Assembly (NCBI GenBank): GCA_051294905.1
Contig: CM119371.1
Span: 9,674,001-9,738,000 of the forward strand
Origin: Botryllus schlosseri
Lineage: Eukaryota
Direction: 5' to 3'
DNA length: 64,000 nt
In this document: positions 1-64,000 of the stretch, in pieces
Position numbering within the stretch: the stretch's first letter is position 1
Layout of the letters: each line of letters opens with the position of its first letter
Notes under the pieces: generated by a model
Told to the model about the DNA's origin: nothing
Seen by the model: only the letters and a program-made list of their open reading frames with translations
Databases searched by the model: none
Made by a program: the position numbers and the translations under genes

Positions 1-1471
1 AATCAAAAGTATGCATATAATCCTTCTTAGTTCTGGATTCACAATTGAATCAAATACAAACACTCTCATTGGAGTCGGATTGAACTTATCGTCGTAGCCC
101 TTCTCCGCTCATATTTGATCGTAGGCTACTTGACTCACGGCGGACACCGACTTAACAGTATGGGACGTGGACACTGTAAATCTTAGAATGAGACATGAAG
201 AGAGATGACGATAACCATCATCATTCATCCGTCTTATTATTGGCTGTAATAAATGCAGAGCAAATTTCGTTTAATAAATTTAGCGTGATGAGGGAGTGTC
301 GGGGGGCGCTGGCATTTTCTTCGTTTTCCAGGGAGCTGTAGCTCGAAAAAGTTTAGCAAACACTGGTCTAGTTGACAAAGTTGTTAGGTCTGCTAAAAAG
401 CTGCGCATCAAATTTGGTTCAATTACAACCTGCGGAGCGAGGTCATTGAAGTACAAAATTTTATATCTGAAAAAAATATTATAAACGGTTGGTAATTCCC
501 TAATTGATAATGAATGATTGCATGGCACATATCCACAAGTCAACAATGAACGCTTGAATAATAGGTCACCGCAGTAGGCTACACTTGGACAGTATCCTAC
601 ATAATTACCGATGTAGAAGGACTAGTGCTAAATGTGGAGTAACATAAATGATTTATCAATCAGCATGCGGTTATATTTATCCTGAAATGTACCCACGTCA
701 TATTCTCTCCGTAATGTAGGAAGACCCACGATTGATCGGTCCCAAATAGCATCTAAGAACAATAAATAGAGATATCAAAACGAGTTTTGAGGGTGCAGTA
801 TTGGTTGACGTAAAGTAAAATAAGTTGACCGAAAAAACTTCGTCAATAGTAAAGTTTAGGGCATTGGAGCTCGTGAACGTTGTGGAAGATTTTGGATATC
901 ACCACACGAGGGTGTGCCAAGCCCTACTTTGAAAGGACGATTTATCGAGGTTTGTGTCCTTGTATTTTCTGTAAAAAATAAAATAGCCATGGGTGTATGG
1001 ACGGGTTCTCGTGATGAGGTCATTATAATATAAGTCGTATCCATGATTTCACAATGAAGGTTCTACATTGGTGACACAATTGCGAAAGACTTCTATACTA
1101 TCCTGTGGCAGAAAAAAAAATTAAATCCCTGGATCGGAATTTCACGGTATTCCTACTCCGTGATTTGACTGGTCTCCATGCTTCGGATCTCGAATACTAA
1201 TCGAGTATTAATTGCCATGATTCGAGTAGCGAGAGACAATTTTTCGAGTGTTGGGATTATACGCTAGCTTTGATGGTTACATGAAATCACTGAGAGAACT
1301 ATGACCGAAAATGATATTGCCGAGAATTATGTTATCGAGAATGTATTATTACAGAATGATGATGGTGTGTACACAATATGGACCGTAACGCTCCTCCCAA
1401 GAACCAACAACACTAACACAGAGGTGGTTCAAGTAGTAAAGACTGCAGCACAAATAGAAATACAACTTAGC

Positions 1472-1657
1472 GACGCAAAAATCTTACTGAAGTCTGAGTA
1501 CAAGAAGCCGTTTTATTGACATCCTAAAACTACTTCAAGGGAACGTAGAATTAGCTTGCTTCAAGACGCAAAAATCTTACTGAAGTCTGAGTACAAGAAG
1601 CCGTTTTATTGACATCCTAAAACTACTTCAAGGGAACGTAGAATTAGCTTGCTTCAA
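1472..1657. repeat. Perfect 93-bp tandem duplication
   Basis: gacgcaaaaatcttactgaag...ttagcttgcttcaa present at 1472-1564 and 1565-1657. Confidence 0.95.
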
Positions 1658-1693
1658 GTCTACTCAGGTATCAGGAAGTAAGTAATAATTTAA

Positions 1694-2656
1694 CCCTTTT
1701 AAAATCTGATTCCGTATACGGAATCGGTCAACTTCATCTGGCCTTATCTTTATTTGTCTATGTCCTATAGGCTTCATTTTTGTTTGTAGGGAAAGCTAGC
1801 AATCTTCTGATTTATATGATACCTAATTCGAAGGCATAAGGCATGACAATTTTCGTGCACCGACAATCTTACATAAGGAGTTCGGCCGAAAATACGCATG
1901 CAGAAAAAAGTGGTTATCACCAAAAATTTCCAGATATTTTCCGAGTGGGAAATCTAGTCAGACATTCTGTCAGAACATCAGAAGTCGACTTGTACGGTGT
2001 TCTGTGTAATTTTTCACCGTCTCAAACATCAAAACTTGTTCTTGGATGTATTCTGAAGGGGTTTGGTAATTGTGGTCACGCTTCGGTGATTTTCCAGAAC
2101 ATAGTTAAGTTCGTGACCGAATATGAGTCATAAACTGGTTTACTATGCCTGCAAATGGCTGGATACGACAAGACAAAGTATACCACGTTGTTTCATGCCA
2201 TTAACTGGGCGGTAGGGGTCCGATTCGGTATTGATCTTGAAGTTGACCATAGTGACCACTTACTGACCACGCCCATATGTAAATTTTTCATGTATTTTTG
2301 ATATTTCGATAACTGGCGAGCGGCATGGTTTACGGTCATGGTTGACGGCTTGTTTGAAACCAGGCAACGGTGGCTACGCACTCATGCATCATTTTTGACT
2401 CTCTGGCGCTATCCTGGGGGTCAGTCTTGAAAAATGAGAGAAAGAAAGAGATTTTTTAGAGAAAAAGATTGTTTATTTAGTCTTATACAAAACCCTAGAC
2501 ATGTCTTGGGGTGTCGATCGAGGGCGGAAACGGTAGAGGGGTATAGTCCGCCCACTTTTAAACTGAAACAGCCCAGAGTTAAGTCTTGCTGAGGTCACGG
2601 TATGAATTTGGAAAGTGATGGTCAGTTTCGCGAAAACTGACCGGATTTCAAAAGGG
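1694..2656. mobile_element. Non-autonomous piggyBac-like element
   Basis: TTAA on both sides (1690-1693, 2657-2660); ends cccttttaaaatc / gatttcaaaaggg (CCC...GGG TIR, one mismatch). Confidence 0.8.
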
Positions 2657-3075
2657 TTAAGTAGTTGTGAGAAGCACTTATAAATTTGCCTGCATAGGCT
2701 GTCAAAATCAGGAAAGTGCAAAATGGCTGGGATCGTGCTGCTACATACCAACACTAAAAAAGTTTCCACTGCATCATGGGATGTAAAAGATAATCACACC
2801 AGTGACCGTTTTCATATAATGTTATGACATAGTACCCTCAACCATATTTCGAGGCTCGTAGTTAAGGCGAAGAGCAATACAGAGATGCATCACATACCGC
2901 ATTAACGAGTTGCGCAGTTTTCGTAAATTAACATGAGGTAGAGTATATTTAAGAAGATGAATTCAACTTGAACTTTTTCTTCGCGAATCGCATCGCATTT
3001 TTTAATTGTTGACCAACGGCCTACCGATAAATAAAAATGACAAAATACGCCCAAATAAAAAAGACGCGTGTAGAC

Positions 3076-3385
3076 TAGGGGTCTTCAAAAATGACTTTTC
3101 TTCTCAAATCGTACTGACTACTTGATAAAATTGTTAGGTTATCTAATTTAAGCCTACACACCAAATTTGGATCAATTCCAACCAGTAGCCGCATTGCTAC
3201 AGGAGAAGAAAGTTTCTATTTAATATGTAAAAATGAATTACAAACTATTTTAAAATTTCCTGTTCACCCCATGAACGTGTTAGGTTGTCTATAAAAATGA
3301 TGTTCACCAAATTTAGTTCAATTCCAACCAGTGAAAGTGAAGTTATTGTCGTCGAAAAATTTGGATTTGAATGAAATAGTATTTA
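3076..3385. mobile_element. Partial copy of the foldback MITE family seen at 63373-63995
   Basis: taggggtcttcaaaaatgac...aaatttggatcaattccaaccagt...gtcgaaaaatttggattt closely matches the 63373 element; a further fragment lies near 13550-13760. Confidence 0.8.
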
Positions 3386-3744
3386 GGGTGGGCAAGAATA
3401 TGATAAATAATTAAAGAGCTTCTTGGAGGTACATAACTTTATTATACAATTGAAATAAATAATAATAAATAATATTGAAAAGAACCCGAATATTTTCGAC
3501 AGACACTCGTCAGGGGTGATAGTCAGCAACAAGTAGAGAATTGGAAAGAACATAGTATAACAACTGTCGTATCACAAAATATGTCAAACGAAAATATCCG
3601 GGTTCATTGCAATATGAATATCCTATTCAAAACTATTTTTCTAGCCCAAAATTCACCAGGTCTAGTCTACTTTATTATCCATAACAACATGACCATCACC
3701 AATCCGAGAACATGTTTAATTTATGGCGTTTATAATTGAATTGA

Positions 3745-4690
3745 GGTTACCCTTACTCCCTACCCTAATCCAACGACACCCCAACCTTGATTATAATTAG
3801 TAACCCTAACTTTAAAACTCACCCCAACCCGGACAACCCTACTCCATCTTAACATTTCAATACTTTAACAAGCCTAACCAACCCCAAACCCTAATTTGAA
3901 GATGCCCAAACCCAGGAGTCACCAACACGCCGTAAAAGGATAAATATTTTATAGTAATATGTAAAACTATACTAATATTTGTTGACGAAATTCACTCATG
4001 AACATAAATATTTTTTCGCGCTTCGCGCGACTACAGAACGTTTACATGTGGCTATTTACGACATAACTACTAACGATTTCGGTGCGCATAGTAAGCCAAT
4101 ATGCGTAAGTCGACTAGTTCGGAGTGTACCGGCATTGGACAGGAACAGTATGACGTGGGTATTTGGCCGCAGCTAGTTTGTCACAACTAACCACGCGACC
4201 GCAGGCTACATGAGTAATCGAAATGCGGCCGTGAATAGCAAAAATGTTAGCCACCCCTATTTTAGCGGCTACAGAGTGTTGTCAGGTATCGTGTACAGCT
4301 CATAGCTCAAAATATAATGAAATTGATGATCATGATACTTTTTGTTGTATTTGTGTTTGTTCAATAAAACATTAGTTCTTTTGTGGTGACTATAACCGTC
4401 GCCCATGTTAGAGAGCAAAGCATTGCAATAACGTAGAGTTATCAGACGTGGATGTTGAACTGCGTTGCCTACTTTTATCTCGATATTGATAGCATGCGGC
4501 CCGCGGATTCTAGGAAATTGAAAAAGTGACCCGCGACCCATTTTGAGTTGGCGACCCCTGCCCTAACCCTAAATTCTACTACACCGAACCTAATCCTGAA
4601 CCCAATCCGATTTTATGTGACTTTAACCAAACCCCTACCCCCAACCCTAATTTTAGGACAACTCAACCGCAACCTAATCCCGGACGCCAT
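3745..4690. repeat. Degenerate (CCCTAA)-like repeat tract, split by a hAT MITE
   Basis: Many ccctaa/cctaac/cccaac units on both sides of 3913-4560. Confidence 0.65.
3913..4560. mobile_element. hAT (Charlie-type) MITE
   Basis: Ends caggagtcaccaac / gttggcgacccctg; 8-bp TSD cccaaacc/ccctaacc (1 mismatch). Confidence 0.8.
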
Positions 4691-5737
4691 AAATTTCAAC
4701 ATGTTCATGGTGGGATCTGATTTGATTCGTGATGTTGATACATATGTGGAAAGGAAAATACACTAGACTAGATCAAATTTTCCGTTTCAATGAATTCACA
4801 TACACCGGTTGTAATTCAACTTATAGCATCTTCAGCCAGTAAATATGAAAAAAGAAGTCATTTCTATCCAACTCTAATGCACCTATACAAGACAAATATT
4901 TATTATAACCATACCTATATGCTAACTGCAATTTCATATTTCTATAATTCTAACATCAAATACCTCCTTAGGTGCTCGCGTAAACAGCATTTTATAAGAC
5001 ACAATGTGCTGTTAACAAATTTACATTGCTATAGTTGAAGAAATTCCAAAGTGCCAACGTGCCAAACTCATCATTCCGGTGCCAACCAGCATGAAAATGT
5101 GCCAAAATTCCGTAATTTGTATTCTAAATGCGTCAATTGGCAACACTGGTAACAATTATTCTCTCTAGCCACCGGGCACTTCTGGTTGCGAAATCACCGT
5201 GCACGACTCCGGATTTTGGCATGCTCAAAGTCTAAGTCCAACATTTTTTCTCAGAATCACAGAACGGATCCAACGAAAATAACCCACAATCCGGGTCCTG
5301 TCCAAAGTTCATATCTGCCGTGAAGCTGCGGTCTAGTGCATTTTTTTGCTCTCCGCACGATTTAACTCGAATTCATAGTTATTGCTTTGTGTATAGTCTG
5401 AATTTCATATTTGAGAATAGTCTCATAGCCAGTCTTAACCTTCCATGCCATCAAACTATCCGTTGGGATAACTAGCATTCTGGTTGCATTTTGTGACATG
5501 ATGATAAGGGAACGCGAAATTTTCCATTATCAAAAAGGGGGGTGCGTCTAAAAAGTTTGAGAATCACTGTACTAGATGCGCATCCAGTTTATTACCAGTT
5601 TATTTGAGATTGCTTTCTGCCAATACTGACTAACTGAGATTAAGCAGTTGATAATTACTTTAACAACCCCCTATTATGGATTGAATGATGGTTTACACTT
5701 TACAGTGTCGTCACAGCTAATAGGAATTTCAATGAAG

Positions 5738-6003
5738 TGCTATGTTCTTTGGTCTTGTTTGAACAATAACTCAATACGACGAGGTTGCAATAAGAAATCA
5801 GTATATTGTACAGCAGAATAACTATCAGACAGGCGACACGATCCAGAGTGCAGTTAAATGAAAAGACCACGAGACAACAGAACACAGGGTATAAATCCAA
5901 GCACGACACACAAGGAAATAATGATTGGAGTTAATTACTAGTCCTATAGAAATTAGGAGACACTTAGGAAACAACACTGAAACGTAAATGCACGAACATA
6001 ACA
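5738..6003 (-). repeat. 3' LTR
   Basis: Direct repeat of 9410-9675; preceded on the minus strand by the polypurine tract aggggaggac (about 6004-6013). Confidence 0.95.
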
Positions 6004-6196
6004 GTCCTCCCCTGTAAGTTAGAGGGTTGCCCACATGTACGTAGGTCTATAGAAATCGGTGGGTTTCCTATTCCTAAGAGGATAACGTCTACCCGACGTA
6101 CAGGCAGGACTAGCTGCAGGACCTTGTGCCCTGTTCCTAACCAATGGTTGCTCAGCTTGCGACTGCGGAGGCTGAGCAACTTCCTGTGTGGCTGTA

Positions 6197-9100
6197 TTAT
6201 TTTGGGACAGGTGAAATCAAGCGTGGTTGAAGTTGGTTTTTGTGCCTTCTCCAATACCCATGATCTGTTTTTATAATGTACACAACACGCCCCAGTATTT
6301 CCGTCACCACGCCAGCAACCCACTTTGGTCCGCTTCGGTAACTGCGAGCGTAAACCGAGGAACCAATCTCGAAATGAGTGACTGATTGTCTAGGCCAGGG
6401 GTTCTCAGCCGTTCTTTGCCCGTGGCCCATTTTCCGGTTTGAAAATGTTCTGTGGCCCACCTCATATACTAGAGTCATACTAGTCCTGTTCAAGACGTGG
6501 TCATCGCTGGCGCCGATATGCCTATTTCTCTAAAATATGCGCTTTTTTCTCTTACTGATCATTACAACTGTAGACCTTAAAAGTAATGAAATCGCGCGAA
6601 GCGCGACGAAAATTTTCAAGTTGAGTAAATCTCCTTATACAAACAAACGACCAACGAAATTTGGACCCTTTGAGCTCCTCCCAATTGGAAGTTTTAGGTG
6701 CGGCAGTTACGGTCCTGGTAGATCGTATAACTCTTGTGTACCGCTGTTCCACTCACGTCGCGAAACCCAATTGTCGAATCCCCGCATCCACTGTGTGATT
6801 GCGGTTTTACTTCCACTATGGTGCGGATTGGGGCTGGGCCAGCTTCAAACAATTCGTTGGTGAAAGGGATACTGCACAGATGTGGAGAAAGAATATTTCA
6901 ATGTTCAAGCTGTACAATGTACATATAGTATGTGCTGTATCCACTGAAGTTACGATGTCAGAACATTTATTTCAATGGTACAATCATTTCATGTGACTCT
7001 TACATTATGTACAATGATTTCAAGGCCGGAAATTTTAAACCGACTTGAACCATTAATGTGCTGCTCTTAATCCTCAATACATTATGATTCGTTGCGGTGG
7101 TGCCGTATACTTCGATAGGAAGTTGAATTGGTGATAAATTGCGATTATGGCTTTTTTTATATTACAATAACGACCTGCCAAGGTACCGTAAATCTACATT
7201 GAATACACGTCTGTCCTAGTTTATTGCACAATATTTTCAACGGCATACGACATACGACCCTGCTGGATACTTGGTCGCTTCAGCACTAACATCGAGTTAA
7301 TATATAGTCGAAATTATTTTCGTTGGCGTAAGTTGTAGCCGAGGGATAAAAGTATCCGTTTCCCCTCCTATTTTCGACTTGTAGATTGTGACTCCATACG
7401 TTCCAATACGTCCCATCAGAGTTAAATGAAAAACTTAAGGTAGCCTACATATAATTTGATAATATGAATATATTTTCGAGCGAATAACATAACAAATATA
7501 ACCAAATTTTCACTATAGTTCTACAATATTACAAATAGCTCTGTGGCCCACCTCAAATGCTCCTGTGGCCCACCAGTGGGCCATGACCCACCCTTTGAGA
7601 ACCCCTGGTCTAGGCGTAACGGGTTTCGATTTATCGAAGGGCGAGCACAAACTTAACAAATTGCGCAGCTGCCGACCATGTAAAATCTCGGCAGGCGTTT
7701 TCCAGTCTATGCCCGGGTGCGGTGCACATCGGTACGTAGCGAGAAGTGTTTGGAGCGCGAAGTTGAGATCTTTTCCCCCGTCGCAATTTTTTATTAATCC
7801 AGCTTTTAAAGTCTGGACAAAACGCTCCGCTTCCCCGCTCGAGGCAGGATGAAAAGACGGTAATATGATATGGCTAATTGCCAAATTAGAGCAAAACGTA
7901 TCGAATTCATTCGATGTGAATTGCGGCCCACCATCCGTGACAATTGTTACGGGCAAGCCTTCGATAGAGAAGACTTCCCTCAAAGCGTTGACCACACACA
8001 AGGTTGTGGTAGAACCGACATTCATTACTTTAACGAAAGGATATTTCGAATGCGCATCGACGATGACAAGAAATATTTTATTGTTTATTGGACCTGCGAA
8101 GTCCAAGTGAATCCGTTCAAAGCTTTCAGACGTTTTGGGCCATTCGCGATACTGACGATCAGGCGCTTTCATTACTTTGCGGCAAGCGTCGGAACTCTTG
8201 ACGAGATTTTCAATGTCGCGATTAATGGAAGGCCATGCGATGTAGCGCCGATCCATCTGCTTCATTTTCGCGATACCCCAATGTCCTTCGTGCAACAATG
8301 ATAAGACTCGCGAACGAAGTGACTGCGGAATTACTACGCGCTGAAAACCATCAATATTGAGCATGACTATGTCTTCGTGCAGAGAAAGCGAATGTTTGCG
8401 AGTGGAAAACCAAGAAAAATCATCAATGTGCGTCTTTGGATTCCAATTACCATGAGTGACAGATAATTTTACTAGTTTCATGGTTTTGTCTTTCAGCGTC
8501 GCGTCGCGAATTTCATTGCGAGTTAACGGTAAGCCATCGAATGCCATGTTAATAGCGTAAACGATCTCCGCGTTTTCACGAATTTCCAGTTCGTCAAACT
8601 CAGGGTCTGGACCCTTTGGTAGGCGAGATAAACCGTCGGCGTTTCCGTGCTGATTAGTCGGTTTATAGCGAAGATCGTATTGATAAGCCATGAGCGTTAG
8701 TGCCCATCGCTGTAAGCGTTGCGCTGTAATCACGGGAATTTTCTTGTCCGGCGAGAAAATAGCTAAAAGCGGTTTGTGGTCCGTTACGAGCGTAAATTTT
8801 CTACCATACAAGAATTGACGAAATTTAGTGACTCCGTAAATGATTGACAGAGCTTCCTTCTCGATTTGAGAGTAGGATTTTTGCGAATCAGAAAGCGTTT
8901 TCAATGCGTGCGCGATCGGTCTCTCTTCGCCATTGTGCTCCATTGAGAGGACAGCGCCGATTCCGAATTGAGAAGCGTCAGTTGACAAAATGAGCTGCTT
9001 GTTTACATCATAATAAGCTAACTGCGTAGCGTCGATAACGTCGTTTTTGAGAATGCGAAAAGCTGCGTCACAGTCCGTATTCCAAATGAATTTCGCGTCT

Positions 9101-9367
9101 TTTTGAAGAAAACGGTACAAGGCAGCGGCTTTATTCGTTAAATTAGGAATAAACGCGCGATAATAATTGACTTTGCCCAGGAATGCCTGTAGCTGGCGAA
9201 CATCCTGAGGTTTAGGCAACTGTTTGATTGCTTCAACGGATTTCTGAGACGGGCGTTTGCCGTCCTTGTCGATTATATGACCAAGATACTCGATACTACT
9301 TTTGAAAAATTCACATTTAGCGAAGTTGACGGTGAAACCGTATTCGGTGAGGCGCTCAAAGACCACG
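6197..9367 (-). pseudogene. pol: Truncated Gypsy pol (RT C-terminus, RNase H, integrase), split by hAT insertion
   Basis: KCEFF..IEYLGHII (RT end), TDASQFGIGAVL / YSQIEKEALSI / TDHKPL / NADGLSRLP (RNase H), HEGHWG and HLDFAGP / TDGGPQF / GEAERFV (integrase). Removing 6396-7607 plus one TSD rejoins PVTPR-QSVTHFEIG...RRHKNQLQPR in frame. gag, protease and the RT YxDD region are absent. Confidence 0.95.
6396..7607. mobile_element. hAT (Charlie-type) element inserted in Gypsy integrase
   Basis: TIR caggggttctca / tgagaacccctg; perfect TSD gtctaggc (6388-6395, 7608-7615). Confidence 0.95.
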
Positions 9368-9407
9368 CCGAATGGAGGCGTGGGTTCGAATCCCACTTCT
9401 GACACCA
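9368..9407 (-). promoter_or_regulatory. Primer-binding site complementary to tRNA-Leu 3' end (extended, 40 nt)
   Basis: Plus strand reads ccgaatggaggcgtgggttcgaatcccacttctgacacca = part of the variable arm, T-arm, acceptor stem and CCA of a eukaryotic tRNA-Leu (CAA-type as recalled). Confidence 0.92.
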
Positions 9408-9409
9408 AT

Positions 9410-9675
9410 TGTTATGTTCTTTGGTCTTGTTTGAACAATAACTCAATACGACGAGGTTGCAATAAGAAATCAGTATATTGTACAGCAGAATAACTATCAG
9501 ACAGTCGACACGATCCAGAGTGCAGTTGAATGAAAAGACCACGAGTCAACAGAACACAGGGTATAAATACAAGCACGACACACAAGGAAATAATGATTGG
9601 AGTTAATTACTAGTCCTATAGAAATTAGGAGACACGTAGGAAACAACACTGAAACGTAAATGCACGAACATAACA
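9410..9675 (-). repeat. 5' LTR
   Basis: Direct repeat of 5738-6003; followed on the minus strand after 2 nt by the TGG-starting PBS. Confidence 0.95.
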
Positions 9676-12542
9676 TGAAGGATATTGAAAAACATGGGGC
9701 GGGAACTTAAAAAAGCTTGAAATTACATTTTTAAACGACACTTGCGACAAAAAAGGCGGGAAACATGTTTTACAGTGGAATATGGTATAGGAACTATCAA
9801 AAAATCGGACATACTAAATGTCTGTTACATAGTGTTATTATTATCACTTTGCAACACTATTTTCGTTGACTTCGATCTGACAGTTGGTTTTGACTAACTT
9901 TAGGGCGCTGAATTCAAATATGACTAGGCTTTTCTCTTTCAGATTTGGGGGTTAGGCACCTGTCACATATTGTCTCATAATCCGCATAAAAGTACCACTT
10001 TTAATATTTTGTGTTTGTTACAGAAAACGTTTCAACAGCCAGCAGAAGAAAGTAACTCAATATTCCAGAAATAAACATCTATACTTCTGTATTTGGTTAA
10101 TTTATTGTCATTGCTTCTGCAAAACAAATAAATCGCTAGCTTTAGGGCACAGATTTATGCTAATTATTCTTAAGATAGTGGGTTGCCTTGCTTGATTCTC
10201 AAGCAATAGTCGGCTGACATATGTAAGCTCTATAATCTAATCTGGTATCAGTCCCCAATCACCTTCAGATACTGAGTGAAACTAATCCATGCTTATAGCT
10301 GACCACGCAATATTTTCCGGGAAATTAGGGAAGTGGCTATGCCGAAATGCCTCGTATCTGAGATTGACCGACAAAAACGCTCATTTGTGATGAGCTGTAG
10401 AATTTATGGAGTAACAAATGCACCAGCTTTAACGTTTGTGATGTCAGGCGAGTAAACATCAAAGTGGGGCTATCCATTGGAGCAGTGCTTTTCAACCTTT
10501 TTGAGCTCCGTTTGCATTTTATTGGTAAAACAGAGTATTCGAAAGTACATTCTAAAACCGTGGCTCCTAACCAAGTTTCTTTTCCAGCGCCAGCTTTCAA
10601 AAAGTTCCTGGGTCTGACGCCCCCCTACTTTAAGGACTAGTAAAAACAATGGTTAAGTGTGCGAAATCTGATTTCGGGTTGGGACTTAACTATTAGACCA
10701 CTCGGTTAATTAACGGTATAATTGTATCTGCTATTTACGGGATCAAATCCAGGTTGTTATACCAACAATCGCGTAAGGCCTAGGACCTCGTGACATTCGG
10801 TCAGAGGAAGTTAATTGTATTGGGTATAGTTTTATTGCTTCATTTCACTACTAAATGAGCTGAAAATGTGGTAGACATTTGCTCACATTAAATTTAGTAG
10901 GGCACCAAGCTCTTAACTTTAACGTGAGTATCATCCTTTATGACACGATGAAGAAATATTCTGACGATTTAATTTTGAAACTCTCAAATACAAGCATATT
11001 TGGTTGATCAGTTTGGCCAAAAAGCTTCAAAACATTTTTAATGTACCAAGGGCATCACTCTCAAAAGTTGTACAGTACCGTGACTTTTCGATTTCGACAC
11101 GCAGTGCGCTGCAGGATACGGTGCATAGTTCCAAACATTTTGTGTAAATAACCCGAGCTATTAGAGCTACAAATATTTTTGCGCCGCCAAAAAACACTGT
11201 TTTAAAACATTCTACCTGTAATTGTGGAACGTCACATGTTCGCTACTTCTATGACGTCATCATGTTGTTTTCCTTTCGCCTGGTGTTTATAACCCGTTAT
11301 TTTGACAAATTATCCCCAGCACTAAAACAATTTTATTCAAATATTTGAAAATGTGATTTTTTACGTCCTACGCGTGAATAGTACAACAGTAAATTACATT
11401 TACACGATGCTTGTGAAATGCCAGTCCGCTCGGTGCCGTCAAGTAAGGCGTACTTGCAAGTTATACCCGGAATACCCCTTTCAATAATGCTGCGCCTCGT
11501 GGCGTCATCAAAAACTTCCGACCCAGTTTTTAAGTTATACCTTGTCGAAAAGTCAAAGCAGAATTAACAGAAAGTTTCTAATTTGAATCTCAGTGTGTGC
11601 TGTGCAAGGAATTGCGTGAGGTGAGATCGTTCCCAGCGTGCCACACCATGTGTAAATCTTAAGAAGTTTTGGGTATTTTTACTATATTTTATTGACCTTG
11701 CTTACTTTGCTGATGTACAGCTAATTTTGTACACCACATAATCTATAGTAATAGAGTATAGATGTGTAGTCAGATATGTAATGTCAAAGGCGCCGAGTTA
11801 CGGGGTGGCGGCCACCCCATACAAAATGCTTAAACGCCCGCCATCTGTCAATTAGCGAGTCCGTGATATACCGTAAATGCCAACTATTTACCATTTACCG
11901 ATACGCGTGCCAATTATTGAATACGCACCTTCGTCGGCGACGACGAACTAGTGCTTAAAATGCTTCAATAAATTGTAATCCATGATTAGTAATCATGAAA
12001 ATACAATCGAAGCGAACTCGTTTACGACGTCAATTTCGACATGCTTGCGCCGAGAAACGCCATCGCCTCTCTTGACCAAACGAGCTAATTCACGTTCTAC
12101 TTATTAAATTGTATTTGGACGCATATTCCTTCACAAAATTATTAATGAGTTAGTTTCGTGAAAGTCTCTTTAATTGGGTCGCGAAATATGACAGTGTGTT
12201 TGTGCATGCCTGCGAATTTAAAGTCATTACTGTGCAAAGGGCGCATATTCATTACTCTATCAAGACTTTGCCAACTTTTATCGGGGAATACAGATATGCA
12301 GCTCAAGTGTCGTTGTATGAGCAAACAATTGTCGCGATGTCAGACTCGATCCCCCATTGTGCTATACGAAATTTGAGGAACTACTGGTTAGATGTGCACT
12401 TTCTCGTTCGCTATTATCTGTAGGCTACTAATTCTGGTCTGCTTTATACACTCGTATTCCCTCCATGTCACTTATCGGTGTTTGATTTACTATTATTACT
12501 GTGCATTGTGCATTGCACGGCGTTGAATTACGTAGTCAAATG

Positions 12543-14608
12543 CAGGGTTGTAATGACTCGAATCGTGCCTGTACGATTTTTTGTGTGACTCGATTTGACT
12601 CGAGTCATTTTCTTGCAATGGGAAATTGACTCGACTCGAGTCAATATTTGGATTGACTCGACTTGTACTCGAGTCATTACGCATGACTCGACTCAAGTCA
12701 TTGACTCGGCTCATTTTATATGACTTGAAGGTGAAGAAATTTGCGAATCACGATGGTTGGATCAACAAATGTGACGAATTCTTACGACATCGCTATTTGT
12801 CACCACTGCTTTCGTTGCACTCGTCTGATATCAGATATGCCGCCGTGAAAACAATAGACAATGGTACATAGTAGTAATGCATTGTACAAAATCATCCAGT
12901 GAGGAAGAGGTAATAGATCCTCCGCCATCGAAGTACTCAAGAATTTTCTATTATACAAGCAAACAATCGAAGCAAAGTTCAATTAGAGCCAATGAAATGA
13001 CTCAGATGGTCAAGTAGCCTACTTGGAAGAGACTGATAAGCTCATGTGTAGATTTGAAGGCAATGATTCTCTGCATTTTTGGGCGACTAGAATGCATGAG
13101 TATCTGATGCTCTTCAGTGTGGTTCAAAATTGCTTTTCAATTCCTGCATCTAATGCACCAGTGGAACTTGTATCCAGTGGATGTGGATTATTCTAAGGCC
13201 ATGCCGCTTAAACATAAAAAAAACGTAATATAAAACTTCCATTTGACGTTTTGTTAGGTATGTGCATTGTGCACGTGAGTAATGTTGAATGGCTAATGTT
13301 GTGTGATGTTTGTACAATGGGACTGATCGAAAATAACTTCTTTTTTATTCTACTGGGTGGCAACTTGATAAAATTGTTACGTTGCATAAGAAGAACATTG
13401 GATCTGGCTTAATTTTAAAAAGTAGAATCAATGATGAGAAGAGAAAATTTTGGATTTGAAAATGAAAGGAGTATTTTTAGTGAGAAATGATTTCATATAA
13501 TATAATTACGTACTAGTAGGGAGTCGACTATTTTATCATATCCGAAATATTCCACTCTAATAACTTCGCTTCTTCTAGTTGTAATTGAGCCAAATTTGCT
13601 GTGAATCATATTTTTACACAATCTAACAATATCATGAGGTAGCCTGTAAAATTCGGAAGTCTCTATTTGTAATTAATTCAAAATATTTTCTCTTAGCATT
13701 GCTCTCTTCTGGTTGGAATTGAGCCAAATTTAAGTTCTTTTCGTTAATCTAACAATTTTAAAAAGTACCCTCCTTTTCGAGATTTTGTCCTCATTTTTGA
13801 GAATTTTTGGTATATGTAGGGCAAATTCGACTAAGATAACAGTAAATCAGCACTAAAGTAACGCTCTGGCGACTATTTCGGGAGCTTAGTAGGAAAGTTG
13901 ACCGTTTTCTGGTCAACCACCTGATAATGTGAAAGCAAATCTGTACCTCTACATAAACGTTTATCTGTTGATGCTCTACCAGCTTGTATCTAGACGTGAA
14001 TTCGTTGGTTCTCTATCAGATAGTATGTAGACGTGAATTCGTTGGTTCTCAATCAGATAGTATGTAGACGTGAATTCGTTGATTCTCTATCAGATAGTAT
14101 GTATACGTGAATTCATTAATTCTCTATAAGCTATTTGTGAGCGGTCGTCGATGTGCTCGTAATAAAAACTGAATGATTGTATTTGTGAAATATCAGACTG
14201 CCAAGACAGATATTTGATTTAAAGTTATAAGATTAGTAAAGTTTTCATATTGGCGGCCTGTCTCGTCTATCTGTAGCATCGGTAAATGACGCCAGGAACT
14301 ATCCGTAATCTGCCTAAATAAACATGTGCCAGGACTATGATAGGGACAAAATAAGCATGTTTGGCAAGCAGGTAATTCGATATCACCCAAGGAGGATTGG
14401 AAACATACGTTGAACATGACTTCAATACTGTTACTTGGACTCGGACTCGAGTCATAACACTATGACTCGGACTTGACCCTTAAAACGGTGACTTGGACTC
14501 GGACTCAACTCGGTGATGAATTGAAAATGACTCGACTCGACTCCAGTCAAAACCACAAAAGTAAGATTGACTCGTGACTCGGAACAATGTGACTTGGTTA
14601 CAACCCTG
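12543..14608 (+). mobile_element. hAT element with GACTCGAGTC subterminal arrays and transposase remnant
   Basis: TIR cagggttgtaa / ttacaaccctg; perfect TSD gtcaaatg; about 13066-13190 reads DSLHFWATRMHEYLMLFSVVQNCFSIPASNAPVELVSSG (decayed hAT dimerisation domain). Confidence 0.92.
13986..14128. repeat. 37-bp minisatellite, about 4 copies
   Basis: gtatgtagacgtgaattcgttggttctctatcagata repeated head to tail. Confidence 0.92.
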
Positions 14609-15898
14609 GTCAAATGTTGATGCAGCACAAGATTCTCGTTGACGGGAATTCTTAATTTATTCGATTAGATTGAGAGAGAACATGTTTTTTTGCAATAAAC
14701 TTCATTGCTGGGCGGACTTTATCGGACGCAATCATATCGTAGATCGAATTTCAAACCATCTAAATTTGTATTCCTATTGATAAGGCTGCGGCATGCGCCC
14801 ATATTGTTCTTGCTGCAATAACAAGTGGATAATTAGAATCCACAATTTCACGATGAAATTCGACTGGCTGATCAAGACCTCAGTAGGCCCCGGGCTGATA
14901 ATAACCCTACGTGCGTAGCCCGGCAGTTTCTCATTTAAAACTAGAATTCCCGTCCTTTTGAAATGCCAATTCGTATTATCGACGATGCGCTCTGCAAATT
15001 CGCGAGAAACATTTGTATGCGAAATGGCTCATTATTGTCTAATATGCGCTATCATCGCTTATTTGATTAAGCGCGGCCGCATACAGGCATGCACGCTTTA
15101 ATCGCTCATATGTTTAGCTTTAGCGCATCCGCACGCAGGCCTGCACGCTATAATCGCAAGCATGAACAACATCTGAACTATCACCAGGCTAGGCCTTACA
15201 TCGTTACCAGCCGGAACTATTTAGTCCACACTACGGCAGGACTGCTGCATGTGATAACATCACTGGCCTAAACTATAGCGCTGCTACTGGCCTCGCTTGA
15301 TTTGCCAGATATCCCTAGTTACGCGATTGTTATATCGTACTGGCCAGCTGACAGCGTGAAATTGAATAACTTTGAATCCGCGCAATTGGCCGTGAACAAG
15401 ACTCGAACTGACATAATTCATTAGCGCGAATACTAAAACATCAGACGATGTGTGTTGAAGCTGAGTTATCTGAAGATACGAGGACAGGCCCGAATCACAA
15501 CAGCAGAATTCAATCGTATTAATTTGTGAGTAATAATAGTTCATCTTCACAGAGGTAGCGTATTAAATTGCTCGCTCGCGTGTTGGTGAAAAGTGAATAC
15601 CGTAATTTACCGAATATAATGAGCCCCCGTGTGTTACGCATCCTTAAAATGGAGTTTAAATTCTGGGAAAAAGCCTGTGCCCATCTATAGTACGCCCTGC
15701 ATTCGCAGTACATGAATAGTTGTGTTTTAGTACACGATGTTGTTCTGTTTTGCGATGTCACTGTCGAACAATCATGACATAACCATCCATGCATCGCTAA
15801 TCATAATACAATTAGCGGCATTGTCTCTAAACGAGACTAGATAGTAGCAAAAGCCTGTGAGGCCGGCGACGCGATAGTTCAGGCTAGCGACACACGAC

Positions 15899-17428
15899 CA
15901 GGCTTGGACAACTAAAATATTCTCAGCTTGTATAAATTAGAGTAGAATTAGAATTAGAGCTACACATTTTTTTCCAAATCAGATTAGAATTTGAATTAGA
16001 ATTTCTGAATTCGAATAAAGTTGAAAATTGAGCGAAATTGTGAATTAGAAATAAATACAGCGAAAAGCAAGCTCGGTTCATATCAAACCACAGTGCATTC
16101 TCATAAACATGAGTATGGATAACGTCTGTACATCAAGCTTATCTTGTTTTGTACTATACCAGAGGTCACCAACACGCGGGCCACATGGGGTCAGCGATCT
16201 GATTAGTGATTTTGGAAGAACGCGATAAACAACTTGAAATGCTGAAATTGATTTCAAGTATCAAATTATTGTAGTTGTTTCAAAATACTCCATTCGTCTG
16301 TGCCAGACACCACTGTTCCTCACTAGCTGAAATGGCTCCGGCCATGGAAACATCGTTGGAGAGTAAGCTGATATTAGCATATTTCCTTGACGTAAAATTG
16401 TCCAGACACTGTCAAGGCCGATACGCTTAGAAAACGGCCTAGGGCTTTCCCACAAAATCAATCCGTGGGATGATATGTCCACATATCTCCAATATCGATT
16501 CATTAGTCGCTGAAAATCCTGGTCAGGTATCGTGCGCAGCTTATAGTTCCAAATAAAATTAAGTTTATGATCACGATATTTCATGTTTTATATGTACTTC
16601 CCTAATAGAATATTACTTATTTTGTCGTAACCAAGTCCATCGCCCATGTTAGTGAGCACGGCGTTGTACTAACGTAAAGCTTTAAAACATGGTTACTCAA
16701 CTGTGTGTGGGCTATTTTTTCTCGATATTGCATTATTGCATGACTCTCTTGCATGGCTGCAGGAAAAGCGAACATTGCAGTCATGCCTACGAGTTCTCGA
16801 GCAGCAGCAGCCTTAAGATGAGTAAAACGATTTTCTCCACTCAAAACATCGCAGTCCACGATCCCCTGCTCTGCTTCAAAATCTCTTTCCACTTCACTCT
16901 CTAATATGTTTTCTTTGGTTAGATCTGAAGCAATCATCCTCTTTTTACTTGATGTAGTTATGGGTATGAGTATAAAGAAGCCTGTGTTAACTATCTATTT
17001 TACTTCGCTGCTGTACTGTTTGTGATCGAAACTAGAATGTCGTTCGGAGACTACAAGCTACTATGCCAGCATGGCTATTGTTCGTCACGATAAATACTTT
17101 ATTATGGTACGGTGTATCTAAGTAATGCGATGGCGCCTTGGCACTGGATTGCCCTGTGCGGGAGTGATATTTCTGTTAACTCGCTCCAAAATGCCGCGGA
17201 CAAAGAGGCATTTTCAGGAAACAATAAATTAGATTAGAACTAAAATTAGAGCATGGAAACATTTGACAAATTAGATTATAATTGGAATTAGAGCATAGAC
17301 ACATTTCGCAAATTGGATTAGAATTAGAACATAGAAAATTTCATAAATCAGATTTGAATTATATTACTGGCATTTCGCTCTAATTTAGTCAAATGAGTCA
17401 ACTAGAATGATCTAGTTGTCCAAGTCTG
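15899..17428. mobile_element. hAT element with TTAGA(A) subterminal repeats
   Basis: TIR caggcttggacaacta / tagttgtccaagtctg; perfect TSD cacacgac; weak dimerisation-domain remnant (RKY..IS...SMAGAIS) on the minus strand near 16300-16420. Confidence 0.9.
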
Positions 17429-18630
17429 CACACGACTTCTTGCGCACGAGGCCTATTACAATTACAGATGCGATTGCTCAGGCCAACGGTTATGTAGGGC
17501 GCACCAGTCCTGTTGGAGATGCGACTGAATACGCGAGCGATTTATCTTGCGCACATGGCCTCTTGTGTATGCGATTGTTAAGGCCTGCCGTTGACGCGAT
17601 GAATCAGCAAGGATTGCCGCGCACGCTTGTAGCAATCAGCCACCTAATTTTGCTCGCGTACAAACGACAAACCAAGTTAGCAAGAGATCGCGTGCTGTGC
17701 CGACTCTCGTTAGCTGGCAACACGCTCCTTTATTTGGCAGCGTGTTACACTCCGTAATATGAATTACGGGGCACGATGGCTAGAGGTGATGCGCGATTGG
17801 AAACGAACATGAAGAAAGGTGTGATTTCAAGTTTTTTAGGGAGGGGAATTTTCTTCAAGGCTTGCTGTACCCATGTACAACACGCACCCCCTTCTTTGGG
17901 GCAAAACATCGGTTAAATTTTGCGCATTATACATGGAAAATTACGGTAGTTGATATTGAAGCAAAATCGAGGAATCGCGGATTAACTGCTGGACTCAATG
18001 GCTATCTTACGCGCACTTATACGCGTGAATTAGTCAACATAATGGAGCTTGTCCTATCCATGCATTACGGGCATTCACGCATGTACTTAATCATAATAAA
18101 TTGATTCCAACTTTGTAAATTTGAAACAATCTCAGACCCCTCCCTTTTTATTCAAACCCTCCCCTTTTTCATCTCGCCACCCCATGTAAAAATCGGCGCC
18201 TATGTGTGATGAGATATATTTTTGTTTTCACGACAATGGAGAAATTTGGTGTTCTACGAAGGCTTGCAGACTTGCGTAAGTTCTCCTCAGGTTAGTCAAG
18301 AAAAAAAACGCTGATTTAGAGAAATCCCGCGATTTTAATAGGGTAGAACGCGAGATGTGGGATAAAAATTTGCTATAGAAGTCCAAGGATTCGGCGATCG
18401 GGATTACTCGGGGAAAACGAGAAGAATAGTATTTCTTTAATCAAAGGAATGTGGTGTATTTGTGAGTATATATTTGTTCCATTAGAATTTTTTATTGCAC
18501 GATTTGGTGATTTTAATATGGACACCCCGCCCCCCTCAATCTAGTACAGTATATCACGTTTATACAGTCGAACGAATTGGCCATGACAAATCACGCGAAC
18601 TTTGTTATAGCAACATTTGAATTTGCCTAC

Positions 18631-18773
18631 CATATTTCCATAGTATCCAAACATATTTTGGTCCCTAATCCGGTCTGTGAAATAATCGGGCATGCTATAG
18701 TTGTACCAGCCAGAAATCAAATTCTTCACAGAAAAACTCTGCGACACGGCATGTAATATTGTTGCCCTGTAAT
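18631..18773 (-). CDS. Intelectin-like gene, exon 7 (non-intelectin sequence; gene continues further downstream)
   Basis: ttttcag acceptor 136 nt after exon 6, phase 1 matches; open frame DYRATILHAVSQSFSVKNLISGWYNYSMPDYFTDRIRDQNMFGYYGNM, gtaggc donor. Confidence 0.7.
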
Positions 18774-18909
18774 CTGAAAATAGTGTCAGTATAGCACTTC
18801 GCGATGATTCGTGTATCAAACCGTATTTTATATAAACTGGTAATTTTCAATAAATGATTTCATGGCCGAAACACTCAATGTGAAATGTCAATATGGAAGT
18901 CAATCTTAC

Positions 18910-19072
18910 CGTTCCCAGCGGCAATAGGAAAGTGATCGCTGAATAATTTTTTTAGATTTCCTCCGTACTTCTGTAGAAATTGATTGGCCGACCGATATTT
19001 CAACATGGTTCCTGATTGCATTGAATCTAATTTCCCCTGACTGCGGACATGCCACACCATCACATCAGACGC
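18910..19072 (-). CDS. Intelectin-like gene, exon 6
   Basis: ASDVMVWHVRSQGKLDSMQSGTMLKYRSANQFLQKYGGNLKKLFSDHFPI matches intelectin A.D..IWHVPN........LRY.T...FL...G.NL......P; tttacag acceptor, gtaaga donor. Confidence 0.92.
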
Positions 19073-19298
19073 CTGTAAAGATAGAAATGGTAATCAGGTC
19101 AATACCACAAAATCTTGCATGGACATTGGACAATCAATCGATAGTGGTATTTTGGCTCGGCAAATGGTATGTCTGCTTCAAATACTATACCTTTCACACC
19201 TAAATTGAAATATCCTGTATTAAACACTTCAAACTCTCTTACAGGAATGACATGCAATAATGCAATATGCTTCATCGCTGAGCGTAATGTATACTTAC

Positions 19299-19390
19299 GT
19301 CTATTTTGTAATAGCCTTCATTTTTGTAGTCGTCTTGCATACAGTTACGTACATTCCCAAACGTTATTTGGTTTTCCCAGTTCGTCTTCC
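19299..19390 (-). CDS. Intelectin-like gene, exon 5
   Basis: GKTNWENQITFGNVRNCMQDDYKNEGYYKID matches intelectin G.GNWAN..TFG....ATSDDYKNPGY.DI; tcgcag acceptor in phase 1, gtaagt donor. Not in the ORF track. Confidence 0.93.
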
Positions 19391-19442
19391 CTGCGAATGA
19401 GATCATTTACTGCGAACGTAAAAGTATATAATGTATGATGAG

Positions 19443-20323
19443 TAGGGCAATTTTTTTTTGACCTAAAAAACGGAAGATTTTGACCTAAAAAATCTAAATT
19501 TTGACCTTTTTTGACCTAAAAAAACTGAAATTTGACCAAATTTTGACCTCACGTATGCAAATTAGGTGTTTTCGCATATAATGTTAAAATTGTACTACTT
19601 ATCTTCATTTCTGGTTGGAACTGTCTGTCCTTACAAAGTAGATTGGCCTGAAAAAAAACGTTTTTGGCTCAAAAACTGACAGATTTTTACATGAAAAACT
19701 AGTATTGTAACGAAATCTGGCCCTATGAAGAATTCCAGTAGTTACATTACGTATTCTGGTGGAAATAATTAAAATTTGTTGTAGTACAACGTAAGATCCT
19801 TTCCTACATTCTCGGGTAGAAAGTGTCTGTTCTTACTACGTAGCTTGCCAAGAACGGAGAAAGAACGTTCAACAGCAGCATTTGTTGGCTGACAACACTC
19901 AAGTTGTGTGCACACTGCTGGTGACAAACCGTGTTGCTTCATTCTGACAATGTTGTCTGTATCACAATTTTTCAGCTTGCGCTTCTTGATATAAGAACCA
20001 TGCAATGTCCAAGCAGTCTTGCTTCAGCTAGGATATTGCGGTACGTTTACCATAAAACCATGTCACTATTTGTTTCATTTGACCATTTATGATTCACAAT
20101 GAGCAGACGATGGTCCGTTTACAACGGTAGGCCTATAAAGTAGGCTGCAAGCTGTAAAATATCAAATGATAAGTTCACCGACAGCGCAAAATCTACGATA
20201 CAAACGAAATGCAGAGGTCAAAAAATGTTTGACTTTGTTAACAATTTTGACAAATTTTGACCTAACGCTACAATTTTGACCTAATTTTGACTTTTTTTGA
20301 CATGTCAAAAAAAAATTGCCCTA
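19443..20323 (-). mobile_element. hAT deletion derivative (TTTGAC subterminal repeats)
   Basis: TIR tagggcaattttttttt / aaaaaaaaattgcccta; perfect TSD atgatgag; remnant CQPTNAAVERSFSVLGKL (19769-20005). Confidence 0.92.
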
Positions 20324-20749
20324 ATGATGAGGTATCGGCTATATACGTTCATATTGTCATATTTATTCCACTGGAAGATTTACAACTGACTCTCTTCAGC
20401 AGTGAACGCCAGTAAATTAGGTTAACATAGTTCGAAATATAGCAAGAATTTTGTCGTTGTGGTGTAATAATGACAATTACACATAGTCGCGAATGGCAGT
20501 AAACAGCGCATGGTTACGGTTCAGCACACACAAAACCAGCTGTAAACAGCCGAATGACAAATCAACAGTAATGGAAGATTCCCAGCGGATCGTTTTTGCA
20601 GTTGATTCAAGGACCTTTATATCAGTGATTCTTAACCTGGGGGTAATTACCCCCAAAGGGGTAATTTGCCAATTTTCGGGGGGTAATTCGAAGTGACAAT
20701 TCTTATAAACTTATGACGCTGCACTTATAACGTCAATATTCATGTAGGC

Positions 20750-23119
20750 CAGGAGTCACCAACCTTTTTGCAACCGAGGGCTACTTTTGCGTAATGATTG
20801 AAACGGCGGGCTACTATTTACTCCCGCCGTTTACCCGTGTCACACTGTATTTCCGCTTTGATATCCATAGCACTGGGCAGGACTGGACATCATGTTATCT
20901 GTTTCTATAACAGTCAGTGGGAAGCCTGGCATTGTATGAAATCAACTTGTGCGCTGTACTCTATGGTATGTAACTTGACACTGCAATTCTGAGTGAGTGT
21001 TCCAGATGTGCAATTAATTAGGCGTGTTTTGTGTTTGGTTTTGATGAAGTTCATGTCCGAAAAGGCTGATTCACAACAATAAGTTGAACCATAGACGCTT
21101 GCAACCTTCGTAGCTTCTGCGCATAGACCAGGCACTGGCGTCGCAGCATGTGCTGCCGCCCCTGGCTCTCGCTTAAAATGCCGCCCCTAAGTAGACAGCA
21201 GCAAATTTCGACATATATTGATTTCCAAACAATCTTTTCAATACAAATAATTACAAATAATATGCCGCATCTCAGCCTCACCGTCTCAACGTTAATAAGG
21301 CCAAAAATAATGCAGACGAGAAATAGCGAACGAATGTATTGTGCAATTAGAAAATCAATAGCCGCCTCAAAACTTGACTTTTCGGGCTTTCACTAAAGCA
21401 AAATCAGCGATAATATCTTCAAATTGAAGTTTTTGAACGTATTAGTCTCTTTCCATAGACAGAATGGATGGAGCTGATAGCCGATCATCATTCATGGTAG
21501 AACGTAAATAAGACTTGATCAGTTTGAGCTGTGAGAAGCTCCTCTCACAGCTTGCAATTGAAACACCAATGGTCAGATAAAGTTTCAGACACGAGCATAA
21601 ATATGGTGACGAATCAAGTAGCTTTTCATTAACTAACCACTGTAAAACATCAAACGCTGTTGCACTACGAATAAACGTGGTTTCACTGCTCCATACCAGC
21701 CTCTTAAATCTGTCAATTTCCACAGCTAACTCCAAAAAGTCCACCTCGTCGTCATAGATGCTTTTAAATCCGCTGGTGAATAAATTGTGACTTTCGCTTT
21801 GCAGCAGCGCGTGGGGATTAAAAAATCCATACTTGTAAGTGGTGTAGGCTATGCCGGGAAACCTAGTTTGAGCTTCAAGGTTAGTTGTCACACTTGAATA
21901 CCCAGACAGGCTTACTGCTGAGCCAGCTAAAAGCAGCATAATTGGTCATGGTCATCCTATAGTTGGCGCAGGCCCTCCGACCGCTCAAATTTAACAAAAC
22001 TGATCTTAATCGAAAGTTATTGTTGCCCTGATTCCGGAAATACAATTTAAATGCTGGTCTGAAAATTGGTATTGCTCCGAATAATCGCTCGATACAATTG
22101 CCATTATCATGGTCAATTGGTCAGTGTGTCGCGGCGCTCCGATTGTTAGGAACAATCAGCCTTGACGGCTATTTTGGAGTGGTTCCATTGCCATGTTAAC
22201 ATATTAATTCGTGTTTTCTGAATCAGCGCGACACTATAGCTTTTGATTGAGACCATTTGATTCAGTTTTACCTCACGGGATGTCAGCTTTTGGACTACCA
22301 ATTACGCTGCTTTTAGCCGGCTGTGTACAACTGTACAGTGTACACTGTGCAGTGTGCAGCCTCATTTTGCCGCCCCCTTGGAGCCTGCCGCCCCTGGCGC
22401 GGAGCCAGAACCGCCAAGTGGCTGCTACGCCACTGCACTGCTGTACTTTTCCGTATCAACAAGCCACCAAACGTTTGCTGCAGACTGAGGTGGGGGTAAT
22501 TTTGCAGTGTTACAATTTCAATCTCCAACGGTTCAGCATCCAGAAATGACAAGATTTAATTATACCGGACAGCAGCAACGATTACATAAAGTTAGAAACA
22601 TGGTATACTAAACTGTGTTGAGTGTAACAGAAACAAGCTGTGTCAAAAGATGCAATACGTAATGGGTATACAGATATCCAAAATCTGTTGGTACTTCACG
22701 GCAATCTAACTCCGAATAGTAATATTGTTTACTACTTTGGCATTGTCCTGGACGTCGAGCTATCATAACGGAGCCCCCGCCATTTCAGGAAGACCGTGAA
22801 TGTCATTCCGTCATGTAGCCTGTATATGCAATGCGCCGTATCTTCAATTTCTGGTGATTCTATCACATACATCTATATCTTAGTAATTGTAATTGAGGAT
22901 ATTTTTAAAGTGTTTATATATGTAAGTTATCCATGTTACTGTATTTTAAACAAAAATAGCTGAATCAAGCAATCTATATATTTAAAAGCTCGGTGGTGCA
23001 AATCTGAGGAATATTGGTAAATGCTGCCATTCCACCTATTTTTAGGACGGGCTCGCGGGATACTCACCAAGTCCTCGCGGGCTACCCAGGGCCCGCGGGC
23101 ACCGGGTTGGTGACCCCTG
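20750..23119 (-). mobile_element. hAT (Charlie-type) element with transposase remnant, middle layer
   Basis: Ends caggagtcaccaacc / ggttggtgacccctg; perfect TSD atgtaggc; remnant KVASVYGSTYCCESAFSDMNFIKTKHKTRL. Confidence 0.9.
21133..22435 (-). mobile_element. hAT element with transposase C-terminal remnant, inner layer
   Basis: Ends cactggcgtcgcagc / gctgctacgccactg (no clear TSD); ORF 21442-21939 has LKLYLTIGVSIASCERSFSQLKLIKSYLRSTMNDDRL (hAT dimerisation domain, ZMYM1-like type). Confidence 0.85.
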
Positions 23120-23876
23120 ATGTAGGCTAACATATATTTTTGCGAGCTTGTAGGCTATATATTTTGTCTCACTTAACATGCCATGCCTGCTCTGATATCA
23201 TAGTAACCAGAACCAATAGTGATTATGAATAACAGAGTCGAATGTAATTTAGTATAATGCTAGGTAAGTCCAATTTAATTTGCAGTAGTGAGGATCATAT
23301 ATTGTTACATATGCTGGCAAATTGAAAGACAAGAAGGGTCGTCTAAGTTCAGCTTTACGCCTATAATGCAGTAACAATATCGTAAAAATATAGTTGTTCG
23401 TATTGAAAAGTGTAGTGGTCTAGTCCAGTCAGAAAAATTATGTCTGGCATCATCGAAATCAGGGATATCTAGATATCCCTGATCGAAATGCCTTCCAAGA
23501 AAATAGGGGAAGATGTTGGAACCTTTTAGGTTCACCTTGAAAATGAATAACCATTTTTCGTCATAAAAGCTTTGAACTTTCTGAATAGAATTTCCTTCAA
23601 TGGTATCCATTAAAACGAAATAAGTCTGTGATTGACAATTGCCTGAGATGCTATCTATTATCCTCCCCTTTTCCTAAATGTGACCACTGGATAACCCAAA
23701 AACAGCATCAGCCTTCCCAATAATTAGATATTCTTAACAGGTATTTCAGTGTACATTACGACGTCACGTTGAGTGCAAACAGTAATTTGTTATTTCTTGA
23801 AAAGGGGTGATTGCATCCTGTCATTTTCTTCTTTGGGGTAACGGTATGATAAAGGTTGAGAACCACTGCTTTATAT

Positions 23877-24270
23877 GATCAAAAGAACGACCACGAGCAA
23901 CTATGGAAAACTGATTGTTAGGCCTACTGTAATGTTTTGCACACTCTGTGTGTTTCAATAGGTACTGTCCGATGGCAGAGTTACATGCTGTTACTTGGTC
24001 ATAATCACGCATGGTAAGTAGAGACTGTGATGATGAAGCAGACGTGTCATCACCCTGCGAATTCCTAATTTGACATGGGAAGTGTTGACGAATTCTTTGT
24101 TGCAAGCGCTGAGATGTGCGACCCACATACCGACTGTCGCATCGGCGCGTATATTGGTAAATTATGTTACTCTGATGAATCGCAGGAAACACATCCTTAC
24201 GCGTTGCTGGTAGTAAAGATTTCGTATTAAATATGACACGGGTTTCCACTTGTGGAAAATAACGACTCAA
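23877..24270 (-). pseudogene. Penelope-like retroelement GIY-YIG endonuclease remnant
   Basis: KDVFP...SNIIYQY..RCDSRYVGRTSQRLQQRIRQH...SAIGQYLL...FSIVARGRSFDHI; the frame continues (KVLESTA) beyond the hAT TSD at about 20614. Confidence 0.88.
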
Positions 24271-25001
24271 AGATGGATTCCACGGCGAGGTTTCAATCCC
24301 ATTACCGGTACAGATTAGTAAAAAAACTCCAGATATTTCTCTTTCAAACTTCTGTTCACTAATTTGCTGAGACTGACGACTTCAAATCCAAGATGATTCG
24401 TAAACCTTCCGAAGTCACACTGATTGAGCATACTACTCCAACTTGTTATTTCCTCCACAAACTCCTCAAAACTCCCCTAAACGACAATATATTTGTATCA
24501 GTAGGCCATTTTGACTTGGTAATAAAATGGGTTTGCACAGTAGAATGTTTCATCTCAGACGACAATGCTGTTGATGTGAGTCTTGAAGTTTTAGCAGGGA
24601 TGAAACAAAACTGGTTCGTGATTTCCCTATCATAAAAAATACAATTATATTATCAATCTTTCTTCAAATAAGAGGCTTCGTGGGTGGACCCCCTGGAATT
24701 GGTTCTAGGACCGCTAGGGGTTCGCGGACCCTTGACTGAGAACCACTGCACTAGAGTCAGGTGCCTAATTCGACTCCTATTCCGATCACTACGAGAACGC
24801 AATCGACCAGATCCAATTGCTATCGCCATCATGTTGCTTTACGTCAAGAATGGATTGGGCGACATATTGGCTGGAATAATTTTGCAAATCTAGATCCAAC
24901 TTCGAGATGATATAATTATACATTAAACTGGTAATTTAGATGTCGGATAGAATCAGTTTCTTTTCAGACATACACTCTAAATTCCAAGCGGTAGATTAAA
25001 A

Positions 25002-26685
25002 CAGTGGTACTCAACCGCCGGTCCGCGGAACGGCTCCGGTCCGCCACGACTTTCCTGCCGGTCCGCCGGACATTTTACGATTCTATACCTTAATTTCAAG
25101 ATACAATATGTTGAAGGCTTGTCCATTGATAAAACAAATAAAACATCAAAATTTAAACTGATTGAGAACCTCGTGAGGTAACATTAGGTCTGGAAACATT
25201 TGACTTGCCATTCAAGCCGTGTCATTTGACGACATGCGAGCGACAAGTACAAGTTTATTCGCCAAAATGCACAGTTTGTACGATGATTCGTTTTTCATTC
25301 ATTCATTTTTGTACAGTAGCGTAGGGGCTATAGTAAATGCCGCACCGCAAACCCCTAATTGACAGGAGCCGAGCTTGAAGGGGACCTAAAGTTATTTCGT
25401 GAATGAACATGAATTATAGATTATTTTAGGTGAAAATTCATCGAATCTTTTTCAAACTTTTTTCACGCTTTTTCCGATTTTGTGTAACTAAATAAATTGA
25501 ATATTGTGTCCCCTTCCGCCAAGAAATACATATGATTTGTAAGATCAGGCATTTTCGGCGTGGGCCATTGCCGCGCCACGCTGCGCCACGCCGCACCAAT
25601 ACATGAAGAAGTTTGGGCCAACACTGAACTGCGAAAAGTGTGCCAAAAATTTGGCAGCGAGAAAACCTTGGCCAAAAACGACTGCCCTTTGTAGATCGAA
25701 AACCTCGATAGACATGTGTCAAATCGTCCATAGGCACCTAAATGGCTGGAGCTGAATTACGCTGTCCTGGCAATCTGTACCCCACAGGAAAAACGCCATC
25801 CAACAAAGAAAAGATATTTTCCAGAGAAGAAATAGCAATTTGGAATCGTGTGCTTCTTTTGGCTAGGTGCGCATGGGCGATTTCAATATCTATTCACTAT
25901 ATAACAGACAGCAGATCATGAATTAATGACATGCAACGAAGTAATCAATGCAATAGTCCAGCCCAAATATGTTTAATTTGATTTCATGCCATAAATTTTC
26001 CACTCAACTCTACCGGAGAATCTCATAATTCTGAGGGGATTAAAAAAATTATAGCAATATGTACGCAATTACTAATATTATTGAGGGATTCTTTCATTAA
26101 ATATAGGACATTTCCACGCTTCTTGCGATTAGGCTACGTAAACTATCTGCCTGCATATAGTAGAATCGATGTACTCACAAGTAGTGGTGAAAGCATCCAT
26201 CTAATTGTGGGGCCCAAGACCAATTTTTATCGGGGGTTTTACTGACGACGTGTTTTTTCGTCGCTAGTTTTGTGCAGGGTTGTAATGACTCGAGTCATGA
26301 CTCGACTCGAATCAGACTCGAGTCACGATTTTCTGATGACTCGACTTGACTCGAGTCATTTTCTCAAAATACGGAAATGACTCGACTCGACTTGAGTCAA
26401 TATGTGTATTTACTCGACATGGACTCGAGTCATTTATCTGAAAAAGGCAATTTTACCTCGATGCAGACTCACTACCATAAAATCTCAGGAATACCATCAT
26501 GAACATAATTACGATTAATTGCGATCAAAACCCTTAAAATGTAACCCTCTTGCACCATATTCATGCAAAAAACGGCTTCATATTTGACATTTTGGGTTGC
26601 TTTCAATTTCTGAAAGTCCACCGGTCCGCCATATAATTTTTGAAATTTTGCCGGTCCGCGAGGTGAAAAAGGTTGAGAACCCCTG
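25002..26685. mobile_element. hAT (Charlie-type) element containing a partial GACTCGAGTC-family end
   Basis: Ends cagtggtactcaacc / ggttgagaacccctg; perfect TSD gattaaaa; subterminal ccggtccgc motifs. Confidence 0.9.
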
Positions 26686-26806
26686 GATTAAAACACAAAA
26701 TGACTTTTTCCATCTATCGAGTAGCGTGATATTCAAGTAAACACCGATCAAGCGAGAGAGAAAGAGAGAGATTTTCGTCTTATCTCATATAATGTAAACT
26801 CTAAAA

Positions 26807-28019
26807 CAGAGGTCTCAAACACGCGGGCCGCATGCGGCCCGCCAGAGCATTTTGTGCGGCCCGCGACGACGTTTTAGATTTCTATTATTTTGAAAAAATA
26901 TAAGTGTCACATATATCTTTTCAGGTTATAAAGTGAAAATTCCCTCTTAAAATGCTCCGAAAGCCTTAAACTATTCATCAAACTTCACTATCGCATCAAT
27001 TGCATACGCTACGATGCAGTGGAACAATCACTATTTCGCCACATTTCCAATTCATGATGACAAAACCGGACCCTTAGACGATTCTAGACTGAAATTTGTG
27101 AGTTGAACTTGGACGCGACCTTTCTTTGAGTTACTCAGACTCGGGCCAATTCGATGGCAAAATGAAAATGACTCGAATGGACTTGGAGTGACTTGGAATG
27201 CCGTAAATTTGTTAGAACCATGGACGCAACAAACTAATCGCGTATCAGGGGAATAGTAATAGATCAGAAGGTCGCAGCTTGGTATTTCGCTAACCAAGCA
27301 AGTATAGTTATGGCAACCATTGGCAATCTGATAGTTACATCTTTGGTCGCTAGACCATGTTATTAAGGCCACTTAAAGGTACCGAGTACCGAAGTGGTAC
27401 GCTCCAACGATGTAACAGCAATGGGCCATTCGGCGTTCCGACATTTTAATCACTAGGACACATTCAATAATATATATATATCATATTTATATTTTTTTCC
27501 TGCTCCTATATTTGAACATATTTGGCAATGAGATTAATAGCCTACTTATAAGAAGTATACCCGAATCATGGATTGGAATTACAAAGCTCAACTTAAAAAT
27601 GTTTTGATATCACATGAGTCTCTATTATCAATCTGTTGGATTCAAAATATTCATAGTAGCCTAGCTGAAAATTATAACCCGATAGCTGTTACGATGACAC
27701 CATACATTTGTCCGCCCATATGGTGTCTATACCTTATAGTTAATATATATCAAGTACAACAACAATTCTGTTCAAATAGTTATAGATGTGATGACTCTTT
27801 TCGTGCCAGGCCTAAATTGATACAAACGTAAATCACATTTTGACGATGTGTGTTCACTGTCAGTCTGCTGGATCGGCTCACTTTCAATAGGAAAATTCAT
27901 TCTCGCCAAATAAGGCCTACTTGGAAAGACATAAAATACCCCTATATAGATGCTGCGGCCCGCGGCGTCGTCAAAACTGGAAAACTGGCCAGCAAGCACA
28001 TTTGAGTTTGAGACCTCTG
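26807..28019. mobile_element. hAT (Charlie-type) element
   Basis: TIR cagaggtctcaaac / gtttgagacctctg; perfect TSD ctctaaaa; subterminal gcggcccgc motifs. Confidence 0.93.
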
Positions 28020-29130
28020 CTCTAAAACGAAATGCCGTATCACGCGCTCGATGGTGTGTCAGGCGCGAGAATTCAGAGAGCCTTGGACCGCATTTTCCAT
28101 GCCGAAGGTCGAGTCAAATTGCGAGTTTCCCGTGCCGAGTGTCGAATTGCGACTATTGTTCTTGATATAGTTCGTGATGGATTCCGAATTGGCTCAATGT
28201 TTGTTAGGAAACGATATAAAAAGAGACTTATTGAAAGGTAAGTGTTGAGAATATCCATCACGCACATCATAGGAAGCTACACTGTAAATTCTGAAGTGTT
28301 GCTCAACCCGGAAAATTGAACACGAAACGTGATCCAAAAATTGAACGCCTAGAAGTGTTGTGAAGTGTTCAAATTTAAGGTGTTTACCTAAAAAGTGTTC
28401 AGTCTCAAAGTGGCTGGTTGACTAGTCACTGGAACGCAGGGCTCAAAGTAAAATCAGATTTTATTGATTCATGAATAAATGACGCTTATAATACCCAACC
28501 TGGGTGATTAAATACGTGCAAACATTGAAATTTCCAATAGCTGCTGTTACAGGGTTTCATAAATTCAGATCAGCAGTTGAAACCGATCCCGGAAGAGTCG
28601 ATGAAATGACGAACATCACAAATGATTAAGAGCAAACTTACTACAAATATCATGCAAATCGCTCTCAATGATGAAAATGAATGCATAGGGAATTAGGGAT
28701 AGTGATAACAAAATATCATTTAGTATCCTGAACTTTCGTGACAAGGGCATGGAATCAAATTCATTGGTTACGTCCGTTAACGGAAAACATGATCAACACA
28801 AATCATTACAACTTATTTAAAACTGACCAAATTACGGCTTGTAAATTTCTAATTTATTGTAAACAAACAAACAATGAATGTATCAGTATCACTACCACTA
28901 CCACGATAAACAACCATATATATTTTTTCACTCTTAATGAAATTGGGCCTGCTAAAAATATCCTAGGGCTTGCATTAGAAGTATTTATATCAGCTTAATG
29001 CCAATCACTTTTGTTTAAATAACAAAGAAATCGTTTCTTTGAGTCCATACAAATTTTGCAGATTTACAGAAAATATTTTGTTGTTATTTACCAGTCTGCT
29101 GCAAAATATGAAATATGGAAGTCATTAGGG

Positions 29131-29422
29131 CAGTGGTTCTTAAAAATTTTTGGACACGCTCCCATATGATAGCAAAACATTTCACACACTCCTTGTTGTC
29201 GTATAATAAAATTTAAAAAAGCAACCAGAACGCTAGAAATCCCAACGGATAGTTAGATGGCAGTGACGGTAATGGTTGTTGATGAGAGAATATTCAAATA
29301 TTAAATTCTGACCATACACAGAGAAATAACTACAAGCTGCCACGCATGCATGTGCGAAAAAGATTTTAGTTTACAGCGGCTTCACGACGCTTCAAATGCT
29401 TTCTCCTGTTTGAGAACCACTC
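29131..29422. mobile_element. Small hAT MITE nested in the EnSpm element
   Basis: Ends cagtggttctta / tgagaaccactc; TSD cattaggg/ctttaggg; inverted relative of the copy at about 5310-5570. Confidence 0.8.
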
Positions 29423-32400
29423 CTTTAGGGTATGACAATCCAATGCGTAGCAGCTCAAAACGTCAAGAATGTTTCTGAATACTCCATTTTCACTGAAGCA
29501 GTTTTATATTCTTGCCATCAGCTGCAATCCAGGCTCGGTCAATCTCTGATTCGTGGCGTGCCATGGCGTTTGTTTCTTTTCTACTGGTCGACTCCAAGTT
29601 GTGCTCCTTGAAAATGTGAATAAATTCCAAAGTTTTGAATATGTCAATGAAAATTCTAAATTTTATGCAGAAATAAATATAAAGATTTCACACACGCAGG
29701 TTACACAAGCTTAGGAAAGGCGCTCGGATAAATGTAAAATCCTATCACTGAGAAGGACTAAAATTAGCATAACAACTAATAAAAAGATCTTGAATCAGGT
29801 CTGCGTTTTTTTCAATTCGGCCATTTTGACATTTACAATGACATTCAGACGCACAGGCAACAGTGAGAATGCAGAACTGTAACTCAAAAGGACAGTTACA
29901 GCAGAACGTCGCAGGTCTATGTAAATTTGTATGGTCCACAAAAAAGAAAGATTACGGTACCTGTTTCAATAAGACTTGCGCTTGGGTCTTGGATTATATT
30001 CGTTTGTCTCTGAATTTGGCTTTGAGATGACAGTTGACTTCATCAACCTCGTTTCGCTGAAAATGAAATTGATTGCAAACAAGATCCGACAATAAATGTA
30101 GTAGAATTGTTATCCCTATGGGATAATTGACATACGGTAGGCTTTACATATAACTTTGATTCCAAGATTTTATAGGTGCTTTGAATTGAGACGAGAAAAT
30201 ATACCAGACAAAAGACACATTGATTGTCTTTAGTACAAAAACTTTGTGACATCTTATCGAAGGTGTTGAATACTTTTCCTTCATTGCGGTAATTGTAACT
30301 GTTCTCAATCTTTCAAAATCCTTCATTCCTGATTAAATTTAACTAACAAAATTAATTGGAATTAGCACGACATGGGAAATGATCTCCATTTGATGTTCCA
30401 AGTATAGTTCAGTAAGCGGTAGTTTAAATACATGTTACACCAGCTCTTCACATTCAACAACACCTCTGTTCAATGTACACAGATCAAGCCTCTCTTCAGC
30501 TCATATAGCATATATAGATAGTTTTTGAGAAAATTGGGACTGCAAAAACCAGCATATTACATAATCAATGGTGATATATGAAATGAATAAATAGACTTAC
30601 ATAATCACATGTTTCCATGGGTTCTTGAGGCAAAAGTATGTATCACAAAAGATGACTGCACCGGTACAAAATCCGTTCAGATGACTGCTCAAGTCACTAT
30701 CAACATTGTCTGTTAGCAGAGGCACGGTGGAACCAGGGTTCTTTTCGAAGAGTCGACATCAGTTGGATGAATTTGAGGATCAATCTAAGACTGTTGAAAA
30801 GAAAATACTTGTTTTAAAAATTTGCAATACAAGGGAACTATTCAATATTCGAACAGCTTCTTCGAGGTACAAAACTTCAATATAAAATTGAATAGTATAT
30901 AATATAATAAATTATATACTATATATATATAATAATATATAGTATAATCGTCAGCAACTAGTGGAGAACTCGAAAGAACGTTGTACATCAACAATATTAT
31001 CACAAAATAATACATTACCAGCATTCAGTATTTACTTACGCAGATATCAGACTGGATGTATTGTATGTGACAAAAGGGTGTCTTTCATAGAACAATTAAT
31101 TATTGTAATGGAAAGTTGCATGTGACCTTAACACCAATTTTACCCCAGCCCGAGTACCATACTTTCCTGGATTGTTAATCCTTTTAGTGAAATTTTACCA
31201 GCAGACATTCATAAAAATAACCGAATGCAGCTGAATCAAATTCATTATCTAAGGATATACCAGTTTACTTACGAAACATGGCGATGCTTAGCAGTATTTC
31301 AAACAACAAATCTATTTCAAAAAAGTGCCATTTGCAATACATACTACCTGCACTTTAGGGCATTTTTCATATTCTTTCCATCAGCCGCAACCCAGGCTTG
31401 ATGAGTCCCTGATTCGTGGCATGCCATGGCGGCTCTTTTTCTGTACTGGTCAAATCCAATTGCTGCTCCTAGAAAATACAATAAATAATAAAGGAAAATT
31501 GTAAATTTTATGCACAAGTAAATATAAATATTTCACACAGGTAATAGGTTACAGAAGCGCAGGAGAGGTGCTCAACCCCCCAGGTTCAGAACCACTGACC
31601 TAGTCCATTATAGTTCAGTAAGCAATAGTTAAAGTACAAGTTACACGAGCTCATTACTTTCAACTACATCCCTGTTCAGTGTTCAGAGTATACAGTTCAC
31701 TGTACACTGTACATAATCACATGTATCCATGGGTTCTTGAGAAGGTCTGCATCGCATAAGATGACTGTGCTGGCACAAAACCCGTTACGAACGACTCCTC
31801 ACGTCACTGTCAACATTGTCTGATAGCGCAGGCACGGTAGACCCAGGGGGCTCTTTTTAGAGAGTAGACATCAGTTGGACAAATTTGAGGATCAATCCAA
31901 GACTATTGAAAAGAAAATATTTGTTGCGAAAATTCGCAATACAAATGAACTGCTCAGTAATCACGCAGATATCATACTGGATACAGTTGTTATTTTCTGC
32001 AATAAGTTGTGCATGACTGAACGGTGTCTTTCATAGAATAATTAGGTAATGGAATGGAAAGTTGCACATGACGTTACCACCAATTTACTTTGGCACAGGT
32101 AGTATACTTCCTGGATTGTTAACAATTTTAGTGAAATTTTATCAGCAGACACTCATAAAAATCTTCATCACAAAGATAACCGAATGCAACAGAATCAAAT
32201 TCATTCTCTACGGATATTCCAGTTCACTTACAAATCACCGTGATGCTTACCAGGATTCCATACAGCAAATGCATTTCAAAAAGGTGCCAATTTCAATACA
32301 TACTACCTGCGACATAGAGTTTAGTTCAGTTACCATATCATAATATAAACTCAGAAAAGTCAAATTTGGGGATTGGGCGAAACCAATACTACCCCTTTTG

Positions 32401-32445
32401 ATCCATGGTTTGTTGAAAAGATTGTTTGTTTTGCTGTGCTATTAT

Positions 32446-33269
32446 TAGGGCGATTTTTTGGACTTAAAAAGGGAAATTTGACTAAAAAATCCAAATTCAC
32501 ACATATTTTGATGATGAAAAACTTAATTTTGACCCCATGTACTTAAATTAGGTGTTTCTCACATAATGTTAGAATTGTATTACCGGTACTTATCTTCATT
32601 TCTGGATGGAGCTGTCTGTTCTTCCGAAGTAGTTTGACCTGAAAAAATCTTATAGCATGAAAACTGACAAATTTTTACATGAAAAAAACTTATTTTATCG
32701 AAATCTGGACCCGTGGAGAATTCTAGTATTAGTTACATCTCGTATTATGGTAGAAATAATTAAAACTTTGGTGTAGTACAACGAAAGATACTTTCCTACA
32801 TTTTCGGTTAGAAAGTGTCTGTCCTAACTAAGTAGCTTGGCAAGAATGAAGAAAGAACGTTCACCAGCGGCAGTTGTTGGCCGGCTACACTGAAGTTGTG
32901 AGTACACTGCCCTTTCTCTACATCACAATTTTTCATCATACGGTTTCTAATGGAAGAACCAATGCTCACGCAGTGTTGCTTTAGTTACGATAGTGCAGTA
33001 GGCTACGTTGAGCATTTGTTTCATTTGACAGTCTATGATTCACAATTAGCAGACGATGGTCCGTCTACAACGGTAGGACTATAAAGTAGGCTGCAAGATG
33101 TAAATTATAAAATGATAAGTTCACCGACAGTGCAATCATCTATGATACAAATGAAATGCAAGTTTGCCAAAAACATTTTGATTTTGTAAACAATTTCGGC
33201 AATTTTTGACCTGACCGTACAATTTTGACAAAATTTTGACCTATGTTGACATGTCACAAAATCGCTTCA
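32446..33269 (-). mobile_element. Second, more diverged copy of the 19443-20323 hAT family
   Basis: Colinear similarity (tagggcgatttttt..., agaaagaacgttca, agcagacgatggtccgt); a further fragment lies near 56870-57070. Confidence 0.88.
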
Positions 33270-35775
33270 GTAAGCAGTACAGTGTAAAATGTGTACAGTT
33301 GAAAAACAACCAAAACCGTTGCATGACTGTCATACCGGTATTCAATTGCTGATATTGCAGTACTTGTCCACAATGGACCACAATATCGCCTACATAGGGT
33401 TATTTCAGTGTGGATGGAGAGAACATCCCTTTATCTATATATCAAAAAAGTTAGTTCGATAGCAGCTTCCTATCAGTACCTTGTACCTGGTCGCAGCCTG
33501 GTATATTATCAGATTCGAAGCTCGATCCTCCAGCAATAAGATCAGACGAATTATATACTACAAAACATCTAAAGAACATTCATATGAATAAGGGATATCA
33601 GTAGCCTACTAAAACATCTAAAACAAACGACCTTACTGTGCACAATGGCAAAACGAGTTCATTTTATGACTATTCTCACATATATTCAATAACATTTACC
33701 GCATTTCCATACCTTACAGTACATGGACGTTATGATCCTTTATGCCACCAGGTAGCAGGAACTGCTTTAATATATCCATTCCGCCAAGTCTTTTAGTGTA
33801 CCCTACTCTCTGCTTGAAGCCTGACGAACCACCAATTCAAATTCGAAACTGAAATCGAGCGCGCTCTACCGTAACGAAGGTGGCGACCCCTCTGCGTCAC
33901 AGGGAAATATGTATATTTTATTGTAATATTACCCTTAAACTTGATGGTTTGGTCAGTTGAATAACATTATTATACATGTACCATGATTTTATGTGATCTC
34001 CAATCCCACCGATACTTTATGAATGTGAAATTGACGATAAATTACAAAGTATAAATTTTCTTGAAAATAAGCAGCAGTGGCGAAGTGTTACATATAAACG
34101 GAGAAATACGCAGAAGCGTTGCGACGATAATGGCCCAATGCGTTTATATGCCCAAAAGGTGTGTCTGTACGCAGAAAAAAGTGTTATGAAGTGTTCAATA
34201 CGACCTTGCGGATTTACAGTGTATTAAGATAGGTTCTCTTTAATAACGATATGACAAATATATGCTGCTGTCTTCGATCTCAACAGCTCGATTGTTATTT
34301 GTTAACGCGCAGCAACGCTGTTTGGTTCATTGTAAGCTTTAAGATGCACATATAGTGCAGTGCAGCTGTTCCTGAATTTTGCGTTATACTGCATGGTAAC
34401 AGTGTTTGTAGCAATCGGCAGAGTGCAACGGTACAGTGAAAACTGGTGTAAGTTCCTGGCAAAAACAGTACGGTATGTATTATGGTTTCAAATTCGTTCA
34501 CATTAGAAGATAAAATCCGGAGCAAAGTTCAAATATTGATATTCACCCTTTCTATTGACACAGCTTTATTGCTATTTTATAAATGTAACTTAACTTGGAT
34601 ACACAATAATGTCTGAACAACGGATTGCTCGGTTATGCCCACTTTTCTGTTCTGACCGGAATGCTTCAACAAAGCATTTGTTGGATCGCCACAAGGATAA
34701 ATGCGATTTTATAATGTCATGCGGAATTTGCCATTTACATTTTTCCAATCACAAAGGGCCAAAGAATCACGTTGTCAGGCAAAATAAAAGTAAGCTATAT
34801 GCAACAACATCTGTTATAATATGAATGATTTTCTCGTTATGAAATTCGGAGACTTCAGCTACCCTCAGTTCATTTGCGTTGTTACTGTTGTACAGTACAG
34901 TACCGCATCGGGGACCATATTCGCATGTACCGTCGCCTCAATGTAGGCCTACTACTCGCTCAGAGCTCAAAATACCTTTTTTCTCGCAATTTGCTCTTAA
35001 TCTCACCTGAATTTTCAAAAAAGAGGAAAAAAGGGCGTCCTCTGAGGACACTTTCAAAAATGTCAAAAAAGAGGACAAATCCTCTTGAAAGAGGACGTAT
35101 AGTAAGCCTATTATAACCAAGTGTATTGATCAGGTGTGGTGTCTTTAAAGGGAGTCCTGCTAAAGCTAGTGGTATGTTGTTTAACATGTCATACCTTTGA
35201 CAGGGAAAATATATGTGTGTGTTTTTTGTTCAGCAAACGAAGTATGTAGCATGGCGTTTGGCTTGCTGGCTGATGAGGATATTATTGAACTGGATTTTAA
35301 ATTCGGGTTGATTCGCAATATATATACCTGCTCTGAATAATGATTTCGAATATGCAGGAACATTTGGAGCACCCACGTCTGATGCACATAACAAATAGCT
35401 ATATGATGGGTTAGCTGCATCTCATTGTTATGTGTGGTATAATATGCTCATAATTTACCAAAATTATAAAATGCAATATTTGTTGAAATTAAGTGCAACT
35501 TTCTCGCGATTTTAGTGTCACAAAAACTTGCCCTACGGATGACCTCTGGTCTTTATAAGGGCGATAGAGATATATGTTGAACATAGACTTGGACGTGCAT
35601 ATTACCAAATACTAACTTGATGAAAATGTTGTTTTTTAGGAAGAAAATGGAAGTAAAAAGGTCAAAAGTCCGCAATTCCTGCATAAACAATTGACCGACA
35701 AGCGAATAAAATCAACGATAAAGTTGCTCGCTATCGACGTGAAACAGGCATAATTCTATATACGTCACGGGTGAC

Positions 35776-36254
35776 CAGGATTGTAACCGAGTCACAAGGC
35801 TAAGAGTCACAAGTCAATCTCACTGTTATATTTTCGACTCTAGTCAAGTCGAGTCCTTTTCAATTCACCACCGTGTCAAGTCCGAGCTCAATTCAGCGAA
35901 AAGAGGGTCGAGTGTGAGTTATGGTATAATGACTCGAGTCTGAGTCTAAGTCATTGTGTTGACTGCTCAGTTTCCAGTTGATGTCTTGGTAAGCTCACTT
36001 CATATAACTCTGTTTGGTGATATCGAATGTTTCGAGTTTATAATATACTAATTTCCCTCACTTTTAGCAGTTTCTGGTCGCATACCAGTACCAATAGACA
36101 AAATTCTAACGACAGTCTGGTTACGTTGCTATTCTTCAAAATGACGATGAAATGTCGGTCTTGGCCGTCTGAGGCTCGAGCCATATGACTTGAGTCGAGT
36201 CATTTTCGTATTTTTAATAAATGACTCGGGTCAAGGCGAGTCATTACAACCCGG
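35776..36254. mobile_element. GACTCGAGTC-family hAT MITE
   Basis: Ends caggattgtaacc / ttacaacccgg; TSD cgggtgac/caggtgac; colinear with 62445-63029. Confidence 0.85.
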
Positions 36255-36624
36255 CAGGTGACCCGGCAGGTGACCAAACAGTTACCCACATGTGGCACAA
36301 GAGAAGGTTTTAAGTGGGGAGGTGATATTTCAGACTTGGAGGACAGATTCTAGGTGGATCAGTGCCTGATCATATTTTATTTATTATTTTTTGGAATTGG
36401 TGCAACAGTAGCTTTCGATCAAGATCAGATTCGAATGAAACTGCAAAATCGGTTGTTGCCGTTCCATGTTTAATTTCTATAGTTAAACTAAAACGTAAAA
36501 GGGTCAGACACAATATGAGACGCAATCGGACAGTTATAAAGGGTTCACTTTGGCGTTTAATTTTCCGTCTCATAAATGATTTTGAAATATTGGTTGAATG
36601 GACATTGGATATTTCTACTCATAC

Positions 36625-36754
36625 CTGTGTATTGCTCACCCCCAGTATAAGCGGACCATCTGTCGTCAAGTGCACATTTTGCAGTGATTTTGCTTTCATG
36701 AATGCTCGCAACCAACGTCCACCCACCTCCGTCAGTTTCCATTTCGCAATACGC
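36625..36754 (-). CDS. Intelectin-like gene, exon 4
   Basis: AYCEMETDGGGWTLVASIHESKITAKCALDDRWS matches the intelectin motif FCDMT..GGGWTLVASVHEN....KC..GDRWS; tgcatag acceptor and CAG|gtatga donor, ends in phase 1. Confidence 0.93.
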
Positions 36755-36839
36755 CTATGCAGAATGAAAAATAATTTGGAACGCATCGACAAAAGATTAA
36801 ACTCCAGCTTTTCATTTTACTGTAACCCAGATACAATAC

Positions 36840-36957
36840 CTCATACAGTTCGGTTCCGTTAACATCAAGGTTCAACGACTTGATTCCACTGCGATTGAAT
36901 CCTCGGTGTTTCAGGTCCAAGCAAGTTTCGCTGGTCGGATATATTGTACCATGTCCA
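36840..36957 (-). CDS. Intelectin-like gene, exon 3 (start of fibrinogen-like domain)
   Basis: SGHGTIYPTSETCLDLKHRGFNRSGIKSLNLDVNGTELYE resembles the SC..I.....DG.Y.L....G..Y segment of intelectins/FReDs; ttcag acceptor, GAG|gtattg donor, 85-nt intron to exon 4. Confidence 0.85.
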
Positions 36958-39900
36958 CTGAATTGTTTCATACCATAGGCATTTTGAAAATATGTATCAA
37001 TTTCCATTTTAAGAGTGTGAAAGTGGAAAAAGTGAAAAATAAATGTTAAATGTTAAATGATGTTAAAGTGAATGCGACCCTAATGCCATTACATCCATAT
37101 TGGCGCTGAAACATAATTTGGAATGTATGATGATGGTCAGCTACGTCAAAACAAATCGTAAGTGTCATAATTTTTATCCTTCCCGCAGTAACATGATCGG
37201 AATGAAATCAAAATCTCAATTCGATGCTAATCAACTTATATCTGTATTCATTGGTTTTTGTTTATTGGATCACGATAGGTCTATTAGCAATTTTCCTAGT
37301 TCAACGGTTAAGTTTATCAAAAATTTTATCGGCTCAATGCACCTCAGAAATTGCGATACAATGAAAAGTTAGGAAAAGATAGGTGTCGAAACTACTTGGA
37401 CTAGTCATTGAGATCAGATTATTAGGTGAGATTTCGTCACATGTAGATGGTTATCAGCAAGTTGGAGTGCGACATTAGAGTTGGGGGAGAGGGCTATTAG
37501 GATTAAGGGAGAGGGATATGTGACGTTGAACGTGGGAAATTCAAATTATAATTGCGGAAGTGCGGAGTTCACTGGTGACCGGTATCCCACATAAATTATA
37601 TTAACATAGAATTTTGTGGCCACAGCATATCTATTTCGCTCGAAACTTTATGAAAATTATGCACACAGCGCGAAAACAGCCGTTGAATGTATCGGTCTGG
37701 GTCTCTCTGTCTCGTTCGAAGAACATATAACTTCTACTTGGCAAACTGTATATAGCAAAAAGTAAGTAATTAAATCGCATAATATGACGAGATAGAAACA
37801 CCGGAAATTAGATTTACTTGATTAGGTGCAGCAAGTAGAGTAAAATTACTTGAGTGCTTACTAAAACTAGAAGTAGCCTACTTCGTTACTGACCACCTCT
37901 GATTTTTAGCTTATCCTGTGATTCTTACAGCGGACCGCCGAGGACTTCGTTCTCGGTATGGCATTGACGCAAAAATACGGCCAATTTTGTCTACCTATTT
38001 TAGCGAACGGGACCACTAAGGAAAACATTTCGTCGATGGATCACCGTGCCTTTAGCATCCGATAAATGAATTGCTCACAGCAGCCAACGCCACAAGGAAT
38101 GTATGCATATACATGTGGTTTATTTTCTCATATCATGCCTGCTGACGGCAGAAATTGCCATGCCGCTGCAGTAATGTATGCTTTTTCGCAGATGTCATTT
38201 TACTACCGTTGATAACCTGCATTTCGTGACGAAGGCACAATATATGACATACTATTACTAGGATTTTATGAAAATGTCTTAAGCAGATAATTCCACATCG
38301 TACAAAATTGTAGCAATCACGCCCTGTCGCGCGCTTATCTTATTAGTTTTTCCACTGAAGTCTGTCGGTTTGGTATCAAGTCGAATAATTTGAAACCTTC
38401 ATATGTTCTCTCGAGTGAATCCGGTAACCACGATTAGGCGAACCATTGGTATGAATTATGATGTCTCATAATGTAGATGCTCTGTAGTGAAGTACTTATA
38501 CGCAAACGAGGTCAGTAACCAAGTACTTCTACTTTTCCGAGGAACTTCCCTCTACTTGCAGTACTTGCTCCAGTAAATCTAGTATTCGGCTTATACTTAT
38601 ACTTCCAGTTATTCATATTTTCACTATTTAAGGGTTGTCAAGTAATATCACGTACTGCTAATAGGAGTGAGAGAAAATGAGACAAAGACTAAGAAAATTA
38701 GGCTGATTTCGCGGAGAGAGACCAGAATTGTTGTTATGCTTAGCGCGAAATATATATGGAGCAGACAATATCTTTCCAAGAAAGTCTCGATCAAGATAAT
38801 ATTTGCTGCCGTTATGTGCTTCATATGCGTAATTTCATGCTGTGACAATTACATCACAGCAAAAAGAACAAATCAAAACGTTGATGATTGTTTTCAATTG
38901 CTTTCCTAATCTAATAAAGCATTTATGTAGTATCCGATACAATTTCAATACGGTCAAAAAATACACGTGAAGATGGCTTATTTGGCACATGACTAGAAAA
39001 TCAGAATAACTCAACGGAGAGTACAATCGGAAACCGGGTTTCCGAGCACCACGTCGGACAAATGGCAGTTTTTTAGTAAATTCACCAGCGATCATAGTTA
39101 GGTGAATACATTTCCCGATTATATATCCTATTTTTCGGATCCGTAAATATGGGGGTTAAAATTTGTGTCTAGATCGATAAGAGGACGATGAGTCGAAAAA
39201 GTTGGGCAACCACTGGTATGAAACAACATTTTCAATAGCAAAGTAATCATTTGTAACCCATGATGCGGTCGAATCCTTATAGTGTTGAATATAGCCTATA
39301 TATGTATATGTATATATATCCTGCAAGGGGTGTATAGCAAGACGAACACCAAGCCCACTGCGCCATCTGTATTTCCTTGTTTGACGGTCCGTGAGAGCAT
39401 ATCTGTGGCTACAAAAGCTACTTATTATGTACTTGAGTCGTTTTCAAAGAAATAAAATTATACCACTACTTGAAGTGGTTTTAGGCTGCTTCGAAAATAA
39501 CTAGGAGCCTCATTGACTACTTTAATCACTCATATGTTCGCTGCTTATTGAAGAAATTATGCAACTACGAACACAATGCGTACCACAAGAAAATACTTTA
39601 CAGCAGCTACACGGGCCTTTCGCAAATCCGGGCCAAAAAGCACTTCGTCAGCCGACCCCAAAAAACGCTGGGTTTGGGCCCCCGCTGGGCGATGACCTAA
39701 CCTTCTGGGGGCTTCACTCCTAGACCCGACAGTTGGGTCGATGTTTTGACCCATACTTGTGAGCACATTCCTTCTACACAGTATAAGCAGAGAGTTTATG
39801 TGATATGTAGCTTAATCGCGCCAATAGCGAAAATTTTCGATCATTCATGATTGAATCGACTTTCTCGCAGCCGAATTTTTGGAACACCTTTCGGAGTCAC

Positions 39901-41060
39901 ATGTTAGCCTAAACTTCACTATAAGTTGGTAAGTCGTGGCGCGGTAATGGCTGACGCCATAATCCCGATTTCTCTAAATCATGCGTATTTCTCGGAGAAT
40001 GGCACCTAAGAAGCAAGACATTTAGTGACACTAAAACGCGCCATGCGCGTAAAGAAATTTGAAAACTGTTGGAAAAAGTTTCAAGAGATACGCTATGATT
40101 TATGCGCATTTGCAAAATAATATTGGGCCCTTTTCAAGCTCGGCCCCACTCCAATTTGGCGGCTTCGGGTGCCCCCGTTATGGTCCTGCACAATACGAAT
40201 GAATCGAAAATGAATGATCACGCAAACTGCGCTGTTTAGCGATGTGTCAACTCGTATACGTACTGCACTTGTCGCTCGCATGTCGTCAAAGGAGACGTCT
40301 TGAACTTATAGTCAAATCGAACATGTTTCCAGCCCTAATATTATATCACGAAGTTCTGAATCAGTTCAAAATTTGATGTTGTATTTATTTTATCAATGGA
40401 CAAGCCTTCAACATTGCATCTTGAAAGTAAGGGATAAAATTGTAATATACCTGACAGACCGGCAAGAATGTTGTCGCGGACCGGCGGTTGAGAACCACTG
40501 ATATATAGTACTTTCACAAACAAGCACAGGTTACTACTTATGAATAAACTACTTATATTCTATAATTTCTTTTCGAATTAGTAGCTGTGGGATAAGTTTG
40601 CATCGCTTTTATATGATGATTTGTCATAAGAACTGCGTGAAATAGACCACTGTATATGGTAGCTGAATATACTTTCGATTGTTCCTCCTTTTTATAGCTC
40701 TACTAGTCATTTTACTTTAGACGCGTCTAGCAATTTCAAAAGTAGCCACATCCGAGTAACTACTCATAGTATGCAACCATTCACAAAAGATATCCTTCGA
40801 GCCCCTTACTTTACTGAATAATTTTCAAATCTGTCACTCGTTTTTCCACTTTAACCGTCCTTGACATATGATGGAAATTTACCGGTAATTACGCAGAAAT
40901 TCACCTTGCTACTTCTACTTCTGCTTAAGTAGCAACGCTGACTATACGTAGAGGTTGGCCACATTTGCTTATAACGGTCACATCAGACCTCATATCTAAA
41001 ATATTACCTCAGTTGTGTTCACTGATTCATATATCGGTCAAATGTGGTTTGAATGCTCAC

Positions 41061-41259
41061 CTGCAGGTGCATCCTTCGGAATTATCTTCGGAATTAGGAG
41101 AATTCCGTGCTAGTAATATTGATAAAGTAACCAGAAATGCAACAGTTGAGCACAAGGTGGTTATTCTCCAAACATTCATCCAATTTCTCTTCTTAGGCTC
41201 CTGTGCTATATTGACATTGTCGTATGACTGATTTATCCTTGGCTTTGTAGCAAGGCCAA
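41061..41259 (-). CDS. Intelectin-like gene, exon 2 (tail, hydrophobic segment, stalk)
   Basis: Open frame FGLATKPRINQSYDNVNIAQEPKKRNWMNVWR-ITTLCSTVAFLVTLSILLA-RNSPNSEDNSEGCTC; ttacag acceptor and CAG|gtgagc donor; ends in phase 2, matching the phase-2 start of exon 3. Confidence 0.75.
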
Positions 41260-41388
41260 CTGTAATATTTTATTGTGAGGTTTTTAGTATGCCAACATGG
41301 AAGGACCAGGCATATATGTTTCCCTAACACTTATACTCGAAAAGCACCGATATATGATTTCTCCGTAAGTATAGATGAAAATACTCAC

Positions 41389-41449
41389 ATTTCGTGTAGA
41401 CCTGATTTACTCTGCTCAAAGTTTCTTCGTATGCATGTTGATCTTCCAT
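41389..41449 (-). CDS. Intelectin-like gene, putative coding exon 1 (cytoplasmic tail: MEDQHAYEETLSRVNQVYTK)
   Basis: ATG at 41449 with an in-frame upstream TAG; 61 nt ending in phase 1 at a gtgagt donor, matching the phase-1 acceptor (ttacag) of the next exon across a 129-nt intron. Confidence 0.65.
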
Positions 41450-42800
41450 TTCATAGTCCTATGAGACTACGAAAGTTAAACAAAACACAAAAAGATGAAG
41501 GTTGGTTATGACTAGACGCTAGCTTAGAAAACATCAAATTTCCTGCGACAAAATGTATATCAAATTTCCCCTATTCATACCGACTTGTTTTGCATAACTC
41601 CCCATGCAATTATTCCCACGAGTATCGAAAGTGTTCAAGAAAAACGAATCATTCAACTATATGTGGTGTCGCAAATACGACCACCAGGTTTATCTGCTCT
41701 GGTAGCATAGATATGAAATGATATCATAGTAATAGACGGCAAATCTGTAAGTAATCCTACAATGCAATTTGGTCTGGATCGATCGACCAATATTTTATGT
41801 CTTCGCTATCCGCTTGAAACTAAGATTGCAGTGTACTAATAATGTTGACTGCCCAGCGTTTCCCTACCATAATATATCGTTTCATCAAGTCCGTGAACAA
41901 ACCGGGAATTCCTATGAATACACATCAATAATATTTCATCATTCATAATTGGATATGAGGGAGAGGTATGTTGATGTAAGGACACAGTTCGATAATACGA
42001 ATATGATGCAGACTATAAATATTAACCGGAATTCGTACCATGGAATGAGGGGGAAATGATGTCATTGACTATTTCCTGTACAAAATTGTGTTTGTTAGCT
42101 TGTGGCCCACATATCACATATGAGGGTCAATATGTCTTATGTCTCTAAATCAGTGCTTTTCAACCTGTGTGACGGTTTGCACTAGTCCGAATGAAAAAAA
42201 TTTCAGTGCGAATGACAAGCATCATGCAAATGAAAAATCCGGATGAGCGCGAATAAAAATTATCCATGTTTTTCACTTTTTCCGACGTGGAGTAATTTAA
42301 ATGAATGTAATTAGTTATTAAATACAGTGAGCCCGTAACTTTTGTCGTTTGGAAGCAATTCTAGAAACTTGTTGGTAGCTATAGACTTTTCTAGTTCACA
42401 AGTTAGGAACGCTACCCATCCCTGTATATTGCAAAGTTTGAGAGAACAGTTCCGAGCGAGAGGATTACGTCACTGCCTGGAAAATAGTAGTGGAATCAGT
42501 ATCACTGTTGCTCGGAAACATCCGCCGCGTACGGACCTTGTAGGAATGTAGGCAATAGTAGCCGATGCCAGTGTTGACATTTGGCATATTTGATTGCAAA
42601 CTATTGGAATTTTGGCACATATTTATGTTCGTTAACAGCAGAATTTTGCGTTTCTTCAACTATAACAATTAGCCCATTAGATCTATAACAAGTGTTGTTT
42701 AATCGTGTACCAAACCAAGGATTAGAGGCTGCTAAAAATAACATTAGTGCAAGCACATTGGTTACGTCCGATGAATATTTATCTTGCATTACGTCGAGAT

Positions 42801-44426
42801 AGGGGTCACTTCTCTTTAGAAATGAATTTTACAGCTGTTCACGTTTAGGGTCATAAATTTCCAACAGTAGATACCAGCCCGATGATCCATATATTGTTGG
42901 AAAGAGCAGGGAATTTCCTTCCAGAATATGGTCTGTATGGTCTGTATGTTGAACCATGGGCATATACCCTAACGATTCACAAACTCAAAAATCGATGAAA
43001 ATTTTCACCACCCGTCCTAAAAATCCTAAAAATTCAGAAGACCCTTGAAATAGTCCGTCCAATATTGGTACAGTGATAGTACATACATATGTCTATAAAA
43101 TGATTGAGGGATTTTCAAAAAAGGTTTTCTAACAAAATCTAAAAATTTTCCAGCGAACCCTAAATTTTGATTATTTTCAAAATTATTTCCTCTGTAAAAA
43201 TTTCCATGGTCAAAAGTTCGAGAAAACGCTCAATCACTTTATTATATATACCCTAACCATCATTCGTGCTAAATTTCAGATGAATCCGACAAGCAGAAGC
43301 GGAGCAGATACAATTTTTGTTAAGAAAAAGTCTTTTTGAGAAAAACGCGTTTAAAAAAGTACAACCACAATAACTTCGAAAATCAACGATATGAACCCTG
43401 CTCTTGTCATCAATGGTCACATTAGTTGATTTACATCATACAGTGAACCATATTTAACACAACCTGAGTAGTAATAGCCGTCATGCACATATTTAGATGT
43501 GTCTAAGGACTCTCGAACTGTTAGACAGCGGTAGAGCGGATGCAGTCTTTCTTTCTTTTAGTCTTTTGAAACCAGTTCGATTTCTGCGACAGTGTTCACT
43601 GGCAAGTTTAGGCTTTCAAGAACCAACTATATCCAATAGTCCAGTTCAGCACTGACAGAGTTACACGTTCTACTGCCACATTTCCAAGGTACATGTTCTT
43701 CCGACACCTTTGCCATATAATCGCACTTTGGTTTTGGGAGAGTCCACAATATGCATCTTTTCAATATAAATATTGTTCTTAACCTCTACATTTCCTTGAT
43801 CGACTCATTCTAGGCTTATTGATAGCTAGAAATGAAAACCAATCCAAGACAACTATCAAAAAACAAATACTACCCAATAATTGTCAGTCATCACTCATCA
43901 TTCAATGAATAGAAAAAGATGAAATAGAAAAAACAAACAACCTCCACCTTGACTGTTTGCTTGGTAATGAATCAGTGAAGCAGCCAAGTATATGGAAGCA
44001 GACATGCTAGAACACGTATTCATCGAAAGACAATAAATACTACCCTATATTTTCAGTTATCAGTCAACAAATCAAAAAATAAATGAAAAAACAACCTCAC
44101 CTCTCGTGTTTACTGAATCAGTGGAGCAGCCAAGTTTATGACGGAAGACCGGCTAGAACACTTATTTCAAGCACTGTACAACATAGATCTCACCAGGTAG
44201 CGTTATTTTCACCAGCGAAGGTGAATGTTTGATTAGAATGACCGCAACTGCAGCAAAAGTTGGGCTGTAATCATTTTTTTAATAAAATGGGCCCCAAAAG
44301 AAGATAATTTTAAATAAGAATGAGTTGGAATAGCATAAAAATAATGACTTATTTAGAAAGAGCGTGAAAATTCCGTTCTAGATCGACGAAAACAAAAAAA
44401 AATATTTCTAAAGAGAAGTGACCCCT
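42801..44426 (-). mobile_element. Kolobok-like DNA transposon derivative
   Basis: 23-bp perfect TIR aggggtcacttctctttagaaat; minus-strand remnant at about 43520-43740, QNQSAIIWQRCRKNMYLGNVAVE, resembling Kolobok (Mutator-like) transposase TQN.NES....IW..CPK; TTAA TSD not preserved. Confidence 0.72.
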
Positions 44427-45180
44427 TAGTCACTGGGCAGCTTATCTGCTGATCATTGCAATAGCCTGTTTGTAATGCGAACTCTACGATGTAGGCTTAG
44501 ACGCTCTTTCCTGTTCTTGTACTGATGATCTCAGGCCAAGTCTAGATCGTAAAGGCATAGACATGTATTGTATATAATTACCTGGTGATCCCGCTAAGCT
44601 TGCTGATCCTGAGGAAAAGTTTGCCTGGTTTGTATTGGTACCCCCTTTGTACTACAAACTTTGTAATGTTCCGAACTCTACCGATTTAGCTTGAGCGTAG
44701 GAGCAGTGCTCATTTATCGCCCTCTGAAGAGCAAAATCAAATTCACCAAGCCGTACGTCTTACAATATTCCTTCTACAGATTGATTTAGGCCTAATTAGC
44801 ATGTTTAAACTTATTACTCTTTGTGTATACAGATATGTTAGATCAGTGGTTCTCAACCTTTTTTGTCTTCACTGACCCCCGCGGACCCCGACATGTTTTC
44901 GTTCAAAATTAGCTCAATTATCGTGCAATCGTCGTCTGTCTCGTGAAAATATTTATTGCATGCTAGCGATAAAATGCCACAAAATGACATATATCTATTA
45001 GACTTATATCAACGACAGCAGTAATATTTTTATTTTAATATTATTAATGATGATTTTTAAGTGGCGCGTGTCGCCGTTTCCGGCCTTGTGCACCACGGAC
45101 AAAATATGTTATCAAGGATCGAGTTTTGGTGCTCTGGGACATAGGCTTATAATAAGTTTCAAACTATATAAACTTTCAAA

Positions 45181-48100
45181 CTATATATACAAGTTACATG
45201 CAATAATAAACTCGGCGACCGGCGTAAATAATTGCGGCATAGTGAGTAAATTGGTTAAAGTAAGCGGTACATTGAGCGTGGTACAAGCGTAGGCAAGAAA
45301 TGTTCGGTGAAAGTCATATTTTTCGCAATGCAAGAGTATGTGGTCAACCGTGTCGGGGACGTAACACACATTACAAAGGGGGGAGTCGGCGCAACCTATT
45401 TTGAATAGGTGAGCCGCCAGGCGACAGTGACCGGTTTGGAGGCGAAACAGGATTTTTTCAAATAGGCGATTTCGGCAGGAATCTGGCGCCTCTGTTGCTA
45501 TAGATGGTCGCAACATCCGGTAGTGGTGCCCTCTCTCCTCTGCAGTGAACTCGGCCTGCCATTGGTCTCTGCAGAGCTTTCGGGTGACCGCTTTCGCCTC
45601 TGATAATGTTACGGTTGGGATATCGATACCGGGTTCCCGCGATTGACTTGATGCAGCCCGAGCTAGTTGGTCAGCCTTCTCGTTGCCCTCTATTCCGGCG
45701 TGACCTGGTATCCAGGCAAATGTTACCATGCCACCCGTGGTCTTTATCTGTGAAAGAATATCAAATGAGAGATATATTTCCTTATGCGGCTTACGGGTAT
45801 GCGGGGATGACAACGCCCTCAGGGCCGCCAGGCAGTCGGAAAAAATCACATAGCGTCGATTCGTGGAGCTGCTGTGTTGTAGTATCCACATCATCGCGAA
45901 GACTATAGCTTTCAATTCGGCTGAGAATGAGGAAGATAGAGTCGGGCAAGCCCGATTATAGCAATACGAATATTCTGGGACGTAGACCCCAAGTCCAGCA
46001 CCATATTCAGTCTTTGAACCATCAGTAAATATATGGACGTGTTCGCCAAATCTTTCAAAGATAAAGTCGAGACATCTACATTTGATGTACTGGGGTACGT
46101 CCTGTTTCGAGACTAACCTAGATAGGTCGATATCAACGCATGGAATCGGTAAATCCCACGGAGGGGAAGGGGAATCGAATCGCTCGATCACCATGTTTTC
46201 AAAACAAGCTGCCTTCGTTAGCGTGTTAAAAGTATTGAATCTCGGATTTATAACACGATATATTTCATGCCACGAGTCTTCGATAATGTGCCGAGATGAG
46301 TGGCTGCTCGCTGGATGACTAAGCAGAAGACATCGGTAGTTTAGGCTTAGGTATCTATGGCGAATGTGCGGAGGCATTTCGCAACAGGATGCTTGCAATG
46401 CGCAAATCGGTGTACTATGCATAGCTCCGCAGATAATTCGAAGTGCCTTGTTTTGGATTTTCTCCACCTTCACCAGGTGGGATTTCGGGGCGAAGAAGTA
46501 TGCTGGCATTCCATAATCGGTAAGTGATCGTATCATTGTCCTATAGATTATCAGTAGCGAACTCTTGCCAGCGCACCACGAGGTTCCAGTCAGAAGACGC
46601 AAAGCGTTCAATCTGTTGCTACATTTCTTCTCGAGATACTCTATATGGCATTTATATGACAACAATTTATCGAAAACAACCCCAAGATATTTAAAATTGT
46701 CTACAAAGCTGAGTTGCGTGCCGCCGATACGTAGAGACACGGATGGCAGTGATCGCTTTCTTGTGAATAGCATCGCCACCGATTTCGTGTGCGATATTTT
46801 GAAACCCCACTGTTTACACCACAGTTGAATCGATGTTAGGGCTAACTGGACCGCAGAGATGTTGGATTCCACGGATAATCCACTTTCCCATATAGCACAA
46901 TCGTCCGCGAATAATGCATGCTCACACTGAATAACTGTAGGAAGGTCATTAATCATCACGGAGAAGAGTAATGGCGAAATAACGCAACCTTGGGGTAAAC
47001 CATTTTCTAGAATGTGATATCGCGACAACGAGCTACCCACGCGGACTTGGAAGGTTCTGTTTTTTAGAAATTCTGAGATCCACCTAAGCATGTTTCCTTT
47101 AACCCCCATTTGTGACAGCTTGTGGATGAGGCCAGTTCGCCAAACCATGTCGTATGCTCGTTCTATATCAAGAAAAACTGCCGCCACCGATCGTTTATTA
47201 TGTAACGCTTTATAAACAGTGTCATGGACTCTCAGAATATGGTCGAGCGTGCTGCGACCATGGCGAAAACCCGATTGACATCTATTTAGCAGATTCTTGG
47301 ATTCCAAGTACCATCGTAATCTGTTCGTGACCATAGTTTCCATAATTTTACTGATGTGACTTGTGAGTGAGATGGCGCGATAGGACTCCGGCCTAGTTGA
47401 CTCCTTGCCTGTTTTCAAGATTGGGGTGACGATGGAGTGTTTCCAGGCCCCCGGAACGCATCCTGTTCCCCAAGAGCTATTTATAAGGGCAAGAAGCTTG
47501 ACAACAGCAGCGGATGATAGACGTTTGATCATTGCATAGCAGATGGAGTCATCTCCGGGTGCCGTGCTTTTGCGTGACCGTAATGCAACATTAAATTCTT
47601 GTAGCGTAAATGGTCTATCGAGAGGACTATTTAGATTATTTTCATTAACCATGTCGCTGATGGGGTGTGATTTTTCGAAATCGGTTTTCGTGAGCAGGAA
47701 GTCAGGGTCGTAGTTTTCGGAGCTGCTAACGGAAGCGAAAGTCGATGCCAGCATATTTGCCTTGCTCAAGTCGCCGATGGCGTTACTGTTATTCGAGATA
47801 AGAGATGGTATAGACATGGAGCTGTATTTACCCGAAATCGAACCAATCGTTTTCCAGACCTTCGCTATTCCCGAATGACTGTTGAGGGTATCGCAGAAAC
47901 GTTCCCAACTTAAGCGTTTTGATCGCAATATAGTTCGGCGACATTCGGAGCGGCGTTTTTTATATTCTATGACGTCACGCGTGGTGAAACTACGTTTCAT
48001 CATTTTGAAAGCTGCTCTTTTGCGGCGGATGGCGCGAGCGCATTCCGGTGTCCACCACGGTACTGGGATCTTGTCTGTGGATCTAGAGCGCGGAATGGTT

Positions 48101-48918
48101 TCGGTGGCTGCGCGATTTAAAGCGTCGACAAAAGTGGAATTTAATGTTTCCACATCATCCTCGAGTACACCCGCCAGCGAATCGTCGACACATATTGAGA
48201 ACCTCTCCCAATCAGCTTTCCCAAGCAACCACTTCTGGGGTCTAGGCGAGGAGCGAGTTATTCTGTCATTGATTGTTGTAAAGATAACAAAATGATCGCT
48301 TCCTATGAGGGTGTCGGAAACGGAAGTGTTGCATCGCGCGGCAATATCACCAGAGGCTACGGTCAAGTCCAAAAGAGACCACCTGTTTACTGCCGTTGTG
48401 GAGATGTTCAGACGAGTGGGCTGGGATGAGTTCAGCAAAACCAGGTTGTGTTGGTCGAGGGAATCGTAGATCGCTTTGCCTCTGGCGTTCAAGCAGTGGC
48501 TCCACTGTAGGTGGTGGGCATTGAAATCGCCGCAAATGAGTGACCGAGAGGAAAAGTGACGTAGGCATGCAAGATCGTTGCTGCCGATAACAACGTCGGG
48601 GGCCATATAAACGTTACAAATGTTTATTTATTCCGCTAACGTTAACGCATAACATTTCAAAACACGCCGATTGAAACCATAGCCAATCGAGGATGACAAT
48701 GACTCGTGCACAAATGTGACGAGGCCACCGGAGTGTTATGTCTTATCTCGTCGATACAGATGGTATCCCCGTAGCTTCGGGGAGTATTTCGCAACGAGGT
48801 GCGTCTCTTGAATGAGTATAACATCCGGTTTAATGGTTAGGGTGGATACAAATTGTTTGAACTCGTTCAATTTTCTATATATGCCGCGACAGTTCCATTG
48901 GAGAATAGAGAGTGTTCT
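45181..48918 (-). pseudogene. LINE ORF2: APE endonuclease, RT, RNase H, C-terminal CCHC
   Basis: ILQWNCRG, IQETHL, GDFNAHH, GSDHF (APE); GLPQG, FADD (RT); FTDGSK, SAELKAI, FSDC, WIPGHAGIEGNEKAD (RNase H); CNVC..DTVDHILLHC. 1141 aa open from 48606; two in-frame stops between about 48625 and 48740 disrupt the endonuclease. Confidence 0.95.
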
Positions 48919-51042
48919 ATTGAACTTTGCTGCCTTGCGAGACCGGAGAAGATTTATCGACGGAGGGATCTGATGTGTTTGATGCTTGCTGCAATAGATC
49001 GGATTCGACAGAGTAGCCGAAGTATTTACTCGATGCCTTAGCCACGATGTCGAAGATGTTGCTGTTTCCAGTTTTGTATGCTGATACCGTTAGCTGTACA
49101 ACCTCCGCAACAAGCGACAATAGCTGAATTGGGTTGATATTCAAGCTGGACATGGATGTGGTTTGTTTCTGTCGATCTTCACTAATTTGGCTGGGTACGA
49201 CAGTTGAGTTTGAGAGATATCTAAGGTCGCCGTCGTTAGGGGCGGGTGAAGTATAACAACTTGGTTCCTTATTGTTTGTTGAAGACCGGGCTGTAGTTTT
49301 ACGACGATGATGCACTTCGGAATACAGTGTCTTAGCAGAGGTGGTCTGAGAGGTTTCAGAGGTTCGAGATCGTACGATTTCCTTCGCCTCTGTGAAAGAC
49401 ACGTTTGTGCGTTCTTTAACAATTTGAATTTTAGCTTCCTCTTTGTAGACGGGGCATCCTCCATACCCTGCGCTATGCGGTTGGTTACAATTAACGCATT
49501 TTTTCAAGTTAGGGCAATCCTTGTATTCGTGATCACGACTGCTGCATTTCGCGCAAGTAAGTTTACCGCGGCACGAATTCGCGGTGTGACCGAAGCGGTT
49601 ACATTTAAAGCACCTAGTCGGGGGTGGATTATAATGTATTGTCCTAAAGCGAAGATATCCGATTGAAATGAATTCTGGCACTTCCTTGGTACTAAAACAA
49701 AGTAACACCGAGAGACTGTCGGAGACTCCGTCTTCTGGCCTTCTCTTCTTGAGTCGCTTGGCGTAAGTTACATGATAGGTGGCGAAGCTGTCCAATAACT
49801 CGGCGTCCGTTACGTCTAATGGAACACCCGTAATTACAGCTCTGCTGGCGAACGGCCTCGGTGTAAATTTCGACGTTTCGATTGGGATATCGGTATGCGT
49901 CACTGGGTCGCTTAGACTACCGCATGACAACAACTGCGTAACCTGCTTGTGATTGTGACAGGTGATGAGCAAAGAACCGGATTTGTGAAGAGGTTTGATG
50001 TCTTGATAATTGGTGATCAACGCGGACAACGCCCTGTTCACCACTGTTGGGTGATAGCGCAGAATAGACCTTTGTTGTCCTAAAATCACCACTTTCCTAT
50101 CTATGTTATTTTCGTTGTTATCGGGAACAATGCTGGTTTGTGCCGCTGGCGGAGAAACTGTGTTTGCAGGAGGTCGGGAGACACTCCCGGACGTGGGAGA
50201 ACAAACAATATTTGCATTAACATTAGTAGTGCTAGTTTGTAATACAGAATTCTCATCCGCTACTGCATACTTTCGAGCGGGGATTTTGCTCCCACTCGGT
50301 TGAAGCCGGTCACTAACGCCATCACTAGGCTCGTCACTATCCGATGATATAGGATCGGTCGGTTTACGCCAGGGCTGGCCAACCTTTTCGGCCAAAGGAC
50401 CACATTTGATCGACGAACTTTTGTGCGGGCCACTATCCGCGCGAAGCGCGAAAAAAATTTGAAGTTCATAGGTCAATAATATTGTCACTTGACTATATTG
50501 CGGGCCTGCTGTATATCGCTGGGCTAAGTTTCCGAGGACTGGGCTATTCGGTGCATGGACAGATCGATATCGAAAGCTGTGACCAACATGCGTCAATCAT
50601 TTCGTGCCTAGGTTTCATGGTCGACGGTCTTACTGCGAGCGCAAACGCAAGGTCGCATATGTTGAACGACACTTTGTCTCGTAATCGCGAATATAGTTGG
50701 ACTCAATCTGATACATTAGGTGTTCTTCCATTTTCACTGAAGGGCAACAATATTAAAAACAAGAAATCGAGTGACAACATATTGCGCTAAGCTTGTAGAA
50801 AATTTTTACCTTGATAAATCTATCGCAAATTATTCTGATCTATTGTAGTGTACGAAGATATACCAATATGTGAATGGCTGATGGATCTGTCAATGCGTTG
50901 GAACTGATATGTTAGTCATCACATCTCAAGTATTGCGGCCGGACTAATCAAATTTTTGGTTGGCCACTCAAAACCTTCTCGCGGGCCACAGGTTGGCCGG
51001 CCCTGGTTTACGCTTTGCCCTCGTATGTTGTATGCCCTCCAT
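48917..51042 (-). pseudogene. LINE ORF1 (gag-like, three zinc knuckles), interrupted by a MITE
   Basis: CFKCNRFGHTANSC, CAKCSSRDHEYKDC, CVNCNQPHSAGYGGC; removing 50370-51005 plus one TSD gives the start MEGIQHTRAKRKPTDPISS from the ATG at 51042. Confidence 0.93.
50370..51005. mobile_element. hAT (Charlie-type) MITE inserted in LINE ORF1
   Basis: TIR cagggctggccaacc / ggttggccggccctg; perfect TSD gtttacgc. Confidence 0.95.
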
Positions 51043-52140
51043 TTACCACGCTGTGGTAGAGAGGGAGCTACCTCTTGAACCCTCTATGTATATTGACCTA
51101 TCTATCTATTTGTTATACGTAACACCTGAATGAATAGCACTTTTCTACACTACACTGCGTACTAGGCTATAGTACAATGAAACGATCTCACCGCTGATTC
51201 TTCAAGTCGAGCGCCAACCCCGTGCATTAATCAGAGCTACCTCGAGACGTCCTCACTCGACGAAGGTCGGATCGGAATGGGAGCAGTAATATTTGCGAGA
51301 CCGGGATTTTGTACCAGAAAATGGCAACGTCTTGTCTTGCCAGACGATGCAGTACAAGAATGCTAATAGACCCACCACTCACCACTCCACCATCATTGCT
51401 GCGATCGCACTACTTGCAACACATGATAGAATGATATAAATGCTTTGCACCAGTTGACTGTAATCTGACTAGTGGAACCACTGGCAATTTAGTCAAGAAA
51501 GATTCAACAGCGCTTCACATATTTGCACCATTTTCCATGTCACTCGCGTTCCAAAGTTTGTAAACCAAAACCACCGCCTCAAACAACATCCATTCGCGCG
51601 GGACATGCAATTTTTATACAATAAGGATGACGTTTGAGAAACATCATGTTCGTTCACTGCGAACAATATGTAGAACTGGGTATACCCGTACATATCCGTT
51701 GTATTGTGTTGTGAATGTGAATGAATATTGAGGGACAATTATTGCTGTGACTACATATCGTCGTTGAAATCGAAACAATGGTGGCTTTGGTGACATCATT
51801 ATGATATAATACAGGGTAAAAGTGTGCCGAAGTGCTGTTCCATTCACTGTGAATAATGCAAACGGACACACGCAATATTTCGTTGCATTGTTTTTTGCGA
51901 TATCATTGAATATTTTTGTGAATACTTGTTCCTACTACATTAGTTGTTCGTATTCAAACAATACCGCAATATATACAATGAGTAATAGTAGCATGTCAGA
52001 GCGTGTTTCACTATCTGATTGCATAGAGTTTCTTATCATATAGCTGTTTAAATCCATTTGCTTTATTCTATCCACGAAATGCACACTTTGAACGTACGTC
52101 AGTTGCGCCAAAAAATCGTCAATTCTTCCCCGCTTATAGT

Positions 52141-53764
52141 CAATGTTCCCTTTAAGCTGCGCCCGTGCACAAATGCGCAGTGCTCAAACGGTCTCTGCGC
52201 ACAGAAAATCTAAGCTGCACACAAAAAATTTGAAGTGATGACTTTTTTTTTTGTCGTTGCGCACTGTTCTCCAAGGTACCGCACAAACGCGCAGACTCGT
52301 GAAAAATTAGAGGGAGCATTGCCAAGGGCAGATAGTGTTCTCGGTGAAGTCTGAAACCGAGGTACAATTGTGCACTGTGAAGAAATGATAATTTGCAATG
52401 ACGTGGGCTTCACGAAACAGATTTTTCTTCTAGTATGGTCTCGTACGCGTCAGCGATACTCATATCATATCAATAGCGCAGTCTTTTCTAGGAATGGCGA
52501 AATAACATGGTTTAACAAAGTTATAAATAACAATGGACTAACTCGAAGTTAATCTGCGAGACACTAACGAATAGTATCCTCCGCGTGGCATGAACATTAC
52601 ATAAGATTTACTGTGCAATTACATGCCGTGAATTTTCGAAGTCATCACTTACATCAGCAAATCTGATTACGTGTGATGAGACAGGATAATATTCAGAATA
52701 TGCAAGTACAAGCACCAATATTGCTGAAAAAATCTATCCCCCTGCAAACGCTGATCGAGATCATCAACTGCGCACTGTGGGGCGTTGAATTTAATCAGCT
52801 TCTCAGCAGCACAAATTTTGATGTTATTCGATTCGTTGAAACGTGAATGTTCTGTCGATAAGGTCATACCCTAATATTGTTCTTGCTTCAGTCAGACTTG
52901 ATCATTTGTATCATTATAAATTACTGGATGTCTTGATAGTAATGAGTGCATTGCCGGTATTAATAAGACGTCACATCAGTGTTATAACGCGGTAGGCCTA
53001 TATCGATCGCATGTATGGATTTGGAGTGCGTTCTCGTACCAGTCGTGTGTGTATGTCTACTTAATCTATATGTCACCATGTACGTACACGGATTTATCGT
53101 GACGTCGCATATGGTCGCACAAAATAACGATTTTTGTCATTTATAGTACTTGCGGTTACAAGCGTCCATTTGTGTCGCTACAGGTGCTTTGGCTATAGCT
53201 GCTTGCCTGTGTGGCCAACGTTGAGTGAATACTCGCTAATTCTCCTTGTAACAGTTTATACTGATCGCTTTTAATGATGACAAGACGAATGGGTAGTTTC
53301 TCATGATCATCCCTTAACCGAGCCAAATAACAAAGAAGTGCGAGCCGTTTGACATGGAAAGGTTGTCTAAGCATGTGAAAACGGAAGACATAAGTAGGTA
53401 CGCCCGAAGACCTTTGATTACTATTTAAGGGGTCCTATACCTTTTCCAATACACCTGACTCGATCAGCTCAACCGGTAAATCTGTTCACGTGAGCAGAGA
53501 GAGTATAAAAATTGATAGCAATATACCGACTCAATCATGCCTTACATTAATTTTTCGCGCTTCGCTCGTTCAGGCATCACATCCACCCAATACATATGAT
53601 AAGAAGCGGAAAAAGCGCACACCCTGAGGAGGGTCTGGGGGGAGAAGCCCCCCAGATGTTTGATATATCACCCTATGGAGGGCCTGCTTGCGCACTGTTG
53701 TCGAAGAGCCTGCACAGTGAGTGGGCGTGTTTGCGCAGACTCGTGAAAATTAGAGGGAACATTG
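52141..53764. mobile_element. hAT element
   Basis: TIR caatgttccct / agggaacattg; perfect TSD cttatagt; an extra internal right-end copy ends at 52321. Confidence 0.88.
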
Positions 53765-55908
53765 CTTATAGTTAGCATAGTGAGTTGGTTCAGTTCGGCG
53801 GTTCAGTGCACTTCTGAAGCCGTGACTTAATACCTACTCCGTGAAAAGACAAATGGTACCTAAATCGAAGACTCTACAATCTACATATACAGTTCAACCT
53901 TTCAGCCAGGACCAAAGTCGTATCACGGCCAAGACAAATGGAGCATACAAATAATATAATTGATATCGCCGCGACCCCCAGCCCCAGGTCACTGTGTATA
54001 ACTGTATCCAATCGCGTAGTCATTGTATATTTGCCAATGGTATTGTCATCCAATGAATATGTTTCTAGAAAGTATCTGTGGTTCGTAATATTGTATATTA
54101 TGCATACGCTTTAAACTGAATTATCTCACGAAAAAACAAGATATGGTTTTGCCATAATTTGGCTGGTCCGACAAGGAAGCGACCATAAGCCGGTAATCCG
54201 GTACCAAAAGCAATTTGAATATGACACCCAAGAATTAGGACGAAACATTTGGACGAGAGGAACGGAAAAATGAAACTGAGTGGCCAACATCATCCAAATC
54301 ATCCTCTGACATTAGTTGAGGGTTTACACAAGATAAGATCTTTAAACCTTAATTTATTCACGAAAGACTCTTCGACGAAAGTAAGCAATACGGCCATTCA
54401 ACCAACGGGCAGACTGGCACGTACTGCTATGTCAACAATGAACATGTTAGTATGTATTTGAAATTTATTTGCCGCTGAAGCCATTTCCTGCGCGAACTTC
54501 GAGACCCCTAAGTCACATATAGTTTTGTTTTAGCAAAACTGAATATATGTCACTCAATAACATCAAACTTAAATGGTAAAAGACATCAGCAATACTGTGA
54601 AAAATCACGGTAAGATTCATGATTGGGGCTGCAAATTCCATGAAATTAGGATTTGCAAATACATAAAACCTAAAATGTTAGTGGATTGAGATGGCGACCT
54701 GTTTCTTATCACATCAGCCATCTTCACTCGCATGGTATCTAGGCTACTCCTCGCCATCTGTACATGTAAGCGGTGTCTTACAAAAGCCTTGAAGTGGACC
54801 GCGGTAGATATAGGATCGTAACATATAATATCGACCTGTAGTAAATGAGCATTGCAGTTGAAAATACCATAAAGGCCACAAACAACTACAATGCAGGCTA
54901 TTTAAGTAGCTATCACATGCCACAATTTGAGGTAGCTGTATGGACGCAAAATACATAACAGCTGCATCAGAAAGGGAATGTATTTGCTCCACAATACGTA
55001 TTGGTCGCCACGTTAGTTTCCGAAATTGATAGCGCGTTTCACTTTGCTGCGATTGTCCGATTGTTAGGGAACAGTGAGTCAGTCAGCTTCGACTGCGCCA
55101 CACCTGGCTATCGTTATTCTGTTCTACCATTTCACGTAATAAGGTCGAATTTCACATTCCTTGTCGAATTCGAGGGGTTCCAGTGCCGGAATATTGGTAA
55201 TATTCGGACTATAGGAAACGGTGCAAAAATAGCATTTGATTGATACCAGGTAATACGAATTCTGAGCTGTTTAACATAATTGCATTGTCGCAGGCGAGGC
55301 ACGCTGTGCCTCACCTACCCTTCGCGCTATAGTTTGATTAAACATGAAAATTGGTGATGTTGGATGAAAAATTATTGAAATTTAGTTATTCGTTATAATC
55401 GACAATACATATCGATATTTATTGAAAGTGTCACAATTTTCATTCACTCATTCTTACGACAGGTGAGGCTCTGCCTCACATGCCTCCCCTGACTGCACGT
55501 CTCTGCCTGCCGCGAGTATGTTGTCGCATTGCACACTTGCAGGCATGCCAGAGTTGCTGACTTTAGATTAAGAACTATAAAGTCTCGACTAATTCTTAAT
55601 CTTTCTCATGTCTCCAGATTTATATGCTATGCTATCGATAGTAGTGGCTTGAAGCGAAGTATAGAACAGACAGAAAAGTGGAGTCCGCTGCTGTGAATTA
55701 GCACCCAAGTTGTAATTTGGACAGTATATTTTCTGGTATACGACATTTATAGTGGCCAGGGTTACCATTACGTCCTCCTTCTGGCGAATTTGTGCTCTAT
55801 TTTGAAGGAATGTCCTCCCTTCGCATAAATGTACTCCTTTTTGTAAATTTGTCCTCTTTAGTTTCATGTATAAAAATAGGCATTTCGTTGCCGCTGATAT
55901 ATCTATGT

Positions 55909-56366
55909 TAGGGTTACCATACGTCCTCTTTTAAAAGGATTTGTCCTCTTTTTTTGACTTTTTTGAAAGTGTCCTCGGAGGACGCCATTTTGTCCTCTTT
56001 TTTGAGATTTTGTCCTCTTTTTTGAAAATTTAGGTCAGATTTAGAGCAAATTGCGACTGATATGGTGTAAATTAGCACAGAAGTGACGCTCCGGCGGGTA
56101 TTTCTGAGTGAAAAACGGTGAATTTAGCTCTGAGCGAAAAGATGACCTTTTTCTTTTTTTTTTAAATTATTCTAGTCATCCACCTAGCAATGCGGAAAGA
56201 AAAAACAGGTATTCTGAGCTCTGAGCGGAATAATGACCTTTTTTTAGTCAGCCGGTCACAAAGTGGGAAAAATTCACTGATTTTTGAGGATTCTACTCCA
56301 GTTTTGCAAGTCTCAAATTTCTGAAAAAGTGTCCTCTTTTTAGATTTCCAAAATATGGTAAGCCTA
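55909..56366. mobile_element. hAT MITE (TAGGGTTACCAT ends, GTCCTC repeats)
   Basis: Ends tagggttaccata / tatggtaagccta; perfect TSD atctatgt; related fragments near 55757, 34960-35110 and 56398. Confidence 0.9.
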
Positions 56367-57379
56367 ATCTATGTCCAGTTTTCAGTTGTTCATATACTAG
56401 GGTTGCCATACGTCCGGAATTTCCCGGACATGTCCGGAATTTCACTGTTCAAGCTAGCGTCCGGGAGGAATTTCTAAAATATGCCAAATGTCCGGAATTT
56501 TGAAGACTTAACGTGGGCTCATAATTTTTTCGTAAATCAACATAAAAACAATATTTTTTGGGAATATTTATGCTGATGCATCATATTTTTTTATCGTGCT
56601 GCGCGCGATTTACTATCACATTTATTGATTTTAATATGGAGACTACCACCCTCGCAAAAACTGCAATAAAATATAAATAAAAACAACCTTCATTTATCGG
56701 AATAAGCCTAATTGTAAACGCAATTATAGGAGAACGGTATATTCCTAGAGATCGTCAAGGCGGTTTAAAGGCTTCATTCAAAGATAGTGGTTCCAAATGG
56801 GGGGGGGGGTGGGAGGGGGGACTTATGATTTGATATTTTACACCTTGTAGCCTACTTTATAGTCCTACTGTTGTTGACAGGCCATTGTCGGCTCATTGTG
56901 AATCATAAGCGTTCAACTGATACAATTAGGTTGTCATGTTGTAATGCTCAACGTAACGCAATATCCTAACTGTAGCAAGAATGCGTGGGCATTGGTTCGT
57001 ATATCATGGATCGCATGATAGAAATTCGTGATGTAGACAGCATTGTCAGAATGAAGCAACAGGGTGTGTCTCATCTTCAATTGTTAAAAATTACCTATTC
57101 TCGAATGTAGAATGAATGACACATCTTGGTTAAACTTGAAATTTAATATGCATTTAAATATATTATTATTCATCCCATTTTACGACTATTCCATACTGTG
57201 CGAGAGCAAAGGAAAGTAAGATGACTGAGATGGTAATTTCACTCTAGATCTGCGTGCTATATCTCACAACCTTACATCGACTCATAGTTCATACGACAAA
57301 ACGTCAAAGATAAAATATCAATATAGTGGAACGAATATCTTCAAGTGAATGGCCGTATGTAGTTGGACGTGTGGTGGCG

Positions 57380-58140
57380 AGTAATTCGCAGTCACTGCTT
57401 CTGTAAGATTTGTTAGCAGAGGGGTTTGAATATGTGACTCTCAGAAAATTCCAAAGTGATCCGATTGAAAGAAGGTTCCCGCGGTATAGGCAAATGAGTG
57501 GCGGGAGATTTCTGGTGGGTTTAACGGAAGTTACCAATTCTGAAAAGATAATTTTGCTCCGACCCATCCTAAAAATTGAGGTAAACTACTGGGAGCATGA
57601 TATTGGTGTTTCAAGTTCAACTCATCTTGATCATTTCAAACAAGTCATTGAAGATGTGGCGATTGAAATTACCGAATCAGTTGTATCTCCTGACAGCGAG
57701 GACGTGTTTTATGTTGTGGCTGGGTACACAGGTAAGAAGTTCCTCGAAAAATTGTCTTGTCAAATATGTCATGAGTCCTTTTTTGATGCGTCATGTGGCG
57801 CAAGTTCACGGTATTTCGACTTACTCGATCGCGGGGGACTGCTTGCTCCCTCAGAACCACTCGCCAAGTTTGTTGCATCCTGTTTTCAATCCTAGATGGT
57901 TCTGATAAAATCATCTGTTCTTACCTCCAAGTTGCAGTGAGGGAAGCTGGTCAATATGTTTTGCATCGTTTTGAAGGACCTCAAGTTTTTCATGTTGGGA
58001 TCATTGAGATCGAGCTTTAAAATTGGCGGGCAAAATCATTGTTAACATATATAATATAATAACAAGGAGAAGCTGGTAAATGCCTCTGTGAGAATACTGT
58101 CGTGAAGGACTTTCAAAAGCGGCAGTTAAGCAAGACGTAA
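57380..58140 (+). pseudogene. P-element/THAP9-like transposase C-terminal remnant
   Basis: GFEYVTLRKFQSDPIERRF..YRQMSGG, YVVAGY..KK, C..C, LDRGGLLAPS are typical of P-type transposases; frameshifted after about 57890. Confidence 0.82.
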
Positions 58141-59472
58141 TTTGCTTACTGCAGTAATTCATTTCACTTGCAGAACTTTTATGGCTAAGCTTTACGTAAG
58201 TGATTCAGAATAGTTCCAAATGAATGAATTTCATTTTCACGTGCTTGAATTCGTTTTACCATGCTGTAAAATACTTTTACGCGGCCAAGTTGGGGATTCT
58301 CGTTGCATTGTCTTCTTGTGTGTTAGTGGAAAAATACATTACGACGCTGTCACTTGGCTCTTAATTGGGTTGTTTCATCTGAAAGTACTAATTTTGCCTG
58401 TTATAAGACTTTATTAGACTTGTATGGCGAGGCGTCTATCGAGAAGTGAGATCGCAAGCAATCATTGAGTCAGTCGTGATGTCTGTTTGGGAGTGTCGGC
58501 CTCTTACATCCTACAAGTGTAATGTGCCATATTAGGCCGTAAGTATCGTAGGCTCCGGGTCAACGCTACAGAAAGTAGACGCAGAAATCGGTTTTCCGAG
58601 TACCTACCGCCTCGGAAAAATGACTTTTTTCGTAAATTCACCAGCGATCAGAGCGAGATGAAAAAATTTCCTCATCATATGTCCTCTTTTTCTGGTCATC
58701 AATTATGGGTAAGTAAGTAAGACGAGTTTGATAAGGGGGCGATGAGTCGAAAAAAGTTGGGAACCACTGGTATAAGACGTTCTATATTTTTCTCCTTGAC
58801 GTTTTTGCGACGTTCATTCATGATATCCTCACGCTGCATGATGTGCATTTTGCTGCTAGACAAGGAAGGTACAGATATAGCTATTCAAAGCTTTCTAAGT
58901 ATTGCAACACCAGTCCATTTTATCCCGGAAATGCTGATTGTCAAGCGGGGAAACCCGGATACAAGTTTTACAGATAACGTCTTCGGTCTTACCCGGTCGG
59001 GGCCAATATAAATCTTATGCCGGAGTATAGATCTTTTACAAAATATATGTCGTCATATAAGACCGTAGACTCCCATCATACCTACAGAGCTTGGTATGAA
59101 ATAATGTCACTGGGTATGGTGAGATTCGGCATAAGGAGAGAGGCTGAATATATGCAAATATGAGAATAAAGCGTAGTATAAAAATATTCAGAATAACAAA
59201 GCTGCACTTCTACATATGTGATGACAATAGCTGAATACGGATCCGTCAGACAACTTGATAGTTGGAATGCATGGTAAATACAAATATTACCACACCTACC
59301 TGACGCCAGGTTAACGGGCATTTGCATAACCATTTGCATAATTCACATTGAAACTGAGATCTCATTTCGGAAGGTATTTTTTCGTTCAATTAATTGATTA
59401 GTTGCTTCATCGTCGATTGTCACTGTTACCGGGACGGTTTCGGAATCCGACTGAGCTGCAGTGTGAGCAAAT

Positions 59473-60426
59473 CAGTGTTGGGATGACTCGAGTCATGACT
59501 TGACTCGAGTCAGACTCGAGTCACTTTTTCGTATGACTTGACTTGACTCGAGTCACTTTGCAAAAATGACTTGACTTGACTTGACTCGGCGCTTCAAACA
59601 TGCGGATTGACTCGTGACTCGGAGCAAAATTTACTAGTCAATTTCAAGTCATCAAGTAAACGGTATCAATCAAATCGGTGTATTTTGGGCATATGTTTGT
59701 ACTGTTCGCGATACGCCTATGTGCCATTTGTGCGACTAACCAGGCATTCACTGAATGTACGTTTGAATGATCCTCCATTATTGCATCACAAATATATTGA
59801 CCACAACGAAATGATCACAGGTTACATTGTAGTCGTAGTAGTAGTAGTCGTAATAGTAGTAGTCGTAGTAGTAGTAGTAGTAGAAGAAGAATACAACAGC
59901 AATTAACGTATCTATGTTTCTTGGACGGCTCACTGCTAACATTGCGCAGTGATCACCTTTACAAACCCTCTTGTATGATTTAAATCCATATCAATTTGTT
60001 ACAACTTCTCGAGGCTTCGTGTTCGATCCTAATGACTGATATATTAACAGACTGTAGCATAGCTATACAGTTAGTCGCGTATCTTATTTGCGGTTCTACG
60101 TGTGCGTGATAGACACCTTCTTGCATGCATATTAAACTTTACAAGATTTGATGCAAGATTAATGGCAAATTATACTGTCTTTCACTCAGCTAGCAAAATG
60201 TAATTACTTTGAATCGTCACTGATACTTTGAAAATTCAATTTGACTTGAATTATGACTTGAATCGTGACTCGACTTGACTTGACTCGAGTCACATCCAAA
60301 AAACGAGTGACTTGACTTGACTCGAGTCACTTTCGAAAATCGATTGACTTGACTTGACTCGAGTCAAAATGTGCAATGACTCGAGATGACTCGTGACTCG
60401 AAGGTACTGACTTGATCCCAACACTG
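59473..60426. mobile_element. hAT MITE with GACTTGACTCGAGTC arrays
   Basis: TIR cagtgttgggat / atcccaacactg; TSD gagcaaat/gagcaaac. Confidence 0.9.
59829..59883. repeat. (GTA)n microsatellite
   Basis: gtagtcgtagtagtagtag... about 18 trinucleotide units. Confidence 0.95.
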
Positions 60427-60943
60427 GAGCAAACACGGCTGATTAACATAATTCAATTGTTGTTGGTCTGCTTGGACAAGAACTAGATAAAATTAGTTAC
60501 ACACAGGGTTGTAACCTAGTCGCAAGGCTCCGAGTCACAAGTCAATCTCACTTTTATAGTTTTGACTCAAGTCAAGTTGAGTCATTTTGAATTCGATACC
60601 GAGTCAAGTCCGAGTCCAAGTAAGCGAGCAGAGGGTCGAGTCTGAGTCACTGTAATATGACTCGAGTCCGAGTCCAAGTCATTGTGTTGACTGCTCATTT
60701 TCAAGTTAAATTGAGTCGGTAAAATGCACAGCATTGCTAGTGTGACGTCATATTGATAGATAATATGTTTCATACCTTCATACCGCTAGCATGCGCTAAA
60801 GAGTGTTCGGAATTTTGGTCACAAAAATATGGTAACTCCTTACTATGTGTTTCATGTGCCACGACGTGGAAAATAGTATTGAAACCATAATTCACAATAT
60901 GTTTTCTAGCTATGTCTTTTCAACTAAAGTGCATAGTTTATAG

Positions 60944-61501
60944 CAGGGGTGGGCAACATACGGCCCACGGGCTGGATCTGGCCCGCGACGGTATTTAGAG
61001 CGGCCCGCAGAGAGTTTCTACCCTGAAAGTGAAGTCCTAATCTGAAAGTAATGAGAAATTATATGCGTCACAGAATGAATCCAAGTTTGCCAACCTGAGA
61101 GCGATGGTCATGAAGCATGTATTTCCGACTAATACCAATCGAACATTAAAAAGACAAGGCTGCGCTCCAGTATAACTGATTCTCACGCACAGTCTTTACT
61201 AAGGGTCTCTACATCTGGCATGAAGCGAGTTGAAAAAAACGTGGTGAGTGGTGACACTTCGATTGCCCACTGATGTTTGATGGACTTCAACAGCTATTGA
61301 AGGATAGTCGGTTAATAAATATAATAAATATTGTTTCTGGTCTGTATGTTTTAAACTTGCAGTTTATATTAAATACGATTTATTCCTTTTATAGATTGAT
61401 AAATAGCCTACGCGATTAATGTGGCGATTCTGTAATCCGGCTCGCCAAGTACTTCATTTTTCCATGTCAGGCCCGCCAACCGGAGGAGTTACCCGCCCCT
61501 G
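60944..61501 (+). mobile_element. hAT (Charlie-type) deletion derivative
   Basis: Ends caggggtgggcaac / gttacccgcccctg; degenerate TSD gtttatag/gattttag; remnant KTRLRSSITDSHAQSLLRVS. Confidence 0.75.
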
Positions 61502-62444
61502 GATTTTAGGCTACTACGTGTTTCGTATGCTAAGATGCGACCAATCTAGGTTTACAGCCTTCCACAGCGAAAAAGGTTCCGAAACTATAATTCTCGCTGA
61601 TAAATCAGCTCCTACTGGCAAAGATCGTGCAATTCAAGTGCTCGAAAAATAATTTGCAATTACTTCACTCGGCCGGCCCTAGTACTAACATCCTCCCCTC
61701 TCTTGCCTGTGATAGCTTGAACGAGTTGATGTACACTGAGACTTGCAAATGTATATTGTAGGACGACAAATCGATATACCGTTAACATAGAACCTCGTGG
61801 AACCCAACAGGACATGTTATGTGATTTGATATGTGTATCGATGGATGTGTGATAGGCCTATATGGATGCGTGTTATACGACGGTAATTCAATAATTCGAT
61901 CATATTCATTCAACGGGATTTTGAAACGATTGATCAATAAGTTTACAAGTGGTGGGAACAGAAACAAAGAAAGTTGTCCGTGGGATTTTGATATACGTAT
62001 GTACGAGACAGACTCTGTTGTACGTCAGACAACAAAGCAGTTCACTGCCGCTGGGCACCGGTCCGTCGAATGTAGGATATACGCAGCGAATCTTACAAGT
62101 AACCTTTTGGATTCATCCCATAAAAACATTGCCCTGCGTTATACCCGGTGGTTACAGACAAATTGTACAATTGATGAAAAACACGAACCGGTTGCAATTC
62201 TGGAGGCGTGGATTTTATTCCAGCCTAGCGTACGTTTGATCTTTCGGATAATAAAACCGCAAAATAAACTATTTCCATGATCGACTTGAAGTTGTGACGT
62301 CAAGTTGAAACGTACAATTTACGATTACCTTAACATTATAACACAAATAATGCTATAGCAGTGTCGTGTTATTATAGTAGGATTACAGATACGTTTTCAT
62401 TTGGTTTCGAATCAATTGGGTACTGATATCGCCGGAGATAAGAA

Positions 62445-63029
62445 CAGGGTTGTAACCAACGCACAACGCTACAAGTCGCAAGTCAATCTCACGTTCATAG
62501 TTTTGACTCGAGTGAAGTCGAGTCATTTTCAATTCACCACCGAGTTAGGTCCGAGTCCAAGTCAGCGAGCAAAGCATCGAGTCCGAGTCATGGTATTATG
62601 ACTCGAGTCCGAATCCAAGTCATTGTGTTGACTGCTCAGTTTCCAGTTAAAGTCTTGTTAAACCCACATTTTATAACTCTGTTTTGTGATAGCGAATGGT
62701 TTCCAATTATAATATACTAATTTTCGTCACTTTTGGCATTTCATAGTCGCATTTTCAAGTACCAGTGCCAATAGACGAAATCTCAATAGTGTGGTTACTT
62801 CACTATTCTTCGAAATTACAATGAAATGTCGGTCTTGGCCGTCTGAGTCACATGACTTGGCTCGAGTCATGGGCAATGACTGGAGTCCGAGTCGAGTCAA
62901 TACACAGGTTGACTCAAGTCGAGTCATTTCCGTATTTTGAGGAAATGACTCGAGTCAAGTCGAGTCATCACAAAATCGTGACTCGAGTCGGCCTCGAGTC
63001 GAGTCATGTCTCGAGTAATTACAATCCTG
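62445..63029. mobile_element. GACTCGAGTC-family hAT MITE
   Basis: Ends cagggttgtaa / ttacaatcctg; no clear TSD; partial copy at about 60504-60730. Confidence 0.85.
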
Positions 63030-63372
63030 GGTTAGTTTCACCGTGGTCACAGAATCTAGCACTTTATTGTCAAGACTAGCTCACTATTCCAGCAATCCCA
63101 TAGTAATATCAAGCCCGTCCTGCTCATTATATGGAGAGAATGTCGGCATGGCATTTTGTCGGCAGACGTTTGTGTGGTCGTCACTTTTTTGAATTAGCAA
63201 GTTCAAAATATTATCTGCGGCCCGGTCAAAATCAAAATATGGCAATATATCTTAAGGTTAATCCATTCGCAACAATACATACCGCTGAAGGCCAGACGGA
63301 TAATAGTTGTGCAATTTGAGAAATGAAATCAGCAATGTCCAATCTATTATAACAACGCATACAGTTGTGCAT

Positions 63373-63995
63373 TAGGGTTCTTCAAAAATGAATTTATTTT
63401 TCTCAAATCGTACTGGCTACTTGATAACATTGTTAGGTTACCTAATTTAAGCCTACACACAAAATTTGGTTCAATTCCAGCCAGTAACCGCTTTGCTACA
63501 GGAGAAGAAAGTTTCTATTTATTATATAAAAATAAATGATAAAAAATTTGGAAACGATGCTCACCCAATTTGGTTCAATTCCAACCAGTGGAAGCGGAGT
63601 TCTTGCCGTCGAAAAATTTGGATTTCAATGAAATAGTATTTACTGTGACCGATTCTTTGTTTATTTATTATAGTTGTGCTCACCGTAGTTACTATTTTAT
63701 TAAAATCCAGATTTTTCGACGCCAATAACTCCGCTCCCACTGGTTGGAATCGAACCAAATTTGGTGAGCATCGTTTCCATAGACAGCCTAACAATTTCAT
63801 GGGGTGAACAGAAAATTTTCAAATTTTTTATTGTTCATTTTTACATAATATATAGAAACTTTCTTCTCCTGTAGCAAAGCGGTTACTGGCTGGAATTGAA
63901 CCAAATTTTGTGTGTAGGCCTAAATTAGGTAACCTAACAATGTTATCAAATAGCCAGTACGATTTGAGAAAAGAAGTCATTTTTGAAGAGCCCTA
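63373..63995. mobile_element. Foldback (long inverted repeat) MITE
   Basis: Ends tagggttcttcaaaaatga / tcatttttgaagagcccta with arms complementary over most of the length; left flank ttgtgcat matches right flank ttgtg (window end). Confidence 0.9.
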
Positions 63996-64000
63996 TTGTG

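Follow-up and report, generated by a model that had tools for sequence, protein, structure and literature searches.

The window, a stretch of 64,000 nt of Botryllus schlosseri DNA, carries on its minus strand a copy of an LTR retrotransposon in which a piece of tRNA sequence stands between the 5' LTR and an internal position of pol. Read in the direction of the element, the locus is made up as follows; family 1 is the LTR family of this element, RT is reverse transcriptase and TSD is the target site duplication:

9676-9680, minus strand: TSD CTTCA on the 5' side; the same pentamer is found at 5733-5737
9410-9675, minus strand: 5' LTR of 266 nt, TG...CA, TGTTATGTT...AACATAACA, identified as a direct repeat
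9408-9409, minus strand: 2-nt spacer AT separating the LTR from the primer site, shared by all normal and aberrant copies of family 1
9368-9407, minus strand: 40-nt complement of the mature tRNA-Leu(CAA) 3' end, beginning with TGG, from comparison with the tRNA genes
9363-9367, minus strand: 5-nt filler CGTGG, from comparison with four full-length copies
7608-9362, minus strand: pol remnant with the last ~33 residues of the RT domain, RNase H and the zinc-binding and core parts of integrase, from Pfam
6396-7607, no strand assigned: nested 1212-bp non-autonomous DNA transposon, presumably hAT-like, from its terminal inverted repeats (TIRs) and 8-bp duplication
6016-6395, minus strand: end of the integrase ORF and 3' untranslated part, aligned together with the 3' LTR to positions 4298-4951 of the full-length copy L099
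6004-6015, minus strand: polypurine tract region ACAGGGGAGGAC, the same motif as before the 3' LTR of other copies
5738-6003, minus strand: 3' LTR, identified as a direct repeat
5733-5737, minus strand: TSD CTTCA on the 3' side, read from the sequence

The two LTRs differ from each other at 6 of 266 positions. An open pol frame starting at 9362 with ..FERLTEYGFTVNFAKCEFF runs through RNase H and integrase, and Pfam places in this order RVT_1 (profile positions 173-205 only), RT_RNaseH, Integrase_H2C2 and rve. Regarding the features that mark Ty3/Gypsy (Metaviridae) elements, we found LTRs with TG...CA ends and a short TSD, a tRNA primer site by the 5' LTR and a polypurine tract before the 3' LTR, and the pol order RT, RNase H, integrase, the latter both in the full-length copy L098 and in the window remnant. 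The 550 residues preceding RT in L098 matched no Pfam family at E ≤ 0.001. The nested DNA transposon, which interrupts the end of the integrase frame, has the TIRs CAGGGGTTCTC.../...GAGAACCCCTG and is flanked by the 8-bp duplication GCCTAGAC (7615-7608 and 6395-6388); it is presumably of the hAT type, judging by the length of this duplication. The alignment of the window element to the full-length copies breaks at this transposon with an 8-nt overlap. It is a later insertion, separate from the tRNA-fusion event.

The genome holds at least 40 copies of this abundant LTR family; there are 1387 candidate matches, 40 of which were scored. L097-L100, four copies each about 4.8 kb long, comprise two LTRs, a leader and a long gag-pol frame in which RVT_1, RNase H and integrase are recognized; each of these frames is interrupted somewhere, and the copies were used as coordinate rulers only. 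The internal part of the window element is 96-97% identical to them. It enters pol at L099 position 2551, just past the RT core ..IDDIIVTG..DHFRNLSLL (..IDDIIVTGIDERDHFRNLSLL), and about 2.1 kb comprising the leader, gag, protease and the RT core are absent. An earlier note, made from the letters of this DNA, had described this loss of gag, protease and RT core with both LTRs and the 5-bp TSD intact, and the alignment and the CTTCA on both sides bear it out. According to the same note the tRNA copy lies next to the 5' LTR and jumps straight into pol. The tRNA copy does adjoin the LTR, with the 2-nt spacer AT between the two, and the end of RT is indeed the sequence entered, but the 5 nt CGTGG come first. 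This filler (9367-9363) resembles neither the next bases of the tRNA nor the element, and it completes a 7-bp inverted repeat, CCACGCC / GGCGTGG (9383-9377 / 9369-9363). Microhomology between the tRNA variable arm and pol, which had been envisaged for this junction, was not found in the comparison with the full-length copies, the 5-nt filler standing in its place.

To identify the source of the 40 nt we compared them with the tRNA genes of the host. Plus-strand positions 9368-9404 are identical at 37 of 37 nt to the 3' exon of tRNA-Leu(CAA) in the 14 gene copies examined, and CCA follows at 9405-9407. None of the 14 genes is followed by CCA; the bases 3' of the tRNA-Leu(CAA) genes are CCT, AAA, AAG, CGT, CAC, CAT, ATT, TAA or TCG. 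As the 40 nt carry a CCA that the genes do not encode, they were copied from mature tRNA. All 40 nt match the 3' end of mature tRNA-Leu(CAA) in register, from the CCA and the discriminator base over the 3' strand of the acceptor stem and the whole T arm to the 3' strand and loop of the variable arm (tRNA positions about 45-76), and they lie antisense to the element and outside the LTR. The earlier description of a mature tRNA-Leu 3' end reaching through the T arm into the variable arm was thus accurate, and the test set beforehand, namely that the host tRNA-Leu should match beyond 18 nt, came out in its favor over the full length. The assignment to tRNA-Leu(CAA) is made from sequence, by CAA in the anticodon loop together with an intron after position 37, which ARAGORN locates in the host genes when introns are allowed; in this mode some gene copies with the same exons and differing introns are given other amino-acid labels. 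Its default settings gave no tRNA call in the window and passed over the intron-bearing tRNA-Leu(CAA) genes elsewhere as well. No second site for the 40-mer was found within the window with up to 3 mismatches allowed.

We then screened the genome with a 32-nt stretch of the tRNA copy, allowing at most one mismatch, and inspected all 74 matches. Fifteen are tRNA-Leu(CAA)-type genes, 3 are tRNA-Leu(CAG) genes and 56 are LTR-adjacent copies starting with TGG, which reduce to 52 distinct junctions once duplicated loci are removed. Family 1 accounts for 41 of these junctions and a second LTR family, whose LTR ends with ..AAGAAACA directly before TGG, for 9, with 2 others. The length of the tRNA copy in family 1 is 30 nt in one mutated case, 35 nt in two, 36 nt in one, 37 nt in four, 38 nt in two, 39, 40 and 41 nt in six each, 42 nt in seven, 43 nt in two, 44 nt in one, 48 nt in two and 50 nt in one, this last being 49 nt plus one chance match. 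The other 11 junctions have copies of 36, 41-43, 46 and, three times, 49 nt. The main end-point classes are therefore 35-44 nt, within the variable arm, and 48-49 nt, just before G37. None of the 52 junctions contains a tRNA copy extending beyond the base before G37, and where a copy extends to nt 49 it breaks off where the 3' exon begins and is not continued by intron sequence. The 32-mer census needs at least 34 nt of tRNA copy and hence is biased against shorter ones; the lack of copies of 21-33 nt is based on the 40 scored LTR matches, none of which ends between the normal primer site and the long form. The junction in the window is single-copy, as no other of the 40 scored LTR matches shares it and no other of the 52 junctions lies at position 2551. 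The proposal that this copy founded a non-autonomous subfamily is contradicted by this result, and a LARD/TRIM-like subfamily arising from this deletion was rejected for want of a second locus among the same 40 matches and 52 junctions.

Regarding the sequences that the tRNA copies join, comparison of the 41 family-1 junctions with the full-length copies gave 23 direct and 8 inverted junctions and 10 that matched none of the four reference copies. One direct junction falls in U5 and the others at L099 positions 488, 602, 875, 1040, 1737, 1745, 1816, 2028, 2130, 2227, 2254, 2551 (window), 3321, 3356, 3502, 3684, 3819, 3913, 3976, 4092, 4147 and 4181. The inverted junctions lead into pieces of the LTR, the gag region or the integrase region, and some revert to the direct orientation after 58-100 nt, as in L047, which is inverted for 58 nt and then direct. 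At the joints we found microhomologies of 1-6 nt (8 nt in one ambiguous case), blunt ends or fillers of 1-5 nt; seven junctions have unassigned stretches of 7-57 nt, some of which may simply be due to divergence between these copies and the four rulers. In L045 the bases CGTG occupy the position that CGTGG has in the window. The three other short copies checked (L017, L020 and L022) each possess two LTRs, 97.3-99.6% identical, and 5-bp TSDs (ATACT, GGTTG and GTGGT). Two LTRs with 5-bp TSDs identify the copies checked as products of integrase and not of later genomic rearrangements. A different flank was seen in L042, a solo LTR with a tRNA unit, whose borders show a direct repeat of 15 bp or more in place of a 5-bp TSD.

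The normal 5' end of the family has another structure. All 42 normal 5' ends sampled consist of the LTR, the spacer AT, a 20-nt primer site and the leader, as the earlier note had required if the long primer site was not to be a property of the family. The primer site is complementary to tRNA-Leu(CAA) plus CCA over 13 perfect nt, or over 20 nt with one mismatch. This mismatch is at position 14, which is C in 42 of 42 normal 5' ends where a copy of the tRNA would give G. The 42 ends are those of the four full-length copies and 38 more, a sample and not a census, and the query used to find them itself carried C14; a G variant would differ from it by one mismatch in 100 and would still rank. Of the 52 aberrant junctions, 50 have G and 2 have A at position 14, and not one has C. 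Because C14 is missing there, the primer sites of the aberrant copies were copied from tRNA and not from the element, and because the long form is in turn missing from all 42 normal 5' ends, it is no family trait. The lack of C14 means that both strands of the aberrant primer site were templated by tRNA-derived DNA, and it would fit a junction with a minus strand whose own synthesis had not extended over the primer site. Alternatively, the host may possess a tRNA-Leu isodecoder whose T stem is compensated and whose match to the normal primer site is perfect. Both versions of the site occur together in L066, which shows in this order a long tRNA copy with G14, 27 unassigned nt, 11 nt of the LTR end, AT and a normal C14 site with leader, the normal site beginning 38 nt beyond the long tRNA copy.

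Taken together, we consider it probable that the window element is a Ty3/Gypsy-type LTR retrotransposon copy, integrated with its 5' part deleted, and that it arose through an error late in reverse transcription, by aberrant transfer of an over-long plus-strand strong-stop DNA followed by integration. That the complement of the tRNA lies in the element's plus strand can be explained only by plus-strand copying of a primer tRNA attached to the minus strand. Plus-strand strong-stop DNA would be primed at the polypurine tract, copy the LTR and continue into the tRNA-Leu(CAA) primer still joined to the minus strand. In the case of the window copy, synthesis would have passed the normal stop in the primer site and continued along the tRNA for 40 nt, reaching the variable arm and leaving a tRNA-derived 3' end without a partner on the minus strand. 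This end was probably extended by 5 nt in a fold-back, in which the terminal GG would pair with the CC of ..CACGCC.. and copying back would give CGTGG. A snap-back origin of the filler is suggested by the 5-nt match; the corresponding hairpin is the minimum-energy DNA fold of the 45-mer, with an energy that is unexceptional (z -1.3). A homology-independent join of this 3' end to minus-strand DNA in the last part of RT would have followed, and the product, with the order LTR, tRNA copy, end of RT, RNase H, integrase, LTR, would have been inserted by the integrase of the element with a 5-bp duplication. The choice of template could account for both orientations of the junctions, minus-strand DNA giving a direct deletion as in the window and a plus-sense template giving an inversion. 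Aberrant strong-stop transfer and subsequent integration, as first proposed for this locus in the earlier note, are thus supported by 52 different joins and by the two LTRs and 5-bp TSDs of the copies checked. The aberrant copies look like rare rescues of a dead-end strong-stop molecule.

The distribution of end points bears on why synthesis stopped. The 48-49 nt class would fit a block at m1G37. In all human tRNA-Leu isodecoders, signals of m1A58, m1G37 and m2,2G26 were described, with stops at m1G37 (PMC5066629). A hypomodified A58, proposed in the earlier note beside plain read-through, is a conceivable reason why synthesis in this host passed the normal stop. For the 35-44 nt class we regard structure-induced stalling or release at the variable-arm hairpin as the likeliest cause. 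The zone coincides with this hairpin, and its DNA copy is able to fold on itself at exactly 42 nt; the tRNA-derived DNA ends fold no better than shuffled sequence (z -1.3 to -1.6). To our knowledge no hard-stop modification exists in the variable arm of tRNA-Leu(CAA), that is, in the zone of the 35-44 nt ends. We also considered m3C in the variable loop as the cause of these ends and rejected it: PMC5066629 reports m3C47d for human tRNA-Leu CAG isodecoders only and gives no variable-arm modification signal for human tRNA-Leu(CAA), and the variable loop of the tRNA-Leu(CAA) found here reads GAAT, without a C.

The main rival to structure-induced stalling for the 35-44 nt ends is run-off on 3' tRNA fragments. 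The primer would be a 3' fragment of tRNA-Leu(CAA), either a 3' half released by cleavage within the anticodon loop or a piece whose 5' end lies at the base of the variable arm, and synthesis would run off its 5' end and jump, the route being otherwise the same; the end points would then mark cleavage sites and not stalls. Reverse transcriptases jump at template ends, and short fillers and microhomologies such as those at our junctions are typical of end-of-template jumping. The clustering of the ends at 35-44 nt and 48-49 nt speaks for such a primer as well, the second cluster lying at the exon boundary, which is the anticodon-loop position 37/38, as does the variable arm of tRNA-Leu(CAA) without a hard-stop modification known to us. 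However, the ends of the 35-44 nt class are spread over a broad zone instead of sharing one sharp position, and m1G37, a documented stop in human tRNA-Leu (PMC5066629), explains the 49-nt class equally well. We therefore judge fragment priming, including the cleavage sites that it implies, to be unlikely.

Considerably less probable still is a ligation by the host, in which end-joining would have linked a strong-stop piece of LTR plus tRNA to a 3' partial genome before integration and the junction would be a scar of DNA repair. Fillers, microhomologies of 0-6 nt and inverted segments are typical of end-joining too, and L042 without its 5-bp TSD demonstrates that such pieces can enter the genome by a route other than integrase. 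Yet a tRNA-derived tail would be single-stranded or an RNA:DNA hybrid and as such a poor substrate, the two LTRs and 5-bp TSDs of the products checked are those of ordinary integrase products, and products with several switches, such as L047, are more simply explained by serial template switching. That the long tRNA match is a family or subfamily trait or the result of gene conversion from a tRNA gene, with the stretch from gag to RT lost later by an ordinary deletion, is hardly tenable, for although the long match is common to 56 places, it is absent from every normal 5' end sampled, each long copy joins a different sequence exactly where the tRNA stretch ends, the CCA is present without being gene-encoded, and L066 carries a long G14 copy and a normal C14 site with leader side by side.

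An over-long strong-stop DNA as the source of the junctions has a close counterpart in HIV-1. tRNA(Lys3) inserts of 7-54 nt, located at the deletion junctions of defective HIV-1 proviruses, were ascribed to a 'deferred second-strand transfer' (Commun Biol 2025, PMC12657518), in a set of 44 sequences pooled over many patients, one from that study and 43 from GenBank; in the authors' reading the stop is read through and the strand ends are then non-complementary. Like these proviruses, the copies described here have an intact 5' LTR, a primer site extended into the tRNA, an insert at the deletion junction and internal sequence downstream, and of the features of deferred transfer set out in PMC12657518 they have an in-register continuation of the tRNA with its CCA, an insert at an internal deletion junction, intact LTRs and normal relatives without the insert. 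The inserts measure 35-49 nt here as against 7-54 nt in HIV-1, with the same mechanistic reading. In contrast to HIV-1 in human somatic cells (PMC12657518), we are dealing with Ty3/Gypsy copies fixed in the germline, with 52 junctions in one genome. They differ further from the HIV-1 set of PMC12657518 in involving two LTR families, a tRNA-Leu(CAA) primer, many inverted products and a built-in mismatch marker in the primer site.

The plus-strand strong-stop products of HIV-1 end mainly at m1A58, with minor products ending at psi55, m5U54 or position 37 (J Biol Chem 2026, PMC13191261), and, according to that review, products with ends at m1A58, psi55 or m5U54 are the only ones able to proceed. 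The copies in this genome resemble the minor products of PMC13191261 in the read-through past A58 and in a second stop beside the modified base 37; the review describes products reaching that far as incapable of normal transfer. The HIV-1 products were obtained in vitro or in cells mutant for modification enzymes (PMC13191261), whereas ours are deduced from integrated fossils. Moreover, the main end zone here lies in a long variable arm, which the type I tRNA(Lys3) of HIV-1 does not have.

For Ty1 and Ty3 the rule has been stated that strong-stop DNA copied from tRNA is not used for normal transfer (Ty3 review). The normal copies of family 1 likewise keep their mismatch to the tRNA, with C14 in 42 of 42, as is expected if tRNA-templated strong-stop DNA is a dead end. 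Unlike the genetic experiment in Ty1/Ty3, our argument is drawn from copy sequences in an animal genome, and retention of C14 could instead mean that copying of the tRNA normally ends before nt 14. Another combination of LTR element and tRNA-derived sequence is found in the Helenus TRIMs; the LTR of these non-autonomous elements includes a tRNA-like sequence, a putative pol III promoter (Kojima 2024, PMC10886601). The window element shares with them that an LTR element contains tRNA-derived sequence (PMC10886601). Helenus elements, as described in PMC10886601, form families and have the tRNA-like part inside the LTR, while the piece in the window lies outside it in the register of the primer site, is antisense, comprises the 3' part only and is a one-off scar. 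A Helenus-type TRIM, with a sense tRNA-like sequence and promoter boxes within the LTR, was rejected for the window element because its tRNA piece is outside the LTR, antisense and limited to positions about 45-76.

The mechanism is already documented in HIV-1, and the single locus in the window is an ordinary dead copy; with 52 junctions, two LTR families and a built-in marker, however, this genome is a clear natural example. Our literature search found no published report of such junctions in LTR retrotransposons of cellular genomes, which is weak evidence given that it did not extend to most subscription journals and supplements. Studies of how plus-strand strong-stop synthesis halts on the primer tRNA have dealt almost entirely with HIV-1 and the Ty elements of yeast, and here 52 independent integrated products of a failed strong-stop step are preserved in one genome. 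In annotation, such tRNA pieces should not be mistaken for tRNA pseudogenes or SINE heads. The order of LTR, primer site running into tRNA and breakpoint is a signature for one source of 5'-deleted or inverted copies of LTR elements, and the C14 marker, which tells element-templated from tRNA-templated sequence, provides indirect evidence on the strong-stop molecule that an animal Ty3/Gypsy element normally uses. We put forward tentatively, as a reading with somewhat less than even chances, that the genome holds a natural record of dead-end strong-stop DNAs of two LTR families, which would extend the Ty1/Ty3 rule to a metazoan Ty3/Gypsy element, and that the 52 end points constitute an in vivo map of RT stops on a type II primer tRNA. 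If this is true, the map shows a zone at the variable-arm hairpin and a stop before G37, and the stop sites of RT on a tRNA with a long variable arm would be readable from genome sequence alone, in this and in other genomes, without bench work.

Long copies of tRNA-Leu(CAA) are found in two LTR families, the one to which the window element belongs and a second one, represented by loci L034, L037, L043, L046, L065, L069, L071, L075 and L076 of this genome. The copies in this second family are of the same type, measure 36-49 nt and are each fused to different sequences; the LTR end (..AAGAAACA) directly abuts TGG. The individual loci described below, given as contig and coordinates in the same genome unless positions in the window are stated, are the following:

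G000:C4:19767301-19786000, cluster of tRNA-Leu(CAA)-type genes (L049 and L084-L086)
G000:C12:8667775-8668606, tRNA copy and normal primer site in one element (L066)
G000:C2:38163211-38166517, head-to-head LTR pair (L003/L038)
G000:C9:24821439-24822270, head-to-head LTR pair (L061)
G000:C7:14313848-14318083, tandem array (L005/L006/L054/L055)
G000:C13:14564551-14567847, deleted element, first site (L022)
G000:C13:15107727-15111023, deleted element, second site (L027)
Window 6396-7607, non-autonomous DNA transposon of 1212 bp, nested in the integrase end of the LTR element
G000:C3:37845974-37849005, minus strand, solo LTR with tRNA copy at about position 1500 of the locus (L042)

A stretch of about 17 kb holds a cluster of six or more tRNA-Leu(CAA)-type genes with introns, and these gene copies agree in their exon sequences and differ in their introns. 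When introns were allowed, ARAGORN assigned wrong amino acids (Arg, SeC) to some of them, because the intron was misplaced.

One element, L066, carries both a tRNA copy and a normal primer site. The tRNA copy is 44 nt long and its position 14 is G. A further 38 nt on come a short piece of LTR end, a normal primer site, in which position 14 is C, and then the leader. The landing site of the over-long strong-stop DNA in this element is upstream of the primer site.

Several loci show a more complex arrangement. In both head-to-head pairs nothing but a tRNA copy of 37-38 nt lies between the two LTRs, and in L003 the inverted arm extends past the polypurine tract into internal sequence, giving a large palindromic product. 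In the tandem array three LTRs alternate with two internal parts, in units of about 938 bp, and neighboring units share LTRs. All of it is made of a single deleted derivative, in which a piece of the gag region in inverted orientation comes after a tRNA copy of 43 nt. A single deleted element with identical flanks and TSD occupies two sites 0.54 Mb apart on one contig (L022 and L027), which points to a segmental duplication or, alternatively, to a duplicate made in the assembly; the pairs L063/L091 and L040/L041 behave in the same way.

The transposon nested in the window element has terminal inverted repeats beginning with CAGGGGTTCTC and is flanked by an 8-bp target duplication, GCCTAGAC, at 7608-7615 and 6388-6395. 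It is a putative hAT-like element, judging by the length of this duplication.

In the solo LTR L042 the tRNA copy comprises about 35-41 nt, with no element sequence behind it. Its flanks form a direct repeat, TCATTTCAATATGAA, with a length of 15 bp or more, instead of a 5-bp TSD, and the unit looks like a non-integrase insertion of strong-stop-like DNA.

Follow-up and report, generated by a model that had tools for sequence, protein, structure and literature searches.

The window, by which we mean the whole 64,000-nucleotide stretch of Botryllus schlosseri DNA analysed here, probably holds the 5' half of a protein-coding gene from an expanded and uncharacterised ascidian family of long-form, type II membrane-anchored intelectin-like lectins. 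A first-pass annotation had described four minus-strand exons encoding a tail, a hydrophobic segment, a stalk and the start of an intelectin domain, and these are confirmed as sequence features at the places it gave (41449-41389, 41259-41061, 36957-36840 and 36754-36625), bounded by GT/AG sites and with fitting phases. Exon 1 (61 nt) opens with an ATG at 41449-41447 and ends in phase 1 at the donor GTGAGT, from which a canonical junction (41389/41259, acceptor TTACAG) leads to exon 2 (199 nt), encoding the remainder of the tail, the hydrophobic segment and a C-T-C stalk. The second junction, 41061/36957, is likewise canonical (donor GTGAGC, acceptor ATTCAG) and leads to exon 3 (118 nt), which encodes the start of the fibrinogen-related domain with its first conserved Cys (the equivalent of the 'SC.EL' of relatives) and two N-x-S/T sequons. 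Across the third junction of the predicted gene, 36840/36754, lies exon 4 (130 nt) with the intelectin core Y-C-E-M-E-T-D-G-G-G-W-T-L-V-A-S-I-H-E.

The gene exceeds this first description by at least three more exons (19390-18631), located past a 17-kb transposon-bearing intron and also on the minus strand. Exon 5 (19299-19390, 92 nt), detected with tblastn and the family HMM, lies beyond the 17.2-kb intron, and its joint with exon 4 gives back the family's unbroken Y-T-G-x-T-N-W-E-N stretch. Exon 6 (18910-19072, 163 nt), detected in the same way, encodes the middle of the intelectin fold (D-V-M-V-W-H-V ... Y-G-G-N-L) and exon 7 (18631-18773) the start of an insert of about 236 residues that is the mark of the long-form ascidian family; the 3' boundary of exon 7 is uncertain, the frame being open to 18544. 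Under the predicted splicing the seven colinear exons give an open N-terminal part of 302 residues, with all six junctions canonical GT/AG, phases that fit and 302 codons without a stop. Profile positions 312-587 of the family HMM had no match in the window downstream of 18544, so the remaining exons, which would encode the C-terminal half with its sugar and calcium site and the L-x-F-Y-R end, presumably lie beyond the window start. Intron 4 contains a hAT fragment, and LINE and LTR elements surround the gene. The sole C-terminal-type exon within the window (57378-57310) is part of the upstream neighbour gene. For annotation the lesson is that the correct topology is obtained only when the gene model includes a first exon of 61 nt and an intron of 17 kb.

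The assignment of the lectin head is based on several comparisons. Exon 4 matches intelectins of known structure with E values of 3.4e-14 (7E1E), 1.2e-11 (4WMO), 6.8e-11 (6USC) and 7.5e-11 (4WMQ), and is 75% identical to a Styela clava intelectin-2-like protein; exon 6 matches the PDB intelectins at E 1.8e-4 to 1.8e-3. The N-terminal fibrinogen-related core C-x-M-x-x-x-G-G-G-W-T-L-V-A-S-x-H-E is present in exon 4, and the intelectin-specific middle region (N-W-x-N..F-G, D-D-Y-K-N, D-V-x-V-W-H-V and Y-G-G-N-L) in exons 5 and 6. With the family HMM, E values are 6.8e-18, 1.8e-12, 2.9e-20 and 8.8e-8 for exons 4 to 7, respectively, whereas exons 3 (0.36) and 2 (1.6) match weakly, both being colinear. 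In a midpoint-rooted tree of 32 rows and 230 columns, the gene is nested in a 10-member clade of stolidobranch membrane forms (support 100/99) and has a long terminal branch (1.17).

The insert of the relatives is all-beta, about 236 residues long and placed between the equivalents of chain residues ~186 and 197 (defined on relative P0012); only its first exon is seen in the window protein, namely exon 7 with the HMM match given above. At the human ligand-site stretch the aligned positions in P0012 are only partly kept. In an AlphaFold2 model of another relative, P0005, the N-terminus and the stalk are disordered and separated by one long helix at residues 29-59 (block pLDDT 80-94); the lectin domain that follows can be superposed on human intelectin-1, giving TM scores of 0.84-0.86 normalised to the target. 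The architecture is not new as a prediction, for such proteins are already in public databases as 'uncharacterized' or 'intelectin-like', which weakens the first-pass claim of novelty.

The first-pass annotation had also proposed that RNA be mapped to the junctions 41389/41259 and 41061/36957. Their canonical sites and fitting phases speak for the model, but in samples of approximately 6-13% of three RNA runs and the contigs of one run no splice joint was seen, and in the same material depth was 0 on exons 1-2 and about 0-2 on exons 3-4. Read depth that is zero or near zero on the exons in four RNA runs would be expected of a decaying or silent copy that is no longer a working gene, and the 17-kb intron 4 with its hAT fragment, the surrounding LINE and LTR elements, the lack of a match anywhere in the window to family profile positions 312-564 and the terminal branch of 1.17 point the same way. 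We nevertheless consider decay improbable given that open frames, canonical splice sites and fitting phases are seen in all seven exons, that conserved fold residues are retained, that the RNA sampling took in just 6-13% of each run from unspecified tissues, and that large introns could easily place the remaining exons past the window start.

The protein predicted from this gene begins with a hydrophilic, acidic tail of 52 residues containing Y7, Y18 and Y33, followed by a single 19-residue hydrophobic segment (residues 53-71, window 41164-41108, Kyte-Doolittle mean 2.15) and a short, Cys-bearing stalk (C-T-C). Only 15 of the 281 window ORFs of at least 60 aa contain an equally hydrophobic 19-mer. 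By a heuristic assessment the protein has no cleaved N-terminal signal peptide, its sole hydrophobic segment starting at residue 53 after the hydrophilic tail. Exon 2 encodes a juxtamembrane basic stretch (K-K-R..W-R-I), and 11 of 22 proteins checked have, at the membrane edge, a W with K/R/Q/E directly after it. The type II signal anchor foreseen by the first-pass annotation agrees with the distribution of K/R around the segment (four in the 12 residues before it and one after) and with the layout of its relatives. A search for homologues, which that annotation had also advised, recovered 25 tail-bearing relatives from five species (Styela, two Ciona, Phallusia and Clavelina) and one further transcript, all of which have a tail of 23-110 residues and one hydrophobic segment ahead of the lectin domain; in the tail comparison, all 26 proteins other than the window model have such a tail, one 19-mer with a Kyte-Doolittle mean of at least 2.0 and then the GGGW motif. 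Among 20 named Styela clava proteins fetched, 16 show this tail, segment and lectin layout and the other four begin inside or just before the lectin domain. On topology rules and family comparison, the hydrophobic segment is very probably an uncleaved signal anchor, and the lectin head would therefore lie on the cell surface or in the secretory/endocytic lumen, binding glycans.

If translation instead started at M48 (M-N-V-W-R), just five residues ahead of the hydrophobic segment, the product would be an ordinary secreted intelectin, with the segment serving as a cleaved signal peptide and the upstream part either untranslated or not in the mRNA. Secretion is the rule for characterised intelectins (PMC8213764), exon 1 is without RNA support in the sampled runs, the open stretch of exon 2 upstream of M48 is just 27 codons, and an ATG in another frame is found 5 nt before the proposed start codon, which itself has an A at -3 and a G at +4. 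We regard this start as quite unlikely, since exon 1 is the sole ATG candidate with a strong GTRAG donor in phase 1 within 3 kb upstream of exon 2, and ranks first of 54,612 six-frame window positions against an N-terminal motif matrix built from 13 relatives only. Versions of the matrix rank it 1, 4, 1, 21, 2, 1 and 1, the six variants all placing it within the top 21. Long tails precede the corresponding segment in all of the tail-bearing relatives, and the K-K-R..W-R-I stretch that leads up to and surrounds M48 has counterparts in relatives P0004 and P0005. Furthermore, cleaved signal peptides usually have hydrophobic cores shorter than the 19 residues seen here, and the L and A at positions -3 and -1 before R72, weighed by signal-peptide rules, also count against cleavage. 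Other comparisons of this region were negative in their scope: a gapped HMM built from the 40 N-terminal residues of relatives scored exon 1 at just 0.6 bits (E 130), a database search for relatives with exon 2 alone recovered 0 of 15 candidates at E<=10, and BLAST with residues 1-90 found nothing better than E 0.16, its colinear matches being at E 0.23-2.8, none significant. A Styela isoform pair (P0014/P0015) differs over the initial 23-25 residues, consistent with a separate first exon as in the window gene.

The tail of this membrane-anchored protein carries a motif of its family. Y7 lies within H-A-Y-E-E-T-L of exon 1 (Y-E-E-T-L at 41431-41417), and the YExx[VILM] motif is common to Styela, Ciona and Phallusia, so that the importance the first-pass annotation attached to the tail tyrosines is borne out for Y7. 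Of 19 non-redundant tails from relatives, 8 contain YE..[VILM] compared with 0.64 expected, a count reached in 0 of 5000 shuffles, although the choice of motif followed inspection of the data and paralogues do not count as independent. Y.N is found in 9 of the 19 against 3.64 expected (12 of 5000 shuffles as high). Several family members (P0002, P0003, P0005, P0007 and P0117) are without the tail motif. The second family tyrosine (R-Y-E-N) is replaced by S-R-V-N in the window protein; Y33 lies within Y-D-N-V (window 41224-41213, exon 2), and this YxN, placed elsewhere in the tail, may be a chance occurrence.

These tyrosines had been read in the first-pass annotation as a non-canonical ITAM (Y7/Y18) and as classical YxxPhi motifs, that is, as an immunoreceptor or endocytic tail. 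The 11-residue distance from Y7 to Y18 is within ITAM spacing, and Y-T-K-F and Y-D-N-V match Y-x-x-hydrophobic. An ITAM, however, needs L or I at +3, where Y7 has T and Y18 has F (the hydrophobic residue of the window motif being at +4 from Y7, not +3), Y18 is without a conserved counterpart in the relatives, and the conserved tyrosine pair of Styela is 6 apart rather than 10-12. Of 29 tails, that of the window protein included, none has a canonical ITAM, hemITAM or ITSM pattern and one has an ITIM; the pattern YxxL/I-x(6-8)-YxxL/I that defines ITAM-bearing immunoreceptors is among those with no instance. Nor is YxxPhi enriched in the family, as 6 of 19 non-redundant tails contain it compared with 7.56 expected from shuffles. 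Neither proposal is supported on these counts, and we find it very hard to credit a tail of either kind.

The window protein may have a signalling or endocytic function. In the mechanism we favour, albeit tentatively, a multivalent ligand would cluster the lectin heads, clustering would lead to phosphorylation of YExx[VILM] at Y7 and of YxN at Y33-D-N, and the phosphorylated tyrosines would recruit SH2 adaptors. What would result is a pattern-recognition receptor that signals, related to the hemITAM C-type lectin receptors by analogy and not by homology; this proposal comes from motif conservation only. The next most likely mode of action, possible though doubtful, would be constitutive or ligand-driven uptake by analogy with what has been described for FIBCD1.

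Alternatively, the protein could be a membrane-anchored lectin without tail signalling, in which the motif directs sorting or retention, or the anchor only presents (or, by shedding, releases) the lectin, which would act on epithelia or haemocytes as a receptor for adhesion or clearance, similar to FIBCD1. Stretches that are acidic and contain tyrosine also act as sorting signals, and several family members are without the motif. FIBCD1 itself, a type II fibrinogen-related receptor, is described as endocytic (PMC9994688). Arguing the other way, the conserved pattern differs from the classical YxxPhi sorting signal. The residues that follow the tyrosines, E at +1 and N at +2, resemble SH2-docking preferences. 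We hold a lectin without tail signalling to be a minority prospect.

Applied to the family as a whole, the signalling proposal would mean that the ascidian intelectin fold has given rise to multigene type II cell-surface immunoreceptors, with YExx[VILM], often followed by YxN, as their own signalling module, parallel to the hemITAM, independently evolved and coupling glycan recognition to Src-family/SH2-adaptor pathways. We offer this as speculation, rather unlikely in its full form. The family may comprise cell-surface immune receptors. Predicted membrane-anchored forms number at least 16 in Styela clava, with others in Ciona, Phallusia and Clavelina. Intelectins are treated as secreted lectins in the literature (PMC8213764), and a conserved, expanded membrane-anchored set in ascidians would give this lectin class a receptor mode as well. 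As a phosphotyrosine docking site, the tail motif would offer a testable candidate for linking microbial glycan recognition to cell responses without adaptive immunity, and a design convergent with that of vertebrate type II lectin receptors. If the immunoreceptor-module reading is true, such coupling exists in the sister group of vertebrates. Should the tail just sort or anchor, the family would still be relevant to mucosal and haemocyte glycan capture in filter feeders.

Characterised intelectins, described as secreted multimers with a signal peptide (PMC8213764), share the lectin fold with the window protein, as in human intelectin-1 (4WMQ/6USC), Xenopus XEEL (4WMO) and lamprey serum lectin (7E1E). 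The window protein differs from them in its predicted 52-residue cytoplasmic tail and signal anchor, and the ascidian family adds the all-beta insert. The collagen-stalked long-form intelectin-like proteins P0116 (Ciona savignyi), P0121 (Styela clava) and P0126 (Ciona intestinalis) have the head and insert of the membrane-anchored family in a ficolin-like layout, in which a signal peptide and G-x-y repeats replace the tail and membrane anchor, and are placed outside the membrane-form clades in the tree.

FIBCD1, described in PMC9994688 as a type II endocytic receptor with an extracellular fibrinogen-related recognition domain, has in common with the window protein a type II anchor and a fibrinogen-related head. 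Its head is of the ficolin-type acetyl-binding kind whereas that of the window protein is of the intelectin kind, and FIBCD1 is without the insert and has a different tail. Exon 4 matches FIBCD1 at E 0.041 compared with ~1e-11 or better for intelectins; the anchor is thus that of a FIBCD1-type receptor and the head is not. Among hemITAM receptors, CLEC-2 is a type II lectin that signals via a YxxL preceded in its N-terminal tail by a triacidic stretch, and CLEC-2 and Dectin-1 resemble the window protein in being type II with a short N-terminal tail in which an acidic start is followed by a single critical tyrosine (PMC3576117). Their heads have the C-type lectin fold rather than the intelectin fold, and the hemITAM is YxxL whereas the window motif has L at +4, so the likeness is one of layout only; the strict hemITAM pattern, absent from all 29 tails, together with the intelectin head places the window protein outside that class.

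Among the closest systems are predicted ascidian proteins, for which we found no description of function in the literature searched. The Styela clava proteins LOC120342979, LOC120335122 and 'intelectin-2-like' share with the window gene both a clade and the layout of tail, segment, stalk and intelectin domain with insert, and Ciona intestinalis LOC100185179, Phallusia mammillata LOC100182049 and Clavelina LOC143468938 are predicted relatives of the same architecture and clade. None is a one-to-one orthologue, the lectin part of the window protein being 40-46% identical to the Styela paralogues and its branch long, and the second tyrosine of the Styela motif is missing from it. Many of these predicted proteins nevertheless carry an N-terminal YExx[VILM], as the window protein does.

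The stretch has the base composition of AT-rich eukaryotic DNA (GC 0.36–0.47), and seven exons of an intelectin-like gene could be placed on its minus strand. Exon 1 (41449–41389, minus) opens with an ATG that has A at −3 and G at +4 and ends in phase 1 at a GTGAGT donor, exon 2 (41259–41061, minus) lies between a TTACAG acceptor and a GTGAGC donor, and exons 3 (36957–36840, minus) and 4 (36754–36625, minus), the latter encoding the intelectin core motif, have script-checked boundaries. The two junctions proposed in the first-pass annotation (41389/41259 and 41061/36957) proved exact both on reading the sequence and by the boundary script, and splicing these four exons yields the protein it described: a 52-residue hydrophilic tail, a 19-residue hydrophobic segment, a C-T-C stalk and then the intelectin core motif. 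The gene extends past these exons. Using tblastn with Styela and Ciona relatives, followed by inspection of splice sites, exons 5 (19390–19299), 6 (19072–18910) and 7 (18773–18631), all on the minus strand, were found 17 kb downstream. All six splice joints are GT/AG with compatible phases, the joined exons run for 302 codons without a stop, and joining exon 4 to exon 5 re-forms the Y-T-G-x-T-N-W-E-N stretch that is unbroken in the family. A candidate upstream ORF starts at an out-of-frame ATG (41454–41452, minus) 5 nt before the start; it has 12 codons and overlaps the start codon.

Exon 4 by itself matches four solved intelectin-type lectins at E values of 3.4e-14 to 7.5e-11, as against scores of only 0.002–1 for ficolins, angiopoietins and FIBCD1. 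A family profile built from 11 long-form relatives and scanned over 4271 six-frame ORFs of the window recovers exon 6 (E 2.9e-20), exon 4 (E 6.8e-18), exon 5 (E 1.8e-12) and exon 7 (E 8.8e-8), together with weak, colinear matches to exon 3 (E 0.36) and exon 2 (E 1.6). Profile positions 312–564 have no match anywhere within the 64-kb window, and the 3′ half of the gene is therefore probably situated beyond the window start.

The nearest proteins are predicted ones from Styela clava, with 75% identity in exon 4 and 40–46% across the lectin part. Among 1.84 billion representatives, a profile search returned 6404 proteins at E ≤ 0.001 (123 at E ≤ 1e-30) and a word-indexed search returned 109; from both searches 96 proteins were examined and names were looked up for 20. 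The search for tail-bearing homologues that the first-pass annotation had called for thus found them in Styela, Ciona, Phallusia and Clavelina, many sharing the tail motif, and all the named members that have both a tail and a membrane segment come from ascidians. These comprise 16 of the 20 named Styela clava proteins (in the other four the sequence begins within the lectin domain or immediately ahead of it), five proteins of Ciona intestinalis (P0120, P0132, P0142, P0203 and P0007), one of Ciona savignyi (P0129), two of Phallusia mammillata (P0144 and P0215) and, in Clavelina lepadiformis, P0117 and P0157, the last of which also carries a WSC domain. A maximum-likelihood tree of 32 rows and 230 columns, midpoint-rooted for drawing only, nests the window gene in a 10-member clade of stolidobranch membrane forms (support 100/99), on a long branch (1.17) and with no one-to-one orthologue among the 32 rows. 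A second clade unites Ciona and Phallusia membrane forms (97/93) and a third the vertebrate and classical ascidian intelectins (98/93). The window gene adds one more member to an ascidian family of membrane-anchored, long-form intelectin-like proteins.

Ascidian intelectin heads come with varied N-termini (P0143, P0145, P0116, P0121, P0126, P0157 and P0258): a signal peptide alone, a signal peptide with a ficolin-like collagen G-x-y stalk, a type II anchor, or an anchor with a WSC domain in Clavelina. The long-form insert is an all-beta module of about 236 residues, confidently modelled, that falls between the counterparts of residues of about 186 and 197 of the human intelectin-1 chain and occupies residues 261–496 of relative P0012 and about 300–505 of relative P0005; exon 7 encodes its start. 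No Pfam family was found in the insert of six relatives, an ESM Atlas search of the insert gave only sub-threshold leads, and Foldseek with the whole P0005 model gave, besides intelectins, merely weak beta-sandwich matches (maltose phosphorylase 1H54 and YgjK 3W7W). The module is duplicated in Styela P0008–P0011 and stands in tandem within very large proteins, among them Phallusia P0119 (1914 aa, eight matched stretches). Ciona P0258 is anchored yet has no insert, which suggests that the insert exons are skippable.

The hydrophobic segment of the window protein (residues 53–71) has a Kyte-Doolittle mean of 2.15 and is followed by the C-T-C stalk; a 19-mer as hydrophobic occurs in 15 of the 281 window ORFs of at least 60 aa, so that chance occurrence is uncommon here. 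The earlier proposal of a type II anchor gains from the comparison with relatives. In all 26 tabulated relatives the sole strongly hydrophobic 19-mer before G-G-G-W comes after a hydrophilic tail of 23–110 residues, with basic residues clustered on its N-terminal side, and the window protein itself has four flanking basic residues on that side and one on the C-terminal side. An AlphaFold2 model of P0005 (alignment of 23 sequences, mean pLDDT 76.3) concurs. Its N-terminus is disordered and leads into a single long helix at 29–59 (block pLDDT 80–94); after a disordered Ser/Thr-rich stalk comes the lectin domain, whose superposition on the human, Xenopus and lamprey intelectins gives target-normalised TM scores of 0.84–0.86. 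The 52-residue tail ahead of the only hydrophobic segment, the positive-inside rule, and the location of two N-x-S/T sequons and the disulfide-rich lectin head beyond that segment agree with one another, and by established topology rules the protein is predicted to be N-in/C-out, type II. We consider it very probable that the product is a signal-anchored lectin displayed at the cell surface or in endocytic compartments.

One point in favour of exon 1 is that it is the sole ATG-to-GTRAG segment in the needed phase within 3 kb upstream of exon 2; over 16 kb there are 41 such candidates, and 18 of the 19 that bear the motif derive from one LINE ORF. Among loosely defined first-exon candidates, 3 of 966 contain YE..[VILM]. 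Similarity searches with this region gave exon 1 no backing: with the exon 2 translation as query, 0 of 15 candidates were matched at E ≤ 10, and the first 90 residues gave nothing significant by blastp against all fetched proteins (the best match, at E 0.16, is an unrelated protein), with colinear matches to the relatives P0132, P0004 and P0005 at E 0.23–2.8. From 14 relatives an HMM was derived that covers their first 40 residues in a gappy MAFFT alignment; it gave the exon 1 ORF 0.6 bits (E 130), and its best window match (E 0.65) is not exon 1. At their extreme N-terminus the relatives have a common motif of acidic residues followed by Y-E-x-x-[VILM] and then, usually in Styela, R-Y-E-N. 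A gapless, weighted matrix of 13 relatives only, covering positions −5 to +10 around the conserved tyrosine and applied to all six-frame ORF positions, places the exon 1 site at the top of 54,612 positions (17.1 bits vs 12.9 for the runner-up), and variants with other widths, Styela-only or six non-redundant inputs rank it 1, 4, 1, 21, 2, 1 and 1. Both the motif window and the switch from HMM to gapless matrix were chosen post hoc, when the resemblance had already been seen, so these ranks are supportive rather than a blind test. Two pairs of Styela isoforms agree with the exon layout of the window gene, P0014 and P0015 differing exactly in an initial stretch of 23–25 residues and P0260 and P0112 in the exon carrying the membrane segment.

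Four data sets (X3, X1, X6 and X10, being three raw RNA runs and the contigs of one run) were aligned to 36000–44000, with about 6–13% of each raw run sampled, a share too thin for a verdict on splicing or expression. Among the listed sequencing runs containing the stretch, none is recorded as RNA. Read depth is 0 over exons 1–2 and about 0–2, from X1 alone, over exons 3–4, and no spliced joint falls at an exon boundary in these 6–13% samples, the joints listed lying in repeats. Over intronic stretches (e.g., 38016–38261) X1 shows 0 differences and therefore behaves like low-coverage DNA from the same organism or one very close to it.

Over 36000–36530 and 43480–44000, contigs and reads of all organism-A runs pile up to very high depth and show many fixed differences, which marks these stretches as high-copy repeats bordering the block of exons 1–4. 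Transposon-derived sequence, all on the minus strand, includes a hAT dimerisation-domain fragment (21445–21945) within intron 4 (17 kb), an LTR-retrotransposon pol with RT-RNaseH-integrase (7516–9411) downstream of the gene and a LINE ORF with endonuclease-RT-RNaseH (45184–48627) upstream; a 559-aa ORF with no Pfam match (48920–50596, minus) lies beside the last. Further upstream, the window holds only the terminal exon of a second long-form intelectin-like gene (57310–57387, minus; L-I-F-Y end; profile E 0.002), the sole C-terminal-type exon in the window; the locus is therefore probably a tandem array of intelectin-like genes.

The proposal of a tyrosine-motif tail held in part. The spliced protein has tail tyrosines at 7, 18 and 33, followed by a basic K-K-R..W-R stretch, and the first of these lies in a motif (Y7-E-E-T-L) that appears meaningful: YE..[VILM] occurs in 8 of 19 non-redundant relatives' tails, counted without the window protein, against a shuffle mean of 0.64 (0/5000 shuffles reach the count). 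Y.N, present as Y33-D-N, occurs in 9/19 (shuffle mean 3.64; 12/5000). The motif class originally assigned did not hold. An ITAM is found in 0 of 29 tails, the window protein included, and YxxPhi lacks support as a family feature, Y..[FILMV] occurring in 6/19 tails with a shuffle mean of 7.56 (4204/5000). ITSM and strict acidic-YxxL patterns likewise occur in 0/29 tails and ITIM in 1/29. Y18 (Y-T-K-F) has no conserved counterpart, and the second tyrosine of the family is replaced in the window protein, where S-R-V-N-Q aligns gaplessly with R-Y-E-N-Q of relative P0023. Paralogues are non-independent samples in these statistics; the better argument for the tail motif is its sharing across orders among Styela, Ciona and Phallusia.

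Ciona intelectins are reportedly the subject of Hayashibe et al. 2017. In the literature on ascidian/tunicate, Ciona or amphioxus intelectins we found no description of membrane-anchored forms, which Yan 2013 and Chen 2020 may mention, and the available portions of PMC9953650, PMC10980280 and PMC6321704 do not mention them. Characterised intelectins are secreted multimers, according to the accessible part of one account (PMC8213764), and a tunicate expansion to 22 intelectins is attributed to Yan et al. 2013 in the portion of PMC6321704 available. What is new is the use of the intelectin fold in a predicted type II membrane receptor that has a conserved motif of its own in the tail. The novelty is limited, because public databases already list proteins of this architecture, as unnamed ascidian entries from automatic prediction.

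What the sequence data show is the exon organisation of the gene, the fold and the family to which its product belongs, and the arrangement of tail, anchor and head; any proposal for function is tentative. Src-family kinases favour acidic residues around the tyrosine, and Grb2-type SH2 domains favour N at +2. Multivalent glycans would cluster the lectin heads, as a result the acidic tyrosine motif and the YxN sites would be phosphorylated, and the phosphorylated tail would recruit SH2 adaptors, a sequence of events that we regard as conceivable but on balance doubtful. The ligand-site exons of the window gene fall outside the window, and in P0012 the stretch aligned to the human intelectin ligand-site region is only partly conserved. 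Alternatively, the protein could serve in uptake or clearance; this we judge unlikely, with a precedent in its favour in FIBCD1, which the available part of PMC9994688 describes as an endocytic receptor, tetrameric and of type II topology, whose head is fibrinogen-related. Signalling through a phosphorylated tail has its own parallel in the CLEC-2/hemITAM receptors: although the strict form of their motif is absent from the tails studied here, the tail layout is similar, and in CLEC-2 a triacidic stretch ahead of a single YxxL is critical, according to the portion available of PMC3576117.

Follow-up and report, generated by a model that had tools for sequence, protein, structure and literature searches.

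Intelectins (X-type lectins) are regarded as soluble, secreted proteins whose role is to tag microbes, and the characterised intelectins are secreted. FIBCD1, a lectin from another subfamily of fibrinogen-related domains, has an N-terminal cytoplasmic tail, a signal anchor, a coiled-coil stalk and an extracellular fibrinogen-related lectin domain, and is described as an endocytic receptor for acetylated ligands. Dectin-1 and CLEC-2 are type II lectin receptors built on yet another lectin fold, with a short N-terminal tail that carries an acidic stretch and a tyrosine near the initiator methionine. In the abstract of one published account, intelectins are 'multimeric secreted proteins' (PMC8324875). 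Our literature search found no published membrane intelectin.

The window analysed here is a 64,000-nt stretch of the Botryllus schlosseri genome. The interval 36625-41449 covers no more than the 5' portion of a minus-strand gene that is intact and has 14 exons (gene A; Table 1). Gene A takes up 58.7 kb: it begins at window position 41449 and extends past the start of the window by 17.2 kb, with seven of its exons lying beyond the window; the first of these, exon 8, is found 28.3 kb after exon 7. All 13 introns are GT-AG, and the 606-residue product has an intact frame with one terminal stop. Against the family HMM it scored 495.1 bits as a single domain in the final model (469-475 bits for alternative models). 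The first-pass annotation had proposed four exons with matching phases, encoding a tail of ~52 residues, one 19-residue hydrophobic segment, a Cys-Thr-Cys stalk and an intelectin domain, all of which were confirmed by splice sites, phases (exons 1-4 start in phases 0, 1, 2 and 0 and splice into an open frame), hydropathy and PDB matches. The ATG of exon 1 is preceded by an in-frame stop three codons upstream, exon 3 has a weak tblastn match with Styela homologues over 36932-36882, and exon 4 shares 75% identity with a protein of Styela clava. Exon 7 ends in a weak donor (gtacta) immediately ahead of an in-frame stop, and is supported by a family HMM alignment that reaches 18553 and by an exon of identical length in a paralogue. 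The intron before exon 5 is 17.2 kb long and contains a hAT transposase remnant; both this and the 28-kb intron are crowded with transposon remains. Since its exons are small, divergent and scattered over such a distance, with 17-28 kb introns among them, gene A is easily cut short by gene predictors.

Table 1 Features of gene A located in the window (positions in the 64,000-nt stretch).
Feature	Position	Strand	Length (nt)	Acceptor / donor	Content
Exon 1	41389..41449	-	61	/ gtgagt	ATG at 41449 and first 20 tail codons
Y7 codon	41431-41429	-			In exon 1
Y18 codon	41398-41396	-			In exon 1
Exon 2	41061..41259	-	199	ttacag / gtgagc	Remaining tail, anchor, short Cys-Thr-Cys stalk; K-K-R-N-W basic cluster
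Y33 codon	41224-41222	-			In S-Y-D-N-V, exon 2
M48 codon	41179-41177	-			In exon 2
Hydrophobic segment	41108..41164	-			Predicted signal anchor, residues 53-71 (Kyte-Doolittle)
Exon 3	36840..36957	-	118	attcag / gtattg	Stalk end and start of fibrinogen-related part, intelectin domain
Exon 4	36625..36754	-	130	gcatag / gtatga	Intelectin core with G-G-G-W-T-L-V-A-S
Exon 5	19299..19390	-	92		Intelectin domain
Exon 6	18910..19072	-	163		Finishes N-terminal part of intelectin domain
Exon 7	18548..18773	-	226	/ gtacta	Begins inserted beta-rich domain

Two paralogues were used for comparison. Because the lengths of all 14 exons and the GT-AG sites are preserved in paralogue B, 58 kb upstream of gene A, and paralogue C has a matching 61-nt exon 1 (same phase, GTGAGT donor) that precedes its exon 2 by 3.9 kb, the gene model is more than a chance assembly of reading frames. 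The paralogous copies of exon 2 show 86% and 47% identity, the latter in paralogue C. Three more paralogues in the same genome have tail-plus-anchor exons bearing Y-E-x-V, and a genome search returned 71 matches, with gene A sitting in a cluster of many copies and fragments. A lone last-exon relic was observed at 57310-57387, and gene A, but not B, has an ATG in another frame 5 nt ahead of its start codon.

The lectin domain is of the intelectin type. When exon 4 was searched against the PDB, the best four matches were all intelectins (E 3.4e-14 for 7e1e_A to 7.5e-11 for human intelectin-1, 4wmq_A), with fibrinogen and ficolins at 3.7e-4 or above and FIBCD1 (4m7f_A) at 0.041. The intelectin-type core C-x-M-x3-G-G-G-W-T-L-V-A-S is present in the N-terminal fibrinogen-related subdomain. 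Exons outside the window match Styela long forms over residues 485-595 (E 6.7e-13, 1.9e-7 and 3.6e-5), and gene A shares with these forms a C-terminus of L-I-F-Y-R followed by the stop. One C-terminal exon matched residues 199-246 of 4wmq_A (E 0.026), and the last two exons, searched singly against the PDB, gave no match. The AlphaFold model of a Styela homologue that is 37% identical to gene A (P0007; pLDDT 81.1) superimposes on 4wmq_A with a Z score of 38.2 and an rmsd of 1.9 Å over 268 of 283 residues, the two intelectin halves aligning to chain residues 31-184 (N-terminal) and 199-306 (C-terminal). Between them, in place of a loop of ~14 residues, lies a beta-rich insert of ~240 residues that belongs to no Pfam family. 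The calcium-bound sugar site of human intelectin-1 comprises Asn260, Glu262, His263, Glu274, Trp288 and Tyr297, residue types that agree with the letters of the aligned chain at these numbers. At the aligned positions P0007 and gene A have Ser/Gln, Glu, Tyr and Val/Ile, with the Trp shifted by two and an uncertain loop alignment; in gene A, the first Glu is kept, and Gln, Tyr and Ile stand in for Asn, His and the second Glu. As these residues are only partly kept, intelectin-type glycan binding by gene A is not assured.

Gene A thus has its domain in common with the secreted intelectins (human intelectin-1, 4WMQ/4WMY; Xenopus XEEL, 4WMO; lamprey serum lectin, 7E1E; exon 4 E 1e-11 to 3e-14), but differs from them in its insert, its partly conserved ligand residues, its 52-residue tail with an internal anchor and the absence of an N-terminal signal peptide. 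Its overall design is like that of FIBCD1, which has no insert and belongs to another domain subfamily (exon 4 E 0.041 versus 3e-14 for intelectins), and the resemblance is architectural, probably convergent. The full architecture of tail, anchor, stalk and intelectin domain with insert is shared with predicted proteins of Styela clava (LOC120342979, P0007; LOC120335122, P0005; LOC120347880, P0010), Ciona intestinalis (LOC100185179, P0018) and Phallusia mammillata (CAB3262707, P0036), to which an earlier 591-residue model of gene A was 26-37% identical over 451-574 aligned residues. The stalk is very short in gene A; in P0006 and P0007 it is long and rich in Ser/Thr. No published function was found in the literature for these tunicate relatives. 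Judging from its sequence, gene A is one of the membrane-anchored intelectin-like proteins that make up a subfamily distributed across the ascidians.

Residues 52-72 are the sole region of the 606 residues with 19-residue windows of Kyte-Doolittle mean at or above 1.6, peaking at 2.15 over residues 53-71; the next-best window elsewhere reached 0.68. No cleavable N-terminal signal peptide was found in gene A, whose first 25 residues have a mean hydropathy of -0.71, and the 15 residues preceding the segment carry a net charge of +3, the 15 following it one of -2. Gene A therefore combines the three sequence features of type II proteins: no N-terminal signal peptide, a single hydrophobic segment and a more positive N flank. 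Among the 22 homologue entries listed, the N side was more positive in 19, with two ties and one reversal, in a fish protein. The family is mixed, with an internal anchor in 29 of the 90 assessable sequences, an N-terminal hydrophobic stretch in 22 and neither in 39; members with the tail-anchor-intelectin layout were found among predicted proteins of Clavelina lepadiformis as well as of Styela, Ciona and Phallusia. The AlphaFold model of P0007 shows the anchor as a helix, predicted with confidence, over residues 29-59. The signal anchor proposed from the first reading is well supported by the single hydrophobic segment, the positive N side and the layout of the homologues, and paralogue C, which has Lys in place of Met48, argues against a start at M48. 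Judged by hydropathy and the positive-inside rule, the protein is most likely of type II topology, with the tail cytosolic and the lectin outside, and we hold the gene model together with type II anchoring with good confidence.

In the comparison of A with C, the tail is constrained relative to the anchor plus stalk, with a dN/dS of 0.37 (0.274/0.744) versus 0.85 (0.746/0.883). Y-E-E-T and Y18-T are identical between A and C, the Y7-Y18 spacing of 11 residues is kept, Y33 is kept in C and S-Y-x-N-V is found in all three paralogues. Between A and B, the dN/dS of the tail is 1.03 (two synonymous and nine nonsynonymous changes) and B has His in place of Y7, so that constraint on the N-terminal tyrosine is not universal. 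Across the family, tails are marked by Tyr-Glu near the N-terminus (12 of 21 tails; shuffle mean 4.05, with none of 5000 shuffles reaching 12) and by Y-x-x-V-x-I/L (4 of 21; 0/5000 shuffles), although the sequences are related and the shuffle counts hence overstate independence. Tyr accounts for 6.6% of residues 1-30 versus 2.5% of the remaining tail. A bare Y..V, by comparison, is a short common pattern (5 of 21 tails, matched by 377 of 5000 shuffles). Gene A and its tunicate relatives have in common both family hallmarks and K/R-x-W before the anchor; a Y-E-x4-Y-x-N form, seen in 6 of the 21 tails, is absent from gene A.

The reading of Y7 and Y18 (Y-E-E-T and Y-T-K-F, 11 residues apart) as a non-canonical ITAM found no support: a regular-expression scan for the canonical ITAM (YxxL/I-x6-12-YxxL/I) matched none of the 21 family tails, gene A included, nor did a hemITAM-like pattern of acidic residues followed by YxxL/I. 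The ITAM label thus fails; Y7, moreover, is replaced by His in B. Gene A differs in this from Dectin-1 and CLEC-2, whose hemITAM it lacks; it has Glu after Tyr, and Thr, Phe or Val at +3. The YxxPhi motifs proposed at the same time fared better in part, as Y-T-K-F and Y-D-N-V fit the sequence pattern and Y-x-N-V recurs in the three paralogues, but YxxPhi itself is not a conserved feature, the commonest residue at Y+3 across family tails being Glu. What stands of the proposed tyrosine tail is thus the retention of Y7, Y18 and Y33 in C under constraint, without the ITAM. The tail probably has a conserved function; that it acts through phosphotyrosine signalling in particular is less likely and a tentative suggestion.

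Our findings have to be weighed against other readings of the locus. The protein could be an anchored precursor of a secreted lectin, its hydrophobic segment serving only for ER targeting before removal by signal peptidase or a sheddase and its tail having no receptor role. The secretion of characterised intelectins fits such a course, as do the A-B tail dN/dS of ~1, the moderate hydropathy of the anchor (2.15 versus 2.6-3.6 in many homologues) and the end of the segment, where an Ala before R-N-S could suit a peptidase site. However, a tail more conserved between A and C than anchor and stalk, and motifs kept family-wide, would be unexpected in a discarded pro-region, and on general grounds a hydrophilic extension of 52 residues before a 19-residue core suits a signal anchor better. 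We therefore consider this origin unlikely, although the ectodomain may be cleaved or shed. A related possibility is that the 5' gene model is wrong and that an ordinary secreted intelectin-like protein starts at M48, since the N-V-W-R that follows it and the hydrophobic core together have the look of a cleavable signal peptide with a small residue at -1; exon 1 and the junction 41389/41259 had no reads in the sampled RNA runs. Yet paralogue C, with Lys for M48, keeps the tail in frame (~29 of 52 positions identical) behind its own 61-nt ATG exon, homologues in four genera have, as does gene A, Met followed by Tyr-Glu within ~5-20 residues, and two of the homologue records, from Phallusia, have ENA/EMBL-type protein accessions, which we take to be cDNA-derived. 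Such a start is very improbable.

Gene A might also be an unexpressed or decaying duplicate, the silent half of a recent tandem duplication within a large cluster, with tail motifs that are mere relics. When ~6-13% of the reads from four RNA runs were sampled, none were assigned to gene A exons and no exon junctions were seen; exon 4 drew only four reads, in run X8, which probably come from a paralogue since each has three adjacent mismatches. The many copies and fragments nearby, the last-exon relic, the transposon-filled introns, the weak exon 7 donor and the upstream ATG found in A and not in B would likewise suit decay. Against this, the RNA sampling was shallow and from unspecified tissues, and the 606-codon frame and every splice site are intact over 14 exons and 58.7 kb. 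Moreover, dN/dS versus B is 0.34 over 553 codons (0.23-0.33 in the intelectin parts), and of the four tail differences between A and B that C can polarise (out of nine), A is ancestral at three. Silence or decay of the copy is thus quite unlikely, and gene A may be expressed.

Gene A is best explained, and with more confidence than doubt, as a type II membrane-anchored intelectin-like protein with a 52-residue N-terminal tail, a signal anchor at residues 53-71, a short cysteine-bearing stalk and an intelectin domain interrupted by the insert. Its ectodomain would bind a glycan or other surface ligand, and its tail would couple binding to uptake or to tyrosine-kinase/SH2-type signalling, for which Y7 (Y-E-E-T), Y18, Y33 (S-Y-D-N-V-N-I) and the juxtamembrane K-K-R-x-W cluster are candidate elements. 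Any function as a signalling or endocytic receptor would follow from this putative coupling. More speculatively, ascidians may possess a family of surface pattern-recognition receptors on the intelectin fold, with a sugar-enzyme-like beta-supersandwich insert and a tail wired to phosphotyrosine signalling through family-specific elements (Tyr-Glu motifs, Y-x-N and Y-x-x-V-x-I/L). The tyrosine-tailed type II lectin receptor, a design found in vertebrate Dectin-1/CLEC-2 and in FIBCD1, would then have arisen separately in ascidians, and gene A would be a working member of the family; we regard this wider proposal as possible but doubtful.

Ascidians are the closest invertebrate relatives of vertebrates, and if the preferred explanation of a membrane-anchored lectin is true, ascidian lectins with a conserved, tyrosine-rich cytosolic tail would directly link the recognition of glycans to the response of the cell. 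They would be a second, independent case beside the C-type lectin receptors and FIBCD1, in which the large inserted domain may add or alter ligand specificity.

The four exons from which the first-pass annotation had assembled an intelectin-like receptor are the 5' end only of a larger gene (gene A). They are as had been described; their splice sites are canonical GT-AG throughout, their start phases are 0, 1, 2, 0, and the spliced product consists of a 52-residue hydrophilic tail, a hydrophobic segment, a Cys-Thr-Cys stalk and then the intelectin core. An in-frame stop lies three codons 5' of the ATG. When exon 4 was compared with the PDB, solved intelectins were matched at E values of 3.4e-14 to 7.5e-11 and FIBCD1 at 0.041. 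A protein search returned 14 candidates, seven of them at E ≤ 0.001 (top identity 75% across exon 4), and the nearest database relatives were predicted proteins from the ascidians Styela clava and Ciona intestinalis. The GC content of the window, part of an assembly of 495.5 Mb, is 36-47%. The final gene model has 14 exons and 13 GT-AG introns spanning 58.7 kb, and its 1821-nt coding sequence encodes 606 amino acids and ends in a single terminal stop. It scores 495.1 bits as one domain with the family HMM versus 469-475 for three earlier models. Two exon placements were rejected using this HMM: splicing of exon 7 from 18631 straight to exon 9, since the HMM carries exon 7 on to 18548, and an "exon 8" at -10160 that proved false, the true 76-nt exon being at -9720..-9795 in both gene A and its upstream copy, paralogue B. 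Just before the start codon, gene A has an out-of-frame ATG where paralogue B has ATA. Pyrimidines dominate a tract 10-20 nt 5' of the start codon; as it ends in AG, it could be an acceptor to which a 5' UTR exon or a trans-spliced leader is joined.

Gene A and its genomic setting. Positions are those of the window unless in Mb; negative positions lie before its start, and C numbers denote contigs (C1, CM119371.1).
Feature	Position	Strand	Details
Out-of-frame ATG	41452-41454	minus	5 nt before gene A start codon
Exon 1	41449-41389	minus	ATG; GT-AG; start phase 0
Exon 2	41259-41061	minus	GT-AG; start phase 1
Exon 3	36957-36840	minus	GT-AG; start phase 2
Exon 4	36754-36625	minus	GT-AG; start phase 0; intelectin core
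Exon 5	19390-19299	minus	Styela long forms as guide, tblastn and two HMMs
Exon 6	19072-18910	minus	Styela long forms as guide, tblastn and two HMMs
Exon 7	18773-18548	minus	Styela long forms as guide; part of insert; weak donor gtacta
Seven further exons	-9720 to -17243	minus	beyond window start; tblastn/HMM
Insert, ~240 residues	18548-18773 and exons -9720 to -13258	minus	residues 274-520 of Styela P0007; interrupts intelectin domain
hAT transposase dimerisation-domain remnant	21442-21945	minus	in 17-kb intron of gene A
LTR-retrotransposon pol remnant (RNase H, integrase)	7513-9411	minus	in 28-kb intron of gene A
LINE-like retrotransposon frame and 559-aa frame beside it, between paralogues A and B	45181-48627 and 48917-50596	minus	
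Lone intelectin last-exon relic	57310-57387	minus	translation ends S-T-I-L-I-F-Y
Last exon of paralogue B	64246-64349		just past window end
Stretches with partial RNA reads	36425-36484, 40473-40507, 42151-42183		
Tandem clusters of long-form intelectin-like exons	C1 9.66-10.01, 10.43-10.84, 12.78-12.80 Mb; C5 19.79-19.87; C7 22.54; C10 10.72-10.82 Mb		

The exon encoding the tail and anchor has three matches in the genome, with identities of 100%, 86% and 47%. Paralogue B, 58 kb upstream, is collinear with gene A (DNA identity ~71-94%), retains the lengths of 14 of 14 exons and has an intact frame. The A-B dN/dS ratio is 0.34 overall (553-codon model); the two parts of the intelectin domain give 0.33 (N-terminal) and 0.23 (C-terminal), and the insert gives 0.27; the tail ratio of 1.03 comes from 2 synonymous and 9 nonsynonymous changes only. 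Paralogue C is found ~155 kb away. Its exon 1, detected by local alignment (score 44 vs 28 and 23 for the other two frames), is 61 nt long with gene A's phase and a GTGAGT donor, and lies 3.9 kb above its own exon 2.

The type II signal anchor proposed for this protein agrees with the features of its sequence. Residues 53-71 form a single 19-residue hydrophobic segment (Kyte-Doolittle 2.15), which is the sole window of the entire product reaching 1.6, the next best being 0.68; the first 25 residues have a mean hydropathy of -0.71, that is, they are without an N-terminal hydrophobic stretch, and the N-terminal flank is positive (net charge +3 in the 15 residues before the segment, -2 in the 15 after). 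Comparative evidence gives stronger support for this topology than gene A's own sequence. In every close homologue from the 14-candidate protein search, the intelectin domain is preceded by a tail at the N-terminus and a single, strongly hydrophobic segment. Using HMMER with the Styela clava long form P0007 (LOC120342979) against 1.84 billion representatives, we found 1044 proteins at E ≤ 0.001. An anchor census was then based on 177 sequences: the 150 best of these 1044 matches, cluster members, and genes A and B. Assessment was not possible for 87, in which a Met start or an exact G-G-G-W was missing or the domain lay a long way from the N-terminus. Among the 90 assessable sequences of this census, 29 had an internal anchor, 22 an N-terminal hydrophobic stretch and 39 neither; the anchored members bear names from Styela clava, Ciona intestinalis, Phallusia mammillata and Clavelina lepadiformis. 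The N-terminal flank was the more positive in 19 of 22 entries listed, with two ties and one reversal, in a fish protein. Finally, AlphaFold modelling of P0007 from an alignment of 23 sequences (mean pLDDT 81.1) predicts the anchor with confidence as a helix, residues 29-59, and shows the tail and the stalk on either side of it as disordered.

A competing interpretation is translation from M48 followed by cleavage of a signal peptide. It is weakened by paralogue C, which has Lys at this position while the upstream tail is still in frame. A type II anchor is well supported for gene A by sequence and homology, and such an anchor may nonetheless be cleaved or the ectodomain shed. The sole non-tunicate "anchored" case among the matches listed is a cluster from the fish Centroberyx (P0049, P0166-P0172), some of whose predicted isoforms have 37 additional residues ahead of the hydrophobic segment (339 aa vs 295-297 aa); this probably reflects a variant gene model for an ordinary signal peptide.

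We compared the exon 1 peptides of gene A (MEDQHAYEETLSRVNQVYTK), paralogue B (MEDEHTHEKTLRRVNQDYTK) and paralogue C (MNGQSTYEETFCGAGQAYTL). Y7 (in Y-E-E-T) and Y18-T, spaced 11 residues apart, are common to gene A and the distant paralogue C, whereas Y7 is lost in B. In exon 2, S-Y-x-N-V and the juxtamembrane P-K-K-R-x-W-x-N-V-W-R are kept in all three. In the comparison of A with C, dN is 0.274 and dS 0.744 for the tail (ratio 0.37) versus 0.746 and 0.883 (ratio 0.85) for the anchor plus stalk, indicating that the tail is the more constrained part.

Tyrosine motifs were then assessed in 21 non-redundant family tails, leaving out P0151 (weakly hydrophobic, not anchor-like), P0165 (whose tail is that of P0025), other isoforms and the fish cluster. 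Since the tail sequences are related, the counts from 5000 shuffles are not probabilities: Tyr-Glu occurs in 12 tails, with 22 of 53 tyrosines followed by Glu (shuffle mean 4.05; none reached 12), Y-x-N in 10 (5 shuffles), Y-E...Y-x-N in six, gene A not among them (0 shuffles), and Y-x-x-V-x-I/L in four, including gene A (0 shuffles), while a bare Y..V, in five tails, is unremarkable (377 shuffles). Tyrosine accounts for 6.6% of residues 1-30 but 2.5% of the remaining tail. A heuristic screen of the 10 kb 5' of the intelectin core exon in nine other paralogous regions of the same genome revealed tail-plus-anchor exons with Y-E-P-V, Y-E-M-V or Y-E-T-V in three. The tail exon searched against longer proteins in the database gave 15 candidates, none of which scored. 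The likeness of Y7 and Y18 to an ITAM did not hold up: neither a canonical ITAM nor, in a pattern scan, a hemITAM is present in any of the 21 tails, and the label is therefore rejected. Conserved tyrosine-bearing tails were found in relatives, although Y7 itself is not kept in paralogue B. These findings suggest a weaker claim, that the tail of gene A is a conserved tyrosine-bearing module. Tyrosines followed by acidic residues, Y-x-N and Y-x-x-V presumably resemble kinase-substrate, SH2 or adaptor-binding motifs. Ascidian haemocytes possess ITAM-type signalling, according to a review (PMC5465252).

The predicted ectodomain differs from a plain intelectin in carrying an insert within the domain. 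The alignment of P0007 to human intelectin-1 is split in two, pairing residues 119-273 with chain 31-184 and 521-632 with chain 199-306, so that ~247 residues stand where intelectin-1 has a short loop. Gene A is organised alike, its insert lying at approximately residues 255-490. No Pfam family was found for the insert, and Pfam did not bear out the "Reelin domain" in the UniRef name of a Ciona fragment. On its own, the insert is also present in other multidomain proteins, which contain CUB, Sushi, VWD or trypsin domains. In the P0007 model the insert forms a confident beta-sandwich and a long helix. VIA-align recovered the intelectin part (Z 38.2), as did Foldseek (TM-score 0.86 on target), and matched residues 295-510 to galactose-mutarotase-like supersandwich domains (glycoside phosphorylases, mutarotases, polysaccharide lyases) at Z 7-9.6, middling values that make this fold class a lead only. 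The last two exons alone had no matches in the PDB. Of the residues that form the calcium-bound sugar site in human intelectin-1, only some are retained in the gene A and P0007 alignments, and the ligand of gene A may thus differ from those of secreted intelectins.

Long-form intelectin-like exons have at least 71 matches in the genome (70 of 163 candidates scored), and together with the several tandem clusters this indicates that the intelectin-like family is strongly expanded. Between A and B lies a LINE-like retrotransposon with one long frame encoding endonuclease, reverse transcriptase and RNase H; a 559-aa frame beside it had no Pfam match. The last-exon relic lies downstream of paralogue B, and no further exons of the same copy were detected around it.

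Expression was assessed by aligning ~6-13% of the reads from each of four same-species RNA runs (X5, X7, X8, X9) to 36400-42400. The 20, 10, 38 and 43 reads that aligned did so nearly all partially, on repeats, and apart from four mismatched exon-4 reads in X8 the sampled reads gave no exon coverage, exon joints or starts over this region; they speak neither for nor against gene A expression. Some reads from the four runs matched three short stretches before running into unlike sequence, and these stretches probably belong to expressed repeat families and not to gene A. A sequencing-run search listed no RNA run carrying gene A sequence. For 41040-41470, 0.49 and 0.44 of sampled words were present in two runs whose kind is not stated; by our own arithmetic 200 of the 401 words are wholly exonic, so the half-share fits spliced RNA, but equally DNA with ~2% divergence, and is a lead only.

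Intelectins are treated as secreted lectins, and intelectin expression in the Styela endostyle is noted, in published work (PMC6321704, PMC10980280, PMC9953650). Neither in these papers nor in our full-text literature search did we find a membrane-anchored or transmembrane intelectin; the family survey of Yan et al. 2013 may bear on this. Our combined findings confirm and extend the initial observation on gene A. Gene A is a candidate receptor only, and, as judged from predicted proteins, the membrane-anchored intelectin with an insert is a form found across ascidians that has hitherto been represented only by unnamed database predictions.
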